This document shows, in pieces, positions 1-64,000 of a stretch of DNA of 64,000 nt; position 1 is the first letter of the stretch, and every line of letters starts with the position of its first letter. The notes beneath the pieces were generated by a model. The model saw nothing but the letters and a program-made list of their open reading frames with translations. It was not told the DNA's origin and ran no database searches. This stretch comes from an uncultured Victivallales bacterium (lineage in GTDB: Bacteria; Verrucomicrobiota; Kiritimatiellia; UBA8416), in assembly GCA_964472315.1 (NCBI GenBank), contig CAYYJS010000013.1, positions 229-64,228 of the forward strand. Reading direction: 5' to 3'. A program made the position numbers and the translations under genes.

Positions 1-2
1 TC

Positions 3-290
3 CCCGCCGATGACACCGATTTGGACAACAACCCCGCGCTGGATACCGCGACCAGGGGAAAACTCAAGTGCCAGCGCAAGCGCCTGCGCCTCCTGTTTAC
101 TGATGACCATCTCAAGCAGCTCAAGCGCGTTAAGCTCATCGATGACATACTGGCCTGTACCGAACGTGTCTTGAACCCGGCAGCCCACGGCGGCAATCCT
201 CCTCTCTACGAAAGGGAAGTCGCCGACGCCCTTAGCCTGCTCCAGCAGCTCGATAGCTCGCTCATTTGCGCTGGGAGTAGCACGGCATGA
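3..290 (+). CDS. 3' portion of an unknown protein whose 5' end lies outside the window; its stop overlaps the ATG of the downstream ABC ATPase (ATGA)
   Basis: Open frame runs from the window edge to a stop at 288-290 (…NPAAHGGNPPLYEREVADALSLLQQLDSSLICAGSSTA*). The 4-nt ATGA overlap with the next gene suggests translational coupling. No family recognised. Confidence 0.35.
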   Translation, partial: PADDTDLDNNPALDTATRGKLKCQRKRLRLLFTDDHLKQLKRVKLIDDILACTERVLNPAAHGGNPPLYEREVADALSLLQQLDSSLICAGSSTA

Positions 291-2599
291 TCACTCGCAT
301 TCTCGAGATTCGCGGCGTCGGATCGCTGAAGAACGTGCGTCCCGACAAGGGGCATGAGTGCTCTTTTGCCCGTCATACGGTTGTGTACGCTCCGAACGCG
401 ACGGGGAAGACCACCCTTGCTGCCGTTTTGAAGGCGTATGGCTTCGATGATCCTGTTCTGATCGGTTCACGCACGACACTCTCAGGGGGAGCGACACCTT
501 TTGCCATCATCGAACTCGACGGCAGGGCGCGCCGCTTCCAGAACGGATCTTGGTATGGGCGCCAGGATGCGGAGTATCCATTCGCAGTGTTCGACCATGC
601 ATTCATCGAAGACAACGTCTTCGCCAGCGAGGTTACGCCAGACCATTTGAAGTCGATCCATCGCATTGTCATCGGGACAACCGGCAAGGCGCTCAACGAT
701 ACCCTTGAGCGATGTAAGCAGGCCGAAAAGGAGGTCCGTCGCGACTTTCAGGCACTTCAGAAGGACCTGGGCAACCTTCAAACGACCACAGGGCGGCAAG
801 ACTATCTTGACCTGCCTCGATCACTCACACGCACCGACGCCGAAGCACGCACAAATGAGTACGCGGGACGGTTGAAAGCGTTGAAGGATGTCGCCGCTGT
901 CGCGACTTTGGCGGTGCCCTCGCTGCAACCGCTGCGGCTCGGGGATTTCGCCGCCTTGAGAAGGGTGGCAACCGCCAGCGTGGCGGTTGTGCATGCCGAT
1001 GCAAAAGAGCGGGTGAAACAGCGCATACAGACGGTGCTCAGGGCAGATCGGGAAGCCGAATCCTTCCTCAACATCGGCCATAGGTTGCGCCCTCCTGACG
1101 GTCAGTGCCCATTCTGCGGTCAGAATACGAAGCCGGTCGTGCGTCTTCTCGACGACTATGAGAAGTGCTTCGACAAATCGTTCGCGGAACTGAAGGACAA
1201 TGTCACTGAGCGGGTAAAGAGGTTCGCGGAATGGTCCCCGGCGAAGGACCTGCAGGCATGGATGGCGACGGCAGCGAACGCTGCAACCCTGCGTGAAAAA
1301 TGGGTCGGGCTGATATCAGACCTACCACCGCTGCCGGACGTGGGTGCTTTCATCGAAGAAGCGGCGGCGACGGCGGTTGCTCATCACGCCAAGGCGCGCG
1401 AGGAGTTGGAGAAGAAGACGCTATCGCTGGATGCGAAACCGGATTTGGCTCATCTCGACGATCTGGAGGGTCTGCTTCGGCGTGTCAGGGCAGAGACGGA
1501 ACGATGTGTGCAAGCGTGCGAGCAAATCGGAGCACGGATCGCGGAATTCCGTCAGAAGTTGAAGCAAAGCAATGCTGAAGATACGGAACGTGAGTTGGCT
1601 CGCCGCCGAGCAATCGTTGAGGGATTGAGCCCGCCCGCGGACATCTGGCGAAAGCGATTTCGGGAAGCGGAAGCTCTTCTGACTGCAAGGGAGAAAGAGA
1701 GAGAGTCGGCGGAAAAGGTTCTGGAAGCCTACTGTCGCGAAACCTATGCGGAATTCCAGAACGGAGTAAACCACTTCCTAAGTGGTTTCGATCTCCGGCT
1801 TACTGTAAGCGGCCTTGAGCCCCGCTCAACGAAGCAGAGCAACCAGGTTCTTGCGGATATTTCGTTCGGCGTGGATGGTTGCGCAGTTTCGGCGTCCAAA
1901 CGGCAAAGCAACGATCCGTGCTTCAAGAACACCCTGAGCGAAGGAGAGAAAAGCGCCCTTGCCTTTGCGTTTTTCCTCGCGGACCTGCGACGGAGGGACG
2001 ACCTTTCCAACGCCATTGTCATTCTCGACGATCCTCTGTCGAGTTTCGATGACGGGCGCAGAGAGGAGACAGCCAATATTCTCGCCCGTCTGTCGGAGAA
2101 GTGCCGGCAAGTGATCGTGCTCACGCACAGGACCGATTTTGTCGTCCGGCTATTTGAGCAGCCATCGTTTGACGGCAGGTTTCTGCGGCTTGCCGCAGAC
2201 GCGGCGCAGGGTGTCCGGATCGAACCACTGGACGTTAAGGATCTGCAGCAACAGCCCCATGAGAAGAACGTCCGAGCTCTTGTCAGCTTCGCCGAGACTG
2301 GCGTACCACCCGCCCGCGACAACCTCCCTCGCCTGGTCCGCTGCGTTCTCGAATTCGCGCTGGCGGCCAAGTACCTCGTCCGACTTCATAGGGGCGAGCG
2401 TGACTTGACAGCAATGCACAATCGGCTGCGGGCAGATGGCTTGCTCGGCCAGGAAGTCGATGCGGAACTGACGTATCTCAACAGCCGATCACAAGAGGGT
2501 CTCCATGCCGCAACAAGCCACGACCCAACGCATGCCCTTTCAGACACTGAATACCGGCGACTTGCCAAGCGTACACTCGATCTCCTCGAAAAGATCTGA
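287..2599 (+). CDS. RloC/PrrC-like (AAA_13-type) ABC ATPase with a Rad50-like zinc hook; probable defence ATPase, possibly anticodon-nuclease-like
   Basis: 770 aa. The N-terminus carries a Walker A motif (YAPNATGKTT). The central region is a long coiled coil with CPFCGQ (a CxxC zinc hook). The C-terminal half has an ABC signature-like LSEGEKSALAFAFFLA and a Walker B/D-loop IVILDDPLSSFDD, followed by a ~200 aa extra domain. This architecture matches RloC-type proteins. Confidence 0.6.
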   Translation: MITRILEIRGVGSLKNVRPDKGHECSFARHTVVYAPNATGKTTLAAVLKAYGFDDPVLIGSRTTLSGGATPFAIIELDGRARRFQNGSWYGRQDAEYPFAVFDHAFIEDNVFASEVTPDHLKSIHRIVIGTTGKALNDTLERCKQAEKEVRRDFQALQKDLGNLQTTTGRQDYLDLPRSLTRTDAEARTNEYAGRLKALKDVAAVATLAVPSLQPLRLGDFAALRRVATASVAVVHADAKERVKQRIQTVLRADREAESFLNIGHRLRPPDGQCPFCGQNTKPVVRLLDDYEKCFDKSFAELKDNVTERVKRFAEWSPAKDLQAWMATAANAATLREKWVGLISDLPPLPDVGAFIEEAAATAVAHHAKAREELEKKTLSLDAKPDLAHLDDLEGLLRRVRAETERCVQACEQIGARIAEFRQKLKQSNAEDTERELARRRAIVEGLSPPADIWRKRFREAEALLTAREKERESAEKVLEAYCRETYAEFQNGVNHFLSGFDLRLTVSGLEPRSTKQSNQVLADISFGVDGCAVSASKRQSNDPCFKNTLSEGEKSALAFAFFLADLRRRDDLSNAIVILDDPLSSFDDGRREETANILARLSEKCRQVIVLTHRTDFVVRLFEQPSFDGRFLRLAADAAQGVRIEPLDVKDLQQQPHEKNVRALVSFAETGVPPARDNLPRLVRCVLEFALAAKYLVRLHRGERDLTAMHNRLRADGLLGQEVDAELTYLNSRSQEGLHAATSHDPTHALSDTEYRRLAKRTLDLLEKI

Positions 2600-2662
2600 A
2601 CCATGACACAACAAAATCGCCAGCTAACCGGCCGAATCCGATGCTGAAAGGATGAGAGCCCA

Positions 2663-2854
2663 ATGGACGTCAACAAACTGATGCTCAGCCGGATATTCGA
2701 CAGCACCGAGCGGCTCGATGCACCGCTTTTCCAGCGACCCTACGTGTGGAGCGAGAACCGAAACTGGGACCCGTTGTGGGAAGCGATTGAGTCGCTGGCG
2801 CAGAAACGCGTCGCCGGCAATCTGGGGGTGTCTGGGAGTCACGCGGAGGGTTGA
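2663..2854 (+). pseudogene. Truncated DUF262 (GmrSD N-terminal, ParB-like) fragment
   Basis: The 63-aa ORF contains the DUF262 hallmark LFQRPYVW, paralogous to the N-terminus of the full GmrSD gene at 3236 (LFQRSYSW). It has no DGQQR motif or downstream domains and looks like a remnant. Confidence 0.5.
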
Positions 2855-3040
2855 TGGGAATTCATGTCACAGCTCGGTTGGCCTGGCACAATGACGGGTG
2901 GAACGGGCGGGTTTGCCATGACCCGCCGGGCAACACGTAATGCGTAGGCTGCTACTCATACCCAGGGCTGATGATCGCCGAGCGGCGGGACCTGGCGAAG
3001 GAGACGGCGGCGGCCGGGGTGTCTATGGCGGAACTGGACT

Positions 3041-3089
3041 TCGTGCCGCCCTGCATCCCGCTGGGGTGAATGCAACGCCGGGGCCTGTC
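3041..3089. repeat. 49-bp direct repeat, copy 1 (pairs with 7808-7856; one mismatch)
   Basis: tcgtgccgccctgcatcccgctggggtgaatgcaacgccggggcc[t/c]gtc is present at both positions. The two copies fall in different reading frames, so the repeat is not conserved as coding sequence. Confidence 0.8.
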
Positions 3090-3235
3090 TCTTGCGGCAG
3101 CACGGGCGGCCGTTCTCGCGAAGGGATCTTCCCGGAGGCCGAATCTGTGGTACGGAGGCGATTTGTCGATCGGGGATTACGTGAAGATCCGAGCAGGAAG
3201 AGACTTAGTAGTCGAGAGAGGAACCGAGTAGCGAT

Positions 3236-5878
3236 ATGGACGCGAGAGCAAGAACAGTAAGCGAGATTCTGCACGAAGCGGCGCAGTACATGGTGCCACT
3301 TTTCCAGCGGTCGTACTCCTGGCACAAGGCGCACTGGCAGCGACTGAACGACGACGTGATCGCGCTGGCCGACGACCCTGAGCGCCAGGTTCATTTTCTG
3401 GGACCGCTGGTCTGCACGATCGGTAAGAGCGTGCCCGGATGCCTGCCGGCGTACCAGTTGATCGACGGACAGCAGCGGCTGACGACGCTGACGGTTGCCC
3501 TGGCGGCTATCCGCGACGTGGCACGCGACCGCGGCCTGACTGAACTCGCCGAGGAGATCACCGAGGACTACCTGGTCCACAAACGCAAACAGGACCTTGA
3601 GCGATTCAAAGTGCTGCCCAGGATCGGGGATCGGGACGCGCTGAAGGCGATCATCGAAAATAGCAACCTGGCTCCGTTCGGCCATCTGAGGCTTGTTCAC
3701 GCCTGGCGGTTCTTCCGTCGCCAGTTTTTACACCGCGCGCGGCGGAATCCGCGCGCCGAGCTCCAGAACCTGTTCGACACGATAACGCGGCGGCTGTCGC
3801 TCGTCGTCATTACGATCGACGGGGAGAACCCCTACGAGATCTTCGAGAGCCTGAATGCCACGGGGCTGCCGTTGGCCGAGTCCGATCTCATCCGCAACCA
3901 TGTCTTCATGCAGATTCCCGTTGCCGAGCAGGATGCCTTCGACCGCTCGTACTGGCAGCCGCTGGAGTGGCACTTCATGTCGTGGGGCGATGACCGCCCG
4001 GCGGTGATGACTGACTTCTACCGCGAATACCTGATGCGGGATGGGCGCTATTCGCGTGAGAAGAGCACGTTCGTCGGCTTCAAGCAGCAGCAGAAAGACC
4101 GCGGCCTCAACGCCAGGCAGCAGGCGGAGGAACTCCAACACTACGCCCCGCTGGCAGTGCAGATTCGCAGGCCGGAGACGTGTGCGTCTCCCGTGATCAG
4201 TCGTCGCCTCTCCGAGGTTTCGATGATGGACATCGGGACAGCCCAGGCTTTCGTGATGCACCTACTGGACCGCCATAGCCGCAGTCAACTGAGCGAGCAG
4301 GATCTTTCGACGTGCCTGTGCGATCTGGTGTCGTTCGTCCTGCGGCGCACTGTCTACGGTGACTCCACCCGTGCATACGGCCGGTGGTTCATTGAGGCCA
4401 TCGCCGTGGCCGGCGACACTCCTGTTTCGAACCTGCGACGCTACTGGATGGAACGGGGCTGGCCCGATGATACGGCCTTCACGCATGCCTTGGGAGAGTT
4501 CCAGATCTATAAACGCGAACCCCGCAAGGCCCGTATGGTGCTGGAGGCATTGGAGCTTGCATCCCAGCATAAGGAACAGGTGCCGCTGGAGTCCCTCACC
4601 ATCGAACACGTAATGCCGCAAACCGTCACGGATGACGAGGCGGGAAAGGCGTGGAAGACGGCGTTGGGCGAAAGCTGGGATGATCTCCACGAACGGTACT
4701 TGCATGCACTTGGCAACCTGACGCTGACGGGCTACAACCCAGAGCTTGGCAAGATGGCTTTCCGGAACAAGCAGGAGGTTTACCGCGATAGTCATGTCGG
4801 ATTGAACCAGCGCTTCCGCGACCTGACCACATGGGATTCGGAGTCCATCCGGAATCGGACTACCGCCCTGGCCGCCCAGTTGTGCCGGATCTGGCCGCGA
4901 CCGGATTCTGGCATTCCCTATTCCGCGAGCCAGGATGATTTGACGGGGCAGCAGGCATCTCCAGCTCGCAAGCGGAATCTCGAATACTGGGGGGCACTCC
5001 TGAAACAATGGCCCGAACGGCTGGGCACGCCACCCGCGCCCTCGAATTCAGCCGAACTGGTCATCCCGCTGGATAAGGAGAAGGGCGTTTCCGTCAGCCT
5101 GTGGCAATTCCGACGGGAGCGGAAGGTGGTTGTCTATGTCCGTTTCGAGGGTCGGCTCGGGCGGCGCATCTACGGGCGGCTGCACGAGATCGCGAAGGAG
5201 ATTGACGACAGAATCGAGGGCGAGCTTGTCTGGGATTGGCCCGTCAGGAGCAGTTTCGCGGTCTGCGAGGACGACGTGGACTTTTCGGACCGGAACGACT
5301 GGGAAATTCAGCACGCCTGGTTCATCGAGGAGCTGTCCGATATTATCGAAGCGCTCACCTCCGAAATCGAACAGGTGGCCGAGGCTGAAGAAGGCGATGG
5401 CGGGGCAGATATTCCGGATGAAGCGACCGCGGAACGGCAGCGACTGCGATACCAGTTCTGGACCGGGCTTCTCGGCTATGCGGCGACGAAGACAGACCTT
5501 CACGCCACCCGAAAACCGGGCAAGTTCAACTGGATCGGCGGAGGCATTGGCCGTAGGGGGTTCGGCCTCAACTACAGTGTCCGTGAGTACGAATCGCAGG
5601 TTGAACTCTACATTGACCTGGGCAAGGGGTGCGAGGGGGAGAATGAGCGTGCGTTTGGCGCGCTTAAGAAGGAGCAGACGGTCGCGGAAGCGGTCTTTGG
5701 CGGTCCGTTGGACTGGCAGGATCTGCGAGACAGCCGTGCCTGCCGAATCTGCAAAGTGATCCCGGGCGGTTGGAGATCGGCGCCGGAAACGTGGAGTGAG
5801 ACGCATGCGACCATGGTCGATGCGATGATTCGCCTGGATCGGGCGCTTCGGCCCTATGTGCAGGGCATGCGCCTGTAA
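3236..5878 (+). CDS. GmrSD-family type IV (modification-dependent) restriction endonuclease: DUF262 + DUF1524 with a C-terminal extension
   Basis: 880 aa. The N-terminus has LFQRSYSW and LIDGQQRLTTL (DUF262, ParB/Srx fold). The mid-to-C-terminal region has LTIEHVMPQ and a His-Me finger-like region (DUF1524). The C-terminal ~300 aa resemble a DUF4268-like tail. Confidence 0.75.
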   Translation: MDARARTVSEILHEAAQYMVPLFQRSYSWHKAHWQRLNDDVIALADDPERQVHFLGPLVCTIGKSVPGCLPAYQLIDGQQRLTTLTVALAAIRDVARDRGLTELAEEITEDYLVHKRKQDLERFKVLPRIGDRDALKAIIENSNLAPFGHLRLVHAWRFFRRQFLHRARRNPRAELQNLFDTITRRLSLVVITIDGENPYEIFESLNATGLPLAESDLIRNHVFMQIPVAEQDAFDRSYWQPLEWHFMSWGDDRPAVMTDFYREYLMRDGRYSREKSTFVGFKQQQKDRGLNARQQAEELQHYAPLAVQIRRPETCASPVISRRLSEVSMMDIGTAQAFVMHLLDRHSRSQLSEQDLSTCLCDLVSFVLRRTVYGDSTRAYGRWFIEAIAVAGDTPVSNLRRYWMERGWPDDTAFTHALGEFQIYKREPRKARMVLEALELASQHKEQVPLESLTIEHVMPQTVTDDEAGKAWKTALGESWDDLHERYLHALGNLTLTGYNPELGKMAFRNKQEVYRDSHVGLNQRFRDLTTWDSESIRNRTTALAAQLCRIWPRPDSGIPYSASQDDLTGQQASPARKRNLEYWGALLKQWPERLGTPPAPSNSAELVIPLDKEKGVSVSLWQFRRERKVVVYVRFEGRLGRRIYGRLHEIAKEIDDRIEGELVWDWPVRSSFAVCEDDVDFSDRNDWEIQHAWFIEELSDIIEALTSEIEQVAEAEEGDGGADIPDEATAERQRLRYQFWTGLLGYAATKTDLHATRKPGKFNWIGGGIGRRGFGLNYSVREYESQVELYIDLGKGCEGENERAFGALKKEQTVAEAVFGGPLDWQDLRDSRACRICKVIPGGWRSAPETWSETHATMVDAMIRLDRALRPYVQGMRL

Positions 5879-6123
5879 TGTTCTCAGCCGCCATCTGCAA
5901 GAAGGGAAGTGCGCCGCCGGGGCATGTCCCTTGTCTGGCCCCAACGTCGTCGTGGAAAGAAGGGACAGGCCACGTGAGCGGGCGCGGGGCGTGCCGGGGG
6001 ATCCACGGGCGTCAAGGGCCATCAGGGCATGGTTTCGCCTATGGGTTGCGAACGGTGGTGATGCAAGGCGTTGATGAGCAGGATATTGCGGGGGCATCGG
6101 GGGGCATCGGGGTCAGCAGAATC

Positions 6124-6163
6124 GAGTATTGATGAAGTGGTTGACGCTGTCCGGCGTCATGGG
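6124..6163. repeat. 40-bp direct repeat, copy 1 (pairs with 19839-19878; 2 mismatches), with an internal 6-bp inverted repeat tgacgc-N6-gcgtca
   Basis: gagtattgat[g/a]aagtggtt[g/a]acgctgtccggcgtcatggg occurs at both sites. Weaker similarity extends about 25 bp upstream (…catcgg[g/a]gtca…). Confidence 0.75.
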
Positions 6164-6489
6164 GGTTCCACTCCACATGGACTCTGAGGATATTGATTGT
6201 CTATGGGGACAGTAAGCGGTCATGGAGGCGGCCAGGCCCCCGCAATCGAGGCCTGGATCCAGAAACACGGATGGCACGATACACTGCGAAGCCGCCTGAC
6301 CAAGGTCGGCTTTACGCCGCCTGAGTGTCAAAGGTTTCGCAACGCGCATCACGCGCCGGATGATGAATCAACCCACTTGCGTGAGAAGACGGAATGAGCG
6401 AAGCGAAGCACACGGTGGCACAGCATCTTTGACGCCGAACTTCCCGAGCGCAGGACAACGAAGGCCGTGCTGTCGAGACAATTGCACTC

Positions 6490-7836
6490 ATGGCCTACGG
6501 GTCGATCGTTTCCGTGCCCGGGCGGGAGATCGCCGACGCCGTCGACAGAGTCGTTGATAGGGATACGCCCTTCCCGGTCGAGTACGCCCGAAGCAGCAAA
6601 CGTCGAACCTGGGCTCCAACAGTCGTCGAGGTACCCGAGGGCTACGGCTCCCCAGTCAAAGCCAAGGTGTTTGTCCTCAAGGAGCACGTGACGGAGCAGC
6701 AGGCCCTCGACATGCTCTACAGGCGGGAGATCAACATGGTGGGCGATGCGACCGTGACTTACGACGATGCCCGGCAGAGGAAGAAACGGGACGGTGTCGT
6801 AATTGACAGCCGCAAGGGGTTGGGGGTTGGCAACGTCCTGTACACGACACTCCGGGCCAATATGCCGGAGATCCTCGACAACAGAATTTCCATCGAAGAC
6901 AAGGGACGCCTGTTGGCCGACAAAGCTCGCGCGAGCCTGACTGAAGAGGAATACCGCAGACGGCGGGACGGCATTCAGTATCTTGCAGATAACATCGACC
7001 AAGGAATCATTACTCCTCTGACCACCCCGTACTGTCAGGCAATCCTGTCTGCCATCCCCGGGTCTGGCAATCTGCGGTCAGCGAGGCTGAGGCTGGCGTC
7101 TGAGAGGCTGGGAGTCCGTATTGTCGCCGGCGTCGACGGCTGCAAGGCTGGCTGGTTCGCAGTCTGGGGCGACGGCGCCGAGAACTGGACGTTCGGCGTG
7201 TTTTCAGACTTCGCATCCCTTTGGCAGGAGCTCGCCTACGCCGACCTCATCGTTGTCGATATCCCGATCGGGCTGCCCTCCGATAGCCCCCGAACTTGCG
7301 ATCTGGTGGCGAGGAAGCTCCTGAGAAGGCCTCGGCACTCCAGCGTCTTCCCGGTGCCATGCAGGCAGGCCGTACACGCCTCTTCCGAGGACGAAGCCAA
7401 GGCCGCGAACAAGCGGATCATGGGCAAGAGCATTAGCAGGCAGTGCTTGGGAATCTGCAGCAAGATCGCCGAGGTCGATCGTTTGTTGCTGTCGGACACG
7501 GAGGCACGACAAACCATCAGGGAGGGGCATCCTGAGGTCTCCTTTTATGCCTTTGCAGGTAGTAGACCCATGGAGCACAAGAAATCGATTGCCGAGGGCG
7601 TTGGGGAAAGATTGGCAGTACTGCGTGAGAGATGGTCGAGCATTGACGACCTGTTCAAGAAGGCATCGAAGGAGTGTCGCCGCGGGCATATGGAAAATGA
7701 CGACGTCTTGGACGCGGCGGCCATGTACCTGACGGCGGCGGCGGAAGAGTCCAGGGCGATCCCAACAAAGCGGGAGAGGGATTCGGAGGGGCTGGCGATG
7801 GAAATGGTCGTGCCGCCCTGCATCCCGCTGGGGTGA
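6490..7836 (+). CDS. DUF429 (RNase H-like fold) domain protein with a ~200-aa uncharacterised N-terminal domain
   Basis: 448 aa. The C-terminal half has VAGVDGCKAGWFAVW…LIVVDIPIGLP…CDLVARKLL, typical of DUF429. I do not recognise the N-terminal half. The last codons overlap 49-bp repeat copy 2. Confidence 0.55.
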   Translation: MAYGSIVSVPGREIADAVDRVVDRDTPFPVEYARSSKRRTWAPTVVEVPEGYGSPVKAKVFVLKEHVTEQQALDMLYRREINMVGDATVTYDDARQRKKRDGVVIDSRKGLGVGNVLYTTLRANMPEILDNRISIEDKGRLLADKARASLTEEEYRRRRDGIQYLADNIDQGIITPLTTPYCQAILSAIPGSGNLRSARLRLASERLGVRIVAGVDGCKAGWFAVWGDGAENWTFGVFSDFASLWQELAYADLIVVDIPIGLPSDSPRTCDLVARKLLRRPRHSSVFPVPCRQAVHASSEDEAKAANKRIMGKSISRQCLGICSKIAEVDRLLLSDTEARQTIREGHPEVSFYAFAGSRPMEHKKSIAEGVGERLAVLRERWSSIDDLFKKASKECRRGHMENDDVLDAAAMYLTAAAEESRAIPTKRERDSEGLAMEMVVPPCIPLG

Positions 7837-7856
7837 ATGCAACGCCGGGGCCCGTC
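7808..7856. repeat. 49-bp direct repeat, copy 2
   Basis: See copy 1 at 3041-3089. Confidence 0.8.
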
Positions 7857-7871
7857 CCCCCCGCGCTAGGT

Positions 7872-7913
7872 AGTTGACAACAGTTGACAACTGTCGCTTC
7901 GGTTCGCTAACAT
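7872..7913 (+). promoter_or_regulatory. Candidate sigma70-type promoter with operator for the XRE/ImmA operon
   Basis: A tandem 10-bp repeat agttgacaac agttgacaac supplies two TTGACA boxes (7874-7879 and 7884-7889). A perfect palindrome acagttg-a-caactgt lies at 7880-7894. An 18-nt spacer leads to TAACAT (7908-7913), about 55 nt upstream of the XRE gene start. Confidence 0.4.
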
Positions 7914-7967
7914 ACCAACATCAATGACAGAAGCGGGATCACTCCCGCGAAACGGGTGTGGGTGCGT

Positions 7968-9104
7968 ATGATCAAGTCTCTCAATCTTCCAGCTATCACT
8001 GACACGTTGCCACGTGTCGGCCTGAGTGCGGCTGATCTCGCCAGAGAACTCGGCGTCAGCCGGGAAGCAGTCTCGAAGTGGCTCAACGGGAAGTCCACGC
8101 CAAAGCCGGACAAACTGCTCCGGTTAGGCATGCTGCTCGGACTTTCGTTCGACGAATTGACGATACCGGAAGTCAAATCGGCCGTCCCCATTGTGTCATT
8201 CCGGCGTAAGGGTGGGCGCATCACCCGAGACCGTCATCTCGACAAGGCCCGAGATACCGGGGAACTCTTGAGACGTCTGGTGCGGCACCTACCGGAACAG
8301 GGCTTGGCGGCGCCTCCCGTCCTTAGAGATCCTCGGTGCGACTACGACTATGTCCAGAAAGCGGCGGCTGAAACACGACACGAAATGGGCATAAAAGACG
8401 CTGACATGATCGAATACGCCCAACTTATTCAGAAATTCGGTCGGCTCCATGCCATCATTGTCCCTGTACTATGGGGGGAGCGACAGTACCATGGCAACGC
8501 ACTCAACATTCACCTTCCTGATTGCGGGATCACATGGATCTACCTCAACCTGGACAGCAATGCGATCGACTTCAAATTCTGGATGGCGCACGAACTCGGC
8601 CACGCACTTGCCCCGAAGCTAAGCGGGGAAGAGGGCGAGGATTTCGCCGACATGTTTGCGCAGGCACTCCTGTACCCGGAGGCCGTTGCCGCGGAACTAC
8701 GCACTCAACTGGCACGCCGAACGAATGTCGGCCAGCGCATCAATGCTGTCAAGAGCACCGCAAGAGAGCGCCGTATTTCACCAGTCACAATCCGGTACGC
8801 GATCAAGGCCTACGAGGCAGCCCGAGGCCTGGCCCCCCTGGAGTTGGGAGCCGAGGCGTCTTTCATGGGTGCCGCGAGGAACGTCTCCAAGGAGTACGAA
8901 ACGGTAACCGAAACGCTGTTCACGGAGAATCCGCCATCGCCAGCAGACTATGCGGCCATTGGGCGGCGAACCTTCGATAGCCAGTTTTTTGAATCACTGG
9001 CTGCCTATTGCCGCAACGAGGACGGAGCGGAGCATTTCATCCACAGCGTTCTTGACCTGCCGTTAGCCGACGCAAAAGCCCTTGCGGCGGAGCTCGCAAG
9101 ATGA
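7968..9104 (+). CDS. XRE-family HTH fused to an ImmA/IrrE-family (COG2856) zinc metallopeptidase
   Basis: N-terminal HTH (LSAADLARELGVSREAVSKWLNGKSTP). C-terminal HEXXH motif (FWMAHELGHAL). The first ATG in frame is at 7968 (MIKSLNL); the ORF could also start at GTG 7956. Confidence 0.7.
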   Translation: MIKSLNLPAITDTLPRVGLSAADLARELGVSREAVSKWLNGKSTPKPDKLLRLGMLLGLSFDELTIPEVKSAVPIVSFRRKGGRITRDRHLDKARDTGELLRRLVRHLPEQGLAAPPVLRDPRCDYDYVQKAAAETRHEMGIKDADMIEYAQLIQKFGRLHAIIVPVLWGERQYHGNALNIHLPDCGITWIYLNLDSNAIDFKFWMAHELGHALAPKLSGEEGEDFADMFAQALLYPEAVAAELRTQLARRTNVGQRINAVKSTARERRISPVTIRYAIKAYEAARGLAPLELGAEASFMGAARNVSKEYETVTETLFTENPPSPADYAAIGRRTFDSQFFESLAAYCRNEDGAEHFIHSVLDLPLADAKALAAELAR

Positions 9105-9685
9105 GCGGTGGGCCGAAGGTCATCTTGCTCGACAGCAACGCCTATTTCCGCCTCGCTCAGTCCATTCGGCCTTTGCTCAAACCGCGGTATGGCCCACCGC
9201 CGTCGTATTCGCTTCTTGTCCTGAAGGAGCTCGATCAGGAATACCTTCGCAGTGCCCGCCTCCGAAGCAGATTCAACTGGTTCAGCGGCAGAGAATATGT
9301 CAGCGATCGCGAGAAGAACCGCTATACGGTGAGTGGTGCGGGCGCACGACTGGTCGATATCGCGTTCTCCTATCTGGCGAGGCAGGCCGATAGCGAGGGC
9401 CTGAATCTTGCTCGCGAGGACATCCAGGCGCTTGCTGTTGGCCACGCGCGTGGATTTCCTGTCGTCACGGATGACAGGGGCATGCAGAGGCTGGCCGGAA
9501 TATTCGGCATCGAGTGCTGGTCGACGTTGGCGCTCTTGAAGCACATGGTCGATCATGGGCGCATCGATTTCAACATCGTCCGCCAAGTAGTCGAGTATTG
9601 GCACGCAGAGCAGGACCTGCCTTGGCCTTTGAACGAACTTCGCCGGCGTTACAAGGAGTTCTTCTCGGAGGACTGTCCCATATAG
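9101..9685 (+). CDS. PIN-like domain protein (DUF4411-like), the usual partner of ImmA/IrrE-HTH proteins
   Basis: 194 aa. VILLDSNAYFRL at the N-terminus and PVVTDD resemble PIN acidic motifs. The ATGA overlap with the upstream peptidase gene suggests translational coupling. The ImmA-DUF4411 gene pairing is a known conserved neighbourhood. Confidence 0.5.
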   Translation: MSGGPKVILLDSNAYFRLAQSIRPLLKPRYGPPPSYSLLVLKELDQEYLRSARLRSRFNWFSGREYVSDREKNRYTVSGAGARLVDIAFSYLARQADSEGLNLAREDIQALAVGHARGFPVVTDDRGMQRLAGIFGIECWSTLALLKHMVDHGRIDFNIVRQVVEYWHAEQDLPWPLNELRRRYKEFFSEDCPI

Positions 9686-9720
9686 GCCCGCTCGATGCCG
9701 CTACACGGATACCTCACACC

Positions 9721-10524
9721 ATGAACGCACTTGAACGGGCATCGATTGCGAAAGCGGGGCGTGACCACGGGTGGGAGTGCGTGCTGCGCAACGGTGAGCA
9801 TGGCGTCATCCTGGGGTCATCCCGGCATGACGGCGAAGCCACGATCGAGGCGAGCACCCCGGCGGGAGCCTGGTCATGCCTGTTCAACAACGGCCTTGCC
9901 ATGGCGGAGCTGCGCCGTTCGTTCCCGGACGCCGCCCGCGCTGACGGCACATTCGTCCTCGGCGCCATGGGAGCGCTCACCGTCCTTCTCCGGCGTGCGG
10001 CGGAGTTGCACATGTCCCTGCCCAACGCGGCGGCCCGGCGATACGCGAAGTGCGTCAAAGAAGGGGAGCATGTCGAAGGAACGAACGATCTGGCATTCTC
10101 GCAGGTCGGCGATGTGGCCGAAGCCGTACGCCGAAAGACGCTGGTTTTCGACTGGCTGGTACAGAACGAAGACCGAATTCTTGGCGAGCGAGGTGGCAAC
10201 GTCAATGTCCTCTGGGTTGCCGGCGAGAACTCGGTGTTCGTGATCGATCACAATCTCGCATTCGACACGGCTTTCAATGTCGCTTCATGGAAGGCGCAGC
10301 ACGTGTTCCGCAATGATCTCGATGCATGGGATGCCGGGTTCGCCCTTGCATTGGAGCCGTTGCTGAAGGATACTCAGTTGCGGCTGGACGAGTACTGGGG
10401 AGAGTTGCCGGATGAATGGGTTGATGTGGCTTCGCTGCTCCCTGAGTTCTCGCTGGCAAGGCTGCACGCTGTGCTGGCACGATTTGCTGGAGCGAATAGC
10501 CTGTTTGGCATGGTGACAAAATGA
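9721..10524 (+). CDS. HipA-like (HipA_C / PI3K-PI4K-like) kinase-fold protein
   Basis: 267 aa. FDWLVQNEDRILGERGGNVNVLW parallels the HipA catalytic loop (VLIGNTDDHLKNF). VFVIDHNLAFD parallels the HipA activation/DFG-like motif. I see no N-terminal HipA domains. Confidence 0.4.
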   Translation: MNALERASIAKAGRDHGWECVLRNGEHGVILGSSRHDGEATIEASTPAGAWSCLFNNGLAMAELRRSFPDAARADGTFVLGAMGALTVLLRRAAELHMSLPNAAARRYAKCVKEGEHVEGTNDLAFSQVGDVAEAVRRKTLVFDWLVQNEDRILGERGGNVNVLWVAGENSVFVIDHNLAFDTAFNVASWKAQHVFRNDLDAWDAGFALALEPLLKDTQLRLDEYWGELPDEWVDVASLLPEFSLARLHAVLARFAGANSLFGMVTK

Positions 10525-11366
10525 AGAGCAACTACGCCTGCAATTTTGCGGTTGTGAGATTTCTGCCATACCCCGAGACGGATGAATTCGTCAATATCGG
10601 CATTGTCATGGCGTGCCCGCAAACGGGCATCTTCGACTTCAAGATCGACACTCGGCGTCGGGAGCGCATCACGGGATTCTTTCCTGAACTCGATGTTGAT
10701 ACACTCTTGGATGGTCGGAAGGCTTTCGTGCGCGAAGTGGCGCGTGTGAAGGCTGCATTCGACGGGCAAGCGACGCCGGATCAGCGAAGCTTCAACTTCA
10801 GCCAGCGGGAATGCGTCGATATATTCCGGAAACTGGTGAAGCCGCGTGAAAGCGTCTTTCGGTTCAGCGCCATCGGAACGGTGCTCACCATGGACCCGAA
10901 GCAGAAGCTGCAGGAGCTGTTCGCATACTACGTGGAGCGCCAATTCGCGCAGCGTGAGGAGTACCAGGAGACAGTCATGACTCGCCGGCTTGCGACTGTG
11001 TTCAAGGCGGAACACTTGATCGACCTGTACCACGAGCAGCGTTTCGGCGATGAACTATACCATGTGACGCTGCCGTTCGTTCACGAGGTGGACGACGCTG
11101 CGGTCAAGGCGATCAAACCCCTCGACCTCGACAAACATGATTCAACCCGGATCATTGAATATGGCGACAAATGGCAACGCCGTATCGAGCGCCTCCGTGG
11201 CATGGGGGACTTCCCCAAGCGGATTCTGTTTGTCGTGCGCCAGCCCGGAAGTGGCCGCAAGCGAGAGGCAGCGGAAAGCGTGCGTCGTGATCTTGAAGCC
11301 CTTCACGCCGAGACGCTCAACGAGCGCGATAAGGCTGAGGTGGTCGCATTCGCCCGGGCCGGATAG
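10521..11366 (+). CDS. DUF3037-like protein
   Basis: 281 aa. The N-terminus CNFAVVRFLPYPETDEFVNIGIVM matches my recollection of the DUF3037 consensus. Its ATGA overlaps the upstream kinase-like gene. Confidence 0.4.
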   Translation: MKSNYACNFAVVRFLPYPETDEFVNIGIVMACPQTGIFDFKIDTRRRERITGFFPELDVDTLLDGRKAFVREVARVKAAFDGQATPDQRSFNFSQRECVDIFRKLVKPRESVFRFSAIGTVLTMDPKQKLQELFAYYVERQFAQREEYQETVMTRRLATVFKAEHLIDLYHEQRFGDELYHVTLPFVHEVDDAAVKAIKPLDLDKHDSTRIIEYGDKWQRRIERLRGMGDFPKRILFVVRQPGSGRKREAAESVRRDLEALHAETLNERDKAEVVAFARAG

Positions 11367-11442
11367 CTTGCCTGGCGCTGGAAGAGGGGGGCGACAGACT
11401 CGTGAACCAAACGCGGGCTGTCAGAGCTGGCGATGACATTTG

Positions 11443-11537
11443 AGGGAGCCAAGGGCCAGGCCATCTGAGCGCGATGGGCCGGGGTGCATGTCCCCTCCCC
11501 GTAGCCTCCGTCGCCAGGCGGTGGACTCCCCACATGG
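11443..11537. repeat. 95-bp direct repeat, copy A (pairs with 17592-17686; one mismatch)
   Basis: agggagccaagggccaggccatctgagcgcgatgggccggggtgcatgtcccctccccgtagcctccgtcgccag[g/a]cggtggactccccacatgg is present at both positions. The pair brackets the helicase module. Confidence 0.85.
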
Positions 11538-11581
11538 TGGACGGAAATGTGCGGGAAACCTTGCTGGTCGGCCTTCATTGA

Positions 11582-14500
11582 ATGAGTGATACAGCCACAG
11601 ATCCCATTTCAGACTGCGTCCGGCTGGATCTGGAGACCAACCAGTCTGGGGGGATTCTCAAAATCGGTGCCGTCCGTGGCAATCGGACTTTCCTGCGTAC
11701 GGGCCGCTTTGACCAGAAGGCTGCGCTGGCTGAGCTGGATGGTCTGTGTCGGGGAGCATCTTGCGTGGTCGGCCATAATGTTGTGCTTCATGACTTGGAA
11801 GTCCTCAGGGAGCACAGCGCTTCGCTTTCGCTTCTGAGGCTGCCGGTAATCGATACGCTGTTCCTGTCGCCGATCTGCTTCCCGGAGAACCCATATCATC
11901 ACCTGGTCAAGGACTACAAACTAGTCTCGGACTCTGTGAACGATCCCGTCGCGGACGCACGGCTTTCCGGCGTCTTGCTCGCGGATGAGGTGCAGTCGCT
12001 GCGCGGAAGGGCCGAAGCGGCTCCCGATGTGTTCCGTTGCCTGCAGTTTCTGCTGTGCGCAGAAGGCGGCACCGACAACCTTCTGTCTGTGGGTATGCAG
12101 TTGGTGTTTGGCGCAGCCGGTGGAGGCGACTCGGTCACGACACAGCAAGGGCGCCCGTTGCTCACGTCAGTCCTAGGGGATCTGGCCTGTCGAACCGGCG
12201 CGGCATACCTGGCGGAAACCGACTTTGGCTCCGCGCAATCGCGTTGGGCACTGGCGTATGTGCTGTCGTGGCTGCGCGTCGCCGGCGCCGATTCCGTACT
12301 GCCGCCCTGGGTACGTCTGCACAACCCGCTGGTGAGCCCGATCCTTTCGCGACTGCGCGATGTCCCGTGTGACAGTCCCGAGTGCACGTACTGCCGTGCG
12401 ACTCACGATCCCGAGGCCCAACTGTCACGTTTTTTCGGATTCGACAGCTTCCGCCCCACTCCGCCGGATGCAAACGGCCAGAGTCTTCAGCGCGGCATTG
12501 TCTTGGCGGGCATGCGAAATGAGTCCGTGCTGGCCATCATGCCCACCGGCGGAGGGAAATCACTCTGCTTCCAGCTTCCCGCCCTGGTGCGCAACTTACG
12601 CAGAGGGCAGCTCACCATCGTCGTGTCTCCCCTGCAGGCGCTCATGAAGGATCAGGTCGATGGCCTTGTGCGCCGGACCCACATGCACAACGCAGCGGCG
12701 CTTTACGGGTTGCTGACTTCACCCGAACGAGGGGAGGTCCTGCGCGGCGTGCGAACCGGGAGCATTGCGCTCCTTTACGTTTCGCCAGAACAACTGCGCG
12801 GGAAGTCGTTCAGGAATGCCGTGCTTCAGCGAGAGATCGGCTGCTGGGTTCTGGATGAGGCGCACTGTCTGTCCAAATGGGGACACGACTTTCGTCCTGA
12901 CTACCTGTACGTAGGCCGGTTCATCCGCGAATTGGCGAAAGAGCAGGCAGGCGCCCTGCCGGCAATCGCCTGCTTCACGGCAACTGCGAAGCGGGATGTC
13001 ATCGACGAAATCGTCGAGTTCTTCCGCCGCGAGACCGGCACGGAACTGATTCGCTATGAAGGCGGCGTCGAGCGCGACAACCTGCATTTCGAGGTACAGA
13101 CTGTGGGTGCGCATGCGAAGTTGCCGCGGATGCATGATCTTCTGAGTGCCCGACTGCGGCCCGGCGGCCCTGGAAGCGCAGTCGTATTCCGTGCTACGCG
13201 AAAGGCTGCGGAGGAAACGGCGGAATTCCTCGTTACTAAGGGCTGGTCCGCGGCATGTTTTCATGCCGGACTGCTGGCGACCGACAAGAAGCGCATCCAG
13301 AATGACTTCCTGGCTGGCGAAATCCAGGTCATCTGTGCGACCAACGCTTTCGGGATGGGTATCGACAAGGATGACGTCAGGCTCGTCATCCACGGCGACA
13401 CGCCGGGATCGCTGGAGAACTACCTGCAGGAAGCCGGACGGGCCGGGCGAGACCGGAATCCCGCCGACTGCGTGCTCCTATACGACGAAGAGGATTGCGA
13501 GCAACAATTTCGCATGGGTGCTCACTCCGAGCTGAGCCGCCGCGATATCGCCCAGATCCTTCGCGGTCTCCGCAAGGCCGCCCGGTCGCGGAAAACCGAT
13601 GAAGTCGTCATCACAACCGGTGAGTTGCTGCGCGATGAAGACGTCGATACTGAATTTGGTCCCCAAGACAATTCAGCGGACACCAAGGTGCGGGCCGCCG
13701 TCTCATGGCTGGAGCGTGCAGGATTTGTCGAACGGAACGAGAACCGGACCAACGTCGTGCAGGCCCGACTGCTCGTCAAGAGTATCGACGAGGCCCGGGC
13801 GCAGTTGGCGAGGCTCAACTTGTCCGAACGGGAGGGCGGCCTGTGGTTAGCGATCATACGCGAGATGATGAACGCCTCCGAGATGGATACGCTATCCGTC
13901 GACGAGATTGCCCTGTTGCCCGAGTTCCAGTCCTACTTGGAGGAAGCCCGTTCCGGTGCGCCGGAGCGGCTGGTACGGGAAGGGCGCAGCCAGGAGTATC
14001 TGAGCGCGAAGGTGCTGAAAGTCCTCGACGCGATGATGGGTGTGGGCGTGCTCAAGAAGGATACGCTGCTGACAGCGTACGTGCGGTATAAGGTCGCGGA
14101 TCATTCTGGGATCAGACTGGACCGCGTGCTCGGCGTGGATCGCGAGTTCCTCAAGCTGCTGTCCGAGGAAGAGCCAGATCCGGAGGGGTGGCTCTCGCTC
14201 AACCTCCGTCTCGTGAACGACGAACTGTTGTCGCGAGGGGTTGACTGCTCGCCGGAAATGCTGCGACAGCTCCTGCGGAGCCTGAGCGAGGATGGTCGAG
14301 GGTTCGCGGGCCAAACGGGCAGCATTGACTGCCGCTACGTGGGGCGTGACGCCTACCGCGTCAGGGTTCGAAGGGAATGGCGACAAGCTGAGGCGCTGGC
14401 CGAAGTGAGGAGGAGAGTGGCAACCAAGATCCTGGAAGCCCTCTTGGACACAGTCCCGCCGAATACACCGCCTAAGGGCGACCTCTTGGTTGAGTTCGCG

Positions 14501-16804
14501 TTCGAGACGCTCCGGTCGGCGTTGGAGAGTGACCTGACCCTTCGCTCCGATATTCGTGACATGCAGGCGGCCATCGAGCGCGGGTTGATGTTTCTACATG
14601 AGCAGAGCGTCATCATCCTTCAAAAGGGGCTGGCGATATTCCGCTCTGCCATGACCGTCCGCGTTCTGCCCGAAGGTGACCGCCAACGGTATACGGCAGA
14701 ACACTACGACGCGCTGCAGCACCACTACCGTGAGCGTGTGTTTCAGGTGCATGTGATGAACGAGTACGCCCGTTACGGACTGCAGAAGATCCGCGCAGCT
14801 CTCGAGTTGGTCGTCGCATACTTCACGATGGACAAGGAGTCGTTCATCCGACGGTTCTTCAGTGACAGCGGGGAACTGCTGGAGAGAGCCACGACGGCGC
14901 GGTCCTACCGCGCGATCGTAGACAGCCTGGGAAACCGCGATCAGATCCGCATTGTGACCCAGCCGACTCAGAAAAACATCCTGATCCTGGCCGGACCAGG
15001 CTCAGGGAAGACCCGAACCGTCGTGCACCGGTGTGCGTACCTGTTGCGCGTTAAGCGCGTACGTCCCCGGGCCGTCTTGGTCTGCTGCTTCAACCACAAG
15101 GCCGTCCTGGAGTTGCGCCGACGCCTGGCCGCTTTGGTTGGCAAGGACGCCATCGGGGTTACGATTCAGACCTACCACGGCCTGGCCCTTCGCATCCTCG
15201 GCCTGTCCTGCCGCGGACTGGAGGACAGGAACGGGACCACGCCCGATTTCGACCAGCTCATATCCGACGCTGTACGCGTCCTGCGTGGAGAGTCCGGAGT
15301 GCCGGGTGTCGAGCCGGACGACGTTCGTGACCGCCTGTTGGCCGGCTTTGAGCACATTCTCGTGGACGAGTACCAGGACATCGATGAGCCCCAGTACGAG
15401 ATGATCAGCGCCATAGCCGGCCGTACCCTCAAGGACGGGGAGCGCAAACTGTCCATTCTGGCTGTCGGCGACGACGACCAGAGCATCTACGGTTTTCGGG
15501 GCGCCAACGTGGAATTCATCCGTCGCTTCAAGACGGACTACGAGGCGGATGTTGCCTTCCTGATCGAGAACTACCGTTCCACGCGCCATATCATTGAGGC
15601 GGCCAACCGCTTGATCGGGCGCAATCATGACCGCATGAAGGTGGACAAGGAGATCCGAATCGACCAGGGACGTGGCTTACTCCCGCCGGGCGGGGTGTTC
15701 GGCCAGAAGGACGCCCTTACGCGCGGCCGCGTCACGCTCGTCGAGGTCGGGGACGCTTCGGTGCAGGCGTCAGCCGTCGTGCGCGAGATCAAGCGGCTGC
15801 GCGCCTTGGGCGCAACCCGCTGGGAGGACATCGCCGTCCTCTCGCGCACACGGCGAGACCTTGCCCTGGTGCGCGCCGCAGCGGAAGCCGATGGCATTCC
15901 CGTTTCGTGGCCGCTGGACCGCGGCAAGATACCTCCGCTGAGCCGCATCCGTGAGGTATGGAACGTCCTGTCCGAACTGGCCTCTATTCGCGGCGAATCC
16001 ACCACGGCTTCGGACCTGCTTGTTCGGTTTGGGCTTTCGGACGACTCACCGCCAGCAAATCCCTGGCGGGTGCTCATCCAGGACTGCCTGCATGCGTGGG
16101 CCGACGAGACACTGGACGAAAGACTTCCTGTCGCCACCGCTCTCGAGGGGCTTTACGAGGCGCTGGCCCAGCGACGGCGCGACGAACAGTTCGGCTGCGG
16201 CGTAGTCCTGAACACAGTCCATGCGGCCAAAGGCACGGAATACGAGCATGTCCTGCTCTGCGGCGATTGGTCGGGCGCGCGAGGGGCGGACATTGAGGAG
16301 GAACGCCGTGTTCTTTACGTCGGCATGACCCGTGCCCGCCACACCTTAGCTGTTTTCAACAGGATGGACCGCCGCAATCCCTTTGCCGACGAACTCACCG
16401 GGCCGTGTTTCACCTACCGCCGCGAGTCTGCCGGCCCAGCCGGACGCGACCACGATGCATCGGATTATGTCCTGCTCGGCATGGAAGATATCTTCCTGGA
16501 CTTCGCCGGCCAGCAGCCCGCCGGCCACCCCGTACACACTGCGCTGGCGGGGCTTCAGCCCGGCGACAAACTGGCAGTGTCCCGTAACGGCGCGCGGCCC
16601 GCGTTGCTGAACGCGGACGGGCAGATGCTTGCTCGGTTCTCTGCCAAGGCCGCTGATACGTGGAAGGATCGTCTCGACACGATTCGTGACGTTCAAGTCA
16701 TCTGCAACGTTATTCGACAGCGCACCGACTGCAAAGAGAGCGAATACCAAGACCGGCTCAAAGCGGACAGATGGGAGATCCCGATCTGCGAGATCCGGAT
16801 GTAG
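11582..16804 (+). CDS. Tri-domain protein: N-terminal DnaQ-like DEDDh 3'-5' exonuclease, RecQ-family helicase and UvrD/PcrA-family helicase
   Basis: 1740 aa.
- Exonuclease: RLDLETNQ…VVGHNVVLHDLEVL matches exonuclease motifs I and III.
- RecQ: MPTGGGKSLCFQLPAL and LDEAHCLSKWGHDFRPDY are RecQ signatures.
- UvrD: ILILAGPGSGKTRTVVHR (Walker A), VDEYQDIDEPQYEMI (motif II) and YVGMTRAR (motif VI).
The last ~150 aa are unassigned. Confidence 0.7.
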   Translation: MSDTATDPISDCVRLDLETNQSGGILKIGAVRGNRTFLRTGRFDQKAALAELDGLCRGASCVVGHNVVLHDLEVLREHSASLSLLRLPVIDTLFLSPICFPENPYHHLVKDYKLVSDSVNDPVADARLSGVLLADEVQSLRGRAEAAPDVFRCLQFLLCAEGGTDNLLSVGMQLVFGAAGGGDSVTTQQGRPLLTSVLGDLACRTGAAYLAETDFGSAQSRWALAYVLSWLRVAGADSVLPPWVRLHNPLVSPILSRLRDVPCDSPECTYCRATHDPEAQLSRFFGFDSFRPTPPDANGQSLQRGIVLAGMRNESVLAIMPTGGGKSLCFQLPALVRNLRRGQLTIVVSPLQALMKDQVDGLVRRTHMHNAAALYGLLTSPERGEVLRGVRTGSIALLYVSPEQLRGKSFRNAVLQREIGCWVLDEAHCLSKWGHDFRPDYLYVGRFIRELAKEQAGALPAIACFTATAKRDVIDEIVEFFRRETGTELIRYEGGVERDNLHFEVQTVGAHAKLPRMHDLLSARLRPGGPGSAVVFRATRKAAEETAEFLVTKGWSAACFHAGLLATDKKRIQNDFLAGEIQVICATNAFGMGIDKDDVRLVIHGDTPGSLENYLQEAGRAGRDRNPADCVLLYDEEDCEQQFRMGAHSELSRRDIAQILRGLRKAARSRKTDEVVITTGELLRDEDVDTEFGPQDNSADTKVRAAVSWLERAGFVERNENRTNVVQARLLVKSIDEARAQLARLNLSEREGGLWLAIIREMMNASEMDTLSVDEIALLPEFQSYLEEARSGAPERLVREGRSQEYLSAKVLKVLDAMMGVGVLKKDTLLTAYVRYKVADHSGIRLDRVLGVDREFLKLLSEEEPDPEGWLSLNLRLVNDELLSRGVDCSPEMLRQLLRSLSEDGRGFAGQTGSIDCRYVGRDAYRVRVRREWRQAEALAEVRRRVATKILEALLDTVPPNTPPKGDLLVEFAFETLRSALESDLTLRSDIRDMQAAIERGLMFLHEQSVIILQKGLAIFRSAMTVRVLPEGDRQRYTAEHYDALQHHYRERVFQVHVMNEYARYGLQKIRAALELVVAYFTMDKESFIRRFFSDSGELLERATTARSYRAIVDSLGNRDQIRIVTQPTQKNILILAGPGSGKTRTVVHRCAYLLRVKRVRPRAVLVCCFNHKAVLELRRRLAALVGKDAIGVTIQTYHGLALRILGLSCRGLEDRNGTTPDFDQLISDAVRVLRGESGVPGVEPDDVRDRLLAGFEHILVDEYQDIDEPQYEMISAIAGRTLKDGERKLSILAVGDDDQSIYGFRGANVEFIRRFKTDYEADVAFLIENYRSTRHIIEAANRLIGRNHDRMKVDKEIRIDQGRGLLPPGGVFGQKDALTRGRVTLVEVGDASVQASAVVREIKRLRALGATRWEDIAVLSRTRRDLALVRAAAEADGIPVSWPLDRGKIPPLSRIREVWNVLSELASIRGESTTASDLLVRFGLSDDSPPANPWRVLIQDCLHAWADETLDERLPVATALEGLYEALAQRRRDEQFGCGVVLNTVHAAKGTEYEHVLLCGDWSGARGADIEEERRVLYVGMTRARHTLAVFNRMDRRNPFADELTGPCFTYRRESAGPAGRDHDASDYVLLGMEDIFLDFAGQQPAGHPVHTALAGLQPGDKLAVSRNGARPALLNADGQMLARFSAKAADTWKDRLDTIRDVQVICNVIRQRTDCKESEYQDRLKADRWEIPICEIRM

Positions 16805-16859
16805 CATCCTTGTTCGGCCAGGAATCGAAAGCTCCACATGAAGAACACACGAAGCGAAA

Positions 16860-17258
16860 ATGCAACCAGCGCGTAGAGATGAGATACGGCGTTTTCTCGT
16901 CACGGGCGAGCATGATGCGGCGCATAGGGTTTGGCCCGGACGCCACGTTTTTGAGCGGGTCCATGCGGGGGATGCTGCGCTGCGGGCCGCCCTGGCCGAC
17001 GCCGTGCGCCAGCGGACAAAGGGGCTGACATTTCCTTCCCTGCCACCCGACTTCGATGCCGGCCAGTTTGTGCTCGGCAAGGTCCGTCCCATGGTATGCG
17101 GGCTCTTTCCGGCAAGGGAGCGACAGGTCATGCTCGACCTGTTCGAAAAAGCCCTGGTGTTCGTGTCCGGGGACAACATCGAGCAACTCGTTTCAGAGAC
17201 GGAAATGCTGTCCACAGCCCGCCAGATGAGGGAGCATACCCGATGGGAGTGCGAGTGA
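16860..17258 (+). CDS. Hypothetical protein downstream of the helicase
   Basis: 132-aa ORF, 56 nt after the helicase stop, same strand. No recognised domain. Confidence 0.35.
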   Translation: MQPARRDEIRRFLVTGEHDAAHRVWPGRHVFERVHAGDAALRAALADAVRQRTKGLTFPSLPPDFDAGQFVLGKVRPMVCGLFPARERQVMLDLFEKALVFVSGDNIEQLVSETEMLSTARQMREHTRWECE

Positions 17259-17572
17259 CGATGGATCGGGCAAACAGTGAAATGAGCGCCAACCTGCTCG
17301 ATAACGTGAGCGCCCTGGTCGACCAGATGCAGGGCTTGGCGCGTCAGGCTCACGCCGAATACAGCCCCGAGGTGGATGCGCTGATTGCCACGCGCACCCG
17401 CGACACCCGACGGATCGAACGCCTGCTCGATGGCATCCTCGATTTCGGCTTCGATGACGCCATGACCCAGCTCTTCAAACGCCTCTGCCGCTACTACTAC
17501 ACCCTCGATCCCACCGCCACCGTCGATTACGTCCACACCTACCGCGAGATGTGGGACAGCGACGGATCATAG
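17243..17572 (+). CDS. Hypothetical protein (second small ORF of the helicase module)
   Basis: About 109-aa ORF (MGVRVTMDRANSEMSANLL…). It overlaps the previous ORF's end by 16 nt; an alternative start is MDRAN at 17261. It ends 20 nt before 95-bp repeat copy B. Confidence 0.3.
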   Translation: MGVRVTMDRANSEMSANLLDNVSALVDQMQGLARQAHAEYSPEVDALIATRTRDTRRIERLLDGILDFGFDDAMTQLFKRLCRYYYTLDPTATVDYVHTYREMWDSDGS

Positions 17573-17591
17573 GTTCCGCCGTCCACAACAT

Positions 17592-17686
17592 AGGGAGCCA
17601 AGGGCCAGGCCATCTGAGCGCGATGGGCCGGGGTGCATGTCCCCTCCCCGTAGCCTCCGTCGCCAGACGGTGGACTCCCCACATGG
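17592..17686. repeat. 95-bp direct repeat, copy B
   Basis: See copy A at 11443-11537. Confidence 0.85.
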
Positions 17687-17925
17687 CCTGTCCCTTGACG
17701 GCCTTATTCGACAAACCGATTTTGACCATCACTGACTTTGTCGAACGCACGGGTATTCAGCGGCGCAGCGCTGAACAGATCATGGAGGCCCTCCTGAACA
17801 GGAGGATTCTCGGAATCCAGGAGAGAGAAGCCGGCAGCAGGCCGGCCGTTCTGGCTTTCAGACGCTTGGTAGCCATTACGCAGCGCAAGGAGTTTTCAGC
17901 CAAGTGACAGAGCCCGGCGTTGGTG

Positions 17926-18046
17926 TTCGCACGACACCCATGACGTGCGGCAGAGTTTGTGCGACACCGGTGACGCACAAACGGGATTGTGCGACATGAA
18001 TGTCGCTCAAAAAGCGTTGAGCGACACGGCTGACGCACAAGGTTTG
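17926..18046. repeat. Tandem array of four 30-bp degenerate units, each carrying a short hairpin (gcgaca-N4-tgtcgc type)
   Basis: Units begin near 17927, 17957, 17987 and 18017. The consensus is ttg[t/a]GCGACA-nnnn-TG[A/T]CGC-[a/t]caa-n6. There are no spacers between units. The array ends 15 bp before the abiEii stop codon. Confidence 0.6.
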
Positions 18047-18060
18047 TTGAGGGAAAGGGG

Positions 18061-19083
18061 CTACTTTCTGTTGATGGCGAGTTCCGCCTCGAGCAACGTG
18101 GCGATGATGGCATCAAAGTCGGGTGGCGGCGACAGGAACATGGGTTCCATGGCGGCGTAGTCGCGGCGCAGCTCGGGGAGACGGGCGGCGGGGGGCACGA
18201 GGCGCAGTGTACCGGGAACGGCTGTTTCGAAGTGGGCCCAGCTTGAGGCGAAGAAGCGGCTCTTGTGAATGCGGACGCGTTCCAGCAGATCGAGGGAGTC
18301 GGCGGCGGCGCGACCACCGGGGTGTCTCCAGAGCGCGGCGAAGTCGGCGTAGTGGCGGGCGAACCGATCGCGGAGCGGCTGGTTGGCCGGCCGGTGGTAT
18401 TCGGCATGCAGGATGGTGGCCTTTTCCCAGAACGTGCGCTCGATTTCAAGGGCCACGACCTCGGCATGGAAGTCGTCAAACGCATCGGGCGCCAGCTCGG
18501 CGACAAAGGGCGTGATCACATGTGTGCCGGTGGGACGCTGGTCCGTCAGCGATCCGAACTCCATCTTGACGAGGGGCGGAATGTAGGAGCCGGGCGCGAC
18601 CGCTCGCGGATAGGGAAACAGGATCACCGGAGATTGAGATACAGCGTCGAGCTCGAAGCTCAACCAGTGGCCTGTTTCGGGATGGGTGCCCAGGGCGGAG
18701 GTGACGACGGCTTCCAACTCGGGCGTGAAGCGGGCGTTCACCGCGCCAGCGCAATCGGCCTGGAGTTCCTTGTTGCGCTTCAGGCGTTGCGAATTGGAGG
18801 GGGCGTCGTCCAGGTCGGCTTCCTTCCAACCGAGCGAGGCGGGCGTGAGTCCGAGGTCGATGTCCTCGGAAAAGCGGTCGATGGCGCCAAAGACCTTTGA
18901 GAGTGACGTGCCGCCCTTGAAAACGCATTCCGCTCCGAGCTGGGGCGTGGCGAAAATGTGGCCGAGCAACCAGCAGACCCAGAAGTCCTTCTCGACGATA
19001 AACTCCGGCACGCCGGTACGGTTGGCATGGTTCCGCCAGTAGAGGGCGCGCTCTTCGGACGGGAGTAAGGCAAAGGATTTCAC
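18061..19083 (-). CDS. AbiEii/AbiGii-family nucleotidyltransferase toxin (DUF1814), type IV toxin-antitoxin system
   Basis: 340 aa with FKGGTSLSKVFGAIDRFSEDIDLGL, the DUF1814 nucleotidyltransferase motif. Its start overlaps the upstream abiEi-like gene by 4 nt. Confidence 0.75.
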   Translation of the reverse strand: MKSFALLPSEERALYWRNHANRTGVPEFIVEKDFWVCWLLGHIFATPQLGAECVFKGGTSLSKVFGAIDRFSEDIDLGLTPASLGWKEADLDDAPSNSQRLKRNKELQADCAGAVNARFTPELEAVVTSALGTHPETGHWLSFELDAVSQSPVILFPYPRAVAPGSYIPPLVKMEFGSLTDQRPTGTHVITPFVAELAPDAFDDFHAEVVALEIERTFWEKATILHAEYHRPANQPLRDRFARHYADFAALWRHPGGRAAADSLDLLERVRIHKSRFFASSWAHFETAVPGTLRLVPPAARLPELRRDYAAMEPMFLSPPPDFDAIIATLLEAELAINRK

Positions 19084-19709
19084 GGGGTGCCCTCCTCCCG
19101 GCCGATCGCCCTGAAGTAGGAGTGCATCCAGGCCGGGGCGAGCGTGATGTCGGCAAGCAACTGGCGGCGATCATCAAGAGAAAGCAGCTTGTGCAGGTGC
19201 GCCACCCTGTCGGGCGTGATGTTTGCTTTGCCGACATAGCGCAGCGCCGCGATGACGAGACCAGTCATCCTGCCGGAGGCGGCCATCATGCGTGGCGAGG
19301 CCTGGCGCAGTTCGATGGTCTGGTTCCCGTAGCGCAGCTTGCGTGGTTTTCCGTCGGTCAGGAAGACCACGCGGGCCGGGACCTGCTCAGAAAGACGCAA
19401 GAGGTTGGCCGCATAGCCGCCAAACGGTTGAAGCTTTACGTGATCGCGGTCAGCCAGCGCTTTGGCTACGGCCTCCACGGGTGGCAGAATATCTCCCAGG
19501 ACGGGGTGTGTCTTGGGCTGGTAGTACAGCCCCCGGGCGAGTCGCCGCAGGAAGCCGGACGCCACCAGGCGGGACAACGCCTTGTCAACCGCTGTGCGCG
19601 TATCCAAGTCGAGAAAACGCCCCGCATGGAACACCGTATCGGGGCCAGTCTTTTCGACCCGCCAGCGGATGCGGTCCGCCGTACTGTCGTGTGTCTTGGG
19701 CCTAGCCAT
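19080..19709 (-). CDS. AbiEi-family antitoxin/transcriptional regulator (type IV toxin-antitoxin system)
   Basis: About 209 aa, directly upstream of and overlapping abiEii. Its size and the positively charged C-terminal domain are consistent with AbiEi. ATG at 19709 (MARPKTHD…); the ORF could extend to TTG at 19748. Confidence 0.6.
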   Translation of the reverse strand: MARPKTHDSTADRIRWRVEKTGPDTVFHAGRFLDLDTRTAVDKALSRLVASGFLRRLARGLYYQPKTHPVLGDILPPVEAVAKALADRDHVKLQPFGGYAANLLRLSEQVPARVVFLTDGKPRKLRYGNQTIELRQASPRMMAASGRMTGLVIAALRYVGKANITPDRVAHLHKLLSLDDRRQLLADITLAPAWMHSYFRAIGREEGTP

Positions 19710-19711
19710 TA

Positions 19712-19741
19712 CGTCAGATAATGTGTCCGCTTTTTCTGACG
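19712..19741 (-). promoter_or_regulatory. Inverted repeat cgtcaga-N16-tctgacg abutting the abiEi start; candidate AbiEi autoregulatory operator
   Basis: Perfect 7-bp arms at 19712-19718 and 19735-19741, 2 nt upstream of the ATG at 19709, or inside the coding region if TTG 19748 is the start. AbiEi antitoxins are known to bind inverted repeats in their own promoters. Confidence 0.4.
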
Positions 19742-19838
19742 ATATCAACTCAGAAATGCGGCAAATTACAGGGCCCTTACAGTGGGCAATGGGGTCAACC
19801 CTTGGGGCGATGTTGGCGGGACATCGGAGTCATCCCTT

Positions 19839-19878
19839 GAGTATTGATAAAGTGGTTAACGCTGTCCGGCGTCATGGG
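19839..19878. repeat. 40-bp direct repeat, copy 2
   Basis: See copy 1 at 6124-6163. It lies about 130 bp upstream of abiEi. Confidence 0.75.
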
Positions 19879-20287
19879 CTATTTCTCGTGGCGTCATGGC
19901 CAGGAAACTTCGCGTGCCGTTCGTGGCAATCCCTTCGACTACCTCACCACGCTCCGCCGTCACATCCGCCGCGTTCGCGACGATCCCGCCGCCTGGATGC
20001 CCTGGAACCTGGCTGCCGTGCACCGAAGAAACACGGCCACACACGCTTACCGAAGGGACACGGGGGCGCGCCAGAACACCACCCATTCGGCGTTCTCCGC
20101 GTGCCTCGCCTCCCCCGCAGCAGCACTCGAAGCCCCCTCATCTTCCAAAAGAATCAGTCATGCCTCCGAGGATGGGAAAAGCTTGGCGTGTGACATTGCC
20201 CCGCCATTGCCTTTAGTTTGATACGAAATACATTGGCGCCCTATTCGTCTTGGCGCGTTCCACACCTTCTGGTACATTTTCAGTGCG

Positions 20288-20691
20288 ATGAAGCTGGACC
20301 GTGAAAAGCTGGTGGTGGTGGATCTCCACGGGAGCGCCGAATCGTCCGATCGGGCGTACTGGCGCGACAAGACGCCGATCGAGCGACTGCGCGCCGTACG
20401 TGTTGACCGGCAGGTGGCCTATGGACGAGCAAGTACGTCCCGACGACTTCAGAGAGTTCTTGAAGTTGCTGAGCGAGGCTGAGGTCCAGTACCTTCTGAT
20501 CGGCGGGTACGCCGTGGGGCTCCGATTGCTATGCGGACCGTGTCACAACGGAGATCGACGGCCAAAGCGTGGACCTGATTTCCCGCACGCATCTCCGCAT
20601 GAACAAGCGTGCCTCGGCTCGACACAAAGATCTCGATGACCTGGAGCACATCCCGGAAGACGAGGGGAACACGACTGCCGGAAGAGACTGA
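20288..20691 (+). pseudogene. Frameshifted nucleotidyltransferase-family gene, disrupted by at least 2 frameshifts
   Basis: Three pieces in three frames. MKLDREKLVVVDLHGSAESSDRAYWRDKTPIERLRAVRV is in one frame. DDFREFLKLLSEAEVQYLLIGGYAVG is in a second. IDGQSVDLISRTHLRMNKRASARHKDLDDLEHIPEDEG is in a third. Together they reconstitute a typical ~130-aa nucleotidyltransferase (NTase)-fold protein. Confidence 0.55.
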
Positions 20692-20709
20692 GAACAACGG
20701 TACAGGAGA

Positions 20710-21555
20710 GTGGAGATGGCAGCGGAACGCTACATCGTCGGGATCTATAATTACTGCGACTATTGGTGCGAACGCTGCGCCTTTACCCGGCGGTGCCGTA
20801 ATTACGTTTCCGACCGCGCGGAGAGGGGGCAAGCCCGATCCGGTGACGAGGCATCGCCACCGGATGCCGATGCAACGAATGCAACGTTCTGGGATGCCCT
20901 GGCGGAGCGGCTTCGAGAGATCTCAGTCTTCGGGAAACCCGAACCTTCTGCCTTGGAGCCTCCGGCTGATGAATTTGGCCCTGATGACGCCCCGGATGAC
21001 GCATGGCTGGAGCAGGAAACGAAGAGCCGCGAGGAAGCAAGGCGTCATCCGCTTGCCATTCTGTCGCACGATTACATGATGAAGGTGCATGAATGGCTCA
21101 AGACGGCTGATGGTGATTTGAAAGTCGTTGCCCGCAGTCTGCTCGAAGACGCGACCAATCCGTTCGTCGAGGACGATGTTGAAGAACAAGCACGCGAAAT
21201 TGGGGAGATGATCGACGTTGTGGCCTGGTATCACACCTTGATCCCCGCCAAACTGGGGCGGGCCGTCCGCGGGATTATGGAGCGTGCCGAAGGGGCGGGC
21301 GAGTATGCGGCGATCATCGCCGAATCGCGTTGTTCGGATGCCAGCGGCTCCGGGAAGGTCGCCTTGATTGGTGTTGAGCGCTCGATCGCCGCCTGGTTGA
21401 AATTGCGCGACATCCTGCCCGCGAAGGAAGATAGCATCCTCTCCATGCTGGCGATGCTTAATCGGATACGTCGCCGAATTCAGATTGACCTGCCGGATAG
21501 CGTGACGTTTCGCCGTCCGGGATTTGACGGCGATGATGTCGGGCTATTCGATTGA
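20710..21555 (+). CDS. Hypothetical protein with an N-terminal Cys cluster (CDYWCERCAFTRRC) and an acidic linker
   Basis: 281-aa ORF with coding-like composition. No family recognised. Confidence 0.4.
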   Translation: MEMAAERYIVGIYNYCDYWCERCAFTRRCRNYVSDRAERGQARSGDEASPPDADATNATFWDALAERLREISVFGKPEPSALEPPADEFGPDDAPDDAWLEQETKSREEARRHPLAILSHDYMMKVHEWLKTADGDLKVVARSLLEDATNPFVEDDVEEQAREIGEMIDVVAWYHTLIPAKLGRAVRGIMERAEGAGEYAAIIAESRCSDASGSGKVALIGVERSIAAWLKLRDILPAKEDSILSMLAMLNRIRRRIQIDLPDSVTFRRPGFDGDDVGLFD

Positions 21556-22315
21556 CATGACGACGGGAGGTTACCGCCTGATCATGGACGTGGACAACAC
21601 GCTCAACAAGCCATAGGGTCATGTCTTTCTAGGGTCAATGGAATCCGTTCCGTGGAGGCGCGGATGATCGACCTGCTCGTACGCGAGATCAAGGCCGCCG
21701 AGGCCCCGCGCGAACAGTTCGAACGGTTGGGGCTTCAGGCGGGATGAACGGCCGTCGGACGCCTACTCGACCGTCAGGATGCGGCGTACGGGCACGGCCT
21801 CCTGTACATGCGGTTCGATGTGGCTGCCGAACTGGCAGGCCGTGACCGCGATCCGCAGCGGGAAGGTCGCCCGCGCCGGGGTCTCGGCGAGCGCCAGTCG
21901 GTTGCCGTCGCGGATCGCGGCCGGCCCGTATTCGACGGTGAAGCGCACCGGCAGTCCGGCGCTGCTCGTGGCTTGCAGGGCGAGCGGGAAAGCGTCGCGC
22001 TTCACGACGCCGATGTCCGGGAAGTCGAGGCTCTGGGCCGGCAGCCCGCGTTGCAAAGTTCTTCCTGCCCGACCACCCCGGTCAACTGCTTGTCTCGCTG
22101 TTCGTCCTCCTGCCCATCGTTTTGGTCTTTGGCTTCATCTCTCTCTTCCGGACTGAGGGTCCAGTCCGCTCGCTTGCTTTCTTGGTGGATGCTTCCCGCA
22201 TCCGCAACGCTTACGTCCGTGTTGTTTTATGTCCTCGTAACTTTGGTGCGGAGGACACTCTCAACGTAATGGGGTAAGAGAAGGGCCGACAGCCGACACG
22301 CATTGGCGCCGACCG

Positions 22316-22651
22316 TCAGATCGGGCGGTTCGCGGCGTCGAGCACGATGACGCAGGGTTTGTGCGTCGCGACTTCCTCGGGCGACAGGAGGACGAACGAG
22401 AAGACGATCAGACGGTCGCCGACGGCGCCCTTGTGGGCCGTGGCGCCGTTGAGGCAGATCGTGCCGGACCCCGGCGCGTCCGGAATGGCATAGGTCTCGA
22501 AGCGTTCGCCGTTGGCCATGTTCGCGACCAGAATCTTCTCATACGGCAGGATGCCGACTTTGTCCATGAGCGCCCGGTCGATCGTCAGACTGCCTTCATA
22601 CTCCAACGCGCATTCGGTGACGCGCGCATGATGGAGCTTCGCCTTCAACAT
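22316..22651 (-). CDS. panD: Aspartate 1-decarboxylase
   Basis: MLKAKLHHARVTECALEYEGSLTIDRALMDKVGILPYEKILVANMANGERFETYAI…GSGTICLNGA matches PanD closely. About 111 aa, starting at the internal Met of the longer ORF. Confidence 0.85.
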   Translation of the reverse strand: MLKAKLHHARVTECALEYEGSLTIDRALMDKVGILPYEKILVANMANGERFETYAIPDAPGSGTICLNGATAHKGAVGDRLIVFSFVLLSPEEVATHKPCVIVLDAANRPI

Positions 22652-22855
22652 GATGAGCTGCACAGTTTCGTCCTCCGCTGGATGTAATCGATTCGGGCAA
22701 CCATACGGGAATGCGGGGCGTGACGCAAGAATGCGAATCGGCAGCATCCGTTTGGGATGCGGAATACCGGAGCGAAACCGTGCCGGCGGATGCCGCGGAG
22801 GTGTTCCGCCGCAGTCAACGGCTGTGTCCGCCACGCGCCATCATGGCGATCGACG

Positions 22856-22892
22856 GCTGAATCGGCGCCATCGTTCGCGATGGCGATTCAGC
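22856..22892. other. Stable imperfect hairpin (15 bp, one 3-nt bulge) in the panD-mgtE divergent intergenic region; possible leader regulatory structure
   Basis: gctgaatcggcgccatcg-ttcg-cgatggcgattcagc. It is preceded by the palindrome gccatcatggc (22838-22848), which shares cgccatc/gatggcg with the hairpin, so alternative pairings are possible. Confidence 0.35.
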
Positions 22893-22982
22893 TCTTGCGT
22901 TCACGCGTCGACCCTCCATAATCCTGATTCGACCGCGGAAACCGTGCGGGAGCTTCCGTCAGTCGGAAGCGTCTGGAGACCC

Positions 22983-23969
22983 ATGCTGACGAAGGCGCAC
23001 CTCGACGATTCGATCATCCGACATGTCCGCACCGACTATGTCGCGCTCGACCGGGACCTCACGATCCGCCAGGCGCTCGACGAGATCCGGCGGTACGGTC
23101 CGGGCGACAACCCGATCTACTTCTACGTCGTCGATGACGAGAAGCGTCTGGTCGGGGTGTTGCCGATCCGGTGCCTGCTGACGCTGCCGCTGGAGACCCG
23201 GATCGGCCAGTGCATGCGCGGCAAGGTGGTGGCCATCCCGGACAGTTTCACGGTGATGGACGCGTGCGAGTTGTTCGTCATGCACCGCTTCCTGGCGCTC
23301 CCCGTGGTGGATGGCGCGCGGCGCGTGCTGGGGGTCGTCGACGTGGCGTTGCTGACCGACGAGATGTTCAACGTGCACGAGCGCGAGGAGATGGACGCCT
23401 TTTTCGAGACGCTCGGCGTTCGGTTGTCCCAGGTCCGCGACGCGACGCCGTGGAAGGCTTTCCGCGCGCGCTTCCCCTGGATGGTGGCGACGATCGTCAG
23501 CGGGTTGCTCTGCGCGGTGGTAGCCGGCGCGTTCGAGTTGACGCTGGCCAGGAGTCTGGTTCTGGCGCTCTTCCTGACCTTGCTTCTGGGGCTCGGCGAG
23601 AGCGTCAGCGTTCAGACCATGACGATCATGGTGTACCGCCTGCGCGGCGAGCGGCCGGGGTGGCGCTGGTATCGGACGATTCTGCGCAAGGAAATGCTCG
23701 GCACGCTGCTGCTCGGCGCGGCCTGCGCGGCGGTGGTGGCGAGTTTCGTCCTGCTGTGGAAGGGCGACCCGGCGGTGGCGGCGGTCGTGGGCGGCGGCAT
23801 CGTCGCCGCGGTGGCCGGGGCGTGCTTTGTCGGCGTGAGCGTGCCGAGTCTGCTGCACGTGCTGAAACTCGACTTGAAAATCGCGGCCGGACCCGTGACG
23901 TTGGCAACGGTAGACGTGTGGACCATCGCTTCCTATCTCACACTCGCCACACTGGTTCTGGGACGTTGA
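22983..23969 (+). CDS. mgtE: Magnesium transporter MgtE (CBS pair + MgtE transmembrane domain)
   Basis: The CBS region (FYVVDDEKRLVGVLPIRCLL…LPVVDGARRVLGVVDV) is followed by five hydrophobic segments with MgtE-like motifs. Start taken at MLTKAHLDD. Confidence 0.7.
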   Translation: MLTKAHLDDSIIRHVRTDYVALDRDLTIRQALDEIRRYGPGDNPIYFYVVDDEKRLVGVLPIRCLLTLPLETRIGQCMRGKVVAIPDSFTVMDACELFVMHRFLALPVVDGARRVLGVVDVALLTDEMFNVHEREEMDAFFETLGVRLSQVRDATPWKAFRARFPWMVATIVSGLLCAVVAGAFELTLARSLVLALFLTLLLGLGESVSVQTMTIMVYRLRGERPGWRWYRTILRKEMLGTLLLGAACAAVVASFVLLWKGDPAVAAVVGGGIVAAVAGACFVGVSVPSLLHVLKLDLKIAAGPVTLATVDVWTIASYLTLATLVLGR

Positions 23970-24076
23970 CGCCGGGATGCCGGAAGGAGGATGTGTTGCC
24001 GACAAACCACGGGCATTTCACGAAGGACGGCCGGGAGTACGTGATCACCGTCGGCTAGGTTGACAAGACCGCGGCG

Positions 24077-24577
24077 ATGCTGGTACTAAGGGGCTTACGT
24101 ATGACGATGTCCGAATTCACGCAAACCCCTGTGTCGGCGGTGGTGTGGCCGTGGCCGCTGGCCGCCGGCACGCCGTCGGCGGTCCATGTCGCAAACGCCG
24201 CCCTGCGCCGTCAGGCCGCGGTGCGCGGCGCGGTGGCCGTGACGATCGGCTGCATCCTGTCGGTCTTCGCCGCGACCCGCCACCTGGGCGTTGTAATCGC
24301 CGGCGTGGGCGGCGCGGTCGGGTTACTCGGGGTCGCCCTGCCGCCGGCATTCGCCCGGTTGGACGCCGGCCTGCACGTATTCGGCCGATGGGTGGGTGTC
24401 GCCTTGAGCTGGGTGCTGCTGGTGCCGTTCTTCATCCTCGTCATGTGCTTCGGACGCCTCGTCTTGACGCTGCGCGCGCGGGATCCCCTGCGCCGCGGCC
24501 GCGAACCCGACCGGGCGTCCTATTGGGATGACGCGCCCGCCCCCGTCGGCGCCGTCCGCTACCGGAATCAATACTAA
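24077..24577 (+). CDS. Small polytopic membrane protein, SxtJ-like by context
   Basis: 166 aa with 3-4 predicted transmembrane segments. It sits immediately upstream of the carbamoyltransferase, mirroring the sxtJ-sxtI-sxtK arrangement; its sequence identity to SxtJ was not checked. Confidence 0.35.
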   Translation: MLVLRGLRMTMSEFTQTPVSAVVWPWPLAAGTPSAVHVANAALRRQAAVRGAVAVTIGCILSVFAATRHLGVVIAGVGGAVGLLGVALPPAFARLDAGLHVFGRWVGVALSWVLLVPFFILVMCFGRLVLTLRARDPLRRGREPDRASYWDDAPAPVGAVRYRNQY

Positions 24578-24580
24578 CCC

Positions 24581-26407
24581 ATGAACATCCTCGGCATCAG
24601 CGCCTTCTACCATGACTCGGCGGCCGCGCTCGTGCAGGACGGCAGGATTGTCGCCGCGGCCCAGGAGGAGCGCTTCACGCGCAAGAAACACGATTTCGGG
24701 TTCCCGATTCACGCCATCCGCTACTGTCTGGCCGAGGGCGGGGTGACCAAGGGTGGCGTCGACACGGTCGTCTTCTACGACAAGCCGATCACCAAGTTCG
24801 AGCGCATCCTGAAGACGTACTTCTCCGTGGCGCCGAAAGGACTGCGGTCCTACATGATGGCGATGCCGCTCTGGCTGCGGGAGAAGCTCTGGATTCCGTA
24901 CGAGATCGAGTCCGCGCTCGACCGCGCGGGGCTGGGCGAACCGGGCGAGATCCTGTTCGCGCAGCACCATGAATCGCACGCGGCCAGCGCCTTCTACCCG
25001 TCGCCGTTCGAGTCCGCGGCCATTCTGACGGTTGACGGCGTCGGCGAATGGGCGACCAGCACCATCGGCCACGGACGGGCGAACTCGCTTCAACTTCTCA
25101 AGGAACTCCGTTTCCCGCATTCGCTGGGGTTGCTGTACTCGGCCTTTACCTACTTCACCGGTTTCCGGGTCAACTCGGGCGAGTACAAGCTGATGGGTCT
25201 GGCGCCCTACGGCGAGCCAAAGTACGTCGGCGCGATCAAGGACAACCTCGTCGACCTGCGTGACGATGGCTCGTTCCGGCTGAACCTGGACTACTTCGGG
25301 TATCTCGACGGGCTGACGATGACCAACCAGCGGTTCGCGGCGTTGTTCGACGGCCCCGCCCGCTCGCCGGAGTCGGCCATCACCCGGCGCGAAATGGATC
25401 TGGCGCGTTCGATTCAGGTGGTGACCGAGGAGATCGTCGCGGCTATGGCACGCACGGCCAAGGCGCTGACCGGCGAGCGGAACCTGTGCATGGCCGGCGG
25501 CGTCGCGCTCAACTGCGTGGCGAACGGGAAACTGCTGGCGGCCGGGGTGTTCGACGATATCTGGATCCAGCCGGCGGCCGGCGACGCCGGCGGCGCGCTC
25601 GGCGCGGCGCTGCACGTCTGGCATGCGGTTCAGGGCAACGCTCGCACCGTCGACGGCAAGGATCGGATGCGCGGCGCCTACCTCGGTCCGGCCTTCGAGG
25701 ACGACGAGATCGGCGCCTACCTCCAGGCCAACGGGTATCCCGCGGAGTTCCTCGATGCCGCGGCCTGGCCGACACGCGTGGCCGGGATCGTCGCCGAGCA
25801 GAACGTCGTCGGGCTGTTTCACGGCCGCATGGAGTTCGGACCGCGCGCGCTGGGCAACCGCTCGATCATCGGCGATGCGCGCTCGACCGAGATGCAGTCG
25901 GTGATGAACCTCAAGATCAAGTACCGCGAGTCCTTCCGTCCGTTCGCGCCATCGTGCCTCGAAGAGCGCGTCGGCGACTTCTTCGAACTGGACCGGCCGT
26001 CGCCCTATATGCTGCTCGTCGCCCCCGTACGCGCGTCGCGCCTGCTCCGGAACGATGCCGGGCGCGACTTGCCCCTGCGGGAATGGGTGAACGTGCCGCG
26101 CTCGGATGTGCCGGCCATCACCCATGTCGACTATTCGGCGCGCGTGCAGACAGTCAACCGCGACACCAACCCGCGCTACTACGATCTGATCAAAGCTTTC
26201 GAGGCGCGGACCGGCTGCGGCATCGTCATCAACACGTCGTTCAACGTTCGCGGCGAACCGATCGTCTGCACGCCGGCGGATGCCTACCGCTGTTTCATGC
26301 GGACTGAGATGGACTACCTCGTGCTGGGCTCCTACCTGCTGGACAAACGCCGGCAGCCCGCGTGGAAGGAAAGCAAGGATTGGCGCAACGAGTATGCCCT
26401 CGACTGA
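24581..26407 (+). CDS. Carbamoyltransferase (NodU/CmcH family)
   Basis: 608 aa. MNILGISAFYHDSAAALVQDGRIVAAAQEERFTRKKHDFGFP is the canonical carbamoyltransferase N-terminus. Confidence 0.85.
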   Translation: MNILGISAFYHDSAAALVQDGRIVAAAQEERFTRKKHDFGFPIHAIRYCLAEGGVTKGGVDTVVFYDKPITKFERILKTYFSVAPKGLRSYMMAMPLWLREKLWIPYEIESALDRAGLGEPGEILFAQHHESHAASAFYPSPFESAAILTVDGVGEWATSTIGHGRANSLQLLKELRFPHSLGLLYSAFTYFTGFRVNSGEYKLMGLAPYGEPKYVGAIKDNLVDLRDDGSFRLNLDYFGYLDGLTMTNQRFAALFDGPARSPESAITRREMDLARSIQVVTEEIVAAMARTAKALTGERNLCMAGGVALNCVANGKLLAAGVFDDIWIQPAAGDAGGALGAALHVWHAVQGNARTVDGKDRMRGAYLGPAFEDDEIGAYLQANGYPAEFLDAAAWPTRVAGIVAEQNVVGLFHGRMEFGPRALGNRSIIGDARSTEMQSVMNLKIKYRESFRPFAPSCLEERVGDFFELDRPSPYMLLVAPVRASRLLRNDAGRDLPLREWVNVPRSDVPAITHVDYSARVQTVNRDTNPRYYDLIKAFEARTGCGIVINTSFNVRGEPIVCTPADAYRCFMRTEMDYLVLGSYLLDKRRQPAWKESKDWRNEYALD

Positions 26408-26434
26408 AGGGCGCACGGACAAGAAGGGGATGCG

Positions 26435-26599
26435 ATGAGATTCCTGAAACATGTCGGCCGGCTGCTGGGAGAATTCGCCGGATTTGCCTGGCACAACAAG
26501 GCCTGGTGGATCATCCCGGTGGTATTGGTGCTGCTGCTGCTGGCCCTGCTGATCGCGAGCGGACAGGGCGCCGCGCCCTTCATCTACACGTTGTTCTGA
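26435..26599 (+). CDS. DUF5989 family small membrane protein (SxtK-like)
   Basis: 54 aa: MRFLKHVGRLLGEFAGFAWHNKAWWIIPVVLVLLLLALLIASGQGAAPFIYTLF. A single transmembrane segment and the characteristic APFIYTLF C-terminus. Below the ORF-track size cutoff; found by eye. Confidence 0.65.
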   Translation: MRFLKHVGRLLGEFAGFAWHNKAWWIIPVVLVLLLLALLIASGQGAAPFIYTLF

Positions 26600-26637
26600 A
26601 CCGGCGGGGACGCCGGAGAGCGGACGGGTCAAGACAC

Positions 26638-27117
26638 ATGCCATCGACGGAACGCGCCCCGACAAGAATCGTCACCGTGGCCGGCAAGGACCGCGGCGCC
26701 GATCTGGGCCGCGACATCGCGGCGGCGGCCGAAGCCTTGCACGACGCCGGTCTGGCCGGTCTGCTGGAAGGCGAATCCGAGATCCTCAGACTCGGCGCCG
26801 CCGCCAACGAGGCCGAGTTTCTCGACCGTCAGATCGCCGTGTTGACCCGTCGGACCCAGGTGGATATGGACGGTTGCGAGACGCCGCCGGCGGCGGGCCC
26901 GGCGAGCCGCGTCATGCGCGTACTCCGGCGGATTCTCTGGCGGCTGATGCGCTACCCGAGCGACTTCATCGCCTTCAATCAGAACGCCATCAACTGTCAG
27001 TTTGTGCATGCCCTCGAACTGGAGGCGCGGCTGCGCCGACGCGAAACCGAAGCGCTGCGCCGGCGTCTGGCGGCGATTGAGGCGGATCGTCGGGGCGGGG
27101 AGCCGCCCCGGCCATGA
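26638..27117 (+). CDS. Hypothetical coiled-coil protein
   Basis: 159-aa ORF starting MPSTERAPTRIVTVAGKD; its stop overlaps the GT4 start. Part of the glycan cluster. Confidence 0.4.
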   Translation: MPSTERAPTRIVTVAGKDRGADLGRDIAAAAEALHDAGLAGLLEGESEILRLGAAANEAEFLDRQIAVLTRRTQVDMDGCETPPAAGPASRVMRVLRRILWRLMRYPSDFIAFNQNAINCQFVHALELEARLRRRETEALRRRLAAIEADRRGGEPPRP

Positions 27118-28175
27118 CGCGCCGCATCGACCAGTTGGTGGCCGGCTACGCGCGGGGCGACGCCATCTCGCAGGAAGTCCGCATGTTGCGGGACGTCCTG
27201 CGCGAGCTCGGCTATGCGTCGGATACCTTCGTTCCGGAAGGCCATATCGCCCCGGATGCGGTCGGGGACTGTCGGCCGCTACGCGAGTACGACCCGGCCG
27301 CCGGCGAAGGCGCCATCCTCCACTATTCCACCGGTTCGCCGGTGAACACGGCGTTCGCGGCCGTGCGCGGGCGGCGTATTGTGAAGTATCACAACATCAC
27401 GCCGGCCGAATTCTTCGACGGGTACGACGACAATGTGGCGGCCGAACTGCGACAGGCGCGCGCGGGGCTCGCGGACATGGCCGCGGTCGCCGACGAGTTC
27501 TGGTCGGATTCGGCCTACAACGCCGGCGAACTGACGCCCTTCGGCGTGCGCGCTTCCAAGGTGCTTCATCTCGTGTTCCGCGCCGACGAATTCGAGACCG
27601 GCGAAGACCCCCTGATCCGGCGGCAATTCGGCGACGACCTGACCAACTGGTTGTTTGTCGGCCGCCTCGCGCCGAACAAATGCATCGAGGAACTGATCCT
27701 GGCTTACGCCTGGTACTACCACCGCATCAACCGCCGGAGCCGGTTGATCGTGGTCGGTTCGGAACAGAGCTGTCCCCGCTATTACGCCATGCTCCGCCTG
27801 CTGTCCCAGCGATTGCGATTGCCGAACGTCTGCTTTACCGGATACATCTACACGGGGCGGGCGACCCTCTACGACTGCGCGGATGTCTTCGTGATGGCGA
27901 GCCGTCACGAAGGGTACTGCCTGCCGCTCGTCGAGGCCATGGCGCGCGACATCCCCGTCGTGGCGCGCCGCGCGGGCGGCATGCCGGAGGCCATGGGCGA
28001 CGCCGGCGTGATGTTCGACAACCTCAAACCGGCGGAGCTGGCGGTGCTGCTGCACCGGGTGTGCGGCGACGGCGCGCTGCGGGCGGAAGTGATGGCGTCC
28101 CAGCGACGGCGGCTGGCGGACGTGCGGGCGCGCGACGTGAAGCGCGAGGTGGCGGAAGCGCTGGGGCCGATGTGA
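27114..28175 (+). CDS. Glycosyltransferase family 4
   Basis: GRLAPNKCIEELI…EGYCLPLVEAMARDIPVV is the GT4 (RfaG-like) EX7E region. Confidence 0.75.
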   Translation: MTRRIDQLVAGYARGDAISQEVRMLRDVLRELGYASDTFVPEGHIAPDAVGDCRPLREYDPAAGEGAILHYSTGSPVNTAFAAVRGRRIVKYHNITPAEFFDGYDDNVAAELRQARAGLADMAAVADEFWSDSAYNAGELTPFGVRASKVLHLVFRADEFETGEDPLIRRQFGDDLTNWLFVGRLAPNKCIEELILAYAWYYHRINRRSRLIVVGSEQSCPRYYAMLRLLSQRLRLPNVCFTGYIYTGRATLYDCADVFVMASRHEGYCLPLVEAMARDIPVVARRAGGMPEAMGDAGVMFDNLKPAELAVLLHRVCGDGALRAEVMASQRRRLADVRARDVKREVAEALGPM

Positions 28176-28197
28176 TCGTACGGGAGAGGAGCGCAAC

Positions 28198-29244
28198 GTG
28201 GCGGAAATAGTCATCACCGGCGGCGCCGGATTCATCGGTTGCGCCGTGGCCAACCACCATCTGGCCGCGGGCGATCGGGTAACGGTGTTCGACAATCTGT
28301 CGCGCGCCGGGACGGATCATAACCTGGCATGGTTGCGGCGGCAGCCGGGCGGTGACCGGTTGACGTTCGTCCGCGGCGACGTCCGCGACGCCGAGGCCGT
28401 CGTCCGCGCGGTGTCGGCCGACGCCGGGCGCGTCTATCACCTGGCCGGACAGGTCGCGGTGACCACGTCCGTCGTCGCGCCCCGCGAGGATTTCGAGATC
28501 AACGCGCTGGGCACGCTGAATGTGCTCGAAGCCGTGCGCCGGCAGGCGCCCGCGGCCGTGATGCTCTACGCCTCGACCAACAAGGTCTACGGCGGCCTTG
28601 AGGACCGGCCCGTGGAGGAGACCGAAGCGCGGTACGCGCTGACCGACCGCCCCGACGGCATCGACGAGCGCGAACCGCTGGACTTCCACAGTCCGTATGG
28701 CTGCTCGAAAGGGTGCGGAGACCAGTACGTCCGCGACTACGCGCGCATCTACGGTCTGCGGACCGTGGTCTTCCGTCAGTCCTGCATCTACGGCACGCGG
28801 CAATTCGGCGTCGAGGACCAGGGCTGGGTCGCCCATTTCTGCCTGGCCACGCGGTTCGACCGCCCGCTGACGATCTACGGCAACGGGAAGCAGGTGCGCG
28901 ACGTCCTGTTCATCGACGACCTCGTGGCGGCCTACGAGAGCGCCGCCACGCAGATCGCCACGACCGCCGGACAGGTCTACAACATCGGCGGCGGGCCGGC
29001 CTTCACGCTGTCGATCTGGCGCGAGTTCGGTCCCATTTTGGCGCGGCTCAACGGCGGAGAACCGGTGGTGCGCTGGGGCGAATGGCGTCCCGGCGACCAG
29101 CCGATCTACATCAGCGATATCCGGAAGGCGCGACGCGACTTCGGTTGGGCGCCGCGCGTGTCGCCGCAAGAGGGTCTCGACAAGCTGTGGCGCTGGATCG
29201 GCGAGAACGAACCGCTGCTGCGGGCGACCTTCGGCGCGCGGTGA
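28198..29244 (+). CDS. NAD-dependent epimerase/dehydratase (extended SDR)
   Basis: ITGGAGFIGCAVANHH Rossmann motif and a YxxxK region (SPYGCSKGCGDQY). Confidence 0.75.
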   Translation: MAEIVITGGAGFIGCAVANHHLAAGDRVTVFDNLSRAGTDHNLAWLRRQPGGDRLTFVRGDVRDAEAVVRAVSADAGRVYHLAGQVAVTTSVVAPREDFEINALGTLNVLEAVRRQAPAAVMLYASTNKVYGGLEDRPVEETEARYALTDRPDGIDEREPLDFHSPYGCSKGCGDQYVRDYARIYGLRTVVFRQSCIYGTRQFGVEDQGWVAHFCLATRFDRPLTIYGNGKQVRDVLFIDDLVAAYESAATQIATTAGQVYNIGGGPAFTLSIWREFGPILARLNGGEPVVRWGEWRPGDQPIYISDIRKARRDFGWAPRVSPQEGLDKLWRWIGENEPLLRATFGAR

Positions 29245-29278
29245 CGCGCCGCGGCGCGCCCGCCGCACCCGCACCCCC

Positions 29279-29830
29279 TCAACACGACGACGGGGTGTCG
29301 GCGGCCCGACGCTTCGTGCGCAGGTACAGATGCACGAGGACGAGGATCGGCGCGAGGATCAGCAACTCGTTCAGCGCGGAGACCAGGTGCCACCAACTGA
29401 AGAGGCCCAGCCCCCATTGCAGGCCGATGAAGATGTCGAACGGCGCATGGAATCGCCGTTCCGTCCAGGGCCAGAACAGCATGAGGCCGCGTCCGCACGT
29501 GAAGAAGTCCATCGCCGCATGCAGGCTCAGGGCCACCGCCGCCAGGCCGACGTAATGTCGCGCCCGACGGACCTGGAACACGCCGCAGGCCAGCGCCGTC
29601 GCCGCCGTTACGCCGGCGACGAACAGCAGGCTGTGCGTGAACTGGTTGTGATAGGCGCCCATGTCGCGCAGAACCACCCCGGCCACGGCGTCGAGGTCCT
29701 GCGCGAACGAGAAACCCAGCGCGACCCCCGCGTGCATCCAGCGCTCCCAGGCGCCGACCGGTTCGACCTTGCGGAGCGCCAGGCGATGGACCACGTAGGC
29801 GGCGCCGAGATGTGCGAGCGGTGAAGGCAT
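29279..29830 (-). CDS. Membrane-bound metal-dependent hydrolase (DUF457/YdjM-like)
   Basis: 183 aa, multiple transmembrane segments, His-rich motifs typical of DUF457. Confidence 0.5.
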   Translation of the reverse strand: MPSPLAHLGAAYVVHRLALRKVEPVGAWERWMHAGVALGFSFAQDLDAVAGVVLRDMGAYHNQFTHSLLFVAGVTAATALACGVFQVRRARHYVGLAAVALSLHAAMDFFTCGRGLMLFWPWTERRFHAPFDIFIGLQWGLGLFSWWHLVSALNELLILAPILVLVHLYLRTKRRAADTPSSC

Positions 29831-29842
29831 GGCGGGGGTCCG

Positions 29843-30862
29843 TCAGCGCCGGCGCGCGTCCGCGGAACCGGTGCGAGCCGGCAGGTAGCCTTCCGCGATG
29901 TACCACGCGGCCGTCCGCTGCAACCCCTCGTCAAGACCCACGCGCGGCTGGTAGCCGAGATCGCGGCGGGCCTTGTCGATCTTGAACGCGCGGTTCTGGC
30001 GATACCAGTCGACCCGGCGCGGGAAGATGGGCGGCGTCACGTGGAACGGTTTGCAGAGCGTCTCGCAGACGTGTCCGGCGATGACCAGCGGCAGCACCGG
30101 GAAATGCGGAATCTTCACGTCGACGCCCAGGGCTTTGCCGACCCGGCGCACGAGGTCCTCGATGCCGACGTATTCCTCGTCGGCGATGAGATAGGCCTGC
30201 CCGTCGCCCCGACCCGGCTGCATGGCCAGCACCAAGGCATCGACCAGGTTGTCGATGTAGAGCGGATGGTACAGCGTCCGGCCGTTGCCGAACATGGGGA
30301 AGCGCCCGGAGGCGACGCGTTTGAAGATCATGAAGAAGCGCTCCGGGTCCCCCGGTCCGTAGATCGCGGCGGGACGCAGGATCACGCAGGCCATGCGCGG
30401 ACCGTTGTACTCGAGCACGATCGGTTCCGCCAGGTACTTCGTGTGCTGATAATAGTCGGCCGGCTGGATCGGCGCATCCTCGCCGCCCGGCGGGTTGTCC
30501 ACATTCCCGTGCACGCCGCAGGTGCTGGTGTAGATGAAGCGCTTCACGCCGGCCTGCTTCGCCGCTTCGAGCACGATGCGGGTGCCGCCGACGTTGACAT
30601 CGTCATAATGCGATTCGGGGACATCGAGCTCGCGGAAGGCGGCCGCCATGTGCTGCACCACGTCCACGCCGCGCATGGCGGACTCGACCACCGGCTTGTC
30701 CGTGACCGAACCGATCACGACGGTCGCGCCCCAGTCGCGCAGTTCCTGGGTCTTCAGGCCTTCCTTGTAATCGAGCGCGGTGACGGCGTGTCCCGCATCG
30801 AGCAGCCGTCGGACAAGCGCCTTGCCTGTGAACCCCGTGCCTCCGGTAACCAATACTCTCAT
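29843..30862 (-). CDS. NAD(P)-dependent epimerase/dehydratase
   Basis: MRVLVTGGTGFTGKALVRRLL and YxxxK (YQHTKYLAE). Confidence 0.75.
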   Translation of the reverse strand: MRVLVTGGTGFTGKALVRRLLDAGHAVTALDYKEGLKTQELRDWGATVVIGSVTDKPVVESAMRGVDVVQHMAAAFRELDVPESHYDDVNVGGTRIVLEAAKQAGVKRFIYTSTCGVHGNVDNPPGGEDAPIQPADYYQHTKYLAEPIVLEYNGPRMACVILRPAAIYGPGDPERFFMIFKRVASGRFPMFGNGRTLYHPLYIDNLVDALVLAMQPGRGDGQAYLIADEEYVGIEDLVRRVGKALGVDVKIPHFPVLPLVIAGHVCETLCKPFHVTPPIFPRRVDWYRQNRAFKIDKARRDLGYQPRVGLDEGLQRTAAWYIAEGYLPARTGSADARRR

Positions 30863-30893
30863 CGGATCGATCCTCCTTGTCCGTCGCCGTCCG

Positions 30894-32768
30894 TCAGCAA
30901 TTGACGTTGAACTTGCGCTGCCAGATGGCCGTGTTCAGCAGGGCCCACAGCACATGGTTGTGATTGTGTTTCATGGCGAGATGCTCATCGACCAGGCGTT
31001 TGAGCGTCTTCACATCGAGGTTGCGCTGGATGATCGGCGACTGATCGAAGAGGTCGATCATGTAATCCTTGAGCCGGCCGCGCAGCAACTGTTTGACGGG
31101 CAGGCTGTAGCCCTGCTTGCCGCGGTTGACGATGTTGTCCGGCAGGATGCCTTCCAGGGCCGAGCGGAAGACGTGCTTCGTCCGGAACCCCTTCAGCTTC
31201 CAGTCGCCGGGCAGCGAGGCGATGAACTCCACGAGGACGTGGTCGAGCAGCGGCACGCGCACCTCGAGCGAGCTGGCCATGCTCATCTTGTCGACCTTCA
31301 TCAGGACGCTGTCCGCCATCATGAACCGCATATCCAGGTAGATCTCGCGGTTGACGATGTCGGTGGCGTCGCATCGGTCCAGATAGGGGCGGATGAGGCG
31401 AAAGGCGTCGAACACCGCCTTGCCCTTGAAGTCGTCGTTGAACAGCGCGGCATCCTGCCGCGCGTTGCCGAAGTACTGCCAGCGCAGATGATGCCCCTCG
31501 GGCGGGAGGTTCGAACCTTCGATGAAGCGCTTGAACATGTTGATGGCGCCCTTCTTCTGGGGCCGATCGGGCAGGCAGGCGGCCAGACGCGCGATGACGT
31601 GCCTGCGCAGCGGGCCGGGAATGACGCTGAACCAGCGGTTGAGCCGACTGGCCTTGAAGCGGTCGTAGCCGGCGTAGCTCTCGTCGCCGCCTTCGCCGCT
31701 GAGGCAGACCGTGACGTGCTTCCGGGCCTGCTCGCAGACCAGGAACAGCGGCACCGACGACAGGTCCGTCATCGGCTCGTCGAGATGCCAGAGAGCGCGC
31801 TCGACGTAGTCCGGCTTGAGGTTGCTGTCGATCATCAGCACCTGGTGGTCGGTTTGGAACACGTCGGCCACCTGCTGGGCATAGTCCAGTTCGCTGAATG
31901 TCTTGTCCGCGTAGCCGATGGTGAACGTGCGGAGGCGGCCCGGAATGTGGCGGCGCATCATGGCCACCAGCGCGCTGGAGTCGAGCCCGCCCGAGAGGAA
32001 GACGCCGAGGGGCACGTCGCTCATGAGGTGACTCTTGACGGCGTGGTCCAGCAGTTCGCGCTGCCGCTCGACCGCCTCGCCGTAATGGAGATGCTCGGCG
32101 TTCGGCTTGAGGCTCAAATCCCAGTAGCGTGTGACGCGGGTATCGCCGCGTCGATGGATCAGGTGATGTCCGGCCGGGAGTTTCAGGATGCCGCGGAACA
32201 TGGTCTCCGGCGCGGGCACGAACTCGAAGCCGAGGTAGTCGTACAGCGCCTGATGGTTCAACTCGCGCGGGACATCGGGATTTTCGAGGATGGCCTTGAT
32301 CTCGGAGGCGAAGATGAGGCGGCCGCCGTGGAGACTGTAGTAGAGCGGCTTGATACCGATGCGGTCGCGCGCGATGAAGAGCTGTTGCCGGCCGGCGTCC
32401 CAGATGGCGAAGGCGAACATGCCGCGCAGCTTGTCGACGCAGTCGACCCCGTACTCCTCGTAGGCGTGGACGATGACCTCGCTGTCCGTATGGCTGGCGA
32501 ACCGGTGCCCCCGCCGTTCGAGCTCGGGCTTCAGATCCTGGTAATTGTAGATCTCGCCGTTAAAGACCAGCCGCACGGCGCCGTCCTCGTTCGTCATCGG
32601 CTGGCGACCGTGATCGCTGAGGTCGATGATACTGAGGCGGCGATGCCCGAGCGAGATGCCCTCCGCCGCATATGTGCCGTCCTGATCCGGACCGCGATGG
32701 GCCATGACGCCGTTCATCTTCGCAACGAGCGCTTCGTCGCGCCATGTGAATCCGCAAATGCCGCACAT
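30894..32768 (-). CDS. asnB: Asparagine synthase (glutamine-hydrolysing)
   Basis: MCGICGF N-terminal nucleophile, SGGLDSS PP-loop, 624 aa. Confidence 0.85.
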   Translation of the reverse strand: MCGICGFTWRDEALVAKMNGVMAHRGPDQDGTYAAEGISLGHRRLSIIDLSDHGRQPMTNEDGAVRLVFNGEIYNYQDLKPELERRGHRFASHTDSEVIVHAYEEYGVDCVDKLRGMFAFAIWDAGRQQLFIARDRIGIKPLYYSLHGGRLIFASEIKAILENPDVPRELNHQALYDYLGFEFVPAPETMFRGILKLPAGHHLIHRRGDTRVTRYWDLSLKPNAEHLHYGEAVERQRELLDHAVKSHLMSDVPLGVFLSGGLDSSALVAMMRRHIPGRLRTFTIGYADKTFSELDYAQQVADVFQTDHQVLMIDSNLKPDYVERALWHLDEPMTDLSSVPLFLVCEQARKHVTVCLSGEGGDESYAGYDRFKASRLNRWFSVIPGPLRRHVIARLAACLPDRPQKKGAINMFKRFIEGSNLPPEGHHLRWQYFGNARQDAALFNDDFKGKAVFDAFRLIRPYLDRCDATDIVNREIYLDMRFMMADSVLMKVDKMSMASSLEVRVPLLDHVLVEFIASLPGDWKLKGFRTKHVFRSALEGILPDNIVNRGKQGYSLPVKQLLRGRLKDYMIDLFDQSPIIQRNLDVKTLKRLVDEHLAMKHNHNHVLWALLNTAIWQRKFNVNC

Positions 32769-32847
32769 GCAATCGGTTCCCGAGGTTTCGTGTCTGCCCG
32801 AAAGGCGAGGTCAAACCGTATGCCTTTTCGGCGCGGGATGCAATCCC

Positions 32848-33576
32848 TTACCCGTCGCGGCGCAGTTCCATGATCACCGGCGAACCCCACAGTCGGGTGA
32901 GTCCGAGCGCTCCGCACACGGCCTCCAGAGCCGCGGACAGGGCCGGCCGGCGCAGCACGCGGTGCAGTACCATGGGCAGAAAGAACTGCTTCCGCTCGCG
33001 CATGCGGACGAACCCGTGTCGGGCGAAGACATCGGTCAGTTCGCGGCGGCTGAAGAGCCGCCACGCGCGGGTGTTGCCTTCGAGCTTCTTCTTGAACGAG
33101 AAAAGGCCGCCCGAGACCGCCGCATTGAGACTGCGGCTGGTGGGGTAGTCGACGATGATGGAGCGCCGCGCGACACGACAGAGCTCGCCGATCAGCTTCG
33201 GCCATGCGTCACAGTGCGTGAGCAGACGAAAGCAGAGCACCGTGTCGACGGAGGCGTCCGCAAAGGGCAGGTCGAACATGGAGGCGCGGACGAACGTGCA
33301 GGCGCCCCGGTCAACCAGATCGCGAATGCGCGCGCCGCAAACCGCGTCGCTGCCGTGGACCGTCACCCGGAACCCGGCTTCGGCCAGCGGGCGCGCAAGC
33401 TGGGCATGCCCGCCGCCGACATCCAGCACCTCGACGCCCTGGTGTGCGTCGAGCGCGGCGAGAACGATACGGGCCTGCCGCCGCAGCATCCAGGCGCCGA
33501 TGGCGCCCGAAAACCGCCGGGCATAGTCATCGGACGCGGTCTCGATATCGGCGGCATCACTGGCGACCATTGGCAT
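32848..33576 (-). CDS. Class I SAM-dependent methyltransferase
   Basis: VLDVGGGHAQLARPLAEAGFRVTVHGSD motif I and a downstream motif (DTVLCFRLL). Start chosen at MPMVASD. Confidence 0.65.
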   Translation of the reverse strand: MPMVASDAADIETASDDYARRFSGAIGAWMLRRQARIVLAALDAHQGVEVLDVGGGHAQLARPLAEAGFRVTVHGSDAVCGARIRDLVDRGACTFVRASMFDLPFADASVDTVLCFRLLTHCDAWPKLIGELCRVARRSIIVDYPTSRSLNAAVSGGLFSFKKKLEGNTRAWRLFSRRELTDVFARHGFVRMRERKQFFLPMVLHRVLRRPALSAALEAVCGALGLTRLWGSPVIMELRRDG

Positions 33577-33866
33577 TGTCCCGGTTGCGTATCCACCCTC
33601 AGGCGCCTCACGGCCGACACGACCGATCCGGCGACTGGCACGATAGTACGGAACGGCGGGTGTGTCGAGCGATCCCCGACACACCCCTCTCCCGTCCCCT
33701 CCTTGCCACTGTTCGTGTGCATGACAAACCATTTTTCACCTTGTCTTCGAAACGCCGCGGGCGAATTGCTCACGCTTCATGCAGTCGCTCAGTACGGCAT
33801 ACGTGGAGCAGCTATCCGAGCTATATCGGACGGCGCAAACGGTTGGACTTCGTCGAATATGGGCCG

Positions 33867-34490
33867 ATGCTTGCGGAGATGGGCGGCAAGGAGCGTGTGC
33901 GTCCCAGGCGCTACCGGGACTTTGCAGAAAGCGGGTTGGCGGAAAACGATGAGGAGTTCCTGGAGGTGTTGCGGGAATACCCGCGCTGCATGGGAGGCGA
34001 GGCGTTTCGAGACTGGGTCAATGAACAGTACGGAAAGCTCTTGAATCGGCACGCGCATCCCGAGGACGTTTCGTTGCGTCGCACGTCCACGCCCCTGAGT
34101 GCGGAACGGGTACTCCAGCTTGTGGCGGAGAACTTCGGCATACAGGTCAGCGACCTTCAGGTGCGCCGCCGCGACAGCCTCCTGCGCGCCGTGGCGGCTC
34201 GCTGCCTATGTCGTCACGCGGGGCTTACGCAGCGCACCGCGGCCGCGGCGCTCAACATGGGAAGCGGGGCGGCCGTCAGCCACCAATTGCGTAAACTGAT
34301 CGAGGCGCAACAAGCCGACAAGAAACTGGCCCGCCGTCTCGCCGCCTTGGACCAACGACTGTCCACTGAGAGCAGGAACAAAGTATACCAACTCAAGGGC
34401 TGCCCCGATGCCCCCAGTTCCAGCCCATCGTCCGGTCAAACGCTCCACGCTGGCGCACATCCTCAAGCAGGGCAGACTCAGCGCGCATAG
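33867..34490 (+). CDS. DnaA C-terminal-like HTH domain protein, possibly a transposase-associated gene remnant
   Basis: …SAERVLQLVAENFGIQVSDLQVRRRDSLLRAVAARCLCRHAGLTQRTAAAALNMGSGAAVSHQLRKL resembles DnaA domain IV, a module fused to Y1-type transposases in some genomes. The N-terminal part is unassigned and the start is uncertain. Confidence 0.4.
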   Translation: MLAEMGGKERVRPRRYRDFAESGLAENDEEFLEVLREYPRCMGGEAFRDWVNEQYGKLLNRHAHPEDVSLRRTSTPLSAERVLQLVAENFGIQVSDLQVRRRDSLLRAVAARCLCRHAGLTQRTAAAALNMGSGAAVSHQLRKLIEAQQADKKLARRLAALDQRLSTESRNKVYQLKGCPDAPSSSPSSGQTLHAGAHPQAGQTQRA

Positions 34491-34742
34491 AGCAGCCTGT
34501 CCCTTGACGCCTATCAGTGGTGTGTGTGGGACCCTCCGAAAGGAGGGTTCCCATCCCGATCGTCGCTCCCGTCGTCCGCTCTCGTCAGCCGATCCCCGTG
34601 AGACCGACAGAATCGAGATGCGCCCCCCTGCGACGCTGCTTGCAGTATCCCCTTGCCCCGGCTTTGCAACACGCGTAGAATCGCGCCGATCTGGGGTGTA
34701 TCGTGCGCCGGGGCGAGCGCACCTAATGCGAGAGGGGGCGAC

Positions 34743-37022
34743 ATGAGCAGGATCACGCGGGCCACGACGTTTTCGCAATCGCACGCGCTCACCCGCGGCC
34801 ATGCCGCATGGGATGACCCGCGGCATCCCGGTCCCGCCGCATGCGGTTGCGCCCGTGCGCTCCTGATGTGCCTCGCGCTGGCGGCGCCCGCGCGCGTCGG
34901 AGCACAGGCCGGCGGTGACGCAGCCGCGGGTGGCCTGTTCGACATGCCGCTCGAGGACCTCATGCGGATCAACGTACTGTCGGCGGCCAGTTTCTTCGAA
35001 GTCGACACGGAGAAGAACCCCGGCTACTCGCAGACGTTCACGGCCGAAGAACTCGCGGTCGCGCCGATCCGGACACTGGGGGACCTGATCGAGCTCAAGT
35101 GCCCGACCTTCGCCACGGGCGGCAGTCCGCGCGAGGGTCTGCAGATCGGCGGTCGCGGCATCACCAGCGAGAACTCGTGGCGCACGCTGCTGCTGATCGA
35201 TGGACACAATGTCAACCATCGCGTCCACTTCGGGATGCTCGAGAGCCTCTCGACACCCATCCTGGGCGATATCCGCAAACTGGAGGTCATCACGGGCCCC
35301 AGCGCCATCGTGCACGGCAGCGGCGCGTTCGACGGCTTCATCAACATCACCCCGCGCAACGGCACCGACGACGCCGGACTTTGGGCGGACGTCGAGTACG
35401 GGTTCGAGGATGATTTGCGGAAACTGGAGACCGGCTACGGCTTCGACTATGGCCCCGGCCGCGACGTCTACATTCACCTCGCCTGGTTCACCGCCGACGG
35501 CTTCGAGCCGGATGACGAGTGGGGCTACGAGATGTCCGCGGCGAATCAGGCGTGGGCCACGGAACTCGGCAATTTCGATACCAAGGGGATGATCCGCACC
35601 GCGCGCCCGTTCCGCTTCGTCGGCGACAACTACCGGCTGGCCACCTACTGGAACCATGGCAATCTGAAGACCCATCTTATTTTCGGCGAATCCAACCAGG
35701 ACATGTTCTCGTTCAACGAGCAAGGATACCTGCACAGCCAATACCTCCTGATGCAGACCAAGTACCTGCAGGAACTGGGCGAAACGGATTCCCTGGAGTA
35801 CATCCTCGCCGGCGAGATGTTCGACGAGTACTACGAATGGTCGGCCAACACGCTGCCCGCGTTTGCCCTCGGCGACAAGAGCGGCGGCGACGAGTTCGGC
35901 ATCGAGGGCAAACTGATCTACCGGACCGAGCGCCTGGAGCGTAACCGCATCGCTTTCGGCAGCGCCGTGGCCCGCCGCGAGATGAACAGCCTGGAGCAGT
36001 TTTTCCGCAAAGACGACTTGATCGGTCCCGGCAACGACGCCACGGGCGAATACACGTCGATGGGGCTGTTCATCGAAGACTGGATCACGCTGACCGCGCG
36101 ACTGACGGCCTACGCCGGCCTGCGATACGACCGGATCTACCAGGGCACGTACCGGACGCATAACTCGGTGGCGGGGGTCACCCCGCCGTCGTTCACGCCG
36201 GAGGACCTTCACGAATGGTCGCCGCGCATCGGCCTCGTCTACGAACTGACGCCGAACGACACCGTCAAGGCATCCTACCAGCGGGGCTTCCGCTTCCCCG
36301 AACCGGCCATGTACGCCTGGCATGACCTGTTTGGAACCGTGCTGGCCGAGGGCGGATTCGACCGACTGCCGGACTTCACGCCCGAGACGCTGGACAGCGT
36401 CGAACTGAACTACATCCGCAAGTTCCCGGAACAGCGTTTGAACCTGTACCTTAACCTGTTTCATAACACCTACCGGGATCGCCTGACGTGGATCTGGTTC
36501 CAGCGCGAGGACGGCTATGTGGACCCCGAGGGGTGGGACTACGTGGTCGACACCGTGGGTTGGGTCGGCAGCTATGCCAACATCGACGGCAAGGAGTACA
36601 TCTACGGCGGCGAGGCCGTCATCGCGTACGCGTTGACCGACGACCTCCATGTCAACGCCGGATACGGACTGATCGAGATCGACAACCGCGATGTCGTCCG
36701 TTACCCGAACCAGCAACTCAAACTGAACGTCAGGGCCGAGTTCCTGTCGGACCGACTGGTGTGCGACGTGTACTACGTGGCCACACCGGGCGGGATCGAC
36801 AATGAAACGGGGGTGCAGCATCCGATCTACGACGAGTCGCGTTCGCTGGTCGACGCCGCGATCGGTTACCGCGTCAACCCGAACTTCCGGCTCAAGCTCA
36901 TCGGCAAGAATCTGCTGGAGGACGACGTCCCGCCGCCGACGTTCAATATGGACAGCCCGCAATCGGGCCATATCGGGCGCGACGCCCGACGTGTCTACCT
37001 GGTCGCCGCCACTCATTTCTGA
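34743..37022 (+). CDS. TonB-dependent receptor-like outer-membrane beta-barrel protein
   Basis: Signal peptide (…ALAAPARVGAQA), plug-like region (TFTAEELAVAPIRTLGDLIELKCP…LLIDGHNVN) and a C-terminal aromatic residue (…VAATHF). Confidence 0.65.
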   Translation: MSRITRATTFSQSHALTRGHAAWDDPRHPGPAACGCARALLMCLALAAPARVGAQAGGDAAAGGLFDMPLEDLMRINVLSAASFFEVDTEKNPGYSQTFTAEELAVAPIRTLGDLIELKCPTFATGGSPREGLQIGGRGITSENSWRTLLLIDGHNVNHRVHFGMLESLSTPILGDIRKLEVITGPSAIVHGSGAFDGFINITPRNGTDDAGLWADVEYGFEDDLRKLETGYGFDYGPGRDVYIHLAWFTADGFEPDDEWGYEMSAANQAWATELGNFDTKGMIRTARPFRFVGDNYRLATYWNHGNLKTHLIFGESNQDMFSFNEQGYLHSQYLLMQTKYLQELGETDSLEYILAGEMFDEYYEWSANTLPAFALGDKSGGDEFGIEGKLIYRTERLERNRIAFGSAVARREMNSLEQFFRKDDLIGPGNDATGEYTSMGLFIEDWITLTARLTAYAGLRYDRIYQGTYRTHNSVAGVTPPSFTPEDLHEWSPRIGLVYELTPNDTVKASYQRGFRFPEPAMYAWHDLFGTVLAEGGFDRLPDFTPETLDSVELNYIRKFPEQRLNLYLNLFHNTYRDRLTWIWFQREDGYVDPEGWDYVVDTVGWVGSYANIDGKEYIYGGEAVIAYALTDDLHVNAGYGLIEIDNRDVVRYPNQQLKLNVRAEFLSDRLVCDVYYVATPGGIDNETGVQHPIYDESRSLVDAAIGYRVNPNFRLKLIGKNLLEDDVPPPTFNMDSPQSGHIGRDARRVYLVAATHF

Positions 37023-37247
37023 GTGCCGCGATCGGATGGGCCACCCTCCGGCACACGAGAATCGATGGAACTCCTGTTGATCCAACCGGATCGGGCAGTT
37101 TCTCAACCGCGTGGGGCAGACCGCGGAGCGCGGAGCCTGGGCCAGTCGCCACGGATGGAGCCCCTGTGGAAGACGATGGCATTTCTCTCCAGCGCCTGAC
37201 GAAGCGTATCGGCCGTCCACCGCATCCAATCAAACCGTCTTATGCCA

Positions 37248-38405
37248 TTAGAGACCTTCGACGAACCGCTTGATGCGCGCGCAGCCTTCCTCGATGTTCT
37301 GCCGGCTGCAGGCGTAGGAGAGTCGCACGGTCTGGTCGGCGCCAAACGCCGCGCCGGGCACGACGGCCACCTTCTCCTTCGCGAGCAGCCGTTCGGCGAA
37401 CGTCACCGAGTCGAGTCCGAAGGCCGAGATGTTCGGTAGCACGTAGAACGCGCCCCGTGGCCGTACGCACGTGATCCCATCGATCTCCCGCAACAGCCCG
37501 TAAATCAGGTCGCGCCGTTCCGCAAAGGCCGCCACCATCTTCGCGACCTCGGGGCCGGCCGACTGCAGGGCCGCGAGCGCGCCAAACTGGGCGAAAGTGT
37601 TCGGCCCGGACGTGCTGTGGCTCTGCAACGTGCTCGCGGCGTCGAGAATCGGCTGCGGCGCGGCGAAGTAACCCAGCCGCCAACCGGTCATCGAGAAGGC
37701 CTTGCTGAAGCCGTTGACGGTGATCGTGCGGGCAAGGATGTCGCGGTTGAAACTACCGATACTGACATGCTTCACGTCGTCGTAGATCATCTTTTCGTAG
37801 ATCTCGTCCGCCACCACCAGCACGTCCTTCTCGACGGCGACCGCGGCGAGCGCGCGAAGCTCGTCGCCCGTGTACACGTTGCCGATGGGGTTCGACGGCG
37901 AGTTGATGACGATCGCGCGGGTGCGCGGCGTGATGGCCGCGGTCAACGCTTCCGGCGTGATCTTGTAGTCGTTGGCTTCATCGGTCGGCACGCAAACGGG
38001 TACACCGCCGGCGATATTCACCATTTCCGGGTAACTCAGCCAGTATGGCGCGGGGATGATGACCTCGTCGCCGGTATCGCAGATCGCCATGAAGATGTTG
38101 AACAGCGACTGCTTGGCGCCGTTGCCCACCGAGATCTGCTCGGGCGCGTAGTCGAGGCCGTTCTCGGTCTTCAGTTTGGCCGCGATGGCCTTGCGAAGCG
38201 CCGGCAGGCCGTCGACGGGGGTATACTTGGTCTCGCCGCGCGCGAGGGCGGCGATCGCCGCCTGCTTGATGACCTCGGGGGTGTCGAAATCCGGCTCGCC
38301 GGCGGCAAAACTGCAGACCTTCTCGCCCTTCGCGGCCAGGGCTTTGGCCATGCTGGCGACGGACAGGGTGACCGATGGGGGAATCGCGGCGATACGGGGG
38401 TTCAT
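37248..38405 (-). CDS. Pyridoxal-phosphate-dependent aminotransferase class I (aspartate aminotransferase-like)
   Basis: 385 aa with SPSNPIGNVY and the AspC-like fold. Confidence 0.8.
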   Translation of the reverse strand: MNPRIAAIPPSVTLSVASMAKALAAKGEKVCSFAAGEPDFDTPEVIKQAAIAALARGETKYTPVDGLPALRKAIAAKLKTENGLDYAPEQISVGNGAKQSLFNIFMAICDTGDEVIIPAPYWLSYPEMVNIAGGVPVCVPTDEANDYKITPEALTAAITPRTRAIVINSPSNPIGNVYTGDELRALAAVAVEKDVLVVADEIYEKMIYDDVKHVSIGSFNRDILARTITVNGFSKAFSMTGWRLGYFAAPQPILDAASTLQSHSTSGPNTFAQFGALAALQSAGPEVAKMVAAFAERRDLIYGLLREIDGITCVRPRGAFYVLPNISAFGLDSVTFAERLLAKEKVAVVPGAAFGADQTVRLSYACSRQNIEEGCARIKRFVEGL

Positions 38406-38501
38406 GGCGGCGCCTCTCTTGCGGTTCCGGCGGGGACCCGTTGGTTCACGTTATGTCATACCATGCCATACCGGCGTCCAACCGAAGGGCCGGCGGCAGG
38501 A

Positions 38502-39662
38502 CTATCCGCAATACTGTTCGATCCATGGCTTCAGCGTATCTTCCTCGACACGCACAATGCCCATTTCGCGCTGGGCGTTGTCCGGCGAATCCGACGCATG
38601 CGCGGCATTGACCATGATGCTGCTGCCGAATTCCCGGCGTACCGAGCCCGGGCGCGCCTTGCTCGGGTCGGTGGCCCCGAGAATGTCGCGAATCTTGGCG
38701 ACGGCGTCCACTCCTTTGTACACGAGCGCCAGACATTCCTCGTGGCCGGCGGTCGCGGCATCCCGCGGCAACACGTCGGACGGACGGTGCCCCGTCATGA
38801 ACTGCACGATGCTCTCGAACTGACCTTCGGCGAACCGCGCGCCCAGTTGTTCGCACAGCCCGCGCGTGTCATCGGGCTGCACCGGGAAGCCGAATTCGCG
38901 CGTCAGCGCGTCGGCGGCGCGTCTGGCGCCGATATCGGCGAACTTCTTCGCGAGCACCTCGCGCACGGGGCCATAGAATTCCAGCGCCTGATCGACGGTC
39001 ATCCGGAACTTCTTGGCGCCGACGATGCGCAACCCGGCCGCGGAGAGCACGTCGATGATGCTGCCCGGCCGCAGACTCGGGAAACGGAAATTGTCGGGCT
39101 TGAGCATGACCAGCGTGCTCTGCACGTCGCCACCGGGATACGGCGAGGACGATTCGACAATCCCGCCATGCCGGTCGGTGTATTCGGCCCAGAGGCGCAG
39201 GGTGCGGTGGGTCCGCGCACGCGTCGGCCCGACCAGAACCGCCGGCTCGAAGTAACGCACGTTGCCGGCTTCGTCCTCGATGTACTCGCCGTAGGTTTCA
39301 CGGACGGTTTCGCCGCTGTCGCGTCGCAGCGTGGCGCCGCCGGTCACCTGCCAGATCTTCGCGACCGCATCCTCGCCCTCGAAGAGCAACATCATGACCC
39401 GATGCGGCTGCCCGGTGAGCGGATTCGGCCCGTATTCCGCCGCGATGTAATCGCCGATCAACCGGTTGAGGCGCACATCCCCGTCGGGCGCGGTGCGCAC
39501 CTGGTCGGCGTAACGGTCGGCGAGTTCCCGCGGCGGATTGAACATCCGGACGGCGACAAGGTTCAGGTCCGTGCGGGCCACGTAACGGCCAATGACGCCG
39601 CCGGTGCGCGACTTGGCCAGGGTGTGCGGGTTGATCAGAACGAATGCGAGTTCGCGGGCCAT
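38502..39662 (-). CDS. Tandem nucleoside-diphosphate-kinase-like domain protein
   Basis: Two NDK-like repeats: ELAFVLINPHTL…GVIGRYVARTDLNLVAVRMF and STLVMLKPDNFR…GSIIDVLSAAGLRIVGAKKF. 386 aa. Confidence 0.55.
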   Translation of the reverse strand: MARELAFVLINPHTLAKSRTGGVIGRYVARTDLNLVAVRMFNPPRELADRYADQVRTAPDGDVRLNRLIGDYIAAEYGPNPLTGQPHRVMMLLFEGEDAVAKIWQVTGGATLRRDSGETVRETYGEYIEDEAGNVRYFEPAVLVGPTRARTHRTLRLWAEYTDRHGGIVESSSPYPGGDVQSTLVMLKPDNFRFPSLRPGSIIDVLSAAGLRIVGAKKFRMTVDQALEFYGPVREVLAKKFADIGARRAADALTREFGFPVQPDDTRGLCEQLGARFAEGQFESIVQFMTGHRPSDVLPRDAATAGHEECLALVYKGVDAVAKIRDILGATDPSKARPGSVRREFGSSIMVNAAHASDSPDNAQREMGIVRVEEDTLKPWIEQYCG

Positions 39663-39698
39663 GTCAGCTTCTCCTTGGAGTTCGGTGCCGGCGTAGTG

Positions 39699-42062
39699 TC
39701 AGTAGTCGTACCCGATCCAGATGACCCAGGGGTCCTTGTCGGTATAGTCGTCATCGGCTTCGATCGCCCAGGCCCGGTCGATGCGGATGGGAAAGCCGGG
39801 CATGTCGAGGCGAATCCCGATGCCGTAGGAGCTGGCCATATCGGTCAGATCCATGTCGTATGGTTCGAGCCAGGCATTGCCGATATCGTAGAACGTCGCG
39901 AGGCGAATCCCGGTGACGATCGGAATGGTGTACTCCGCCGAGCCCACCGCCAGCGACTGGCCACCGCGCGGCCGGTGCCGGTAGACGTCGGTTTCGCCGA
40001 TGGGACGGATCACCTTCGGTCCCACGTCGCGGTAGTCCCACCCGCGCAGCGTCCGGCCGCCGCCGAGAAACAGCCGATCGGTCAGCGGCACGATGTCCGT
40101 ATCGCCGAACGCCTCGATCACCTGGAACTGGGTGCGCAGACTGATCACGTGGCCGAACCACAACGGCAGGTAATGGGCCGTCCGCAGGCCAACCTCGTAC
40201 ATATCGGTGTCGCAGCCCATCGGGCCGCCGGTCACCGTATAGTTGCCCGCGAGACGGTTGCCGCGCGTGGGCACGAACGGGTTGTCGCGCGTGTCGTGCG
40301 CCAGCGTCAACGTCAGCGAACTGGTGATGCGGTCCTCCTCGCTCTGAAAGAAGTACGGCGTGCCCGTGCGGGTCTCGAAGTCGAACGAATCCAACTCGTA
40401 GTACACGTTGGTGTCGGCGATGTCGTTGATGAGCGACTGTTCGATCTGGTACCGCAGACTGATCCGGTTGGCGCCCGGCAGGGCCTTGCCCAACGTGACG
40501 GCCACGCCGGTACGCTCCTCGTCATAATCGTGGTAGTCGCGTTCGCGGTGGTAGATATCGAAGCCCAGCGACAGGCGGCGGTCCATGAACCAGGGCTCGG
40601 TGAACGAGATCTCATAGTCCTGGCGGGTCGAACCGAACTGCGCGCGCAGGCGGAGCTTCTGACCGCCGCCGGTAAATGACGGCCAGCCCATGAGGTCGAA
40701 ATTGCCCTGGGACAGCTCGACGAAACCGATCATCTTGTCGATGCTCGAAAAACCCGCGCCCACCATGAACTGCCCGGTCCGCTTCTCCTCGACCTCGAAC
40801 ACGAGATCGCGTTCGCTCATATCGTCGGTCGGCACGGGAATGGCACGCACCGTCTCGAAGAAGCCCAGGTTCTGGAGGCGGCGCTGGCTGCGTTCGACAC
40901 GGCTCTGGTTGTAGGTTTCGCCCGGGTAGATGAGCAACTCGCGCCGGACAACCTTGTCGCGCGTCCGCGTGTTGCCGCGGACGAGAATATGGCGCAAACT
41001 CACCAACTGGCCTTCCTCGATGGCGTATGTGATGTCGACGATTCGCGTCGACGGGTCCGGCGTCAGCACAGGCCGGGCATCGCTGTCGAGATAGCCGCGG
41101 TCCCCGTAGTAGCCGGAAAGCGCGGCGGCCGTCGCGGCAATGTCGCGGTGCGCCGCGACGGCGCCGGGCTTGAGCCGCACGAGGGTGCGCACATCCGGTT
41201 CGGGGAACAGCGTGATACCGGTGACATCGACGGCGCCGATCCTGTATTGAGGCCCCTCGACGACTTGGACGACGGCGACCTGCCGCCCGGACGGGGTGGC
41301 CTCGGTCCGTGCCGTGGCGGTAGCTTCCAGATAGCCGAGGTCCATGTAGACGGCCTTGACCTCGGCCTCGACGCCGGAAAGTTCACTCTGCGCGTATCGT
41401 TTCGGCCACACCCAGCGGAAGACGTTCCACGGTGCCGGCCGGTGCAGGGCGGTGCGTAGCGTGCCGCTCGACACGGCGTCGTTGCCCTCGACCCTGATCT
41501 TCCGGATGTACCGCTTCGGTCCTTCGTCGATCGTCAGCGTAACCGTCACCAGGCCCTCGACCTCGTCAACGGTATCGAACGTCCACGCGCACGCCGCATC
41601 GGCATAGCGATCATCGCGGTACTCGTCGATCAGCGCCCGCGTCCGCATCCCCATGACCTGGTCATCCACCAGGTCGCCGGACCGGAGGTTCAGCAACTTG
41701 CGGATCTTGCGCCGGCTCAAGTGATCGTTGCCGCGGATGTCGGGATCGGCGGCGAGCCGGTGTTTCGGGCGGACGGCGAACACGAGGCGGACGCCGTCGG
41801 CCTGCTGTTCCAGCGCCGCGTCGACCGAGGTGAAACGGCCGGTGCGCAGCAGGGCCTTGACGTCGTTGGACACGCGAGCCGTGTTCAGTTCCTCCCCGAC
41901 GCGCGACGCGACGTGATTGAGAACGAAGGTCTGGTCAATGCGTGCCGGCCCCAGAGTCTCGACGGCCATCTCGCGCACGACCGGCGCGGCCACGACCGTG
42001 CCACACAGTACACCGGCAACCAGTGCCGCCATCAGGAACGCTGTCATCTGCTTTCGCCGCAC
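39699..42062 (-). CDS. bamA: Outer membrane protein assembly factor BamA
   Basis: Signal peptide, POTRA repeats, Omp85 barrel. 787 aa. Confidence 0.8.
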   Translation of the reverse strand: MRRKQMTAFLMAALVAGVLCGTVVAAPVVREMAVETLGPARIDQTFVLNHVASRVGEELNTARVSNDVKALLRTGRFTSVDAALEQQADGVRLVFAVRPKHRLAADPDIRGNDHLSRRKIRKLLNLRSGDLVDDQVMGMRTRALIDEYRDDRYADAACAWTFDTVDEVEGLVTVTLTIDEGPKRYIRKIRVEGNDAVSSGTLRTALHRPAPWNVFRWVWPKRYAQSELSGVEAEVKAVYMDLGYLEATATARTEATPSGRQVAVVQVVEGPQYRIGAVDVTGITLFPEPDVRTLVRLKPGAVAAHRDIAATAAALSGYYGDRGYLDSDARPVLTPDPSTRIVDITYAIEEGQLVSLRHILVRGNTRTRDKVVRRELLIYPGETYNQSRVERSQRRLQNLGFFETVRAIPVPTDDMSERDLVFEVEEKRTGQFMVGAGFSSIDKMIGFVELSQGNFDLMGWPSFTGGGQKLRLRAQFGSTRQDYEISFTEPWFMDRRLSLGFDIYHRERDYHDYDEERTGVAVTLGKALPGANRISLRYQIEQSLINDIADTNVYYELDSFDFETRTGTPYFFQSEEDRITSSLTLTLAHDTRDNPFVPTRGNRLAGNYTVTGGPMGCDTDMYEVGLRTAHYLPLWFGHVISLRTQFQVIEAFGDTDIVPLTDRLFLGGGRTLRGWDYRDVGPKVIRPIGETDVYRHRPRGGQSLAVGSAEYTIPIVTGIRLATFYDIGNAWLEPYDMDLTDMASSYGIGIRLDMPGFPIRIDRAWAIEADDDYTDKDPWVIWIGYDY

Positions 42063-42064
42063 GG

Positions 42065-43504
42065 CTACTCCTCCACTTCCGCCCCCGGTTCCGTCGCGAA
42101 TCCGTCGACGCCGCGCGCGCGGTCGGTGAACCGGGTATAGGTATCCTCGAAATTCAACTGCACTTCACCGGTAGGTCCATTGCGGTGTTTGACGACGTCG
42201 ACGACCGCCAGCGTCTCGTCGTCGCAGCCTTCACTGCCCGGGTAGCGGCAGGGACGACGCAGCATGAGAACCACGTCGGCATCCTGTTCGATAGCCCCGG
42301 AATCGCGTAGATCGGAGAGCTTCGGTTTGCCCTCGGCGCCGCCCGTGCGCTGATCCGGCGCACGACTGAGCTGACTGAGCACGATCACCGGCAGCTTGAG
42401 TTCCTTGGCCATCGCCTTGATGTTGGCGGAGATGGCCGACGTTTCAAGCTGACGCCCCTGGCGCGCGTATTCCCGACAGTTGAGTAACTGCAGATAATCG
42501 ATCACGATCAGCGAAATCTCGTACTTCTTCTTCATGCGCCGGGCGCGGGCGCGCAGCTCGAGCACATCCAGGCCGCCGGTGTCGTCGATGTAGATGCGTG
42601 CGCGGCTGAGATCGTCCGCGGCGGTCATCAGCCGCCGATGGACATCCGTGGAGACATAGCCGCCCGACAGCCGGAAGCCCGATACTTGCGCCCGGCAGCA
42701 AAGCATGCGCATGACCAGCGATTCATAGGACATCTCCAAGCTGAAGATGCCGACGGCATGGGGCTTGTGATCGGAATCGCCTTTGCCGAGGGCGACATGT
42801 TCGGCGATGTTCATGGCCAGCGATGTCTTGCCCATCGACGGGCGGGCGGCCAGGACGACCATTTCGCTGGGACGCAGTCCGTTCAGCTTCTCGTCCAAGT
42901 TCCGGAACCCCGACGAAATGGCGTCGCCGATGCCGTGTTTCGACTGGAACACCTTCTCGATGTGTTCCATCACTTCCTTGACCGCATCGGCCCAGATCGT
43001 CACCGCCCCGTGCTGGTGTTCGGTGATATCGAGGAAGCGTTGCTCGACGTCGCTGAGCAGTTTGTCGGCGCTCTGCTGCTCGTCATAACAGGCGGATTCG
43101 GTATCGCGCGCCGTGTTGATGATGCAACGCAGAAGATGCTTCTGGCGGACGATATCGATGTAGTAGCCGGCATGCGCCGGCGTCGGCGTGGCGTCGACAA
43201 GCTGTTCGAGATACGTCAGCCCGCCGACGCCATCGAGACGGCCCGCGGCGGCCAGATGATCGCCAAGGGTCAGCACATCGATGGCGCGGCCGGCCTGTTG
43301 CAGCGCCAGCATGCCTTCGTAGATGACGACATGGGCGGGCTGGTAAAACGCGTCGGGTGCGATCTGGCTTTCGATGGCCAGATCGAGCACCCGTTGCGCA
43401 TCCAGCAGGATAGACCCCAGCACCCCTTTTTCGGCCGCATCCGAAGCGGGCGGAACACGGTCCATCGCCCTCGCGTGCGGCGGAGTGCCGGCGTCTTTGA
43501 CCAT
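42065..43504 (-). CDS. dnaB: Replicative DNA helicase DnaB
   Basis: Walker A (ARPSMGKTSLAMN), Walker B (LIVIDYLQLL) and a DnaB N-terminal domain. Confidence 0.9.
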   Translation of the reverse strand: MVKDAGTPPHARAMDRVPPASDAAEKGVLGSILLDAQRVLDLAIESQIAPDAFYQPAHVVIYEGMLALQQAGRAIDVLTLGDHLAAAGRLDGVGGLTYLEQLVDATPTPAHAGYYIDIVRQKHLLRCIINTARDTESACYDEQQSADKLLSDVEQRFLDITEHQHGAVTIWADAVKEVMEHIEKVFQSKHGIGDAISSGFRNLDEKLNGLRPSEMVVLAARPSMGKTSLAMNIAEHVALGKGDSDHKPHAVGIFSLEMSYESLVMRMLCCRAQVSGFRLSGGYVSTDVHRRLMTAADDLSRARIYIDDTGGLDVLELRARARRMKKKYEISLIVIDYLQLLNCREYARQGRQLETSAISANIKAMAKELKLPVIVLSQLSRAPDQRTGGAEGKPKLSDLRDSGAIEQDADVVLMLRRPCRYPGSEGCDDETLAVVDVVKHRNGPTGEVQLNFEDTYTRFTDRARGVDGFATEPGAEVEE

Positions 43505-43511
43505 TATGGGG

Positions 43512-43961
43512 TCACTCCTCGACGATCCAGACCTTCACGCTCGCCTGGACGTCGGCATGGAGCCTGACCGGCACATCGAACACGCCCAGCTCCTTGAACG
43601 GCGTCTCGAGCACGAGCGCTTGGCGGTCGATCTCCACGCCCTGCTGCTTGAGGGCCGTTTCGATGTCGCCGACACCGACCGAACCGTAGAGTTTGCCGTC
43701 CTCGACCGTCTTGACGGCGATCGTACAGGACACGCCTTCGAGTCGCGCGGCGCGCTTCTTCGCATCGGCCAGCACGGCGGCCCGTGCGGCTTCACGCTCT
43801 ACTTTGGCCTTCGCGAACCGACGGCGCGTCGCTTCCGTCACCGGCGCGGCGAGTTTCTTCGGCAGCAGGTAGTTACGGGCGAACCCGTCCGCGACGGTCA
43901 CCACATCGCCCTCGGATCCGAGATCCGGCACATCAACCATCAGGAAGACTTCGGTTGCCAT
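43512..43961 (-). CDS. rplI: 50S ribosomal protein L9
   Basis: MATEVFLMVDVPDLGSEGDVVTVADGFARNYLLPKKLA. Confidence 0.9.
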   Translation of the reverse strand: MATEVFLMVDVPDLGSEGDVVTVADGFARNYLLPKKLAAPVTEATRRRFAKAKVEREAARAAVLADAKKRAARLEGVSCTIAVKTVEDGKLYGSVGVGDIETALKQQGVEIDRQALVLETPFKELGVFDVPVRLHADVQASVKVWIVEE

Positions 43962-43983
43962 GGTGGATATCCTTTCCGGACGG

Positions 43984-44229
43984 TTAGGCCAGCAGACCCA
44001 TGTTGCGGGCCCGACGAACGGCGCGCTTGATCTGCCGCTGTTGTTTGGGTGTCGCTCCCGTCAGACGGGCGGGAATGATCTTGCCGTATTCGGTGACGAA
44101 CTTGCGCAGCAGTTCGTAATCGCGGGAGTCGATATCGTTGACGCCATCGAGATGGCGCGAGCGTTTGCGGCGGGTCACGGTGCGGTCCCGACGCGGCGTG
44201 CGTGCGTAGCTTTTTCTTGCGGGTGCCAT
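43984..44229 (-). CDS. rpsR: 30S ribosomal protein S18
   Basis: …[22 protein letters not shown]…. Confidence 0.9.
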
Positions 44230-44266
44230 AGTTGTCCTCTTGTCTTATCGCTGTGTCAGCCATTGC

Positions 44267-44782
44267 CTAAAACGGCAGGTTATCGTCATCGGCTTCGAGT
44301 TCGTTCGGCGCGGCGGCGGGCGGCGGGGTCTGAGTCTGAGCCTGGGTCTGAGTCTGGGACTGGGGCGGCGGAGTCGGCGCCGATCCGCGCGCGGCGGACG
44401 GGGGCTGCGGACGCGCCGCGGCCGGCCCCGAGGGACCGTCCTGAAGCGCGCCGCGCGGACTGCCCAGAAACTGGGTCCGTTCCGCCACGACACTCAACCG
44501 GTTGGACTTCTGCCCGTCCTTCTCCCATTCCTCGTACTTCAGGCGCCCCTCCACCAGAAGGGGCGAACCCTTGCGCAGGTATTCACCGCAGGTTTCGGCC
44601 GAACGTCCCCACACCGTGACGGTCACGAAGCAGGTTTCTTCATGGTCCTGGCCATCCTGCGTGCGATACTTGCGACTCACCGCGAGCCGCAGGTCTCCGA
44701 CGGCGGAGCCCGACGGCGTGTACCGGATTTCCGGATCGCGCGTCAGGTTGCCGATCAGCAGAACCTTATTGAGACTCGCCAT
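44267..44782 (-). CDS. ssb: Single-stranded DNA-binding protein
   Basis: MASLNKVLLIGNLTRDPEIRYTPSG, OB fold, Gly/Pro/Gln-rich linker and an acidic C-terminal tail (…DDDNLPF). It overlaps rpsF by about 17 nt. Confidence 0.85.
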   Translation of the reverse strand: MASLNKVLLIGNLTRDPEIRYTPSGSAVGDLRLAVSRKYRTQDGQDHEETCFVTVTVWGRSAETCGEYLRKGSPLLVEGRLKYEEWEKDGQKSNRLSVVAERTQFLGSPRGALQDGPSGPAAARPQPPSAARGSAPTPPPQSQTQTQAQTQTPPPAAAPNELEADDDNLPF

Positions 44783-45110
44783 CGTTCCGTCCTTCCATCG
44801 GCCGCACGGCCACGTTGATGGCATCCCTGTCACCCATCGTGATCAGCACGCGAAACACCTCTTCGGTGATCCGGTAGCGCGCGCGCAGGGCGGCAATCCG
44901 CTCCGGCGCGAGATCGAATACGATGCGGAAATACTGTCCCGTCTCCCGCTTCCGCATCGGCCGCGCAAACGTCTTGCGGCCCATCGGCACGGTCGCCACG
45001 ATTTCGCCACCCAGACGCGTGATTTCTCCCCGCACGCGGTCCAGGATGCCTTCGAGGGCCTCGTCTCTCAACGAGTCCTCGAAGATGAACAACCCTTCAT
45101 ATGTTCTCAA
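44766..45110 (-). CDS. rpsF: 30S ribosomal protein S6
   Basis: MRTYEGLFIFEDSLRDEA…. Confidence 0.9.
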   Translation of the reverse strand: MRTYEGLFIFEDSLRDEALEGILDRVRGEITRLGGEIVATVPMGRKTFARPMRKRETGQYFRIVFDLAPERIAALRARYRITEEVFRVLITMGDRDAINVAVRPMEGRNDGESQ

Positions 45111-45204
45111 TGTTCTTCTCCCTCACGGAATGAACGCATTCATGTCTTGTTCCGCGCCCGCCAACGGATACCGGTATACCCGTCGGCCTGCACGTTGCCG
45201 CCCG

Positions 45205-45795
45205 CTAACCGCGGTCCGGCTCCTCCGCGCGCACCGCGTTGAACTGGTTCATGGCGTCAGCTACACCCGAATCCAGCACGCAACACACCGCATCCGCGGC
45301 ACGCGCCGTCATCTCATCCACCACCCGTCGCGCCTCTTCAGCAAAGGGACGCAACACATGGCCAACAAGGTTCTCTCCCGCGCCCCGACGCCCGATCCCG
45401 ATGCGGATGCGGACAAATTGCCCGGTCCCCACATGCTCGACCACGGAGGCCAACCCTTTGTGCCCGCCCGTGCCGCCGCCGGGACGCACGCGCAGCCGTC
45501 CCAATTCCAGATCGGCATCGTCCAGAACGACGATCAGGTCGTCCGGCGCCGCCTTGTTGTAACGCAATATCGCCCCGATGGCCGCCCCGCTCCGGTTCAT
45601 GTACGTCTGCGGTTTGACCAACAGGAGCCGTTCGTCTCGATAATCCACTTTGGCCGTGTGCGCCGCGAATCGCAGCCCACGGCGAAACGTGCAGCCCCAA
45701 CGCTTTGCCAGCACATCCAGCGCGTCAAACCCGACGTTGTGCGGGGTTCCCGCGTATGCGCCGCCGGGATTGCCGAGGCCTGCGATGATCTTCAC
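45205..45795 (-). CDS. pth: Peptidyl-tRNA hydrolase
   Basis: MKIIAGLGNPGGAYAGTPHNVGF…. Confidence 0.9.
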   Translation of the reverse strand: MKIIAGLGNPGGAYAGTPHNVGFDALDVLAKRWGCTFRRGLRFAAHTAKVDYRDERLLLVKPQTYMNRSGAAIGAILRYNKAAPDDLIVVLDDADLELGRLRVRPGGGTGGHKGLASVVEHVGTGQFVRIRIGIGRRGAGENLVGHVLRPFAEEARRVVDEMTARAADAVCCVLDSGVADAMNQFNAVRAEEPDRG

Positions 45796-45808
45796 AATAT
45801 CGAATGTT

Positions 45809-46462
45809 CTAGGCTTCCGCTTCGGCTTCCTCGCCCGCCTTCTTCTTGCTCACGAGTTCGGGCGCGGGCGCACCCTCGACGGCGGCCGGCGCCGCTTCCT
45901 CAAGCGTGCGTGGCGCCATCACCGAAGCGACCAGCGCATCGGCCGGCGTCGTCGCCACGACTCCTTCCGGGAGTTTGATGTCGCCCACGACCAGATGAGC
46001 GCCCATGACCATATCCGAAATATCGACCGCAACCACTTCGGGCAGGTCCATCGGCAGACAGCGCACCTGGATCGCGTTCAACAATTGCTCCAGAATGCCG
46101 CCGAGCTTGACGCCGGCGCTCTCGCCGACAAGCTCGATCCGTACGGGCGCCTCGAGCAGCTCGGTCATCGAAATTTCCATGAAGTCCACGTGCAGCAGCG
46201 CACCCGAGACCGGCGCATGCTGGACGTCCTTCATGAGAACGGTCTTCTCGCCATTCCCCTCGACCATCAGACGGAGAATCATGTTCTCGCCGTGACGCTG
46301 CAGCAACATGCCGAACTCATGCGCGTCCAGTTGGACCGGCAGCGTCTCCCGCTGCCGGTTGTAGACGATCGCCGGAATCTTGCCGGTCAGGCGCAGACGC
46401 CGGGCGTTGCTGGAACCGTTCGTGGTACGTGTTTGGACGTTTACTTTTGTTTCTTTGGCCAT
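45809..46462 (-). CDS. rplY: 50S ribosomal protein L25/general stress protein Ctc
   Basis: L25 N-terminal domain plus a Ctc-type C-terminal domain with an acidic/Ala tail. 217 aa. Confidence 0.85.
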   Translation of the reverse strand: MAKETKVNVQTRTTNGSSNARRLRLTGKIPAIVYNRQRETLPVQLDAHEFGMLLQRHGENMILRLMVEGNGEKTVLMKDVQHAPVSGALLHVDFMEISMTELLEAPVRIELVGESAGVKLGGILEQLLNAIQVRCLPMDLPEVVAVDISDMVMGAHLVVGDIKLPEGVVATTPADALVASVMAPRTLEEAAPAAVEGAPAPELVSKKKAGEEAEAEA

Positions 46463-46474
46463 GGTCTTCCTTCC

Positions 46475-47452
46475 TTACACTCTGAACAATGTCGTAATCG
46501 AACGCCCTTCGTGAATGCGTACGATCGCTTCCCCGAGCATCTCGGACACGGACAACACGGTGACCGGGTATCCATCCAGGTCGACCCCGACCGGAACCGT
46601 ATCCGTCACGATCAATTCCTTGATCGGCGACGCCTTCAATCGGACGATGGCTTTCTCGGTGACCGTCGCGTGCGTGACGGCGGCATAGATGTCGCCGGCG
46701 CCATGCTTGGCCAACAGTTTGGCCGCGGAACAGAGCGTGCCCGCCGTGGTCGTCATGTCGTCCACCATGACCGCCGTACGCCCGTCAACATTACCGACCA
46801 GCGTGAAGGCCTCCACCTCGGATGGTCCCATGCGCTGCTTGGCCACAACCGCCAGGTCGCACCGCATCTGGCGGGCATACGCGTACGCCGCCTTCACACC
46901 GCCGGTGTCCGGCGCCACAATCACGGGATTCTTCAGTTCGAGCGCATCGAGGTACTTGGCAATGATCGGGAACGCATACAGATGATCGACCGGAATATCG
47001 AAGAAACCCTGAATCTGCTGCGCGTGTAGATCCACCGTCAACAGCCGGTTCACGCCGGCCGCCACCAGCAGATTGGCCACGAGTTTCGCCGTGATCGGCA
47101 CCCGCGGCTGGTCCTTCCGGTCCTGCCGCGCATACCCGTAGTAAGGGATGACCGCGGTGATGCGCCCCGCCGACGCGCGCTTCATGGCGTCGATCATGAT
47201 CAGCAGTTCCATCAGGTGCTCGTTCGGGGGGTTGCAGATCGGCTGAACGATGAAAACGTCGCTGCCGCGGATGTTCTCGGTCACCTTCACAAGCGTCTCG
47301 CCATCCGGAAAACGGCTGATGACCACCGCACCCAGCGGAACGTTGGCGTACTCGGCGATACGCTCCGCCAACGGCGCGTTCGCGGTGCCGGTGAATATCT
47401 TCAGATCGTTCGCGTGCATTCCCGCGTACACCTGTTTCCGCTCCTCGCTCAA
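46475..47452 (-). CDS. prs: Ribose-phosphate pyrophosphokinase
   Basis: …VIPYYGYARQDRK…DLHAQQIQGFFDIPVDHLYA…. Confidence 0.9.
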   Translation of the reverse strand: MSEERKQVYAGMHANDLKIFTGTANAPLAERIAEYANVPLGAVVISRFPDGETLVKVTENIRGSDVFIVQPICNPPNEHLMELLIMIDAMKRASAGRITAVIPYYGYARQDRKDQPRVPITAKLVANLLVAAGVNRLLTVDLHAQQIQGFFDIPVDHLYAFPIIAKYLDALELKNPVIVAPDTGGVKAAYAYARQMRCDLAVVAKQRMGPSEVEAFTLVGNVDGRTAVMVDDMTTTAGTLCSAAKLLAKHGAGDIYAAVTHATVTEKAIVRLKASPIKELIVTDTVPVGVDLDGYPVTVLSVSEMLGEAIVRIHEGRSITTLFRV

Positions 47453-47454
47453 CC

Positions 47455-47528
47455 TGGTTGCCCGACTAGGACTCGAACCTAGACTCTAGCCTCCAAAGGG
47501 CCGTGTGCTGCCATTACACCATCGGGCA
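47455..47528 (-). tRNA. tRNA-Gln (anticodon TTG), CCA encoded
   Basis: Minus-strand sequence TGCCCGA-TG-GTGTAATGGCAGCACA-CGGCC-CTTTGGA-GGCTA-GAGT-CTAGG-TTCGAGT-CCTAG-TCGGGCA-A-CCA. Acceptor stem 7 bp, T-arm with TTCGAGT loop, anticodon loop CU-UUG-GA. It sits between ispE and prs, a conserved position for tRNA-Gln. Confidence 0.7.
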
Positions 47529-48420
47529 ACATCCGCACCGCCCGGCCCCAGAGGCCGGCGCCGAAAGCCGCCCGGACAGCCGTCAGCATCTCCCGGGCAT
47601 GTCCTTCATCCCGGGCCAGCCCGAAAACGGAACCGCCGCTGCCCGATAGCAAGCTCCCCAAGGCCCCATGTTCCATGAGACCTTCGAGCAGCATCTCGAT
47701 CAGCGGATACTTCCGCACCACCGTCGCCTGGAGGTCGTTGAACAACGCCCCCGCCAGGCCGGAAAGACTCCTTTCCTGAACGGCGGAAATCATCCTTGTA
47801 TAGATTGCGCCCGGGGAAGTCAAGGGCGGCGTGTAACACGCGTAGACGTCACGCGTCGGAACGGGGAAGCCGGGATTGAGCAAGACCAGCCACCAGGGCT
47901 CCGCCCCGGCGGCATCCGGATCGAACATCAACGGCGTGACGCGCTCGCCGCGGCCGGCCACACCGACAAGCCGGTCATGGACCTGCGCGGGCACGTCGCA
48001 CCCGATTTCGGCGCCCAGGTCCGCCAGCGCGGCAACATCCAGTCCGACGCCCCACAAGTCGTTGAGCGCCCGCAGCACCGCCGCGGCATCCGAACTGCCG
48101 CCGCCCAGGCCCCCGCCGGGCGGGATGTGCTTCTCGATGCCCATGGTCGCCCCGAGACGGCTCCCGGTGCGCGCCTGCAGCAACCGCGCCGCCCGCGTCG
48201 CCAGGTTGTCATCGGCGCCGGCCAGGCCGAGGCGACGCTCGTCGATGCTGCCGGTCGGCAAAATCCGCGTCTCGATCGCGGGTGTGTCCGTTCGCGCAAT
48301 CTCGATGCGGTCGTACAGACTCACCGGCAGGATGATGCTCCGGATGTCATGATAGCCGTCGGCACGCTTGCCGCACACCTCGAGGACGAGGTTGATCTTG
48401 GCCGGCGCAAGCACCGTCAT
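47479..48420 (-). CDS. ispE: 4-diphosphocytidyl-2-C-methyl-D-erythritol kinase
   Basis: MTVLAPAKINLVLEV…, GHMP kinase motif PPGGGLGGGSSDAAA. The 3' end overlaps the tRNA call by about 50 nt. Confidence 0.8.
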   Translation of the reverse strand: MTVLAPAKINLVLEVCGKRADGYHDIRSIILPVSLYDRIEIARTDTPAIETRILPTGSIDERRLGLAGADDNLATRAARLLQARTGSRLGATMGIEKHIPPGGGLGGGSSDAAAVLRALNDLWGVGLDVAALADLGAEIGCDVPAQVHDRLVGVAGRGERVTPLMFDPDAAGAEPWWLVLLNPGFPVPTRDVYACYTPPLTSPGAIYTRMISAVQERSLSGLAGALFNDLQATVVRKYPLIEMLLEGLMEHGALGSLLSGSGGSVFGLARDEGHAREMLTAVRAAFGAGLWGRAVRMLPDGVMAAHGPLEARV

Positions 48421-48923
48421 TCTGTCTGGACCTGAAAACACGCGGGCGGAACTACCACACTGCCCCCCGCGTGACAAGTCAAATGCTCCCCTTCCATGCG
48501 GGCGGCAAAGTCATCCCGCGGACTCCGGTCGGCCGCACCGGCCTGCTGCATGTAGTCGGCCAGCGCCAGCAGCCTGTCCAGCACGCAACGGTCCATGACA
48601 TGTTCCATGCGGCAGGCGTTGGTTTCGGCCAGTCCCGGCTCCACGAGCAGGACATCCTGCAGAAAACCCCGCAGGATTTCATGGCTGCGCGAGACCTCGC
48701 GGGCGATGGATGACCCGCCGCCCGTCAGCGACACCGCCTCATAGGGGGCATAGTGGATCAGCCCCTTGTCCGACAGCGCCCGCAACGCCGCGGTAACGGT
48801 GGACTTGTGCACGCCCAGCCGCGCGGCGATGTCGCCCGCCCGCGCCTCGCCCGTCTCGTGCGTCAGCGCCAGGATCGCCTCGAGGTAATCCTGCAACGCC
48901 GCGGAAAGCTGTTCGTTCGCCAT
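48417..48923 (-). CDS. DtxR/MntR-family metal-dependent transcriptional regulator
   Basis: N-terminal wHTH (LEAILALTHETGEARAGDIAARLGVHKSTVTAALRAL) plus a metal-binding/dimerisation domain. 4-nt overlap with ispE. Confidence 0.65.
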   Translation of the reverse strand: MANEQLSAALQDYLEAILALTHETGEARAGDIAARLGVHKSTVTAALRALSDKGLIHYAPYEAVSLTGGGSSIAREVSRSHEILRGFLQDVLLVEPGLAETNACRMEHVMDRCVLDRLLALADYMQQAGAADRSPRDDFAARMEGEHLTCHAGGSVVVPPACFQVQTE

Positions 48924-49247
48924 GCCGATACCCGTCGCATTCGTAAGTTTGACCGATCAAACTCAGGATACTCGCGCGCCGCCGTCAAGTCAACCCGCCG
49001 CGCGGCGTGTCGAACCGGGACCTCGTGCCGCATGCGCCGCGCCCGTCGCGGTAGGGGTTTGCCCATGCGACTTTGAGGGGCTCCCCGATTTCTCCGTCCC
49101 CCCGACTCGCCTAGTCTGACACCGTCCTACGCAAGGCGGGTCAGCCAGGAGGGTTTTGCGGCTTAGGGAGACGGCTGAACGGCATCGGCCGCGCCCGTGT
49201 GGTCGCGTAACGCAGAGACAGGAACAACGCAGGAGGAGGAAACGGAG

Positions 49248-49625
49248 ATGATCAAGTCGAACGGCAACGAGGCGATGGGTAACCGGACACCGATGCAGAT
49301 GGTCGCGCCGCGGGAGGGGGTATCTGCTCAACCCTCGCCGCGCAAGGCCGAAACAGCCCCGCGGGAACAGCGCCCGGCCATGACGTTCGTCTTCGCCGCG
49401 GCGCCGCAGGCGAAGGACGTATTCGTGGCCGGCGATTTCAACAACTGGGACCCGACGGCGACGCGTATGACGAGACGCGGCAGCGAGTTCAAACGCAAGA
49501 TCGAGCTCGCGCCCGGCGAACATCAGTATAAGTTCGTCGTCGATGGCCAATGGGTGGCCGACCCCGCGTCGGACGTGCATGTGGTGAACGACCTGGGTAC
49601 CGTGAACAGCGTCATCCGGGTCTAG
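49248..49625 (+). CDS. Glycogen-binding (CBM48/AMPK-beta-like, E-set) domain protein
   Basis: …MTFVFAAAPQAKDVFVAGDFNNWDPTATRMTRRGSEFKRKIELAPGEHQYKFVVDGQWVADP… A strong Shine-Dalgarno sequence (aggaggagga) lies upstream. Confidence 0.6.
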   Translation: MIKSNGNEAMGNRTPMQMVAPREGVSAQPSPRKAETAPREQRPAMTFVFAAAPQAKDVFVAGDFNNWDPTATRMTRRGSEFKRKIELAPGEHQYKFVVDGQWVADPASDVHVVNDLGTVNSVIRV

Positions 49626-50024
49626 TCGACAACAGGGAACGGGCCCGCGCGGTCCAATATGCGGAAAGCACGGGAGTGTCCCGGCCCACGCGGGGGACAC
49701 TCCCGTCTTCCACTTCGACCGCTTCGAACCCGCCCTGGCATTGGAAACGCTGGGGCCGCTGCGCGAGCAGTCGGGTCTTTCCGAACCGGAGTTGCTCGGG
49801 CTCGGTCGCGTCACCCCGATGGACAACGGCGAGCCGTTCTGCATGACCGTGCTGGGACTGCGCATGGCCTGGTACCGGAACGCGGTCGCACACCTCCATC
49901 AACGGGTCAGCCAAGACATGTGGCACATGCTGTGGCCCGCGGTTCGCACAGTACAAGCGCGGCAACCTGCTGCTGCACGACATGGACTGGTATCGCGAAG
50001 CGCCGGCGTCCCACGCGAACTCCG

Positions 50025-50846
50025 TCAAGGGGGGCTTGGGTGTCGTGCCGCACGCTGCCGGACGGCCTCGTAAAGCAGGATGGTCGTGGCGGAGGCGACG
50101 TTGAGGGAGTCGGCCTGGCCGCGCATGGGAATGCGGACGCGGATGTCGGCGGCCGCCAGCCAGCGATCCGTCAGTCCGTATTGTTCGGCACCGACGACGA
50201 TGGCGATACCGCGCGTGAGGTCGACGTCGCTGTACAGGACATCGCTGTGCGGCGTGGTCGCCACGATTCGCACCTGGCGGGCCTTGAGCCAGTCGAGGGC
50301 GACATCGGTGGCCGTCTCGATGACCGGCAGCGTGAAGATCGTGCCGACGCTGGCGCGGACGACGTTGGGGTTGTTGACGTCCGTACAGCGGTCGCACACG
50401 ATGACGGCGTCGACACCGGCGGCATCGGCGGAACGCAGGATCGTGCCGAGGTTGCCGGGCTTCTCGATGGACTCGGCGACAACCACGAACGGGTTGTCGA
50501 TGTCCGCGAGTTCATCAAGCCCGCGCCGCACCTGGGGGCCGATGGCGAGCAACCCGTCCGGACGGTCACGGTACGCGATCTTGTCGAAGACGGACCGGAC
50601 ACAGTCGACGATCGTGGCGCCCTGATCGACGGCCCGCTGAATCAGGGCCTCGTTGTTCTCGCCCTGGAACAGCTCCCGACAACAGAACAGTTCCGTGACG
50701 GCGTGCCGGTTGTTCAGGGCGTGCCGGATCTCGCGGTAGCCTTCGATGATCATCAACCCCTGGCTGTCGCGATGCGAACGCTGCCGGAGCTTGACGACCT
50801 CTTTGATGCGGAGGTTGGCCGGACTGGTGATGACGAGCGGCGGCAT
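50025..50846 (-). CDS. TrmH/SpoU-family RNA 2'-O-methyltransferase (RlmB-like)
   Basis: SPOUT motifs …GNLGTILRSADAAGVDAVIV… and …SLNVASATTILLYEA…. Confidence 0.75.
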   Translation of the reverse strand: MPPLVITSPANLRIKEVVKLRQRSHRDSQGLMIIEGYREIRHALNNRHAVTELFCCRELFQGENNEALIQRAVDQGATIVDCVRSVFDKIAYRDRPDGLLAIGPQVRRGLDELADIDNPFVVVAESIEKPGNLGTILRSADAAGVDAVIVCDRCTDVNNPNVVRASVGTIFTLPVIETATDVALDWLKARQVRIVATTPHSDVLYSDVDLTRGIAIVVGAEQYGLTDRWLAAADIRVRIPMRGQADSLNVASATTILLYEAVRQRAARHPSPP

Positions 50847-50850
50847 GGGC

Positions 50851-51228
50851 CTACTGGTGGGTGATGTAGGCGTCGGCCGAAGCGACCGTGGTCGTGGTTG
50901 CGGTCGTGGTCGTGGTATTCGTGCCGGTGCTGGTGACGGTTTGCGCGACGATGCTGACGGTCAGCACCTGGGACGCCGCCCCGGCCCGCAGGCTCGTGTA
51001 GATCGTGCGTTCGCCGACGTTCTGGCTGAGGTAACCGAGGCTCGCGTCCGAAAGGCGCCAGGCGTACTCGTTCCAGCCGGATGCCGCGAACTCGATGGAC
51101 TGGCCTTTGCTGATGGTCGCCTCGCGCGGCGTGATGGTCAGATAGATTTGGGAAGGCTTTTCGGTCTCGCAGCCGACGATCAGACCGGCCACGACAATCG
51201 CCGACAGGCATGTCCATGTCCATTGCAT
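50851..51228 (-). CDS. Small lipoprotein
   Basis: Signal peptide with lipobox (LIVGC), a beta-rich body and a Thr-rich tail. Confidence 0.45.
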   Translation of the reverse strand: MQWTWTCLSAIVVAGLIVGCETEKPSQIYLTITPREATISKGQSIEFAASGWNEYAWRLSDASLGYLSQNVGERTIYTSLRAGAASQVLTVSIVAQTVTSTGTNTTTTTATTTTVASADAYITHQ

Positions 51229-51610
51229 GCGGAAACTTTAGCGCAAGGGGCGAACGGCTGTCAATGAATCGCTGGGGAGGACAGTGTCCACGGGGCGCGC
51301 ATCGGGCGGGCGCGCATGGCGTTCGCCTCGTCGTCGCCGATGAACTCGCGGCTGGATCGTTGCTGCGTCCCCGTCTGGCAGATGCGGCCGGTGGCGGCGG
51401 CCGCACGACAGATGGCGCGCCTCTCGACGATGGTCAGCGTCATGGGCTTTTCGACGTAGACATCCTTCCTATCGTGACGATCGTTCCCGAAATGGCGGCA
51501 TTGTACGGCATGGCCGCGCGACAACCAGCCGGAAAATGAGTGGCGTTCGCGCTGGATTCCGGCGCGGGGTTCTGCAAGACTCCGCACGCGTAGAGGAGGC
51601 ATCGAAACGA

Positions 51611-52498
51611 ATGGCCAAGAAAAACCGTCGGAATATCCAACAACATCGCGCGCGCAGCCGGCAACGGGTCGATGCGCGCCGCAAGCAGCGCAAGAAAGCA
51701 CAGGCGGGATCGCGGCCGACGCTCGCGGTCGGCCGCGGCACGATGCGTGCCGCGCCGCTCCACGAAGTCCTGCTGACCGACAACCTGTTTGCCGTAGGCA
51801 TCGGACATCTTGTCGTGAGCCGGAGCCTGCCGAACGGGCAGTTGGCCATAGGCATTTTCATGATCGATGTGCGGTGCATGGGTGTTAAGGACGCGTTCCT
51901 GCAGGTCGGTGATCCTTTCGGGTATGTTGGTTTGCGTCGCAAGCTGGTCGATTTCGGCGCGTCGCCCGTCGATCCGGCTTACGCCCGTAAACTTCTGGAC
52001 GCGGCCGTCGGCTACGCGCGCGGACTGGGCTTCGAACCGAGCGGCCATTTCAAGGACGCTTACGTCGTCATCGACGCGATCGATGCGTCCACCTGTACCG
52101 ATGCCTTCGTTTTCGGCGTCGACGGCAAGCCGCACTTCATGTCGGGACCGTACGATTCGCCGGCCTTCATCGCCCACGTCACCCGCACGCTGGAAGCGGC
52201 ATGCGGCAAGGACGGCTACAACTTTACGATCGCCGGGCCCGAGATGGACGGGGACTGGTTCGACTCGGACGAGGACGATGAGGACACGGACGAGATCGAC
52301 GACGAGGCGGAGGAGGTGACGCGTTGTGTCCAATCCCTGCTGGAAGGGCCGCATCCGGACGACAACGACCACGGACGCGTCGCGCCGCCGCCCCCCGCAA
52401 GGGTCAACGCCGATGACGGAACGCAACCGACGACAGCCGATGCGCCGGCGAAAGGCTGGTTGAGCGGCATCAAGCGCCTGTTCAAGAAACAGGACTGA
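51611..52498 (+). CDS. Hypothetical protein with a basic N-terminus and an acidic ([18 protein letters not shown]) stretch
   Basis: The + strand ORF has plausible composition; the overlapping minus-strand ORF looks like antisense noise. Confidence 0.4.
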
Positions 52499-52525
52499 GG
52501 CGACGGCGCCGTTCGGCCCGCACGG

Positions 52526-53347
52526 CTACCCCGCGGCGGGCCGTATGCCCAGCGGTGTATGCTTCCCGGCGCGGAACGGCGCGGCCAGCGCGTGCGCGAC
52601 GAAGGCCTGGGCCGCCTTGACGGCGTCCGGCAGCGTTCGGCCGTGCGCCAGGCCGGCGGCGCAGGCCGCGGCAAACGTGCAGCCGGTACCATGCGTCTCG
52701 ACGGCGGGGAGACGCGTCTGCGCGAACCGGTGGCAGACGGCGCCATCGTAGAGAACGTCGACGAGCGCCGCGCCGCGCGCGGAGTCCAGATGGCCGCCTT
52801 TGACCACGCAGGCGCAGCCGAAACGATCGTAGACGGCCCGCGCCGCGGCTTCCATCTGCTCGACCGATGCGATGGCCATGCCCGTGAGCGTCTCCGCTTC
52901 CGGGATGTTGGGCGTCGTGACGGTCGCCAGCGGCAACAGGTCCGACCGCAGGGCCGCGACGGCGTCATCCTTGAGCAGCCGCCCGCCCGACGTCGCGATC
53001 ATCACGGGGTCGACCACCAGCGCCGGCAGGCGGCGCGCCCCGAGGACGGCCGCCACCCGCGCGACCAGCTCCGCCGAATAGAGCATGCCGGTCTTGACGG
53101 CAACCACGGGGAAGCCGTCGCACACGGCGTCGATCTGCCGTTGTACGATCTCGGGGCTCAACGCCTCGATCCCGCGCACCGCGTCGGGGTTCTGCGCCGT
53201 GACGCACGTGATGGCGGACGTGCCGAAGCAGCCGAGCGCGGCAAACGTCTTCAGGTCGGCCTGAATGCCGGCGCCGCCGCCGCTATCCGAACCCGCGATG
53301 GTCAGGACGACGGGAACCGGTGTCGCGACAATGGCGGCGCGTGTCAC
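52526..53347 (-). CDS. thiD: Hydroxymethylpyrimidine/phosphomethylpyrimidine kinase
   Basis: …VLTIAGSDSGGGAGIQADLKTFAALG… A GTG start at 53347 directly follows the argG stop at 53349. Confidence 0.8.
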   Translation of the reverse strand: MTRAAIVATPVPVVLTIAGSDSGGGAGIQADLKTFAALGCFGTSAITCVTAQNPDAVRGIEALSPEIVQRQIDAVCDGFPVVAVKTGMLYSAELVARVAAVLGARRLPALVVDPVMIATSGGRLLKDDAVAALRSDLLPLATVTTPNIPEAETLTGMAIASVEQMEAAARAVYDRFGCACVVKGGHLDSARGAALVDVLYDGAVCHRFAQTRLPAVETHGTGCTFAAACAAGLAHGRTLPDAVKAAQAFVAHALAAPFRAGKHTPLGIRPAAG

Positions 53348-53348
53348 G

Positions 53349-54581
53349 TCACGCCCTGATCTGGCCGGCAAGGGCCAGCGCACGGGCTTCGACGCTCTGG
53401 ATTTCGGCAAAGCCCTGCGAACTGATCGGGTTGAGTCCCGCGCTGGCTTCCATGGACGAATCGGCTTCGTTGTAGATCGACGCCGGACAATCGGCGAGCC
53501 CGCGGAACTGAACGTTGCCCTTGTAGAGCCCGACGGTGACCGTTCCGGAGGCATGCGCGGCGAAGACATCGATGGCGGCCATGGCGGCCACCGTGACCGG
53601 ATCGAAGTACCGGCCGTCATACACCTGATCGGCCACCAGCTTCGACAGGTGTGTGAACAACTTGGCGGCGCGGCGGTCCATCGTGGCCTGGTACACGGTC
53701 GCCAGGCACTGGGCCAGCAGCTCCATGCCCGGCGATTCGTACACGCCGCGGCTCTTGGTGCCGATGATCCGGTTCTCGAGCGCGTTCTTGAAACCGATGC
53801 CGTTCCGGCCGCCGATCGTGTTCGCCAGCAACATGGCTTTCAGCGGCGTGACCTTGCGGCCGTCGATCGCGGTGGCCCGGCCCTTCACGAACGTCACGCT
53901 GACGGTCTCGCCCGCCTCGGGCGCGGCCTGCGGCCAGACGCCCATGGTCGGCTCCACGATCGTGCAGGGCGTCGACAGGCTTTCCAGATCCTCGGCCTCG
54001 TGACTCAACCCGGCCAGGTTGGCGTCGGTCGAGTAGCGCTTCTTGCCGCCGGGGAACGCCTCGATGCCGTGACGGCGCAGGTACTGCACCATCTCGAGTC
54101 GCCCGGGGAACTCCTTCAGCAGCGCCGCATCGCGCCACGGCGCGTAGACTTTCATGTCGGGCGCAAGGACGTTGGTGTAGCGCTCGAACCGCATCTGGTC
54201 GTTGCCGCGACCCGTCGCGCCGTGCACGAGCACCGTGCACCCGCGTTTCCGCATCTCCGGAATCAGGCCCTGGACGGTCACCGCCCGCGCGATGCCCGTG
54301 GAGTTCCAGTAACCGCCGTCGTACATCGCCTGCGCCTTGATCATGGCGAAGCAGGCCTCGGCCATGGGCTTCTTCAGGTCGACGACGACGGTCTCGGCGC
54401 CGCAGGGGCGCATCTTCTCAACCACGCCGCCGATATCCGCCTCGTCCGGTTGGGCGAGGTCCGCCGTGAAGCAGACGACATCGATGCCGAGGTCGACGAA
54501 CTTCTTCGTGACGGTCTTGCTGTCCAGCCCGCCGGACACGCAGATGCCAAGCTTCTCGTTCCTGAGTCGATCCAGCGTCAT
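53349..54581 (-). CDS. argG: Argininosuccinate synthase
   Basis: …ICVSGGLDSKT…, the 400+ aa ArgG type. Confidence 0.9.
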   Translation of the reverse strand: MTLDRLRNEKLGICVSGGLDSKTVTKKFVDLGIDVVCFTADLAQPDEADIGGVVEKMRPCGAETVVVDLKKPMAEACFAMIKAQAMYDGGYWNSTGIARAVTVQGLIPEMRKRGCTVLVHGATGRGNDQMRFERYTNVLAPDMKVYAPWRDAALLKEFPGRLEMVQYLRRHGIEAFPGGKKRYSTDANLAGLSHEAEDLESLSTPCTIVEPTMGVWPQAAPEAGETVSVTFVKGRATAIDGRKVTPLKAMLLANTIGGRNGIGFKNALENRIIGTKSRGVYESPGMELLAQCLATVYQATMDRRAAKLFTHLSKLVADQVYDGRYFDPVTVAAMAAIDVFAAHASGTVTVGLYKGNVQFRGLADCPASIYNEADSSMEASAGLNPISSQGFAEIQSVEARALALAGQIRA

Positions 54582-54585
54582 GGCG

Positions 54586-55819
<1,234 letters not shown>

Positions 55820-55827
<8 letters not shown>

Positions 55828-56710
55828 CGCTCAACATCTCCGTTCCAACACCCTTGTCCGTGAAGATCTCCAGCAGGAGCGAATGCCGCATCCGCCCGTC
55901 GATCATATGTACCTTGCGCACACCCGCGCGCAGCGCCTCCACACAACTCGCGATCTTCGGCAGCATGCCGCCGGAGATCACACCTTCCTCGATCAGCCGT
56001 TCCACCTCGCCCAGCCGGAGCGTCGGGATCACCGACGCCGGATCCTTGGGGTCCCGCAGCAAGCCGGGCACGTCCGACAGAAAAACCAGCTTGCGCGCCT
56101 GGAGCGCCTTGGCGACGGCCGCCGCCGCCACGTCCGCGTTGACGTTGTGCACGTGATGGTCCGCCCCGACGCCCAGCGGCGTGATGACCGGGATCACGCC
56201 TTCCGCCAGGAACGCCCGGATCGGCGCGGCGTCGACGGCATCCGGCTCGCCGACAAAGCCCCAGTCCAGCCGTTCGCCCGTGACGGGATCGGTTTCCGTC
56301 TTGCGGGTCACCCGCAGGATTTCGTCGCCGTGCAGGCTGCGCGCCTTGACGCCCTTGCGCGTCAGGCCGCGCACGATCTGGGGGTTGATCTCGCCCTTGA
56401 TGACGCGTTCGACCACCTCGATCGACTTCGCGCACGTCACGCGCAGGCCGCGCACGAAACGGGACTCGATGCCCTGTTCGACCATGCCGCGCGAGATGGC
56501 CTTGCCGCCGCCGTGCACGACGACGCAACGCATGCCGACGGTCGCCATGAAGGCGATGTCCGCCAGCACGCTGTCCACGTGCGCGGCGTCTTCCATCGCG
56601 CTGCCGCCGAATTTGACGACGACGATCTCGCCGCGGAAGCTCTGAATGTAGGGCAGCGCTTCGATCAGCACCGCCGCCTTGCCGATGATCGTATCCATGG
56701 GGACTACCAC
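55820..56710 (-). CDS. argB: Acetylglutamate kinase
   Basis: …IVVVKFGGSAMEDAA…VVVHGGGKAI…. Confidence 0.9.
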
Positions 56711-56711
56711 C

Positions 56712-57917
56712 TCAGGTCATATACTCCGCGTTGATCCGGACATACTCGTAGCTGCAATCGCACGTGTACACCGTCGCCTGGCCGTTGCCGACATGCAGGC
56801 CGATCCGCACCGTGAATTCGGGTTTCGCGTAAACGGCCTCGACCGCCGCGAGCGAGAAGTCGGCGGCCGGGCACCCGTTGCGCACGGCGGCCACGTCGTC
56901 GAAATCGATATCCACGCGGTTCTCGTCGATCCGCGCGCCGGAGTAGCCGACGGCGGCGATGACGCGGCCCCAGTTGGGGTCGCCGCCGAACCAGGCGGTC
57001 TTGACGAGCAGGGAGTTGGCGATGGCACGGGCCACGCGATCGGCATCGGCATCGTCGGCCGCGCCGTCGACCGTCACGGTCACGAGTTTCGTGGCGCCTT
57101 CGCCATCCTTGACGATCTTCAGCGCCAGGGTGCGGGCGACCTCCGTGACCGCGGCCTGGAAGGCCGGCCACTCGGGGTGCGCCTCGTCGAGCGCCGGGTT
57201 GCCGGCGGCGCCGTTGGCCATCAGCAGGACCGTGTCGTTGGTGCTCTGGTCGCCATCCACCGAAATCCGGTTGAAACTCAGCGCGACGGCGGCGGACAGA
57301 CAGCGCTGGAGCGCCGGCTGCGCGACCGCGGCGTCGGTCGTCAGGAACGCGAGCATGGTGGCCATGTTCGGCTCGATCATCCCGGCGCCCTTGGCCATGC
57401 CGCCGATCCGGACGACACGGCCGCCGATGGTCAGCTCGGCCGCGGCCTGCTTCGGAACGGTATCGGTGGTCATGATGGCCCGCGCGGCATCGGGGCCGCC
57501 GGTCGGGGAAAGCGCGGCGGCGGCCAGGGCGGCGCCTTTTTCGATCTTGTCGATGGGCAGGGGTTTCCCGATCGTGCCGGTGGAACAGACGAAGACGTGC
57601 CCGACCGGAACCTTCAGCAGCCGGGCTGTGGTGACGGCGGTGCGCTCCGCGGCGGCCATGCCGGCGGGACCGGTACAGGCGTTGGCGCAACCGCTGTTGA
57701 CGATGATCGCCCGTGCCGTGCCGCCGGCCAGATGCGCGCGGCAGAGCTTGACCGGCGCGGCATGAACCTTGTTACGCGTGAACGTGCCGGCCACCGCGGC
57801 CGGCGTGGTCGAGACGAGCAGCGCCATATCGAGCTTGTTCGCCTTGATGCCCGCTTCGATCCCGCAGGCCTGGTATCCCAGCGGGGTCGTCACACCACCC
57901 TCGATCATCCTGTGCAT
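56712..57917 (-). CDS. argJ: Bifunctional glutamate N-acetyltransferase/amino-acid acetyltransferase
   Basis: …ATMLAFLTTDA…, start at MHRMIEGGVT. The longer ORF upstream of it looks like a spurious extension. Confidence 0.85.
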   Translation of the reverse strand: MHRMIEGGVTTPLGYQACGIEAGIKANKLDMALLVSTTPAAVAGTFTRNKVHAAPVKLCRAHLAGGTARAIIVNSGCANACTGPAGMAAAERTAVTTARLLKVPVGHVFVCSTGTIGKPLPIDKIEKGAALAAAALSPTGGPDAARAIMTTDTVPKQAAAELTIGGRVVRIGGMAKGAGMIEPNMATMLAFLTTDAAVAQPALQRCLSAAVALSFNRISVDGDQSTNDTVLLMANGAAGNPALDEAHPEWPAFQAAVTEVARTLALKIVKDGEGATKLVTVTVDGAADDADADRVARAIANSLLVKTAWFGGDPNWGRVIAAVGYSGARIDENRVDIDFDDVAAVRNGCPAADFSLAAVEAVYAKPEFTVRIGLHVGNGQATVYTCDCSYEYVRINAEYMT

Positions 57918-57988
57918 AGTCCTTCGCTCCGCGTTCCGATGGTCGCTGAATCGTTGGCCGCCGCCGCGTTCGTCCGGTGCGCCCTGCG

Positions 57989-59938
57989 TCAACCGCGCGT
58001 CCGGCTCCGCCCGCCGCGCCCCGATGACGCGCCGCCGCGTCCGCCACTGCGTCCGCCGCTGCGTCCGCCGCCGCCGCCACGGGGTCCACGCGATGATCCC
58101 TGTCGCGGCGCGCGGTCGGCCTCGTCCCGCACCGGCGCCGGCCGGGTCATGGGCGGCAACGGCTTCATCAGTTCTTCTTCCGGCATCCGGCACATCATGG
58201 TTTCGCCGATGTATTTCTCGATGTCCGGGATGATGAACGACTCGTCCTCGCAGGCGAAGGATACCGCCTTGCCAAGCGCGCCGGCGCGGCCGGTGCGACC
58301 GATACGGTGAACGTAGTCATCGGGTTCGTACGGCAGATCGTAGTTCACCACGCAGTCGATATCGTCCACATGCAGACCGCGGCCCGCCACATCGGTGGCC
58401 ACGAGCACGTTGACGCGCCCCGCCTTGAAATCCTCCAGCACGCGCATGCGCTTCCGCTGGTTCACCGCGCCGGAGAGCAGTTCGCAGTGCACGCCCAGAC
58501 GCGTCAACGCGTCGGCGATGCGCTCCGTATGATCGCGACGGTTGGCGAAGACGAGCAGCTTGCGGTTCGAGACGTGCATGACCAGGTTGTACAGCACGGT
58601 CAGCTTCTCGCGACTCGAAACGATGTAGACGAGCTGCTGGACGGTATCCACCGCCACCTGCGTCGGTTCGATGTCCACGACCTCGGGGGCGGGCATCCAT
58701 TGCTCGGCGAGACGCTTGACGTCGTCAGTCAGGGTGGCGCTGAACAGCATCGTCTGCCGGCGGTCCTTCGGCGGCGTGGCGCCGATGATCCGGCGCACAT
58801 CGGGGATGAAGCCCATGTCCAACATCCGGTCGGCCTCGTCGATGACAAGCCATTCCACTTCGCCCAGGTCGAGCGTCCTGCGCTGTTTGAAATCCAGCAG
58901 CCGCCCCGGCGTGGCCGCGATCAGATCGACCGTCCCGACGCGAAGCGCCTGCTCCTGCTTCGAAAAGTCCATGCCGCCATAGATCGCCAGGGACCGCAGC
59001 GGCAGGTACTTGCCCAGCAACTCCGCGTCGTGCGCGATCTGCACGACCAGTTCGCGCGTCGGCGCCAGCACCAGCGCGCGCGGCGTGCCCGGCTTACGGT
59101 CCGGCTTCGGGCGGGCGAGGCACTGCGCGAAGATCGAGATCAGGAACGCGGCCGTCTTGCCGGTACCGGTCTGGGCGCGGCCGGTCACGTTCTTGCCGGT
59201 GCGCGCATGGGGCAGCACGCCGGCTTGCACCGGCGTGCAATACTGGAAGTTCAGATCGGCGATGGCATGCATCATGGCGTCAGGCAGGCCCAGATCGTGG
59301 AAGCGCGTGAAGCCCTCCTTCGGCGGCACGACGAACTGGTCCGGCGACCACGGCGTGCCGGCATCGGCCGGTTCCGGTCGCGCCACCGGCGCGGTCTCGG
59401 CCGGCAGCTCCGGCATCGCATCCGCAGCGGTCTCGGCCGATACCCCGGTCGTTGCCTCCGCATCGGGTGCGGGGACATCTTCGACATCCGTGGCCACCGG
59501 CGCCGAATCGCCCGCCGCCGCACGCCCCCGCGGGCGTCGCCGCCGTCGCCGCCGCCGTTTCGCCACATCCCCGGCATCCGCGGCACCGGCCGCAAGGCCA
59601 TCGGGCACGCTCGGGCGTGCCGGACGTGCCGGACGTGCCGGACGCGCTGGCGTGCGCGGCGCTTCGGGCTCGGCGACGGGAAGTGTCGCCTCCGCCTGCG
59701 GCTTGGCCAGCCGGGAAGCGCCCGGACGCCAGGTCTCGGCGGCGCCGGCCGCGCTCTTCAACCCATGGGCCGGTGGCACATGGACGGGGGGGGGCGAGGG
59801 GTGGTGCGGACGCCGCTTACGGGCGCCATCGCCGGTCTTCGCCGGCGGGGTAACGGGCGCACGGCCGAGCCCATCGGCCGGATTCCCGCCACGTCCCAGC
59901 AGTTTATTGCCCAGCTTCTTGATCAATTTCAGTGGCAT
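57989..59938 (-). CDS. DEAD-box ATP-dependent RNA helicase with a Pro/Ala-rich N-terminal extension and an RGG-rich C-terminal tail
   Basis: Q motif, Walker A (AQTGTGKTAAF), DEAD (VIDEADRMLDMGF), SAT, HRIGRTGRAG. True start may be internal. Confidence 0.8.
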   Translation of the reverse strand: MPLKLIKKLGNKLLGRGGNPADGLGRAPVTPPAKTGDGARKRRPHHPSPPPVHVPPAHGLKSAAGAAETWRPGASRLAKPQAEATLPVAEPEAPRTPARPARPARPARPSVPDGLAAGAADAGDVAKRRRRRRRRPRGRAAAGDSAPVATDVEDVPAPDAEATTGVSAETAADAMPELPAETAPVARPEPADAGTPWSPDQFVVPPKEGFTRFHDLGLPDAMMHAIADLNFQYCTPVQAGVLPHARTGKNVTGRAQTGTGKTAAFLISIFAQCLARPKPDRKPGTPRALVLAPTRELVVQIAHDAELLGKYLPLRSLAIYGGMDFSKQEQALRVGTVDLIAATPGRLLDFKQRRTLDLGEVEWLVIDEADRMLDMGFIPDVRRIIGATPPKDRRQTMLFSATLTDDVKRLAEQWMPAPEVVDIEPTQVAVDTVQQLVYIVSSREKLTVLYNLVMHVSNRKLLVFANRRDHTERIADALTRLGVHCELLSGAVNQRKRMRVLEDFKAGRVNVLVATDVAGRGLHVDDIDCVVNYDLPYEPDDYVHRIGRTGRAGALGKAVSFACEDESFIIPDIEKYIGETMMCRMPEEELMKPLPPMTRPAPVRDEADRAPRQGSSRGPRGGGGGRSGGRSGGRGGASSGRGGRSRTRG

Positions 59939-60038
59939 ATCGTATGTCTTCGGATAGCAAAAAAGGGCATGTCACGCGGACGGTGACATGCCCTCAGACA
60001 ATGCCAAGTTGTTGTCGTGCAACGCCGAAACCGCGTGA

Positions 60039-60437
<399 letters not shown>

Positions 60438-60451
60438 CGCTCGACTCCCTG

Positions 60452-60883
60452 TTACTGCCAGTCCACGACGCGCGGCTGTTGCGCCGCATGCGGGTGTTCC
60501 TGCCCGGCATAGACCTTCAGCCGCGTCGCCATCCGCCGGCAAAGGTTGTTTTTCGGCAACATACCACGTACCGCCAGCTTGATCATACGATCCGGATGAT
60601 CCTTGCGCATGGCGCTCGCGGGGATCGATTTGAGGCCGCTACGGTACCCGGAGAACTGGTGATAGAACTTCTGATCTTCCTTGCGGCCGGTCAGCTTGAC
60701 CTTGTCGGCGTTCACGACGACCACAAAGGCTCCGGTATCCACCTGGGGCGAAAACTGGGGCGTGTTCTTGCCGCGCAGCGCGTCGGCGATCTTTACGGCG
60801 AGACGCCCCAACGGCCGGTCGGCCGCATCGACGACGAGCCAATCGCGCTGGTCGCCGGGGTCTTTCGGTAGAAAACTCTTCAT
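60452..60883 (-). CDS. rplM: 50S ribosomal protein L13
   Basis: MKSFLPKDPGDQRDWLVVDAADRPLGRLAV…. Confidence 0.9.
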   Translation of the reverse strand: MKSFLPKDPGDQRDWLVVDAADRPLGRLAVKIADALRGKNTPQFSPQVDTGAFVVVVNADKVKLTGRKEDQKFYHQFSGYRSGLKSIPASAMRKDHPDRMIKLAVRGMLPKNNLCRRMATRLKVYAGQEHPHAAQQPRVVDWQ

Positions 60884-61011
60884 CGAAACATTCCTTCCGT
60901 CAAAATAGAACGGCGAACATTACAGCAGCCGCCCGCGCCATGTCAACACCCGCGATGCGTTTTTTTTGTGGTGGCAATGGCCGGGTGTTTCGCGAGCCGT
61001 CGGCCAGGGCG

Positions 61012-62490
61012 TCAGGCGTCGAAGGCGGCCTCGATGGCGGCGACCACCGTGCGCAGGGCCTGGACGCGCGCGACGTACTTGTCGTTGCCGGCGATGACGG
61101 TCCAGGGCGCGACGGCGGTGCTGGTGCGCCGGATCATTTCGTCGACGGCCTGGTGGTAGAGCGGCCACTTCTTGCGGTTGCGCCAATCCTCGTCGGTCAG
61201 TTTCCACTGCTTGTGCACGACGGTTTCGCGTTCGTGGAACCGGCGCAGTTGCTCGTGCTTGTCGATGTGGATCCAGAACTTCACGATCACCGTGCCGGCA
61301 TCGGCCAGCGACCGCTCGAACTCGTTGATCTCGTCGTAGGCGCGGCGCCATTCGGCTTCGGTGCAGAACCCCTCCACGCGCTCGACGAGGACGCGTCCGT
61401 ACCAGGACCGGTCGAAGATCGTCAGGTGACCGGCCTTGGGAACTTCCTTCCAGAAGCGCCAGAGGTAGTGATGGTCGAGTTCTTCCCGCGTGGGGGCCGC
61501 GAAAGGCAGCACCTCGTACCCGCGCGGATCCAGTTCCCGCGTCAGCCGCTTGATATTGCCGCCCTTGCCGGCGGCGTCCCAGCCCTCGTACACGATGGCC
61601 GCCGGTACGCGCCGCGCGTACATCTCGTGCTCGATCCGGCACAATCGCCGCTGAAGGCGGTCGCGCTCCCGCGTGTAGGCCTGTCGGGTCAGACGCTGGC
61701 CCAGGTCCACGCGGTCCAGCGGCGACTCCTCGCGCGTGACCCGGCGACGCTCCGGTTTCATCGGCCGCCGGGCGGCCGCCCCGCCCGCCCGCGTCCGCGC
61801 GATGGCCTGGCGCAGGACGGCGTCCACCGTCTCCAGCACCTTCATGCGCGCGTACCGCTCGTCCGTGGCTTCCACGACCGTCCACGGCGCCTGCGCGGTG
61901 GAGGTCAGCTCGATCACCTCGTCGACCGTCCGCAGGCGCTCCCCGTAACGGCGATTCTCGCGGCGTTCCGCCGGGCCGAGTTTCCAGGCGAGGGCCTTGT
62001 CCGCCGCGATCTTCTTGAACCGCCGGGCCTGCTCCTTTTTCGAGATATGCAGCCAGAACTTCACGAGTGCCACGCCGTCGTCGGTCAACTGCCGTTCGAA
62101 CTGCAGGATCGCCTCGCAGTCGCGACGACGGTCCAGTCCGTCCGCCTGGTCGCGCAGGACGCGGCCGTACCAGGAGCAGTCGAAGATCGCCAGGCGACCC
62201 TTGCGCGGCAGGCGCGTGGCAAAACGCCAGAGAAAGGGGCGCAGACGCTCGTCTTCGCTCGGCGCGGCGATCGCATGGACACGGAATCCGCGCGGATCGA
62301 GAGGCTCGACCAACCGGTTGATGCAGGTGCCCTTGCCGGCGGCTTCCCAGCCTTCGAAGACAATGACCACCGGCACGCCGGCCTCGAAGGCCTGGCGTTG
62401 CAGCGCGGCCAGCTCGAACTGCAGCGGCTCGAAGGCCGCCTTGTACGCCTTGCGAGGCAACGACTTGTCGAGATCCGTCTTCTCCAGCAT
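61012..62490 (-). CDS. Two-domain polyphosphate kinase 2 (PPK2, class II/III-like)
   Basis: Two tandem PPK2 domains, each with a Walker A (FEGWEAAGKGT and YEGWDAAGKGG) and a lid (DRSWYGRVL). 492 aa. Confidence 0.8.
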   Translation of the reverse strand: MLEKTDLDKSLPRKAYKAAFEPLQFELAALQRQAFEAGVPVVIVFEGWEAAGKGTCINRLVEPLDPRGFRVHAIAAPSEDERLRPFLWRFATRLPRKGRLAIFDCSWYGRVLRDQADGLDRRRDCEAILQFERQLTDDGVALVKFWLHISKKEQARRFKKIAADKALAWKLGPAERRENRRYGERLRTVDEVIELTSTAQAPWTVVEATDERYARMKVLETVDAVLRQAIARTRAGGAAARRPMKPERRRVTREESPLDRVDLGQRLTRQAYTRERDRLQRRLCRIEHEMYARRVPAAIVYEGWDAAGKGGNIKRLTRELDPRGYEVLPFAAPTREELDHHYLWRFWKEVPKAGHLTIFDRSWYGRVLVERVEGFCTEAEWRRAYDEINEFERSLADAGTVIVKFWIHIDKHEQLRRFHERETVVHKQWKLTDEDWRNRKKWPLYHQAVDEMIRRTSTAVAPWTVIAGNDKYVARVQALRTVVAAIEAAFDA

Positions 62491-62508
62491 CGCGTCCGAT
62501 CCTCCTCT

Positions 62509-63417
62509 TCAACGGTATTCGTGGTGGTAGCGGCCGCGCACGGCGGCAAGGTGGCCGAGATTGGCGGCGACCTTGGTGAGCCAGTAGCCGGCGTAGCGCG
62601 GCACCGGCAGGCAGAGAACGGTCAGCAGCGCGCTCGCCGCCAGGAAGCCGGCGGCGCGCCCGCCGAGCGCGACGGCGGCGCGCGTGCGGCCGCGGTTGTC
62701 GGCGAGATCGAGGGTGACGCGCGTGAACGTGTTACCCCCACGGTAGGCGCGGCGCAGAATCCAGCACAGACGCGTGCGGGCCGGCGGGATCCGTTCGACC
62801 ACGCAGGCCTCCGGCGCGCTGATCCAGCGGGCGCCGTCGCGTCGCAGGCGCTTGAAGAGGTAGGAGTCCTCGCCGCCGGTCGTGCCGTAGCGCGCGGGGA
62901 ACGGGTCCGGCATGGCTTTCAACAACGCCGCGCGGATGCAGCAGTTGCTCGTGGGTGTGGCGATGGCCTCCTCGCCGCATTCCGGCAGCGGGCGCGTGAA
63001 AAGGTAAAGCGTGCGGATCCAGGCGGCCGTTCCGACGGGGAACTCCGAGACGATACGGCCGAAAGAGCCGTCCGCGCCGAATTGCCGCACCGCCGCGAGG
63101 TGTGCGGCGATCCAGTGCGGCATGGCCGTCTCGTCGTCGTCGATGAAGAGAAGCCAGTCGCCGGTCGCGGCGCCGACGGCCACGTTGCGCGTCAGGCTGA
63201 TGTTCTTTTCGGGCTGGGCGAGCGCCCGCAGCGCGAGGCCCGGCGGGGGACGACGGGCGCGGCAGACGGCCCCCGCCGAACCATCCGGATCGTTATCCAC
63301 CACGATGATCTCGACCGTCGTATCCGGCGGGAGCGTCTGGGCTTCGAGACTGTCCAGCAGGGCCGTCAGTCCCTCCGGACGGCGATAGGCCGCGATGCAC
63401 ACGGAACAGCGGGTCAT
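62509..63417 (-). CDS. Glycosyltransferase family 2
   Basis: …SVCIAAYRRPEGL…IIVVDNDPDGS…LLFIDDDE… (DXD). Confidence 0.75.
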   Translation of the reverse strand: MTRCSVCIAAYRRPEGLTALLDSLEAQTLPPDTTVEIIVVDNDPDGSAGAVCRARRPPPGLALRALAQPEKNISLTRNVAVGAATGDWLLFIDDDETAMPHWIAAHLAAVRQFGADGSFGRIVSEFPVGTAAWIRTLYLFTRPLPECGEEAIATPTSNCCIRAALLKAMPDPFPARYGTTGGEDSYLFKRLRRDGARWISAPEACVVERIPPARTRLCWILRRAYRGGNTFTRVTLDLADNRGRTRAAVALGGRAAGFLAASALLTVLCLPVPRYAGYWLTKVAANLGHLAAVRGRYHHEYR

Positions 63418-64000
63418 GCGCGCGCATCCTCCGGCGGCGGGTTGATGTAGGTGTGATAAATCAGGGCCGCCCAGAGCAGAACGGCCATCGCGCCTTCACC
63501 GAGCAGCATGGCCGTCAGGGCGCCCGGGATGCCGGTGAGACGGATCAGCACGTACCCGGCGATGACAGTCACGACCATCATCGCCGTGTTGACCATGGCC
63601 AGGAGCCGGAATTGCGTCAATACCTGCAATCCGAAGCTGGCGTTCATGCGGATGAACTGCGCCGCGGCGACGGCCGCCCAGAGCGGGACCAGATCGAAGG
63701 CGCGGTCGAACTTGTCCGTGAAGAGGATGCGTTCGAGAAGCGGCGCCAGATGGCAAAGCACCGCGGCGTAGGCGACGATCATGGCCGGACCGGTGACGCA
63801 GGCGCCGATCAGGCCCCGGACGTAGACCCGCATGCGGCCATCCTGGCGCAGGCGCGCGCCGTGCGGCACCGAAACCTGCGCCCAGCCCTGCCGGATCAGC
63901 ATGAACGGCATGAGCAGCAGGCGGGCCGCCGACAGGTCGGCCACCGCCAGACTTCCCGCCATGGCGCCCAGCATGTAGGTCGAGCTGTAGGTCTGGATAT
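63414..64000 (-). CDS. Polysaccharide biosynthesis protein/flippase (Wzx/MATE-like); C-terminal part only, continues beyond the window
   Basis: Hydrophobic multi-transmembrane ORF running to the window edge. Its stop overlaps the GT2 start. Confidence 0.5.
   Translation of the reverse strand, partial: IQTYSSTYMLGAMAGSLAVADLSAARLLLMPFMLIRQGWAQVSVPHGARLRQDGRMRVYVRGLIGACVTGPAMIVAYAAVLCHLAPLLERILFTDKFDRAFDLVPLWAAVAAAQFIRMNASFGLQVLTQFRLLAMVNTAMMVVTVIAGYVLIRLTGIPGALTAMLLGEGAMAVLLWAALIYHTYINPPPEDARA

Follow-up and report, generated by a model that had tools for sequence, protein, structure and literature searches.

A 95-nt direct repeat around an exonuclease-RecQ-UvrD gene in a Victivallales defense island looks like an ordinary recombination scar

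In Campbell-type single-crossover integration, known from suicide plasmids, two direct copies of a shared segment flank the insert, the edges are sharp, and the event is reversible. The locus described here, a block carrying a large helicase gene between two copies of a 95-nt sequence, is alike in all three respects, but neither a replicon or vector nor a circular form was seen, only 95 nt are homologous, and the origin of the circle is our own proposal. Integron cassettes and their attC sites offer another parallel, with same-strand cassettes, sites of ~100 nt, one imperfect hairpin (here formed by the right repeat copy and its flank), and phage defense cargo. Unlike in integrons, RYYYAAC/GTTRRRY core sites are lacking (GTT and AAC are both absent from the 95-mer), as is intI, the left copy does not form a hairpin (z of about 0 versus about -2.8 for the right copy), and the cassette is 6 kb long with three ORFs. 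Tandem accretion and cis-mobilizable elements (attL-element-attR without integrase) likewise present direct repeats that bound a recombinase-less block in an island, whereas here there are three repeat pairs with three sequences, two of them interleaved, no tRNA-derived core, and no integrase seen. Defense-island hotspots with cassette turnover have been reported for P2/P4 phages (PMC9122126) and as core defense hotspots in Pseudomonas (PMC10250203), and both are presented there as defined by conserved flanking genes, with exchange by double crossover. They share with our locus the juxtaposition of unrelated defense systems in a compositionally distinct region adjoining core genes, but the trace found here is a short duplicated target segment, as against the conserved flanks and double crossover put forward in those two accounts.

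The window (the whole 64-kb stretch of DNA analyzed) contains two same-strand copies of the 95-nt sequence, DR-L and DR-R, which differ by a single mismatch (G11518 versus A17667). They bracket the gene for a 1,740-aa protein and two small ORFs, as the initial annotation had it; the gaps that it described are real, but its 45 bp upstream becomes 44 nt between DR-L and the helicase ATG (11582), and its 20 bp downstream becomes 19 nt between the ORF3 stop codon (17572) and DR-R. Coordinates of all features are collected in the table. The repeat edges are sharp, in that the 20 to 80 nt beyond either side of the copies align no better than shuffles. At lower identity, the only homology between the flanks is a 40-nt in-frame patch ~90 nt downstream of both copies (z of 3.7 over 150 nt), which is probably due to chance. 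No short duplication of the target-site type adjoins either 95-nt copy, and the ends of the insert (11538-17591) carry a 7-nt inverted repeat, TGGACGG ... CCGTCCA. A transposon with target-site duplication was rejected, since no transposase lies within the insert and its ends share only these 7 nt. To our knowledge, a 95-nt duplication is far beyond the length of any known target-site duplication; the idea of a duplication by a replicative element, raised in the initial annotation, was abandoned for want of a transposase and on account of this length.

Table. Features of the repeat-flanked block and of the surrounding defense island (positions in the window).
Feature	Position	Strand	Remarks
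Pair A copy 1, 49 nt	3041-3089	+	98% identical to 7808-7856; equals last 9 codons plus 21 nt of DUF429 gene; follows GmrSD N-terminal fragment
Pair B copy 1, 63 nt	6101-6163	+	84% identical to 19818-19878
Pair A copy 2	7808-7856	+	True 3' end of DUF429 gene (6490-7836)
HipA_2 kinase and DUF3037 (candidate defense system PDC-M66), left neighbor	9514-11366	+	DUF3037 ends 76 nt before DR-L
DR-L, left copy of 95-nt direct repeat	11443-11537	+	Ends ...CACATGG, helicase-derived DNA directly after
Helicase leader	11538-11581	+	Last 41-43 nt ~93% identical to leader of L085, versus 79% for the ORF
1,740-aa protein: predicted DEDD-type 3'-5' exonuclease (N-terminal), RecQ-family SF2 and UvrD-family SF1 helicases	11582-16804	+	Pfam, alignment, AlphaFold model
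ORF2, 132 aa	16860-17258	+	No family match; no helicase linkage elsewhere
ORF3, 109 aa	17243-17572	+	Called on Logan contig; no family match; no helicase linkage elsewhere
DR-R, right copy of 95-nt direct repeat	17592-17686	+	A at 17667 instead of G; runs on into right flank as hairpin element
Hairpin element, ~99 nt	17599-17697		Arms 17599-17613 (CAAGGGCCAGGCCAT) and 17683-17697 (ATGG followed by CCTGTCCCTTG), 14/15 complementary
74-aa ORF, starts at ATG inside DR-R	17683-17907	+	Similar to Fic-family C-terminal winged helix (SoFic 299-360 of 361); 74-aa protein in NCBI record
Pair B copy 2	19818-19878	+	Adjoins probable IS66-type transposase C-terminal fragment

Allowing up to 3 mismatches, the 95-mer occurs exactly twice in the window (0 in 100 dinucleotide shuffles), and neither blastn nor nhmmer returned a diverged third copy there. 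It is unmatched in ~95 related loci, viral contigs, plasmids, and phages, and the contigs of 185,579 genomes, a set to which the source genome does not belong, yielded only a chance 23-mer match. Exact-pattern scans gave one chance match in genome contigs with a 21-mer (locus L084) and three viral matches with an 18-mer, the latter with unrelated flanks. As a conserved flank of the helicase, the 95-mer is missing from 80 metagenome loci, from loci L085 and L086, and from the plasmid loci. The many-copy dispersed element that the initial annotation had named as refuting its view did not show up in these searches, which covered the window and collections other than the source genome.

The two copies differ in their relation to a hairpin. 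The right hairpin arm is made up of the end of DR-R plus 11 nt of flank, and DR-R folded together with its flank is significantly stable (z of -2.7 to -2.9 as RNA or DNA; 1 to 3 of 200 shuffles equally stable). DR-L with its flank (z of +0.1 to +0.7) and the 95-mer alone (z of -0.2 to -0.5) fold no better than shuffles. A hand estimate, taken from a blastn E value of ~1 over the whole window, puts the chance of a 15-nt inverted match beside a copy at ~1e-3. In DR-L, the sequence seen at DR-R breaks off after the first 4 nt of the right hairpin arm, and the helicase DNA begins there. Because the hairpin is continuous at DR-R only, DR-R and the right flank look native and uninterrupted, and DR-L looks like the same sequence cut at the start of the insert. 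The folding check that had been proposed for a noncoding RNA came out negative: Rfam searches of both copies gave no match at the gathering score and only noise at E values up to 10, and with a 95-mer that folds no better than shuffles, a structured RNA was rejected. The absence of tRNA-like features held as well, with no tRNA or tmRNA at the repeat by ARAGORN and Rfam and a single tRNA-Gln (47455-47528) found in the window.

The position of the hairpin bears directly on whether the 95-mer is a low-copy dispersed repeat (MITE- or REP-like), two island copies of which shuffled their neighbors through homologous recombination. The ~99-nt element with its 15-nt inverted termini and stable fold would fit such a repeat, as would the different neighbors on both sides of each copy and the small palindromic intergenic repeats that are frequent in other helicase loci. 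However, the boundaries of the 95 nt do not coincide with those of the hairpin, lying 7 nt beyond its left arm and 11 nt short of the end of its right arm, which means that the duplication did not take in the hairpin element as a whole; the inverted arms exist at DR-R only, offset from the repeat edges, and no target-site duplication is present. Given also that both copies in the 64 kb lie in the island, with none in 42 kb of core genome, and that the wider searches above (in genomes other than the source) produced nothing beyond chance, we consider this explanation unlikely.

We then compared the insert with helicase loci elsewhere. In the closest relative, L085 (83% amino acid identity), and on plasmids pALVIN01 and pTfr153, the helicase gene stands alone, and by tblastn, ORF2 and ORF3 are absent from all ~85 helicase loci. 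The precise three-gene unit of the initial annotation thus did not survive the comparison. At the DNA level, homology with L085 begins at 11539-11541, 1 to 3 nt past the end of DR-L, and stops at the helicase stop codon (16804). Since this homology starts just past DR-L and the 95-mer is absent beside the L085 helicase, the repeat is a target-side sequence and not helicase cargo, and the right edge of the repeat marks a genuine recombination joint. Exact matches to the proteins were found in one sample group only, the nearest relatives being 72 to 83% identical with unrelated flanks; for DUF3037, the DNA downstream of the nearest relatives (72 to 75%) is unrelated too. Two possible gene-derived sources of the repeat were discarded. 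It is not the tail of the PDC-M66 cassette, as DUF3037 relatives (70 to 72% DNA identity) lose homology inside the gene. Nor does it derive from the coding region of Fic, since similarity to Fic sets in only 9 nt past the repeat, which itself, translated in frame, does not resemble Fic. In the same test, a protein search with a 118-aa ORF matched only itself.

Recombinase genes were searched with Pfam, PADLOC, PHROGs, and NCBIfam on ORFs chosen by length and third-position G+C in the first 28 kb of the window. None was found between the repeats, in agreement with the original remark that the unit has no integrase, or anywhere in positions 1 to 22,300; the left border of the island lies beyond the window. 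The repeats could nonetheless be the attL and attR sites of a nonautonomous cis-mobilizable element moved in trans by a recombinase encoded elsewhere. Their sharp edges, the use of the right edge as a joint to two different sequences, and a possible integrase position at the island's left end are compatible with this, as is a faint match of the 74-aa ORF to a Cox-like excisionase helix-turn-helix (E value of 0.006). Against it stand the lack of a visible recombinase or of a tRNA or gene-end target, a cargo that is not a conserved unit, and a left copy without the hairpin arm, which makes the two sites nonequivalent; the 74-aa ORF, moreover, matches the Fic C-terminal winged helix-turn-helix more strongly and, judged by its sequence, would be either a Fic gene remnant or a stand-alone winged helix-turn-helix protein. 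We regard trans-mobilization as quite unlikely. The recent integration proposed initially therefore stands as a recent, sharp-edged recombination event that placed the helicase block, but not as site-specific attL/attR recombination, there being no recombinase in the block or the 22 kb of visible island, no tRNA or gene-end target, and no repeat at the L085 helicase.

Taken together, the repeat pair looks like an ordinary recombination scar and not like an integrase site, an RNA gene, or a dispersed mobile repeat. Our preferred reading, held with about even confidence, is that the arrival of the helicase segment, through Campbell-type single crossover of a circle or some equivalent process, left the island with a second copy of its own 95 nt. 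The native 95-mer would have been intergenic, within the ~99-nt hairpin element between the PDC-M66 operon and the Fic remnant. The foreign segment 11538-17591, comprising the helicase leader, the exonuclease-RecQ-UvrD gene, ORF2, and ORF3, would have entered on a circle that also carried one 95-nt copy, for example, a circle excised from a sister or related island in which the helicase already lay beside the 95-mer. Homologous recombination between the circle and the resident 95 nt would then yield the order repeat-insert-repeat, and a dedicated integrase would be unneeded. As in a Campbell product, direct copies flank DNA of separate origin, and native continuity is found at one junction (DR-R). 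This reading is further supported by a cargo that is not a conserved mobile unit, by the lack of a recombinase in the visible part of the island, by the two other repeat pairs and the gene fragments of that island, and by locus-specific repeat-X-repeat arrangements in other helicase loci (L004, L010, L036, L043, and L066). In the reverse direction, RecA recombination between the two 99%-identical direct copies could release the 6.15-kb block, which contains no replication gene, as a nonreplicating circle and leave a solo repeat. The data searched showed neither an empty site nor a solo-repeat genotype nor a circle junction. The single-crossover model presupposes an earlier state with the helicase segment already beside the 95 nt, and it leaves the 7-nt inverted repeat at the insert ends unexplained. 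Free circular 6-kb helicase elements, which many ~6-kb contigs had suggested, were rejected: the short homologue contigs lack terminal overlaps, and sampling accounts for the sizes of the contigs.

An independent short-read assembly (Logan, SRR12261224) was also examined, and its contigs break within DR-L as well as within DR-R, the behavior that a genuine repeat exceeding k=31 should produce. One contig, L003, ends 14 nt into DR-R, at a branch for which we have no explanation. The k=31 graph alone cannot separate the integrated form from an empty site plus a 6.15-kb circle, as both give the same unitigs. A free circle and an empty chromosomal site sharing the 95-mer might thus have been threaded into one contig, and the branch in L003 could be read in that way. 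Ordinary reads, however, and the largest k values of common assemblers exceed 95 nt, so that reads spanning the repeat should normally resolve it; with a block that has no replication gene and homologue contigs that show no circular overlaps, an assembly artifact appears very improbable.

A more far-reaching version of the circle model, to which we assign only a slight chance, is that defense cassettes of PVC-type islands move as circles that enter and duplicate ~100-nt hairpin sites, through an unrecognized recombinase or none. If true, this would amount to an integron-like cassette system without IntI or an attC consensus. It is favored by the presence of a hairpin at the native site, by a joint that falls 4 nt within the right arm of this hairpin, and by the 7-nt inverted ends of the insert, as well as by repeat-X-repeat arrangements around defense cassettes in the unrelated loci L004, L010, L036, L043, and L066. 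In these helicase loci, the repeats are locus specific.

The position of the copies relative to genes permits yet another interpretation, namely, that the 95-mer is a duplicated 5' regulatory region (promoter, operator, or 5' untranslated region up to the start codon) from which the helicase and the 74-aa winged helix-turn-helix gene are both now expressed. An ORF on the same strand directly follows each copy, and the last four letters of the repeat are ATGG; this ATG serves as the annotated start codon of the 74-aa ORF at the right copy and, at the left copy (11534), opens a 15-codon upstream ORF with a TGA that abuts the helicase ATG. Comparable in placement is a 69-nt repeat ending TTGCAC-17-TATCAA in L004, L089, and L090, which lies upstream of two adjacent defense operons, one of them the helicase. 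However, a promoter scan of the 95-mer detected no sigma-70-like site, and no sigma-54-type site was recognized by eye; the upstream ORF is not conserved in L085; the near identity of the copies, given that their flanks are unrelated, suggests recent duplication and not selection; and another repeat of the island, pair A, corresponds to the 3' end of a gene instead of a promoter. Such a regulatory function, which has a small chance of being correct, would in any case cover a possible present role of the copies and not their origin.

The surroundings of the block are those of a mosaic defense island, in which cassette turnover is heavy, in line with the earlier suggestion of a hotspot for cassette exchange. 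It comprises genes for an AAA_13 ATPase, GmrSD, DUF429, HTH-M78, HipA_2 plus DUF3037 (PDC-M66), and AbiE, as well as GmrSD and Fic fragments, at a GC content of ~0.60 versus 0.66; 22 kb of it is visible, and the remaining 42 kb of the window is core genome. Two further direct-repeat pairs were found: pair A, which brackets GmrSD and DUF429, and pair B, the second copy of which lies beside a fragment that, by its family motif, is probably the C terminus of an IS66-type transposase. All three pairs lie within the low-GC island, and the 42 kb of core genome contains none. Pairs A and B interleave (3041 < 6101 < 7808 < 19818), and this excludes simple nested insertions with target-site duplications.

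Repeat pairs were also counted in related loci. In 8 of 21, a copy lies within 250 nt of the helicase, versus 1.8 expected under uniform placement and ~5 by a hand estimate that confines repeats to intergenic DNA, and pairs bracketing the helicase numbered 4, versus 2.4 expected. A specific tie between repeats and the helicase family was therefore not convincing.

If the single-crossover reading is right, the locus would be a dated example of an island gaining a single defense gene with no dedicated mobile element involved, useful for reading defense-island mosaics in metagenome-assembled genomes, while leaving current understanding unchanged. Loss of the helicase gene through the 95-nt repeats, at a measurable frequency, would then create strain-level heterogeneity in phage resistance.

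The helicase-related protein itself may be a more rewarding object than the repeat. Pfam recognizes only a RecQ-type SF2 helicase (residues about 300 to 680) and a UvrD-type SF1 helicase (about 1118 to 1600) in it. Within the N-terminal ~130 residues, D16/E18, H65/N66/H70/D71, and D125 are invariant in 34 homologues, and the AlphaFold model (pLDDT of 86) matches the DEDD 3'-5' exonucleases of Pol II, DinG, DnaQ, and Cap18, with weak E values (best, 1.5e-3). Invariant residues and model thus support a predicted DEDD-type 3'-5' exonuclease, and the label helicase-nuclease given at the outset was apt. The exonuclease-RecQ-UvrD family, as yet uncharacterized, is large, with at least 7,978 matches; its members occur as solo genes in defense contexts, and their neighbors elsewhere include restriction-modification, AbiE, GmrSD, and CRISPR genes.

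The window contains a 95-nt direct repeat, both copies on the forward strand and 99% identical by repeat search, whose sole difference is G11518 versus A17667 and whose starts lie 6149 nt apart. Allowing up to three mismatches, the 95-mer matched twice in the 64-kb window and never in 100 shuffles, and neither blastn-short nor nhmmer detected a diverged third copy in the window. Since global alignments of 20 to 80 nt of flank scored within the shuffle range on both sides, the flanks of the two copies are unrelated and the repeat edges are sharp. The two near-identical 95-mers described in the initial annotation are thus borne out. The arrangement of the neighboring genes also holds, although the spacings of 45 and 20 bp given there become 44 nt from the left copy to the ATG of the 1740-amino-acid (aa) open reading frame (ORF) and 19 nt from the stop codon of the second small ORF (ORF3) to the right copy.

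The same proteins were found on three contigs of an independent short-read assembly (Logan, sample SRR12261224, k=31), whose ends, with one exception, fall inside the repeat copies where the repeat and its single mismatch predict. An assembly artefact, which a k=31 graph would formally allow, is unlikely for a repeat of 95 nt and very improbable here; the repeat is real and recent. The exception, contig L003, ends at the position matching 17673 of the window, 14 nt into the right copy, the mismatch-set position being 17637. Because this site is not predicted, the k=31 graph of SRR12261224 has an extra branch, representing a variant or else a third junction. Some 90 nt downstream of each copy, an in-frame similarity of 13 codons (11626-11665 and 17777-17817; z 3.7 over 150 nt) pairs the Exo I motif region of the helicase with a wHTH ORF and is probably due to chance.

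Coordinates of the direct repeat, the surrounding genes, and other repeat pairs
Feature	Position	Size, identity	Remark
AAA_13 ATPase	287-2599		
GmrSD N-terminal fragment	2663-2854	63 aa	Pfam E 6e-6
Pair A	3041-3089 / 7808-7856	49 nt, 98%	Last 9 codons + 21 nt of DUF429 gene
GmrSD+DUF4268	3236-5878		
Pair B	6101-6163 / 19818-19878	63 nt, 84%	
DUF429	6490-7836		
HTH_3/M78 regulator	7956-9104		
HipA_2 + DUF3037	9514-11366		PADLOC candidate PDC-M66
Left copy	11443-11537	95 nt	
Repeat-bounded block	11538-17591		Between PDC-M66 genes and 74-aa ORF
Helicase ORF	11582-16804	1740 aa	
ORF2	16860-17258	132 aa	
ORF3	17243/17261-17572	109 aa	
Right copy	17592-17686	95 nt	
74-aa ORF (wHTH)	17683-17907	74 aa	Match limited to last 62 residues of SoFic
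AbiEii/AbiEi	18061-19748		Minus strand
L004/L089/L090 repeat	L004 6314-6382, 9845-9913	69 nt, 93%	Ends in sigma-70-like TTGCAC-17-TATCAA
L010 repeat		70 nt, 89%	
L043 repeat		54 nt	Brackets small ORF + helicase
L066 repeat		76 nt, 100%	
L036 repeat	L036 1104-1384, 7600-7835	77-83%	409-aa gene 3' end, repeated just past helicase

The two copies differ in how they join their surroundings. Repeat positions 8 to 22 (CAAGGGCCAGGCCAT) match, at 14 of 15 positions, the reverse complement of ATGG plus CCTGTCCCTTG, a stretch made up of the final 4 nt of the right copy and the adjoining 11 nt of its right flank. Over the whole window, the blastn E value for 15 nt with a single mismatch is ~1, from which we estimated by hand a probability of ~1e-3 that such a match would directly adjoin a copy. 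Folding the repeat, as suggested in the initial annotation, gave no signal for the 95-mer alone (z -0.2 to -0.5) but did so for the right copy with its flanks (z -2.7 to -2.9 for RNA and DNA alike and for both strands; 1 to 3 of 200 shuffles reached that stability); for the left copy and its flanks, z was +0.1 to +0.7. Because the hairpin arm and the stable fold occur at the right copy and not at the left, we read 17592-17697 as native, uninterrupted sequence, a hairpin element of ~99 nt preceding a Fic remnant, and the left copy as the same sequence severed 4 nt into the right arm, where the helicase DNA starts.

The hairpin supports an alternative explanation, a low-copy hairpin repeat, yet it is offset from the duplicated segment and no further copies were found, which makes this explanation unlikely. 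No additional 95-mer was found in the collections searched; within that scope, the common dispersed element named as a refutation in the initial annotation did not appear. A 21-mer from the repeat had one match in 185,579 genomes (the source genome not among them), a coincidental 23-nt stretch in an Actinomycetota MAG, where the flanks are unrelated. In viral contigs, two repeat segments had no match and an 18-mer had three chance matches, and plasmids and phages gave no match to the repeat. Exact-protein look-ups of the helicase, DUF3037, AbiEii, and ORF3 led to one Logan sample group only, and that of the 74-aa ORF returned no record. No empty site was found among the nearest DUF3037 relatives (72 to 75%), whose downstream DNA is unrelated.

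The left joint was examined by blastn of 11000-18000 against all comparison loci. Similarity to L085, the closest relative (83% aa), spans 11539 to the helicase stop codon: unrelated upstream DNA gives way to a leader of 41 to 43 nt that is ~93% identical and then to the ORF (79%). Homology thus begins at 11539-11541, 1 to 3 nt past the left repeat end (11537), and the 95-mer was not found in L085 or any other helicase locus. The 95-mer is therefore no part of the helicase cassette; the joint at its right edge arose by recombination. The ATG at the left repeat's end also starts a 15-codon ORF (11534-11584) whose TGA abuts the helicase ATG (TGAATG); this start is not conserved in L085.

The structure is target-r-X-r-target, in which r, the 95-nt repeat, is native and the left side, at least, of X, the block, is foreign. 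Most likely, the 95-mer pair is a recombination scar, a native target duplicated when the exonuclease-RecQ-UvrD block entered a mosaic defence island. A plain insertion is disfavored because it would break the continuity between r and the right flank, and adding a copy of r afterwards would not exactly rebuild it. A Campbell-type event would be the simplest single step: a circle bearing r and X would integrate through one crossover inside r. The circle that we infer could come from illegitimate excision in a sister island, or a related one, where X was already next to r; the r-X joint would then be the original insertion point, in agreement with the L085 boundary, and the X-r joint (CAACAT/AGGGAGC) the circle closure. 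Other equivalent target-duplicating events would fit equally well. Such a scar would predict that the 6149-bp unit is lost as a circle in a RecA-dependent manner, with a single repeat copy staying behind. As a separate observation, the insert ends form a 7-nt inverted repeat, TGGACGG (11538-11544) and CCGTCCA (17582-17588, 6 nt from the right end), with a related GACGG after the hairpin (17697-17701); by rough estimate its chance probability is 0.01 to 0.05, and the proposed model leaves it unexplained.

Site-specific attL/attR integration had also been proposed, and none of its defining features was found at the repeats. The same finding makes att sites served by a recombinase acting in trans unlikely, though the left end of the island, which lies beyond the window, leaves some room for them. 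The unit was correctly said to lack an integrase, as no recombinase or transposase was detected among the analyzed ORFs; this is no obstacle to the scar reading, because a 95-nt stretch can serve homologous recombination without a dedicated enzyme.

Window positions 1 to about 22,300 are a defence island, with a G+C content of ~0.60 versus 0.66 elsewhere in the window; core genes begin after it at panD. Names of homologues (Kiritimatiellia, Lentisphaeria, Verrucomicrobiota) point to a probable PVC-group organism. Self-comparison of the window yielded only three further repeat pairs, two of them in the island. The first copy of Pair A lies just past the GmrSD fragment, and its two copies bracket the intact GmrSD and DUF429 genes, while Pair B appears to consist of coding remnants. 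As A and B interleave, they are not nested target duplications. The third pair (61264-61610 and 62044-62378; 65% identity) falls within neighboring ORFs of the core region. The 95-mer pair, A, and B all lie in the island, and the core DNA (42 kb) contains none of them, a distribution that speaks for local rearrangement and against repeat families spread across the genome. Beside Pair B, a stretch at about 19880-20020 reading ...GNPFDYLTTLRRHIRRVRDDPAAWMPWNL presumably resembles an IS66-type transposase C terminus. Three 24-nt palindromic units with 30-nt spacing (17957-18040; consensus TTGTGCGACA-N4-TGTCGCACAA) lie between the stop codons of the 74-aa ORF and AbiEii, an odd location for an operator-like array.

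Self-comparison of related loci revealed locus-specific repeats around defence cassettes. The repeat-flanked block of the window is a fresh example of an already known structure type. In L004, L089, and L090, three assemblies with identical layout, the repeat precedes a pair of genes for 279-aa and 756-aa (weak UvrD) proteins and again the helicase. The L036 repeat, in a locus unrelated to that of the window, brackets a 323-aa gene and the helicase and looks like an older scar of the same kind. A duplicated regulatory 5' region would be compatible with the L004 example and with the position of both copies here; a scan of the 95-mer found no sigma-70-like site, and this reading does not account for how the copies arose, which makes it quite improbable. 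Repeat pairs adjoined the helicase in 8 of 21 cases against 1.8 expected under uniform placement, but about 5 are expected, by rough estimate, if repeats are limited to intergenic DNA, and we therefore claim no specific link. The more promising leads are how often repeat-cassette-repeat structures occur in such islands generally, and the flanked protein.

This protein carries a RecQ-family SF2 core (about 280-650; RecQ, RECQ5, BLM, and WRN profiles in PDB at 1e-57 to 1e-78) and a UvrD/PcrA SF1 core (about 1115-1600), with only partial PADLOC matches (DpdF, PsyrT, GajB). Its N terminus had no significant match by sequence profile against PDB. Residues D16/E18, H65/N66/H70/D71, and D125 are nevertheless invariant in 34 homologues, and the best matches of the AlphaFold model (pLDDT 86) are DEDD 3'-5' exonuclease domains, with weak E values (Pol II, Staphylococcus aureus DinG, a DnaQ domain, Cap18, and oligoribonucleases). 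The earlier wording "nuclease" is thereby justified, and the protein is a predicted DEDD exonuclease-RecQ-UvrD fusion, WRN-like plus an SF1 motor. The "three-gene unit" did not hold up: ORF2 and ORF3 had no match in Pfam, PADLOC, PHROGs, or NCBIfam and, in a tblastn search of 80 metagenome loci that contain helicase homologues, matched solely the Logan copy of the same locus. The helicase stands alone in L085, flanked by a toxin-antitoxin pair and, in convergent orientation, an inositol phosphatase gene, and on plasmids pALVIN01 and pTfr153, adjoining type I RM and CRISPR genes. Its family comprises at least 7978 proteins, is seen as a solo gene near RM, AbiE, GmrSD, TA, and CRISPR genes, and is a candidate single-gene defence system.

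Follow-up and report, generated by a model that had tools for sequence, protein, structure and literature searches.

A solitary gene fusing a DnaQ-like exonuclease fold with RecQ-family and UvrD-like helicase cores, found in a Victivallales defence island and in many other bacterial phyla

A gene in a defence island of an uncultured Victivallales bacterium joins two helicases from different superfamilies to a DnaQ-like fold, and raises the question of whether such a protein acts against invading DNA or on the DNA of its own host. The window referred to here is the whole 64,000-nt stretch of DNA that was analysed. The gene starts with ATG and encodes a product of 1740 amino acids, in which six parts lie in one chain (Table 1). 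Coordinates and length are exactly those of the first-pass annotation, and its reading of the product as exonuclease, RecQ and UvrD in a single protein was borne out by Pfam, NCBIfam and the predicted structure. Conservation was counted in 186 full-length homologs from many phyla; all helicase catalytic residues checked are invariant among them, and all three catalytic modules are under purifying selection.

Table 1. Features of the fusion gene and its flanks (positions in the window; residues in brackets).
Feature	Position	Strand	Basis or remark
Whole gene, 1740-aa exonuclease-RecQ-winged-helix-UvrD fusion	11582..16804	+	ORF call and domain searches
DnaQ-like DEDD 3'-5' exonuclease fold (1-145)	11582..12016	+	predicted structure, conserved acids
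Helical module with C203, C263, C268, C271 (146-275)	12017..12406	+	predicted structure, Cys conservation
RecQ-family SF2 helicase core (276-650)	12407..13531	+	Pfam, TIGR00614, invariant motifs
Family-specific linker, tandem winged-helix domains and long helices (655-1115)	13544..14926	+	
UvrD/PcrA/Rep-type SF1A helicase core (1116-1595)	14927..16366	+	Pfam, NCBIfam, invariant residues
Conserved C-terminal domain, 145 aa (1596-1740)	16367..16801	+	family alignment
Left 95-nt direct repeat	11443..11537	.	specific to this locus
Right 95-nt direct repeat, one mismatch	17592..17686	.	
Two overlapping small ORFs, 132 aa (16860-17258) and 109 aa (17243-17572)	16860..17572	+	

Both motors are recognised readily. 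Pfam places DEAD (303-473) and Helicase_C (526-624) on the RecQ part, and AAA_19/UvrD-helicase (1124-1320; UvrD-helicase 154.7 bits), UvrD_C (1539-1591) and UvrD_C_2 on the UvrD part, so that DEAD, Helicase_C, UvrD-helicase and UvrD_C, all named in the first-pass annotation, are matched; RNase_T went undetected, and RQC and HRDC have no Pfam match anywhere in the protein. The RecQ core carries a Walker A motif (PTGGGKS), DEAH, an aromatic-rich loop (SKWGHDFRPDY) and motif VI (QEAGRAGRD), the last three being invariant across the family, as are K326, D425, E426, H428, R620 and R623 (186/186). Its score against the NCBIfam model recQ_fam (TIGR00614), 275.5 bits, exceeds the cutoff of 219.8 and places it in the RecQ family. 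The zinc-binding and HRDC domains of canonical RecQ proteins are missing from it. Against the housekeeping equivalogs it falls far short, with 324.2 bits for TIGR01389 (cutoff 640.2; only profile positions 5-346 of 591 are covered) and 248 for PRK11057 (cutoff 1015). Because these scores lie so far under the cutoffs and the genomic position varies across 79 loci, the protein is not a housekeeping RecQ, as had been proposed. Upstream of the core, residues 146-275 are predicted to be entirely helical (pLDDT mostly >85), and each of their four cysteines is kept in 185-186 of the 186 members; a C-x4-C-x2-C knuckle among them points to a putative zinc site.

The UvrD core displays GPGSGKT, DEYQD, VGDDDQSIYGFRGA and YVGMTRAR, and its K1143, D1262, E1263, Q1265 and R1584 are invariant (186/186). 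The best NCBIfam matches are PcrA (198.6 bits against a cutoff of 911), UvrD (180-192 against 965-1144) and Rep (155 against 951), all far under their equivalog cutoffs; helicase IV (128 against 543), HelD (52 against 419), RecB (81 against 696) and AddA (71 against 708-861) score lower still. By its Pfam matches this part is classed as an SF1A UvrD-like core, an ortholog of none of the equivalogs tested. The linker between the two motors, about 460 aa long, was considered as a hidden enzyme or sensor and rejected as such, since its structural matches are to winged-helix domains only, with no catalytic fold. The C-terminal domain contains invariant W1694, W1731, P1734 and E1737 and has neither a Pfam match nor a PDB profile match. 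No toxin-like or sensor-like domain was found in the fusion protein by Pfam.

The N-terminal domain is less conventional. Members of the DnaQ-like DEDD superfamily combine an RNase H-like fold with four acidic metal ligands (DxE in Exo I, D in Exo II, D in Exo III), and both are present here: D71 and D125 are invariant in the 186 homologs, and D16 and E18 are found in each of the 179 whose sequences extend over these positions. The DEDDh subfamily is defined further by a catalytic histidine five residues ahead of the last aspartate (H-x4-D). This position, five residues before D125, is N120, and among the 186 homologs the column holds N in 166, S in 11, P in 5, K in 1 and G in 1, and never His. 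The earlier label of DEDDh therefore stands for the fold and the four acids and is inexact for the subfamily, as the histidine is absent across the whole family. The loop F100-L114, which directly precedes the last active-site helix, is invariant; it includes H106 and K110, both invariant, and Y105, which is nearly so, and the general base could come from these residues. The domain escaped every sequence search, with no match to RNase_T or other exonuclease models in Pfam at E<=10, none by phmmer and profile searches against the PDB, and an hhalign comparison with E. coli DnaQ that aligned only the Exo I motif (probability 5%); structure prediction was therefore needed. Structural matches are stronger to epsilon-like enzymes than to RNase D/Rrp6, and also include the pseudo-exonuclease DnaQ folds of Exuperantia and Maelstrom. 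Exonuclease activity is accordingly putative, because the canonical general-base histidine is missing in every member.

The immediate flanks had suggested a larger unit. Two trailing small ORFs and bracketing 95-nt direct repeats, both noted in the first-pass annotation, are indeed present in the window, and the repeats agree at 94 of 95 positions, where none would be expected by chance. The proposal that gene, small ORFs and repeats form a module did not hold, as neither the small ORFs nor the repeats occur at other loci: at none of the 52 other loci having both flanks is the gene bracketed by direct repeats of more than 20 nt, and the small ORFs are absent beside all other family members. 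Further copies of the repeat were found neither in the window nor in metagenome contigs, and a functional or RNA element was rejected (no Rfam match; fold z of -0.5 and -0.3). The small ORFs have gene-like GC at codon positions and are also called as genes on a Logan contig, and they have no Pfam or PHROG match; they are probably real genes unlinked to the family, and were rejected as partners of the fusion protein because they are not conserved. That contig (L001, 6134 nt, window 11488-17621) was considered as an excised circle and rejected; its ends most likely reflect an assembly break, since they fit the points near the repeat mismatch where 31-mers lose uniqueness (k=31 assumed). Repeats and small ORFs are features of the putative insertion site here and not of the system.

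The family is a large and strictly conserved one, and undescribed as far as the searches show. A search of 1.84 billion representatives (E<=1e-30) gave 289 or more clusters at 50% identity; more than 120 clusters of full-length homologs at >=55% identity and 80 genome loci were found. Members with 44-75% identity occur in Verrucomicrobiota, Kiritimatiellia, Victivallales, Planctomycetota, Omnitrophota, Desulfobacterota, Gamma- and Betaproteobacteria, Bacteroidota and Binatia; on 20 plasmids or chromids the gene is present in full length, at about 40% identity. Culturable hosts of homologs include Methylotuvimicrobium buryatense 5G, Allochromatium vinosum DSM 180 (pALVIN01) and Cereibacter sphaeroides. 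With no full-length copy among 50,697 phage records, an origin from phages was rejected. Within the PVC group the fusion protein shows 55-83% identity, compared with 61-85% for DnaB, a similarity that would be consistent with inheritance that is vertical in part and with a role in the cell. Split forms that might tie the family to a named two-gene system were also looked for: most shorter hits inspected look like fragments or pseudogenes, because their ends fall inside conserved motifs or regions (e.g., MGIDKPDVR), and two proteins of about 1060-1090 aa (P0132 and P0248) could be genuine linker-UvrD proteins.

At the locus itself, the description of a defence island was well founded. GC content is 0.58-0.63 over the first 22 kb of the window and 0.64-0.69 beyond, and this low-GC island belongs to a PVC-group chromosome on which DnaB and BamA are encoded as well. 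Genes for an AAA_13 ATPase, GmrSD, DUF429, HTH-M78 and HipA_2 with DUF3037 lie upstream of the fusion gene, and AbiEii/AbiEi downstream. Elsewhere the setting is mixed. Neighbour clustering took in the ORFs of 83 loci and the window, with the helicase present in 79; among these 79 no conserved neighbour was found, no neighbour family recurring in more than five, and the fusion gene is a solitary gene. The survey of relatives bore out a distribution over many phyla and revealed no conserved neighbour. Of 15 annotated neighbourhoods, 6 have recognised defence systems at a distance of up to about 10 kb: the window itself, McrBC, SIR2-HerA, BREX (BrxL) with a ScoMcrA-like HNH, type I-D CRISPR-Cas, and type I R-M with HNH. 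The other nine contain toxin-antitoxin (TA) modules, IS elements or just ordinary genes of metabolism, and a census of two genes on each side in about 60 genomes returned housekeeping genes for the most part. Integrase and HTH_17 excisionase genes lie near the fusion gene at two loci (L002 and L091), and IS elements adjoin it at several. Large non-mobilizable replicons make up most of the plasmids listed, and in the six examined the gene is never beside replication or transfer genes.

The architecture had been put forward as unnamed, and neither a description of it or of the family in the literature nor a dedicated PADLOC model among the best 25 of 79 matching models was found. Those 25 cover either the RecQ part only (DpdF, 358 bits; PsyrT, 268 bits; and alternative-Cas3, with the candidate model C3a193) or the UvrD part only (GajB, 179 bits; RTasHel). 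GajB, PsyrT and DpdF need obligatory partners (GajA, PsyrA and the dpd cluster, respectively), whereas no partner is conserved in the family. In Gabija the UvrD-like GajB is encoded beside GajA, a nuclease of the OLD family; here the match to the GajB model is confined to residues ~1126-1441, and no OLD/GajA-like neighbour is present in the window; PsyrT covers only 312-667, and no adjacent gene is conserved; DpdF (NF041063) reaches 190.7 bits where 550 would be needed, and dpd-like neighbours are lacking. Hachiman is a pair of HamA and HamB, Nhi a single nuclease-SF1 chain, and DdmDE a pair of DdmD and DdmE. Models for these systems, which had been cited as analogues, are not among the best 25 of the 79 PADLOC matches, and the fusion gene has no conserved partner gene; the resemblance is one of logic only. 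Nhi, Hna, DdmD and Cas3 likewise couple motor and nuclease in one large chain, occur in defence islands and can work without modification-based discrimination. Apart from the candidate model C3a193, none of them is among the best 25 PADLOC matches. Each has one motor and another nuclease fold, and the tandem of SF2 and SF1 motors with a DEDD exonuclease is unrepresented among them.

Other likenesses come from DNA repair. Human WRN shares the N-terminal 3'-5' exonuclease fold and the RecQ SF2 core followed by a winged helix in one polypeptide, but a WRN-type protein combines a DEDDy (RNase D-like) exonuclease with RecQ core, RQC and HRDC, whereas the fusion protein has D121 and no tyrosine at the Y-x3-D position, no Pfam match to HRDC or RQC, and an extra UvrD motor. 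DinG of Gram-positive bacteria (S. aureus, B. subtilis) also pairs a DEDD exonuclease with an SF2 helicase, but its motor is XPD-like and not RecQ, and it has no SF1 motor; its exonuclease is not known to lack the catalytic histidine. For mode of action, the closest match by analogy may be RecBCD, AddAB and AdnAB, in which two motors and a nuclease act from DNA ends in both repair and the destruction of foreign linear DNA. These are multi-subunit enzymes with SF1 motors throughout and RecB-type PD-(D/E)xK nucleases, and the RecBCD motors have opposite polarity, whereas the fusion protein combines SF2 and SF1A motors, both of 3'->5' families, with a DnaQ-fold nuclease in one chain.

Which role these features serve was weighed among several readings. 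The one preferred here, with a confidence just short of even, is that of a self-contained, horizontally mobile accessory enzyme, a dual-motor helicase and exonuclease that most likely acts against invading DNA; an immune role is plausible because the family consists of solitary accessory genes that are often, not always, found among anti-phage genes. The serious rival is an accessory genome-maintenance enzyme, an analogue of WRN or Gram-positive DinG acting on host DNA, which we consider rather unlikely. Its substrates would be stalled or reversed forks, R-loops or crosslink intermediates, with the exonuclease trimming 3' ends while the RecQ and UvrD activities unwind nascent strands or strip proteins. 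RecQ, UvrD, Rep and DinG work at replication-transcription conflicts and stalled forks, and pairings of a helicase with a DnaQ-like exonuclease also serve repair in WRN, Gram-positive DinG and MrfAB. The many loci among ordinary metabolic or housekeeping genes, the DnaB-like conservation in the PVC group, and the lack of a toxin-like or sensor-like domain and of a partner gene all fit such an enzyme. A rare and patchy distribution (the 289 clusters fall in more than eight phyla), an unconserved chromosomal position, copies on plasmids and integrase-bearing islands, and the placement of the window copy in a low-GC island dense with restriction, Abi and TA genes all argue against it.

An exonuclease-like domain that is dead, or repurposed for DNA-end binding, would leave a dual translocase/helicase, e.g., a protein-stripping or a remodelling motor, in whichever biological role. 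This reading follows from the loss of the DEDDh histidine, replaced by N, S or P in nearly all members, and it gains from the blindness of the Pfam exonuclease models and from the pseudo-exonuclease folds among the structural matches; it is nonetheless judged improbable, as four metal-binding acids invariant across phyla are unexpected for a dead site and H106, K110 and Y105 could, by inference from their conservation, take over the general base. Least probable, and by our estimate very unlikely, is a role in the service of mobile elements such as plasmids and integrative islands, in their replication, recombination, stability or competition with other elements or host defences, with no protection of the host. 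Such service is suggested by the plasmid and chromid copies, the integrase and excisionase genes, the IS elements, and nearby TA modules of the kind usual in the accessory regions of plasmids, but it fits poorly with plasmids that are mostly non-mobilizable (none of six with adjoining replication or transfer genes), with many chromosomal copies that bear no mobile-element hallmarks, with the absence of full-length copies from the phage records, and with the lack of conserved linkage to replication or transfer genes.

If the protein does act against invading DNA, the winged-helix tandem would be a DNA-binding scaffold joining the parts, and the protein would load where a 3' single-stranded end is exposed, or on replication intermediates that are forked or gapped. 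RecQ and UvrD/PcrA/Rep families translocate 3'->5'. Both motors would run in this direction, unwinding or stripping the duplex, and the exonuclease would degrade the released 3'-ended strand, so that invading phage or plasmid DNA would be destroyed or its replication arrested with no need of a partner protein. How the motors might cooperate is conjecture, because two motors that share a polarity cannot follow both strands of one duplex in the same direction. No element for self/non-self discrimination was identified; discrimination may operate through DNA ends or aberrant replication structures, as in RecBCD, and not through sequence or modification. A bolder proposition, advanced tentatively, is that the protein founds a class of single-protein immune effectors not recognised before, in which motors of two superfamilies (SF2 RecQ and SF1A UvrD) are combined with a variant DEDD exonuclease whose general base has shifted from the H-x4-D position to H106 in the loop. 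Horizontal transfer would have carried it into more than eight bacterial phyla and onto plasmids, and it would recognise and shred phage or plasmid replication intermediates or free 3' ends with neither a partner nor a modification system.

As a defence protein, it would represent a compact system encoded by one gene, with helicases of two superfamilies in series and a proofreading-type nuclease, spanning many phyla, mostly environmental lineages that have been little studied. As a repair enzyme, it would be a bacterial counterpart of WRN-like exonuclease-helicases with a UvrD motor added. Either way, the family provides a naturally occurring DEDD active site without the canonical histidine, and it poses the mechanistic question of how a single chain coordinates two 3'-5' motors with a 3'-5' exonuclease.

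ORF calling recovers one uninterrupted 1740-aa reading frame at 11582-16804 of the forward strand, as the first-pass annotation had placed it. In Pfam, its first motor is a DEAD/Helicase_C pair (residues 303-624) and its second a UvrD-helicase/AAA_19/UvrD_C set (residues 1124-1591). NCBIfam assigns the first motor to the RecQ family (TIGR00614, 275.5 bits; cutoff 219.8) but not to housekeeping RecQ, for which TIGR01389 gave a core-only match of 324 bits against a cutoff of 640; the second motor is closest to PcrA, UvrD and Rep and misses every equivalog cutoff by far. On these scores, both motors are paralogs of the housekeeping enzymes rather than their orthologs. In each motor, the Walker A lysine, the DE(A/Y) acids and the arginine fingers are invariant in all 186 full-length members. 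The C-terminal 145 residues are conserved, with four invariant residues in the family alignment, and matched neither a Pfam domain nor a PDB entry. The RecQ-type and UvrD-type helicases proposed earlier were both correctly recognized, and the three-enzyme architecture stands.

The exonuclease domain gave no Pfam match at E ≤ 10, and searches against the PDB with a single sequence or a 26-member profile produced hints at E ~ 1 only. Structure-based methods did recognize it: AlphaFold2, given family homologs, modelled residues 1-275 with confidence (pLDDT 88.7, pTM 0.87), and Foldseek returned DnaQ-fold kinds of proteins, with weaker scores (best E 2.7e-3). In DEDDh enzymes, a general-base His sits five residues before the last Asp. 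Among the 186 members, D16, E18, D71 and D125 are invariant, and the position five residues before D125, N120, is Asn in 166, Ser in 11, Pro in 5, Lys in 1 and Gly in 1, and never His; the label "DEDDh" is therefore right for the four acids but not for the canonical His. Loop F100-L114, just before this position, is where conservation within the domain peaks, and it was modelled at low confidence; within it H106 and K110 are invariant and Y105 is kept in 183/186, and we infer that H106 could substitute for the missing His. A domain that is inactive or repurposed, whatever the biological role, is unlikely. Residues 146-275 are helical in the model, and C203, C263, C268 and C271, each kept in 185 or all 186 members, suggest a putative zinc site.

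By family the protein is a RecQ and by nuclease fold it falls in the DEDD superfamily; its second motor is UvrD-like. It fell outside housekeeping RecQ, UvrD/PcrA/Rep, DEDDh, WRN, GajB/Gabija, PsyrTA and DpdF; the closest in working mode include the dual-motor helicase-nucleases RecBCD, AddAB and AdnAB, and likewise the exonuclease-helicase fusions WRN and Gram-positive DinG. The earlier reading was right in part, and the protein belongs among helicase-nuclease fusions. A full-text literature search, thin for subscription journals so that absence is not proof, returned no description of an exonuclease-RecQ-UvrD fusion.

A word-indexed search found over 120 full-length protein clusters (at least 55% identity, mostly about 1720-1800 aa), whose most specific name was "RecQ family ATP-dependent DNA helicase." With a profile of the family-specific linker, an exhaustive HMMER search retrieved 289 cluster representatives (clustering at 50%) at E ≤ 1e-30, rising to 710 at E ≤ 1e-10. 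Proteins of 1600-2000 aa formed the largest length class; of the shorter matches inspected, most are cut off within a conserved motif or region and appear fragmentary. The best 80 loci (contigs, one genome per species) are nearly all full length, at 44-75% identity, and come from Verrucomicrobiota, Kiritimatiellia, Victivallales, Planctomycetota, Omnitrophota, Desulfobacterota, Gamma- and Betaproteobacteria, Bacteroidota and Binatia. The window itself comes from an uncultured bacterium of the PVC group; the named relatives of its DnaB are from Verrucomicrobia, Kiritimatiellae and Lentisphaerae (61-85% identity).

When ORFs called in 83 homolog loci and the window were clustered, the helicase formed a single cluster of 79, the biggest neighbor cluster had 5 members from 4 loci, and no gene recurred upstream or downstream; the helicase gene therefore travels alone. 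The earlier claim of a module comprising gene, small ORFs and repeats did not survive. The 132-aa and 109-aa ORFs look like real genes and were seen only in the window and on the identical Logan contig L001; among 52 other family loci, none is flanked by repeats exceeding 20 nt. Neither small ORF has a Pfam or PHROG match; they may be an independent toxin-antitoxin-like cassette hitch-hiking between the repeats. The repeats bracket a 6.1-kb segment holding the helicase and both ORFs, with unrelated flanks, and have no Rfam match, no folding signal and no further copy in metagenome contigs. A site-specific insertion or a local duplication could have left this pair; neither an empty site nor a further repeat copy turned up in the other loci or in metagenome contigs. 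By calculation, L001 covers window positions 11488-17621; on an assumed k of 31 these ends match a de Bruijn-graph break at the repeat, and they do not count as evidence for an excised circle. In its C-terminal half, the sequence of the 118-aa ORF at the right repeat resembles a winged-helix or Fic-associated DNA-binding segment; the ORF has no Pfam or PHROG match.

Features of the window and of homolog loci
Feature	Coordinates	Strand	Remarks
HipA_2 kinase-like ORF; DUF3037 gene	9514-10524; 10521-11366	+	directly upstream of helicase
95-nt direct repeats	11443-11537; 17592-17686		real, edges sharp
Small ORFs (132 aa; 109 aa)	16860-17258; 17243-17572	+	16-nt overlap, gene-like GC at codon positions
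118-aa ORF	17551-17907	+	starts just upstream of right repeat, runs through it
Three genes ahead of family member	L002:4412-9971	+	integrase-bearing island, 2.7-Mb contig
"3'-5' exonuclease" genes (plasmid loci)	L084:15688-16269; L085:22638-23127	-; +	separate from family member
1739-aa ORF	L093:4545-9764	+	directly upstream of family member, JGI contig, no Pfam match

The local defense context noted earlier is real. GC is 0.58-0.63 over window 1-22000 and 0.64-0.69 in the remainder, and this low-GC island carries an AAA_13 ATPase, GmrSD, DUF429, an HTH-M78 protein, HipA_2+DUF3037 and AbiEii/AbiEi. Its left edge lies beyond the window start and its right edge near 22 kb, ahead of MgtE at 22650; within 1-22000 neither an integrase nor a tRNA gene was found, and the sole tRNA gene detected in the window is tRNA-Gln (47455-47528). 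The HipA_2 and DUF3037 genes, with a 4-nt overlap by coordinates, look like a two-gene module.

Eight homolog loci, selected solely on length of surrounding sequence, were annotated. Three have recognized defense systems within 10 kb (McrBC; SIR2-HerA; BrxL with a ScoMcrA-like HNH), one (L002) lies in an integrase island, and four have purely metabolic, transport or IS/TA neighbors. Among six annotated plasmid loci, two adjoin defense systems (type I-D CRISPR-Cas; type I R-M with an HNH endonuclease) and the others TA modules or IS elements. Overall, with the window counted, 6/15 annotated neighborhoods hold recognized defense systems, which looks above the rate for ordinary genes and below levels for nominating defense families. 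In a census of about 60 genomes, the two genes flanking the helicase on each side belong predominantly to unrelated housekeeping families; a few defense matches occur (JetA, type III methyltransferase, SoFic, MADS). The same-strand trio in L002 encodes an 810-aa Tubulin_2 protein and two others (687 and 359 aa) that lack a Pfam match, the last gene stopping 29 nt before the helicase start, and was not seen at other loci. In L093, SIR2_2 and DUF87/HerA genes precede the very large, uncharacterized 1739-aa protein and a NERD gene lies downstream past the family member, a defense-like island. An annotated "3'-5' exonuclease" occurs within 10 kb at 2/6 plasmid loci (Thiothrix J1836_RS00295, about 190 aa; Allochromatium ALVIN_RS15810), which could reflect chance or a recurring link.

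The protein combines three intact catalytic modules with a DNA-binding scaffold, without a partner gene. In the parent families, RecQ and UvrD/PcrA/Rep helicases are established to move 3'→5' along single-stranded DNA, and nucleases of the DnaQ fold to trim 3' ends nucleotide by nucleotide. The fusion would engage 3'-tailed, gapped or forked DNA, one or both motors would unwind it, and the exonuclease would degrade the 3'-ended strand. Two motors that share one polarity cannot advance side by side on both strands of one duplex; conjecturally, they could cooperate in series on one strand or on two fork arms, or one could serve as an anchor or protein-stripper.

A genome-maintenance role resembling that of WRN or DinG is the main rival to a defensive one, and is rather doubtful. 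Full-length copies at about 40% identity lie on 20 plasmids or chromids (in Thiothrix, Allochromatium, Cereibacter, Rhizobium, Paracoccus, Microvirga, Sulfitobacter and Croceicoccus), and none was found in phage records. A mobile-element function, the lesser rival, is improbable. Destruction or replication arrest of invading DNA is the reading we tentatively favor, at somewhat under even chances, and a defense role is plausible for the fusion protein as a candidate only.
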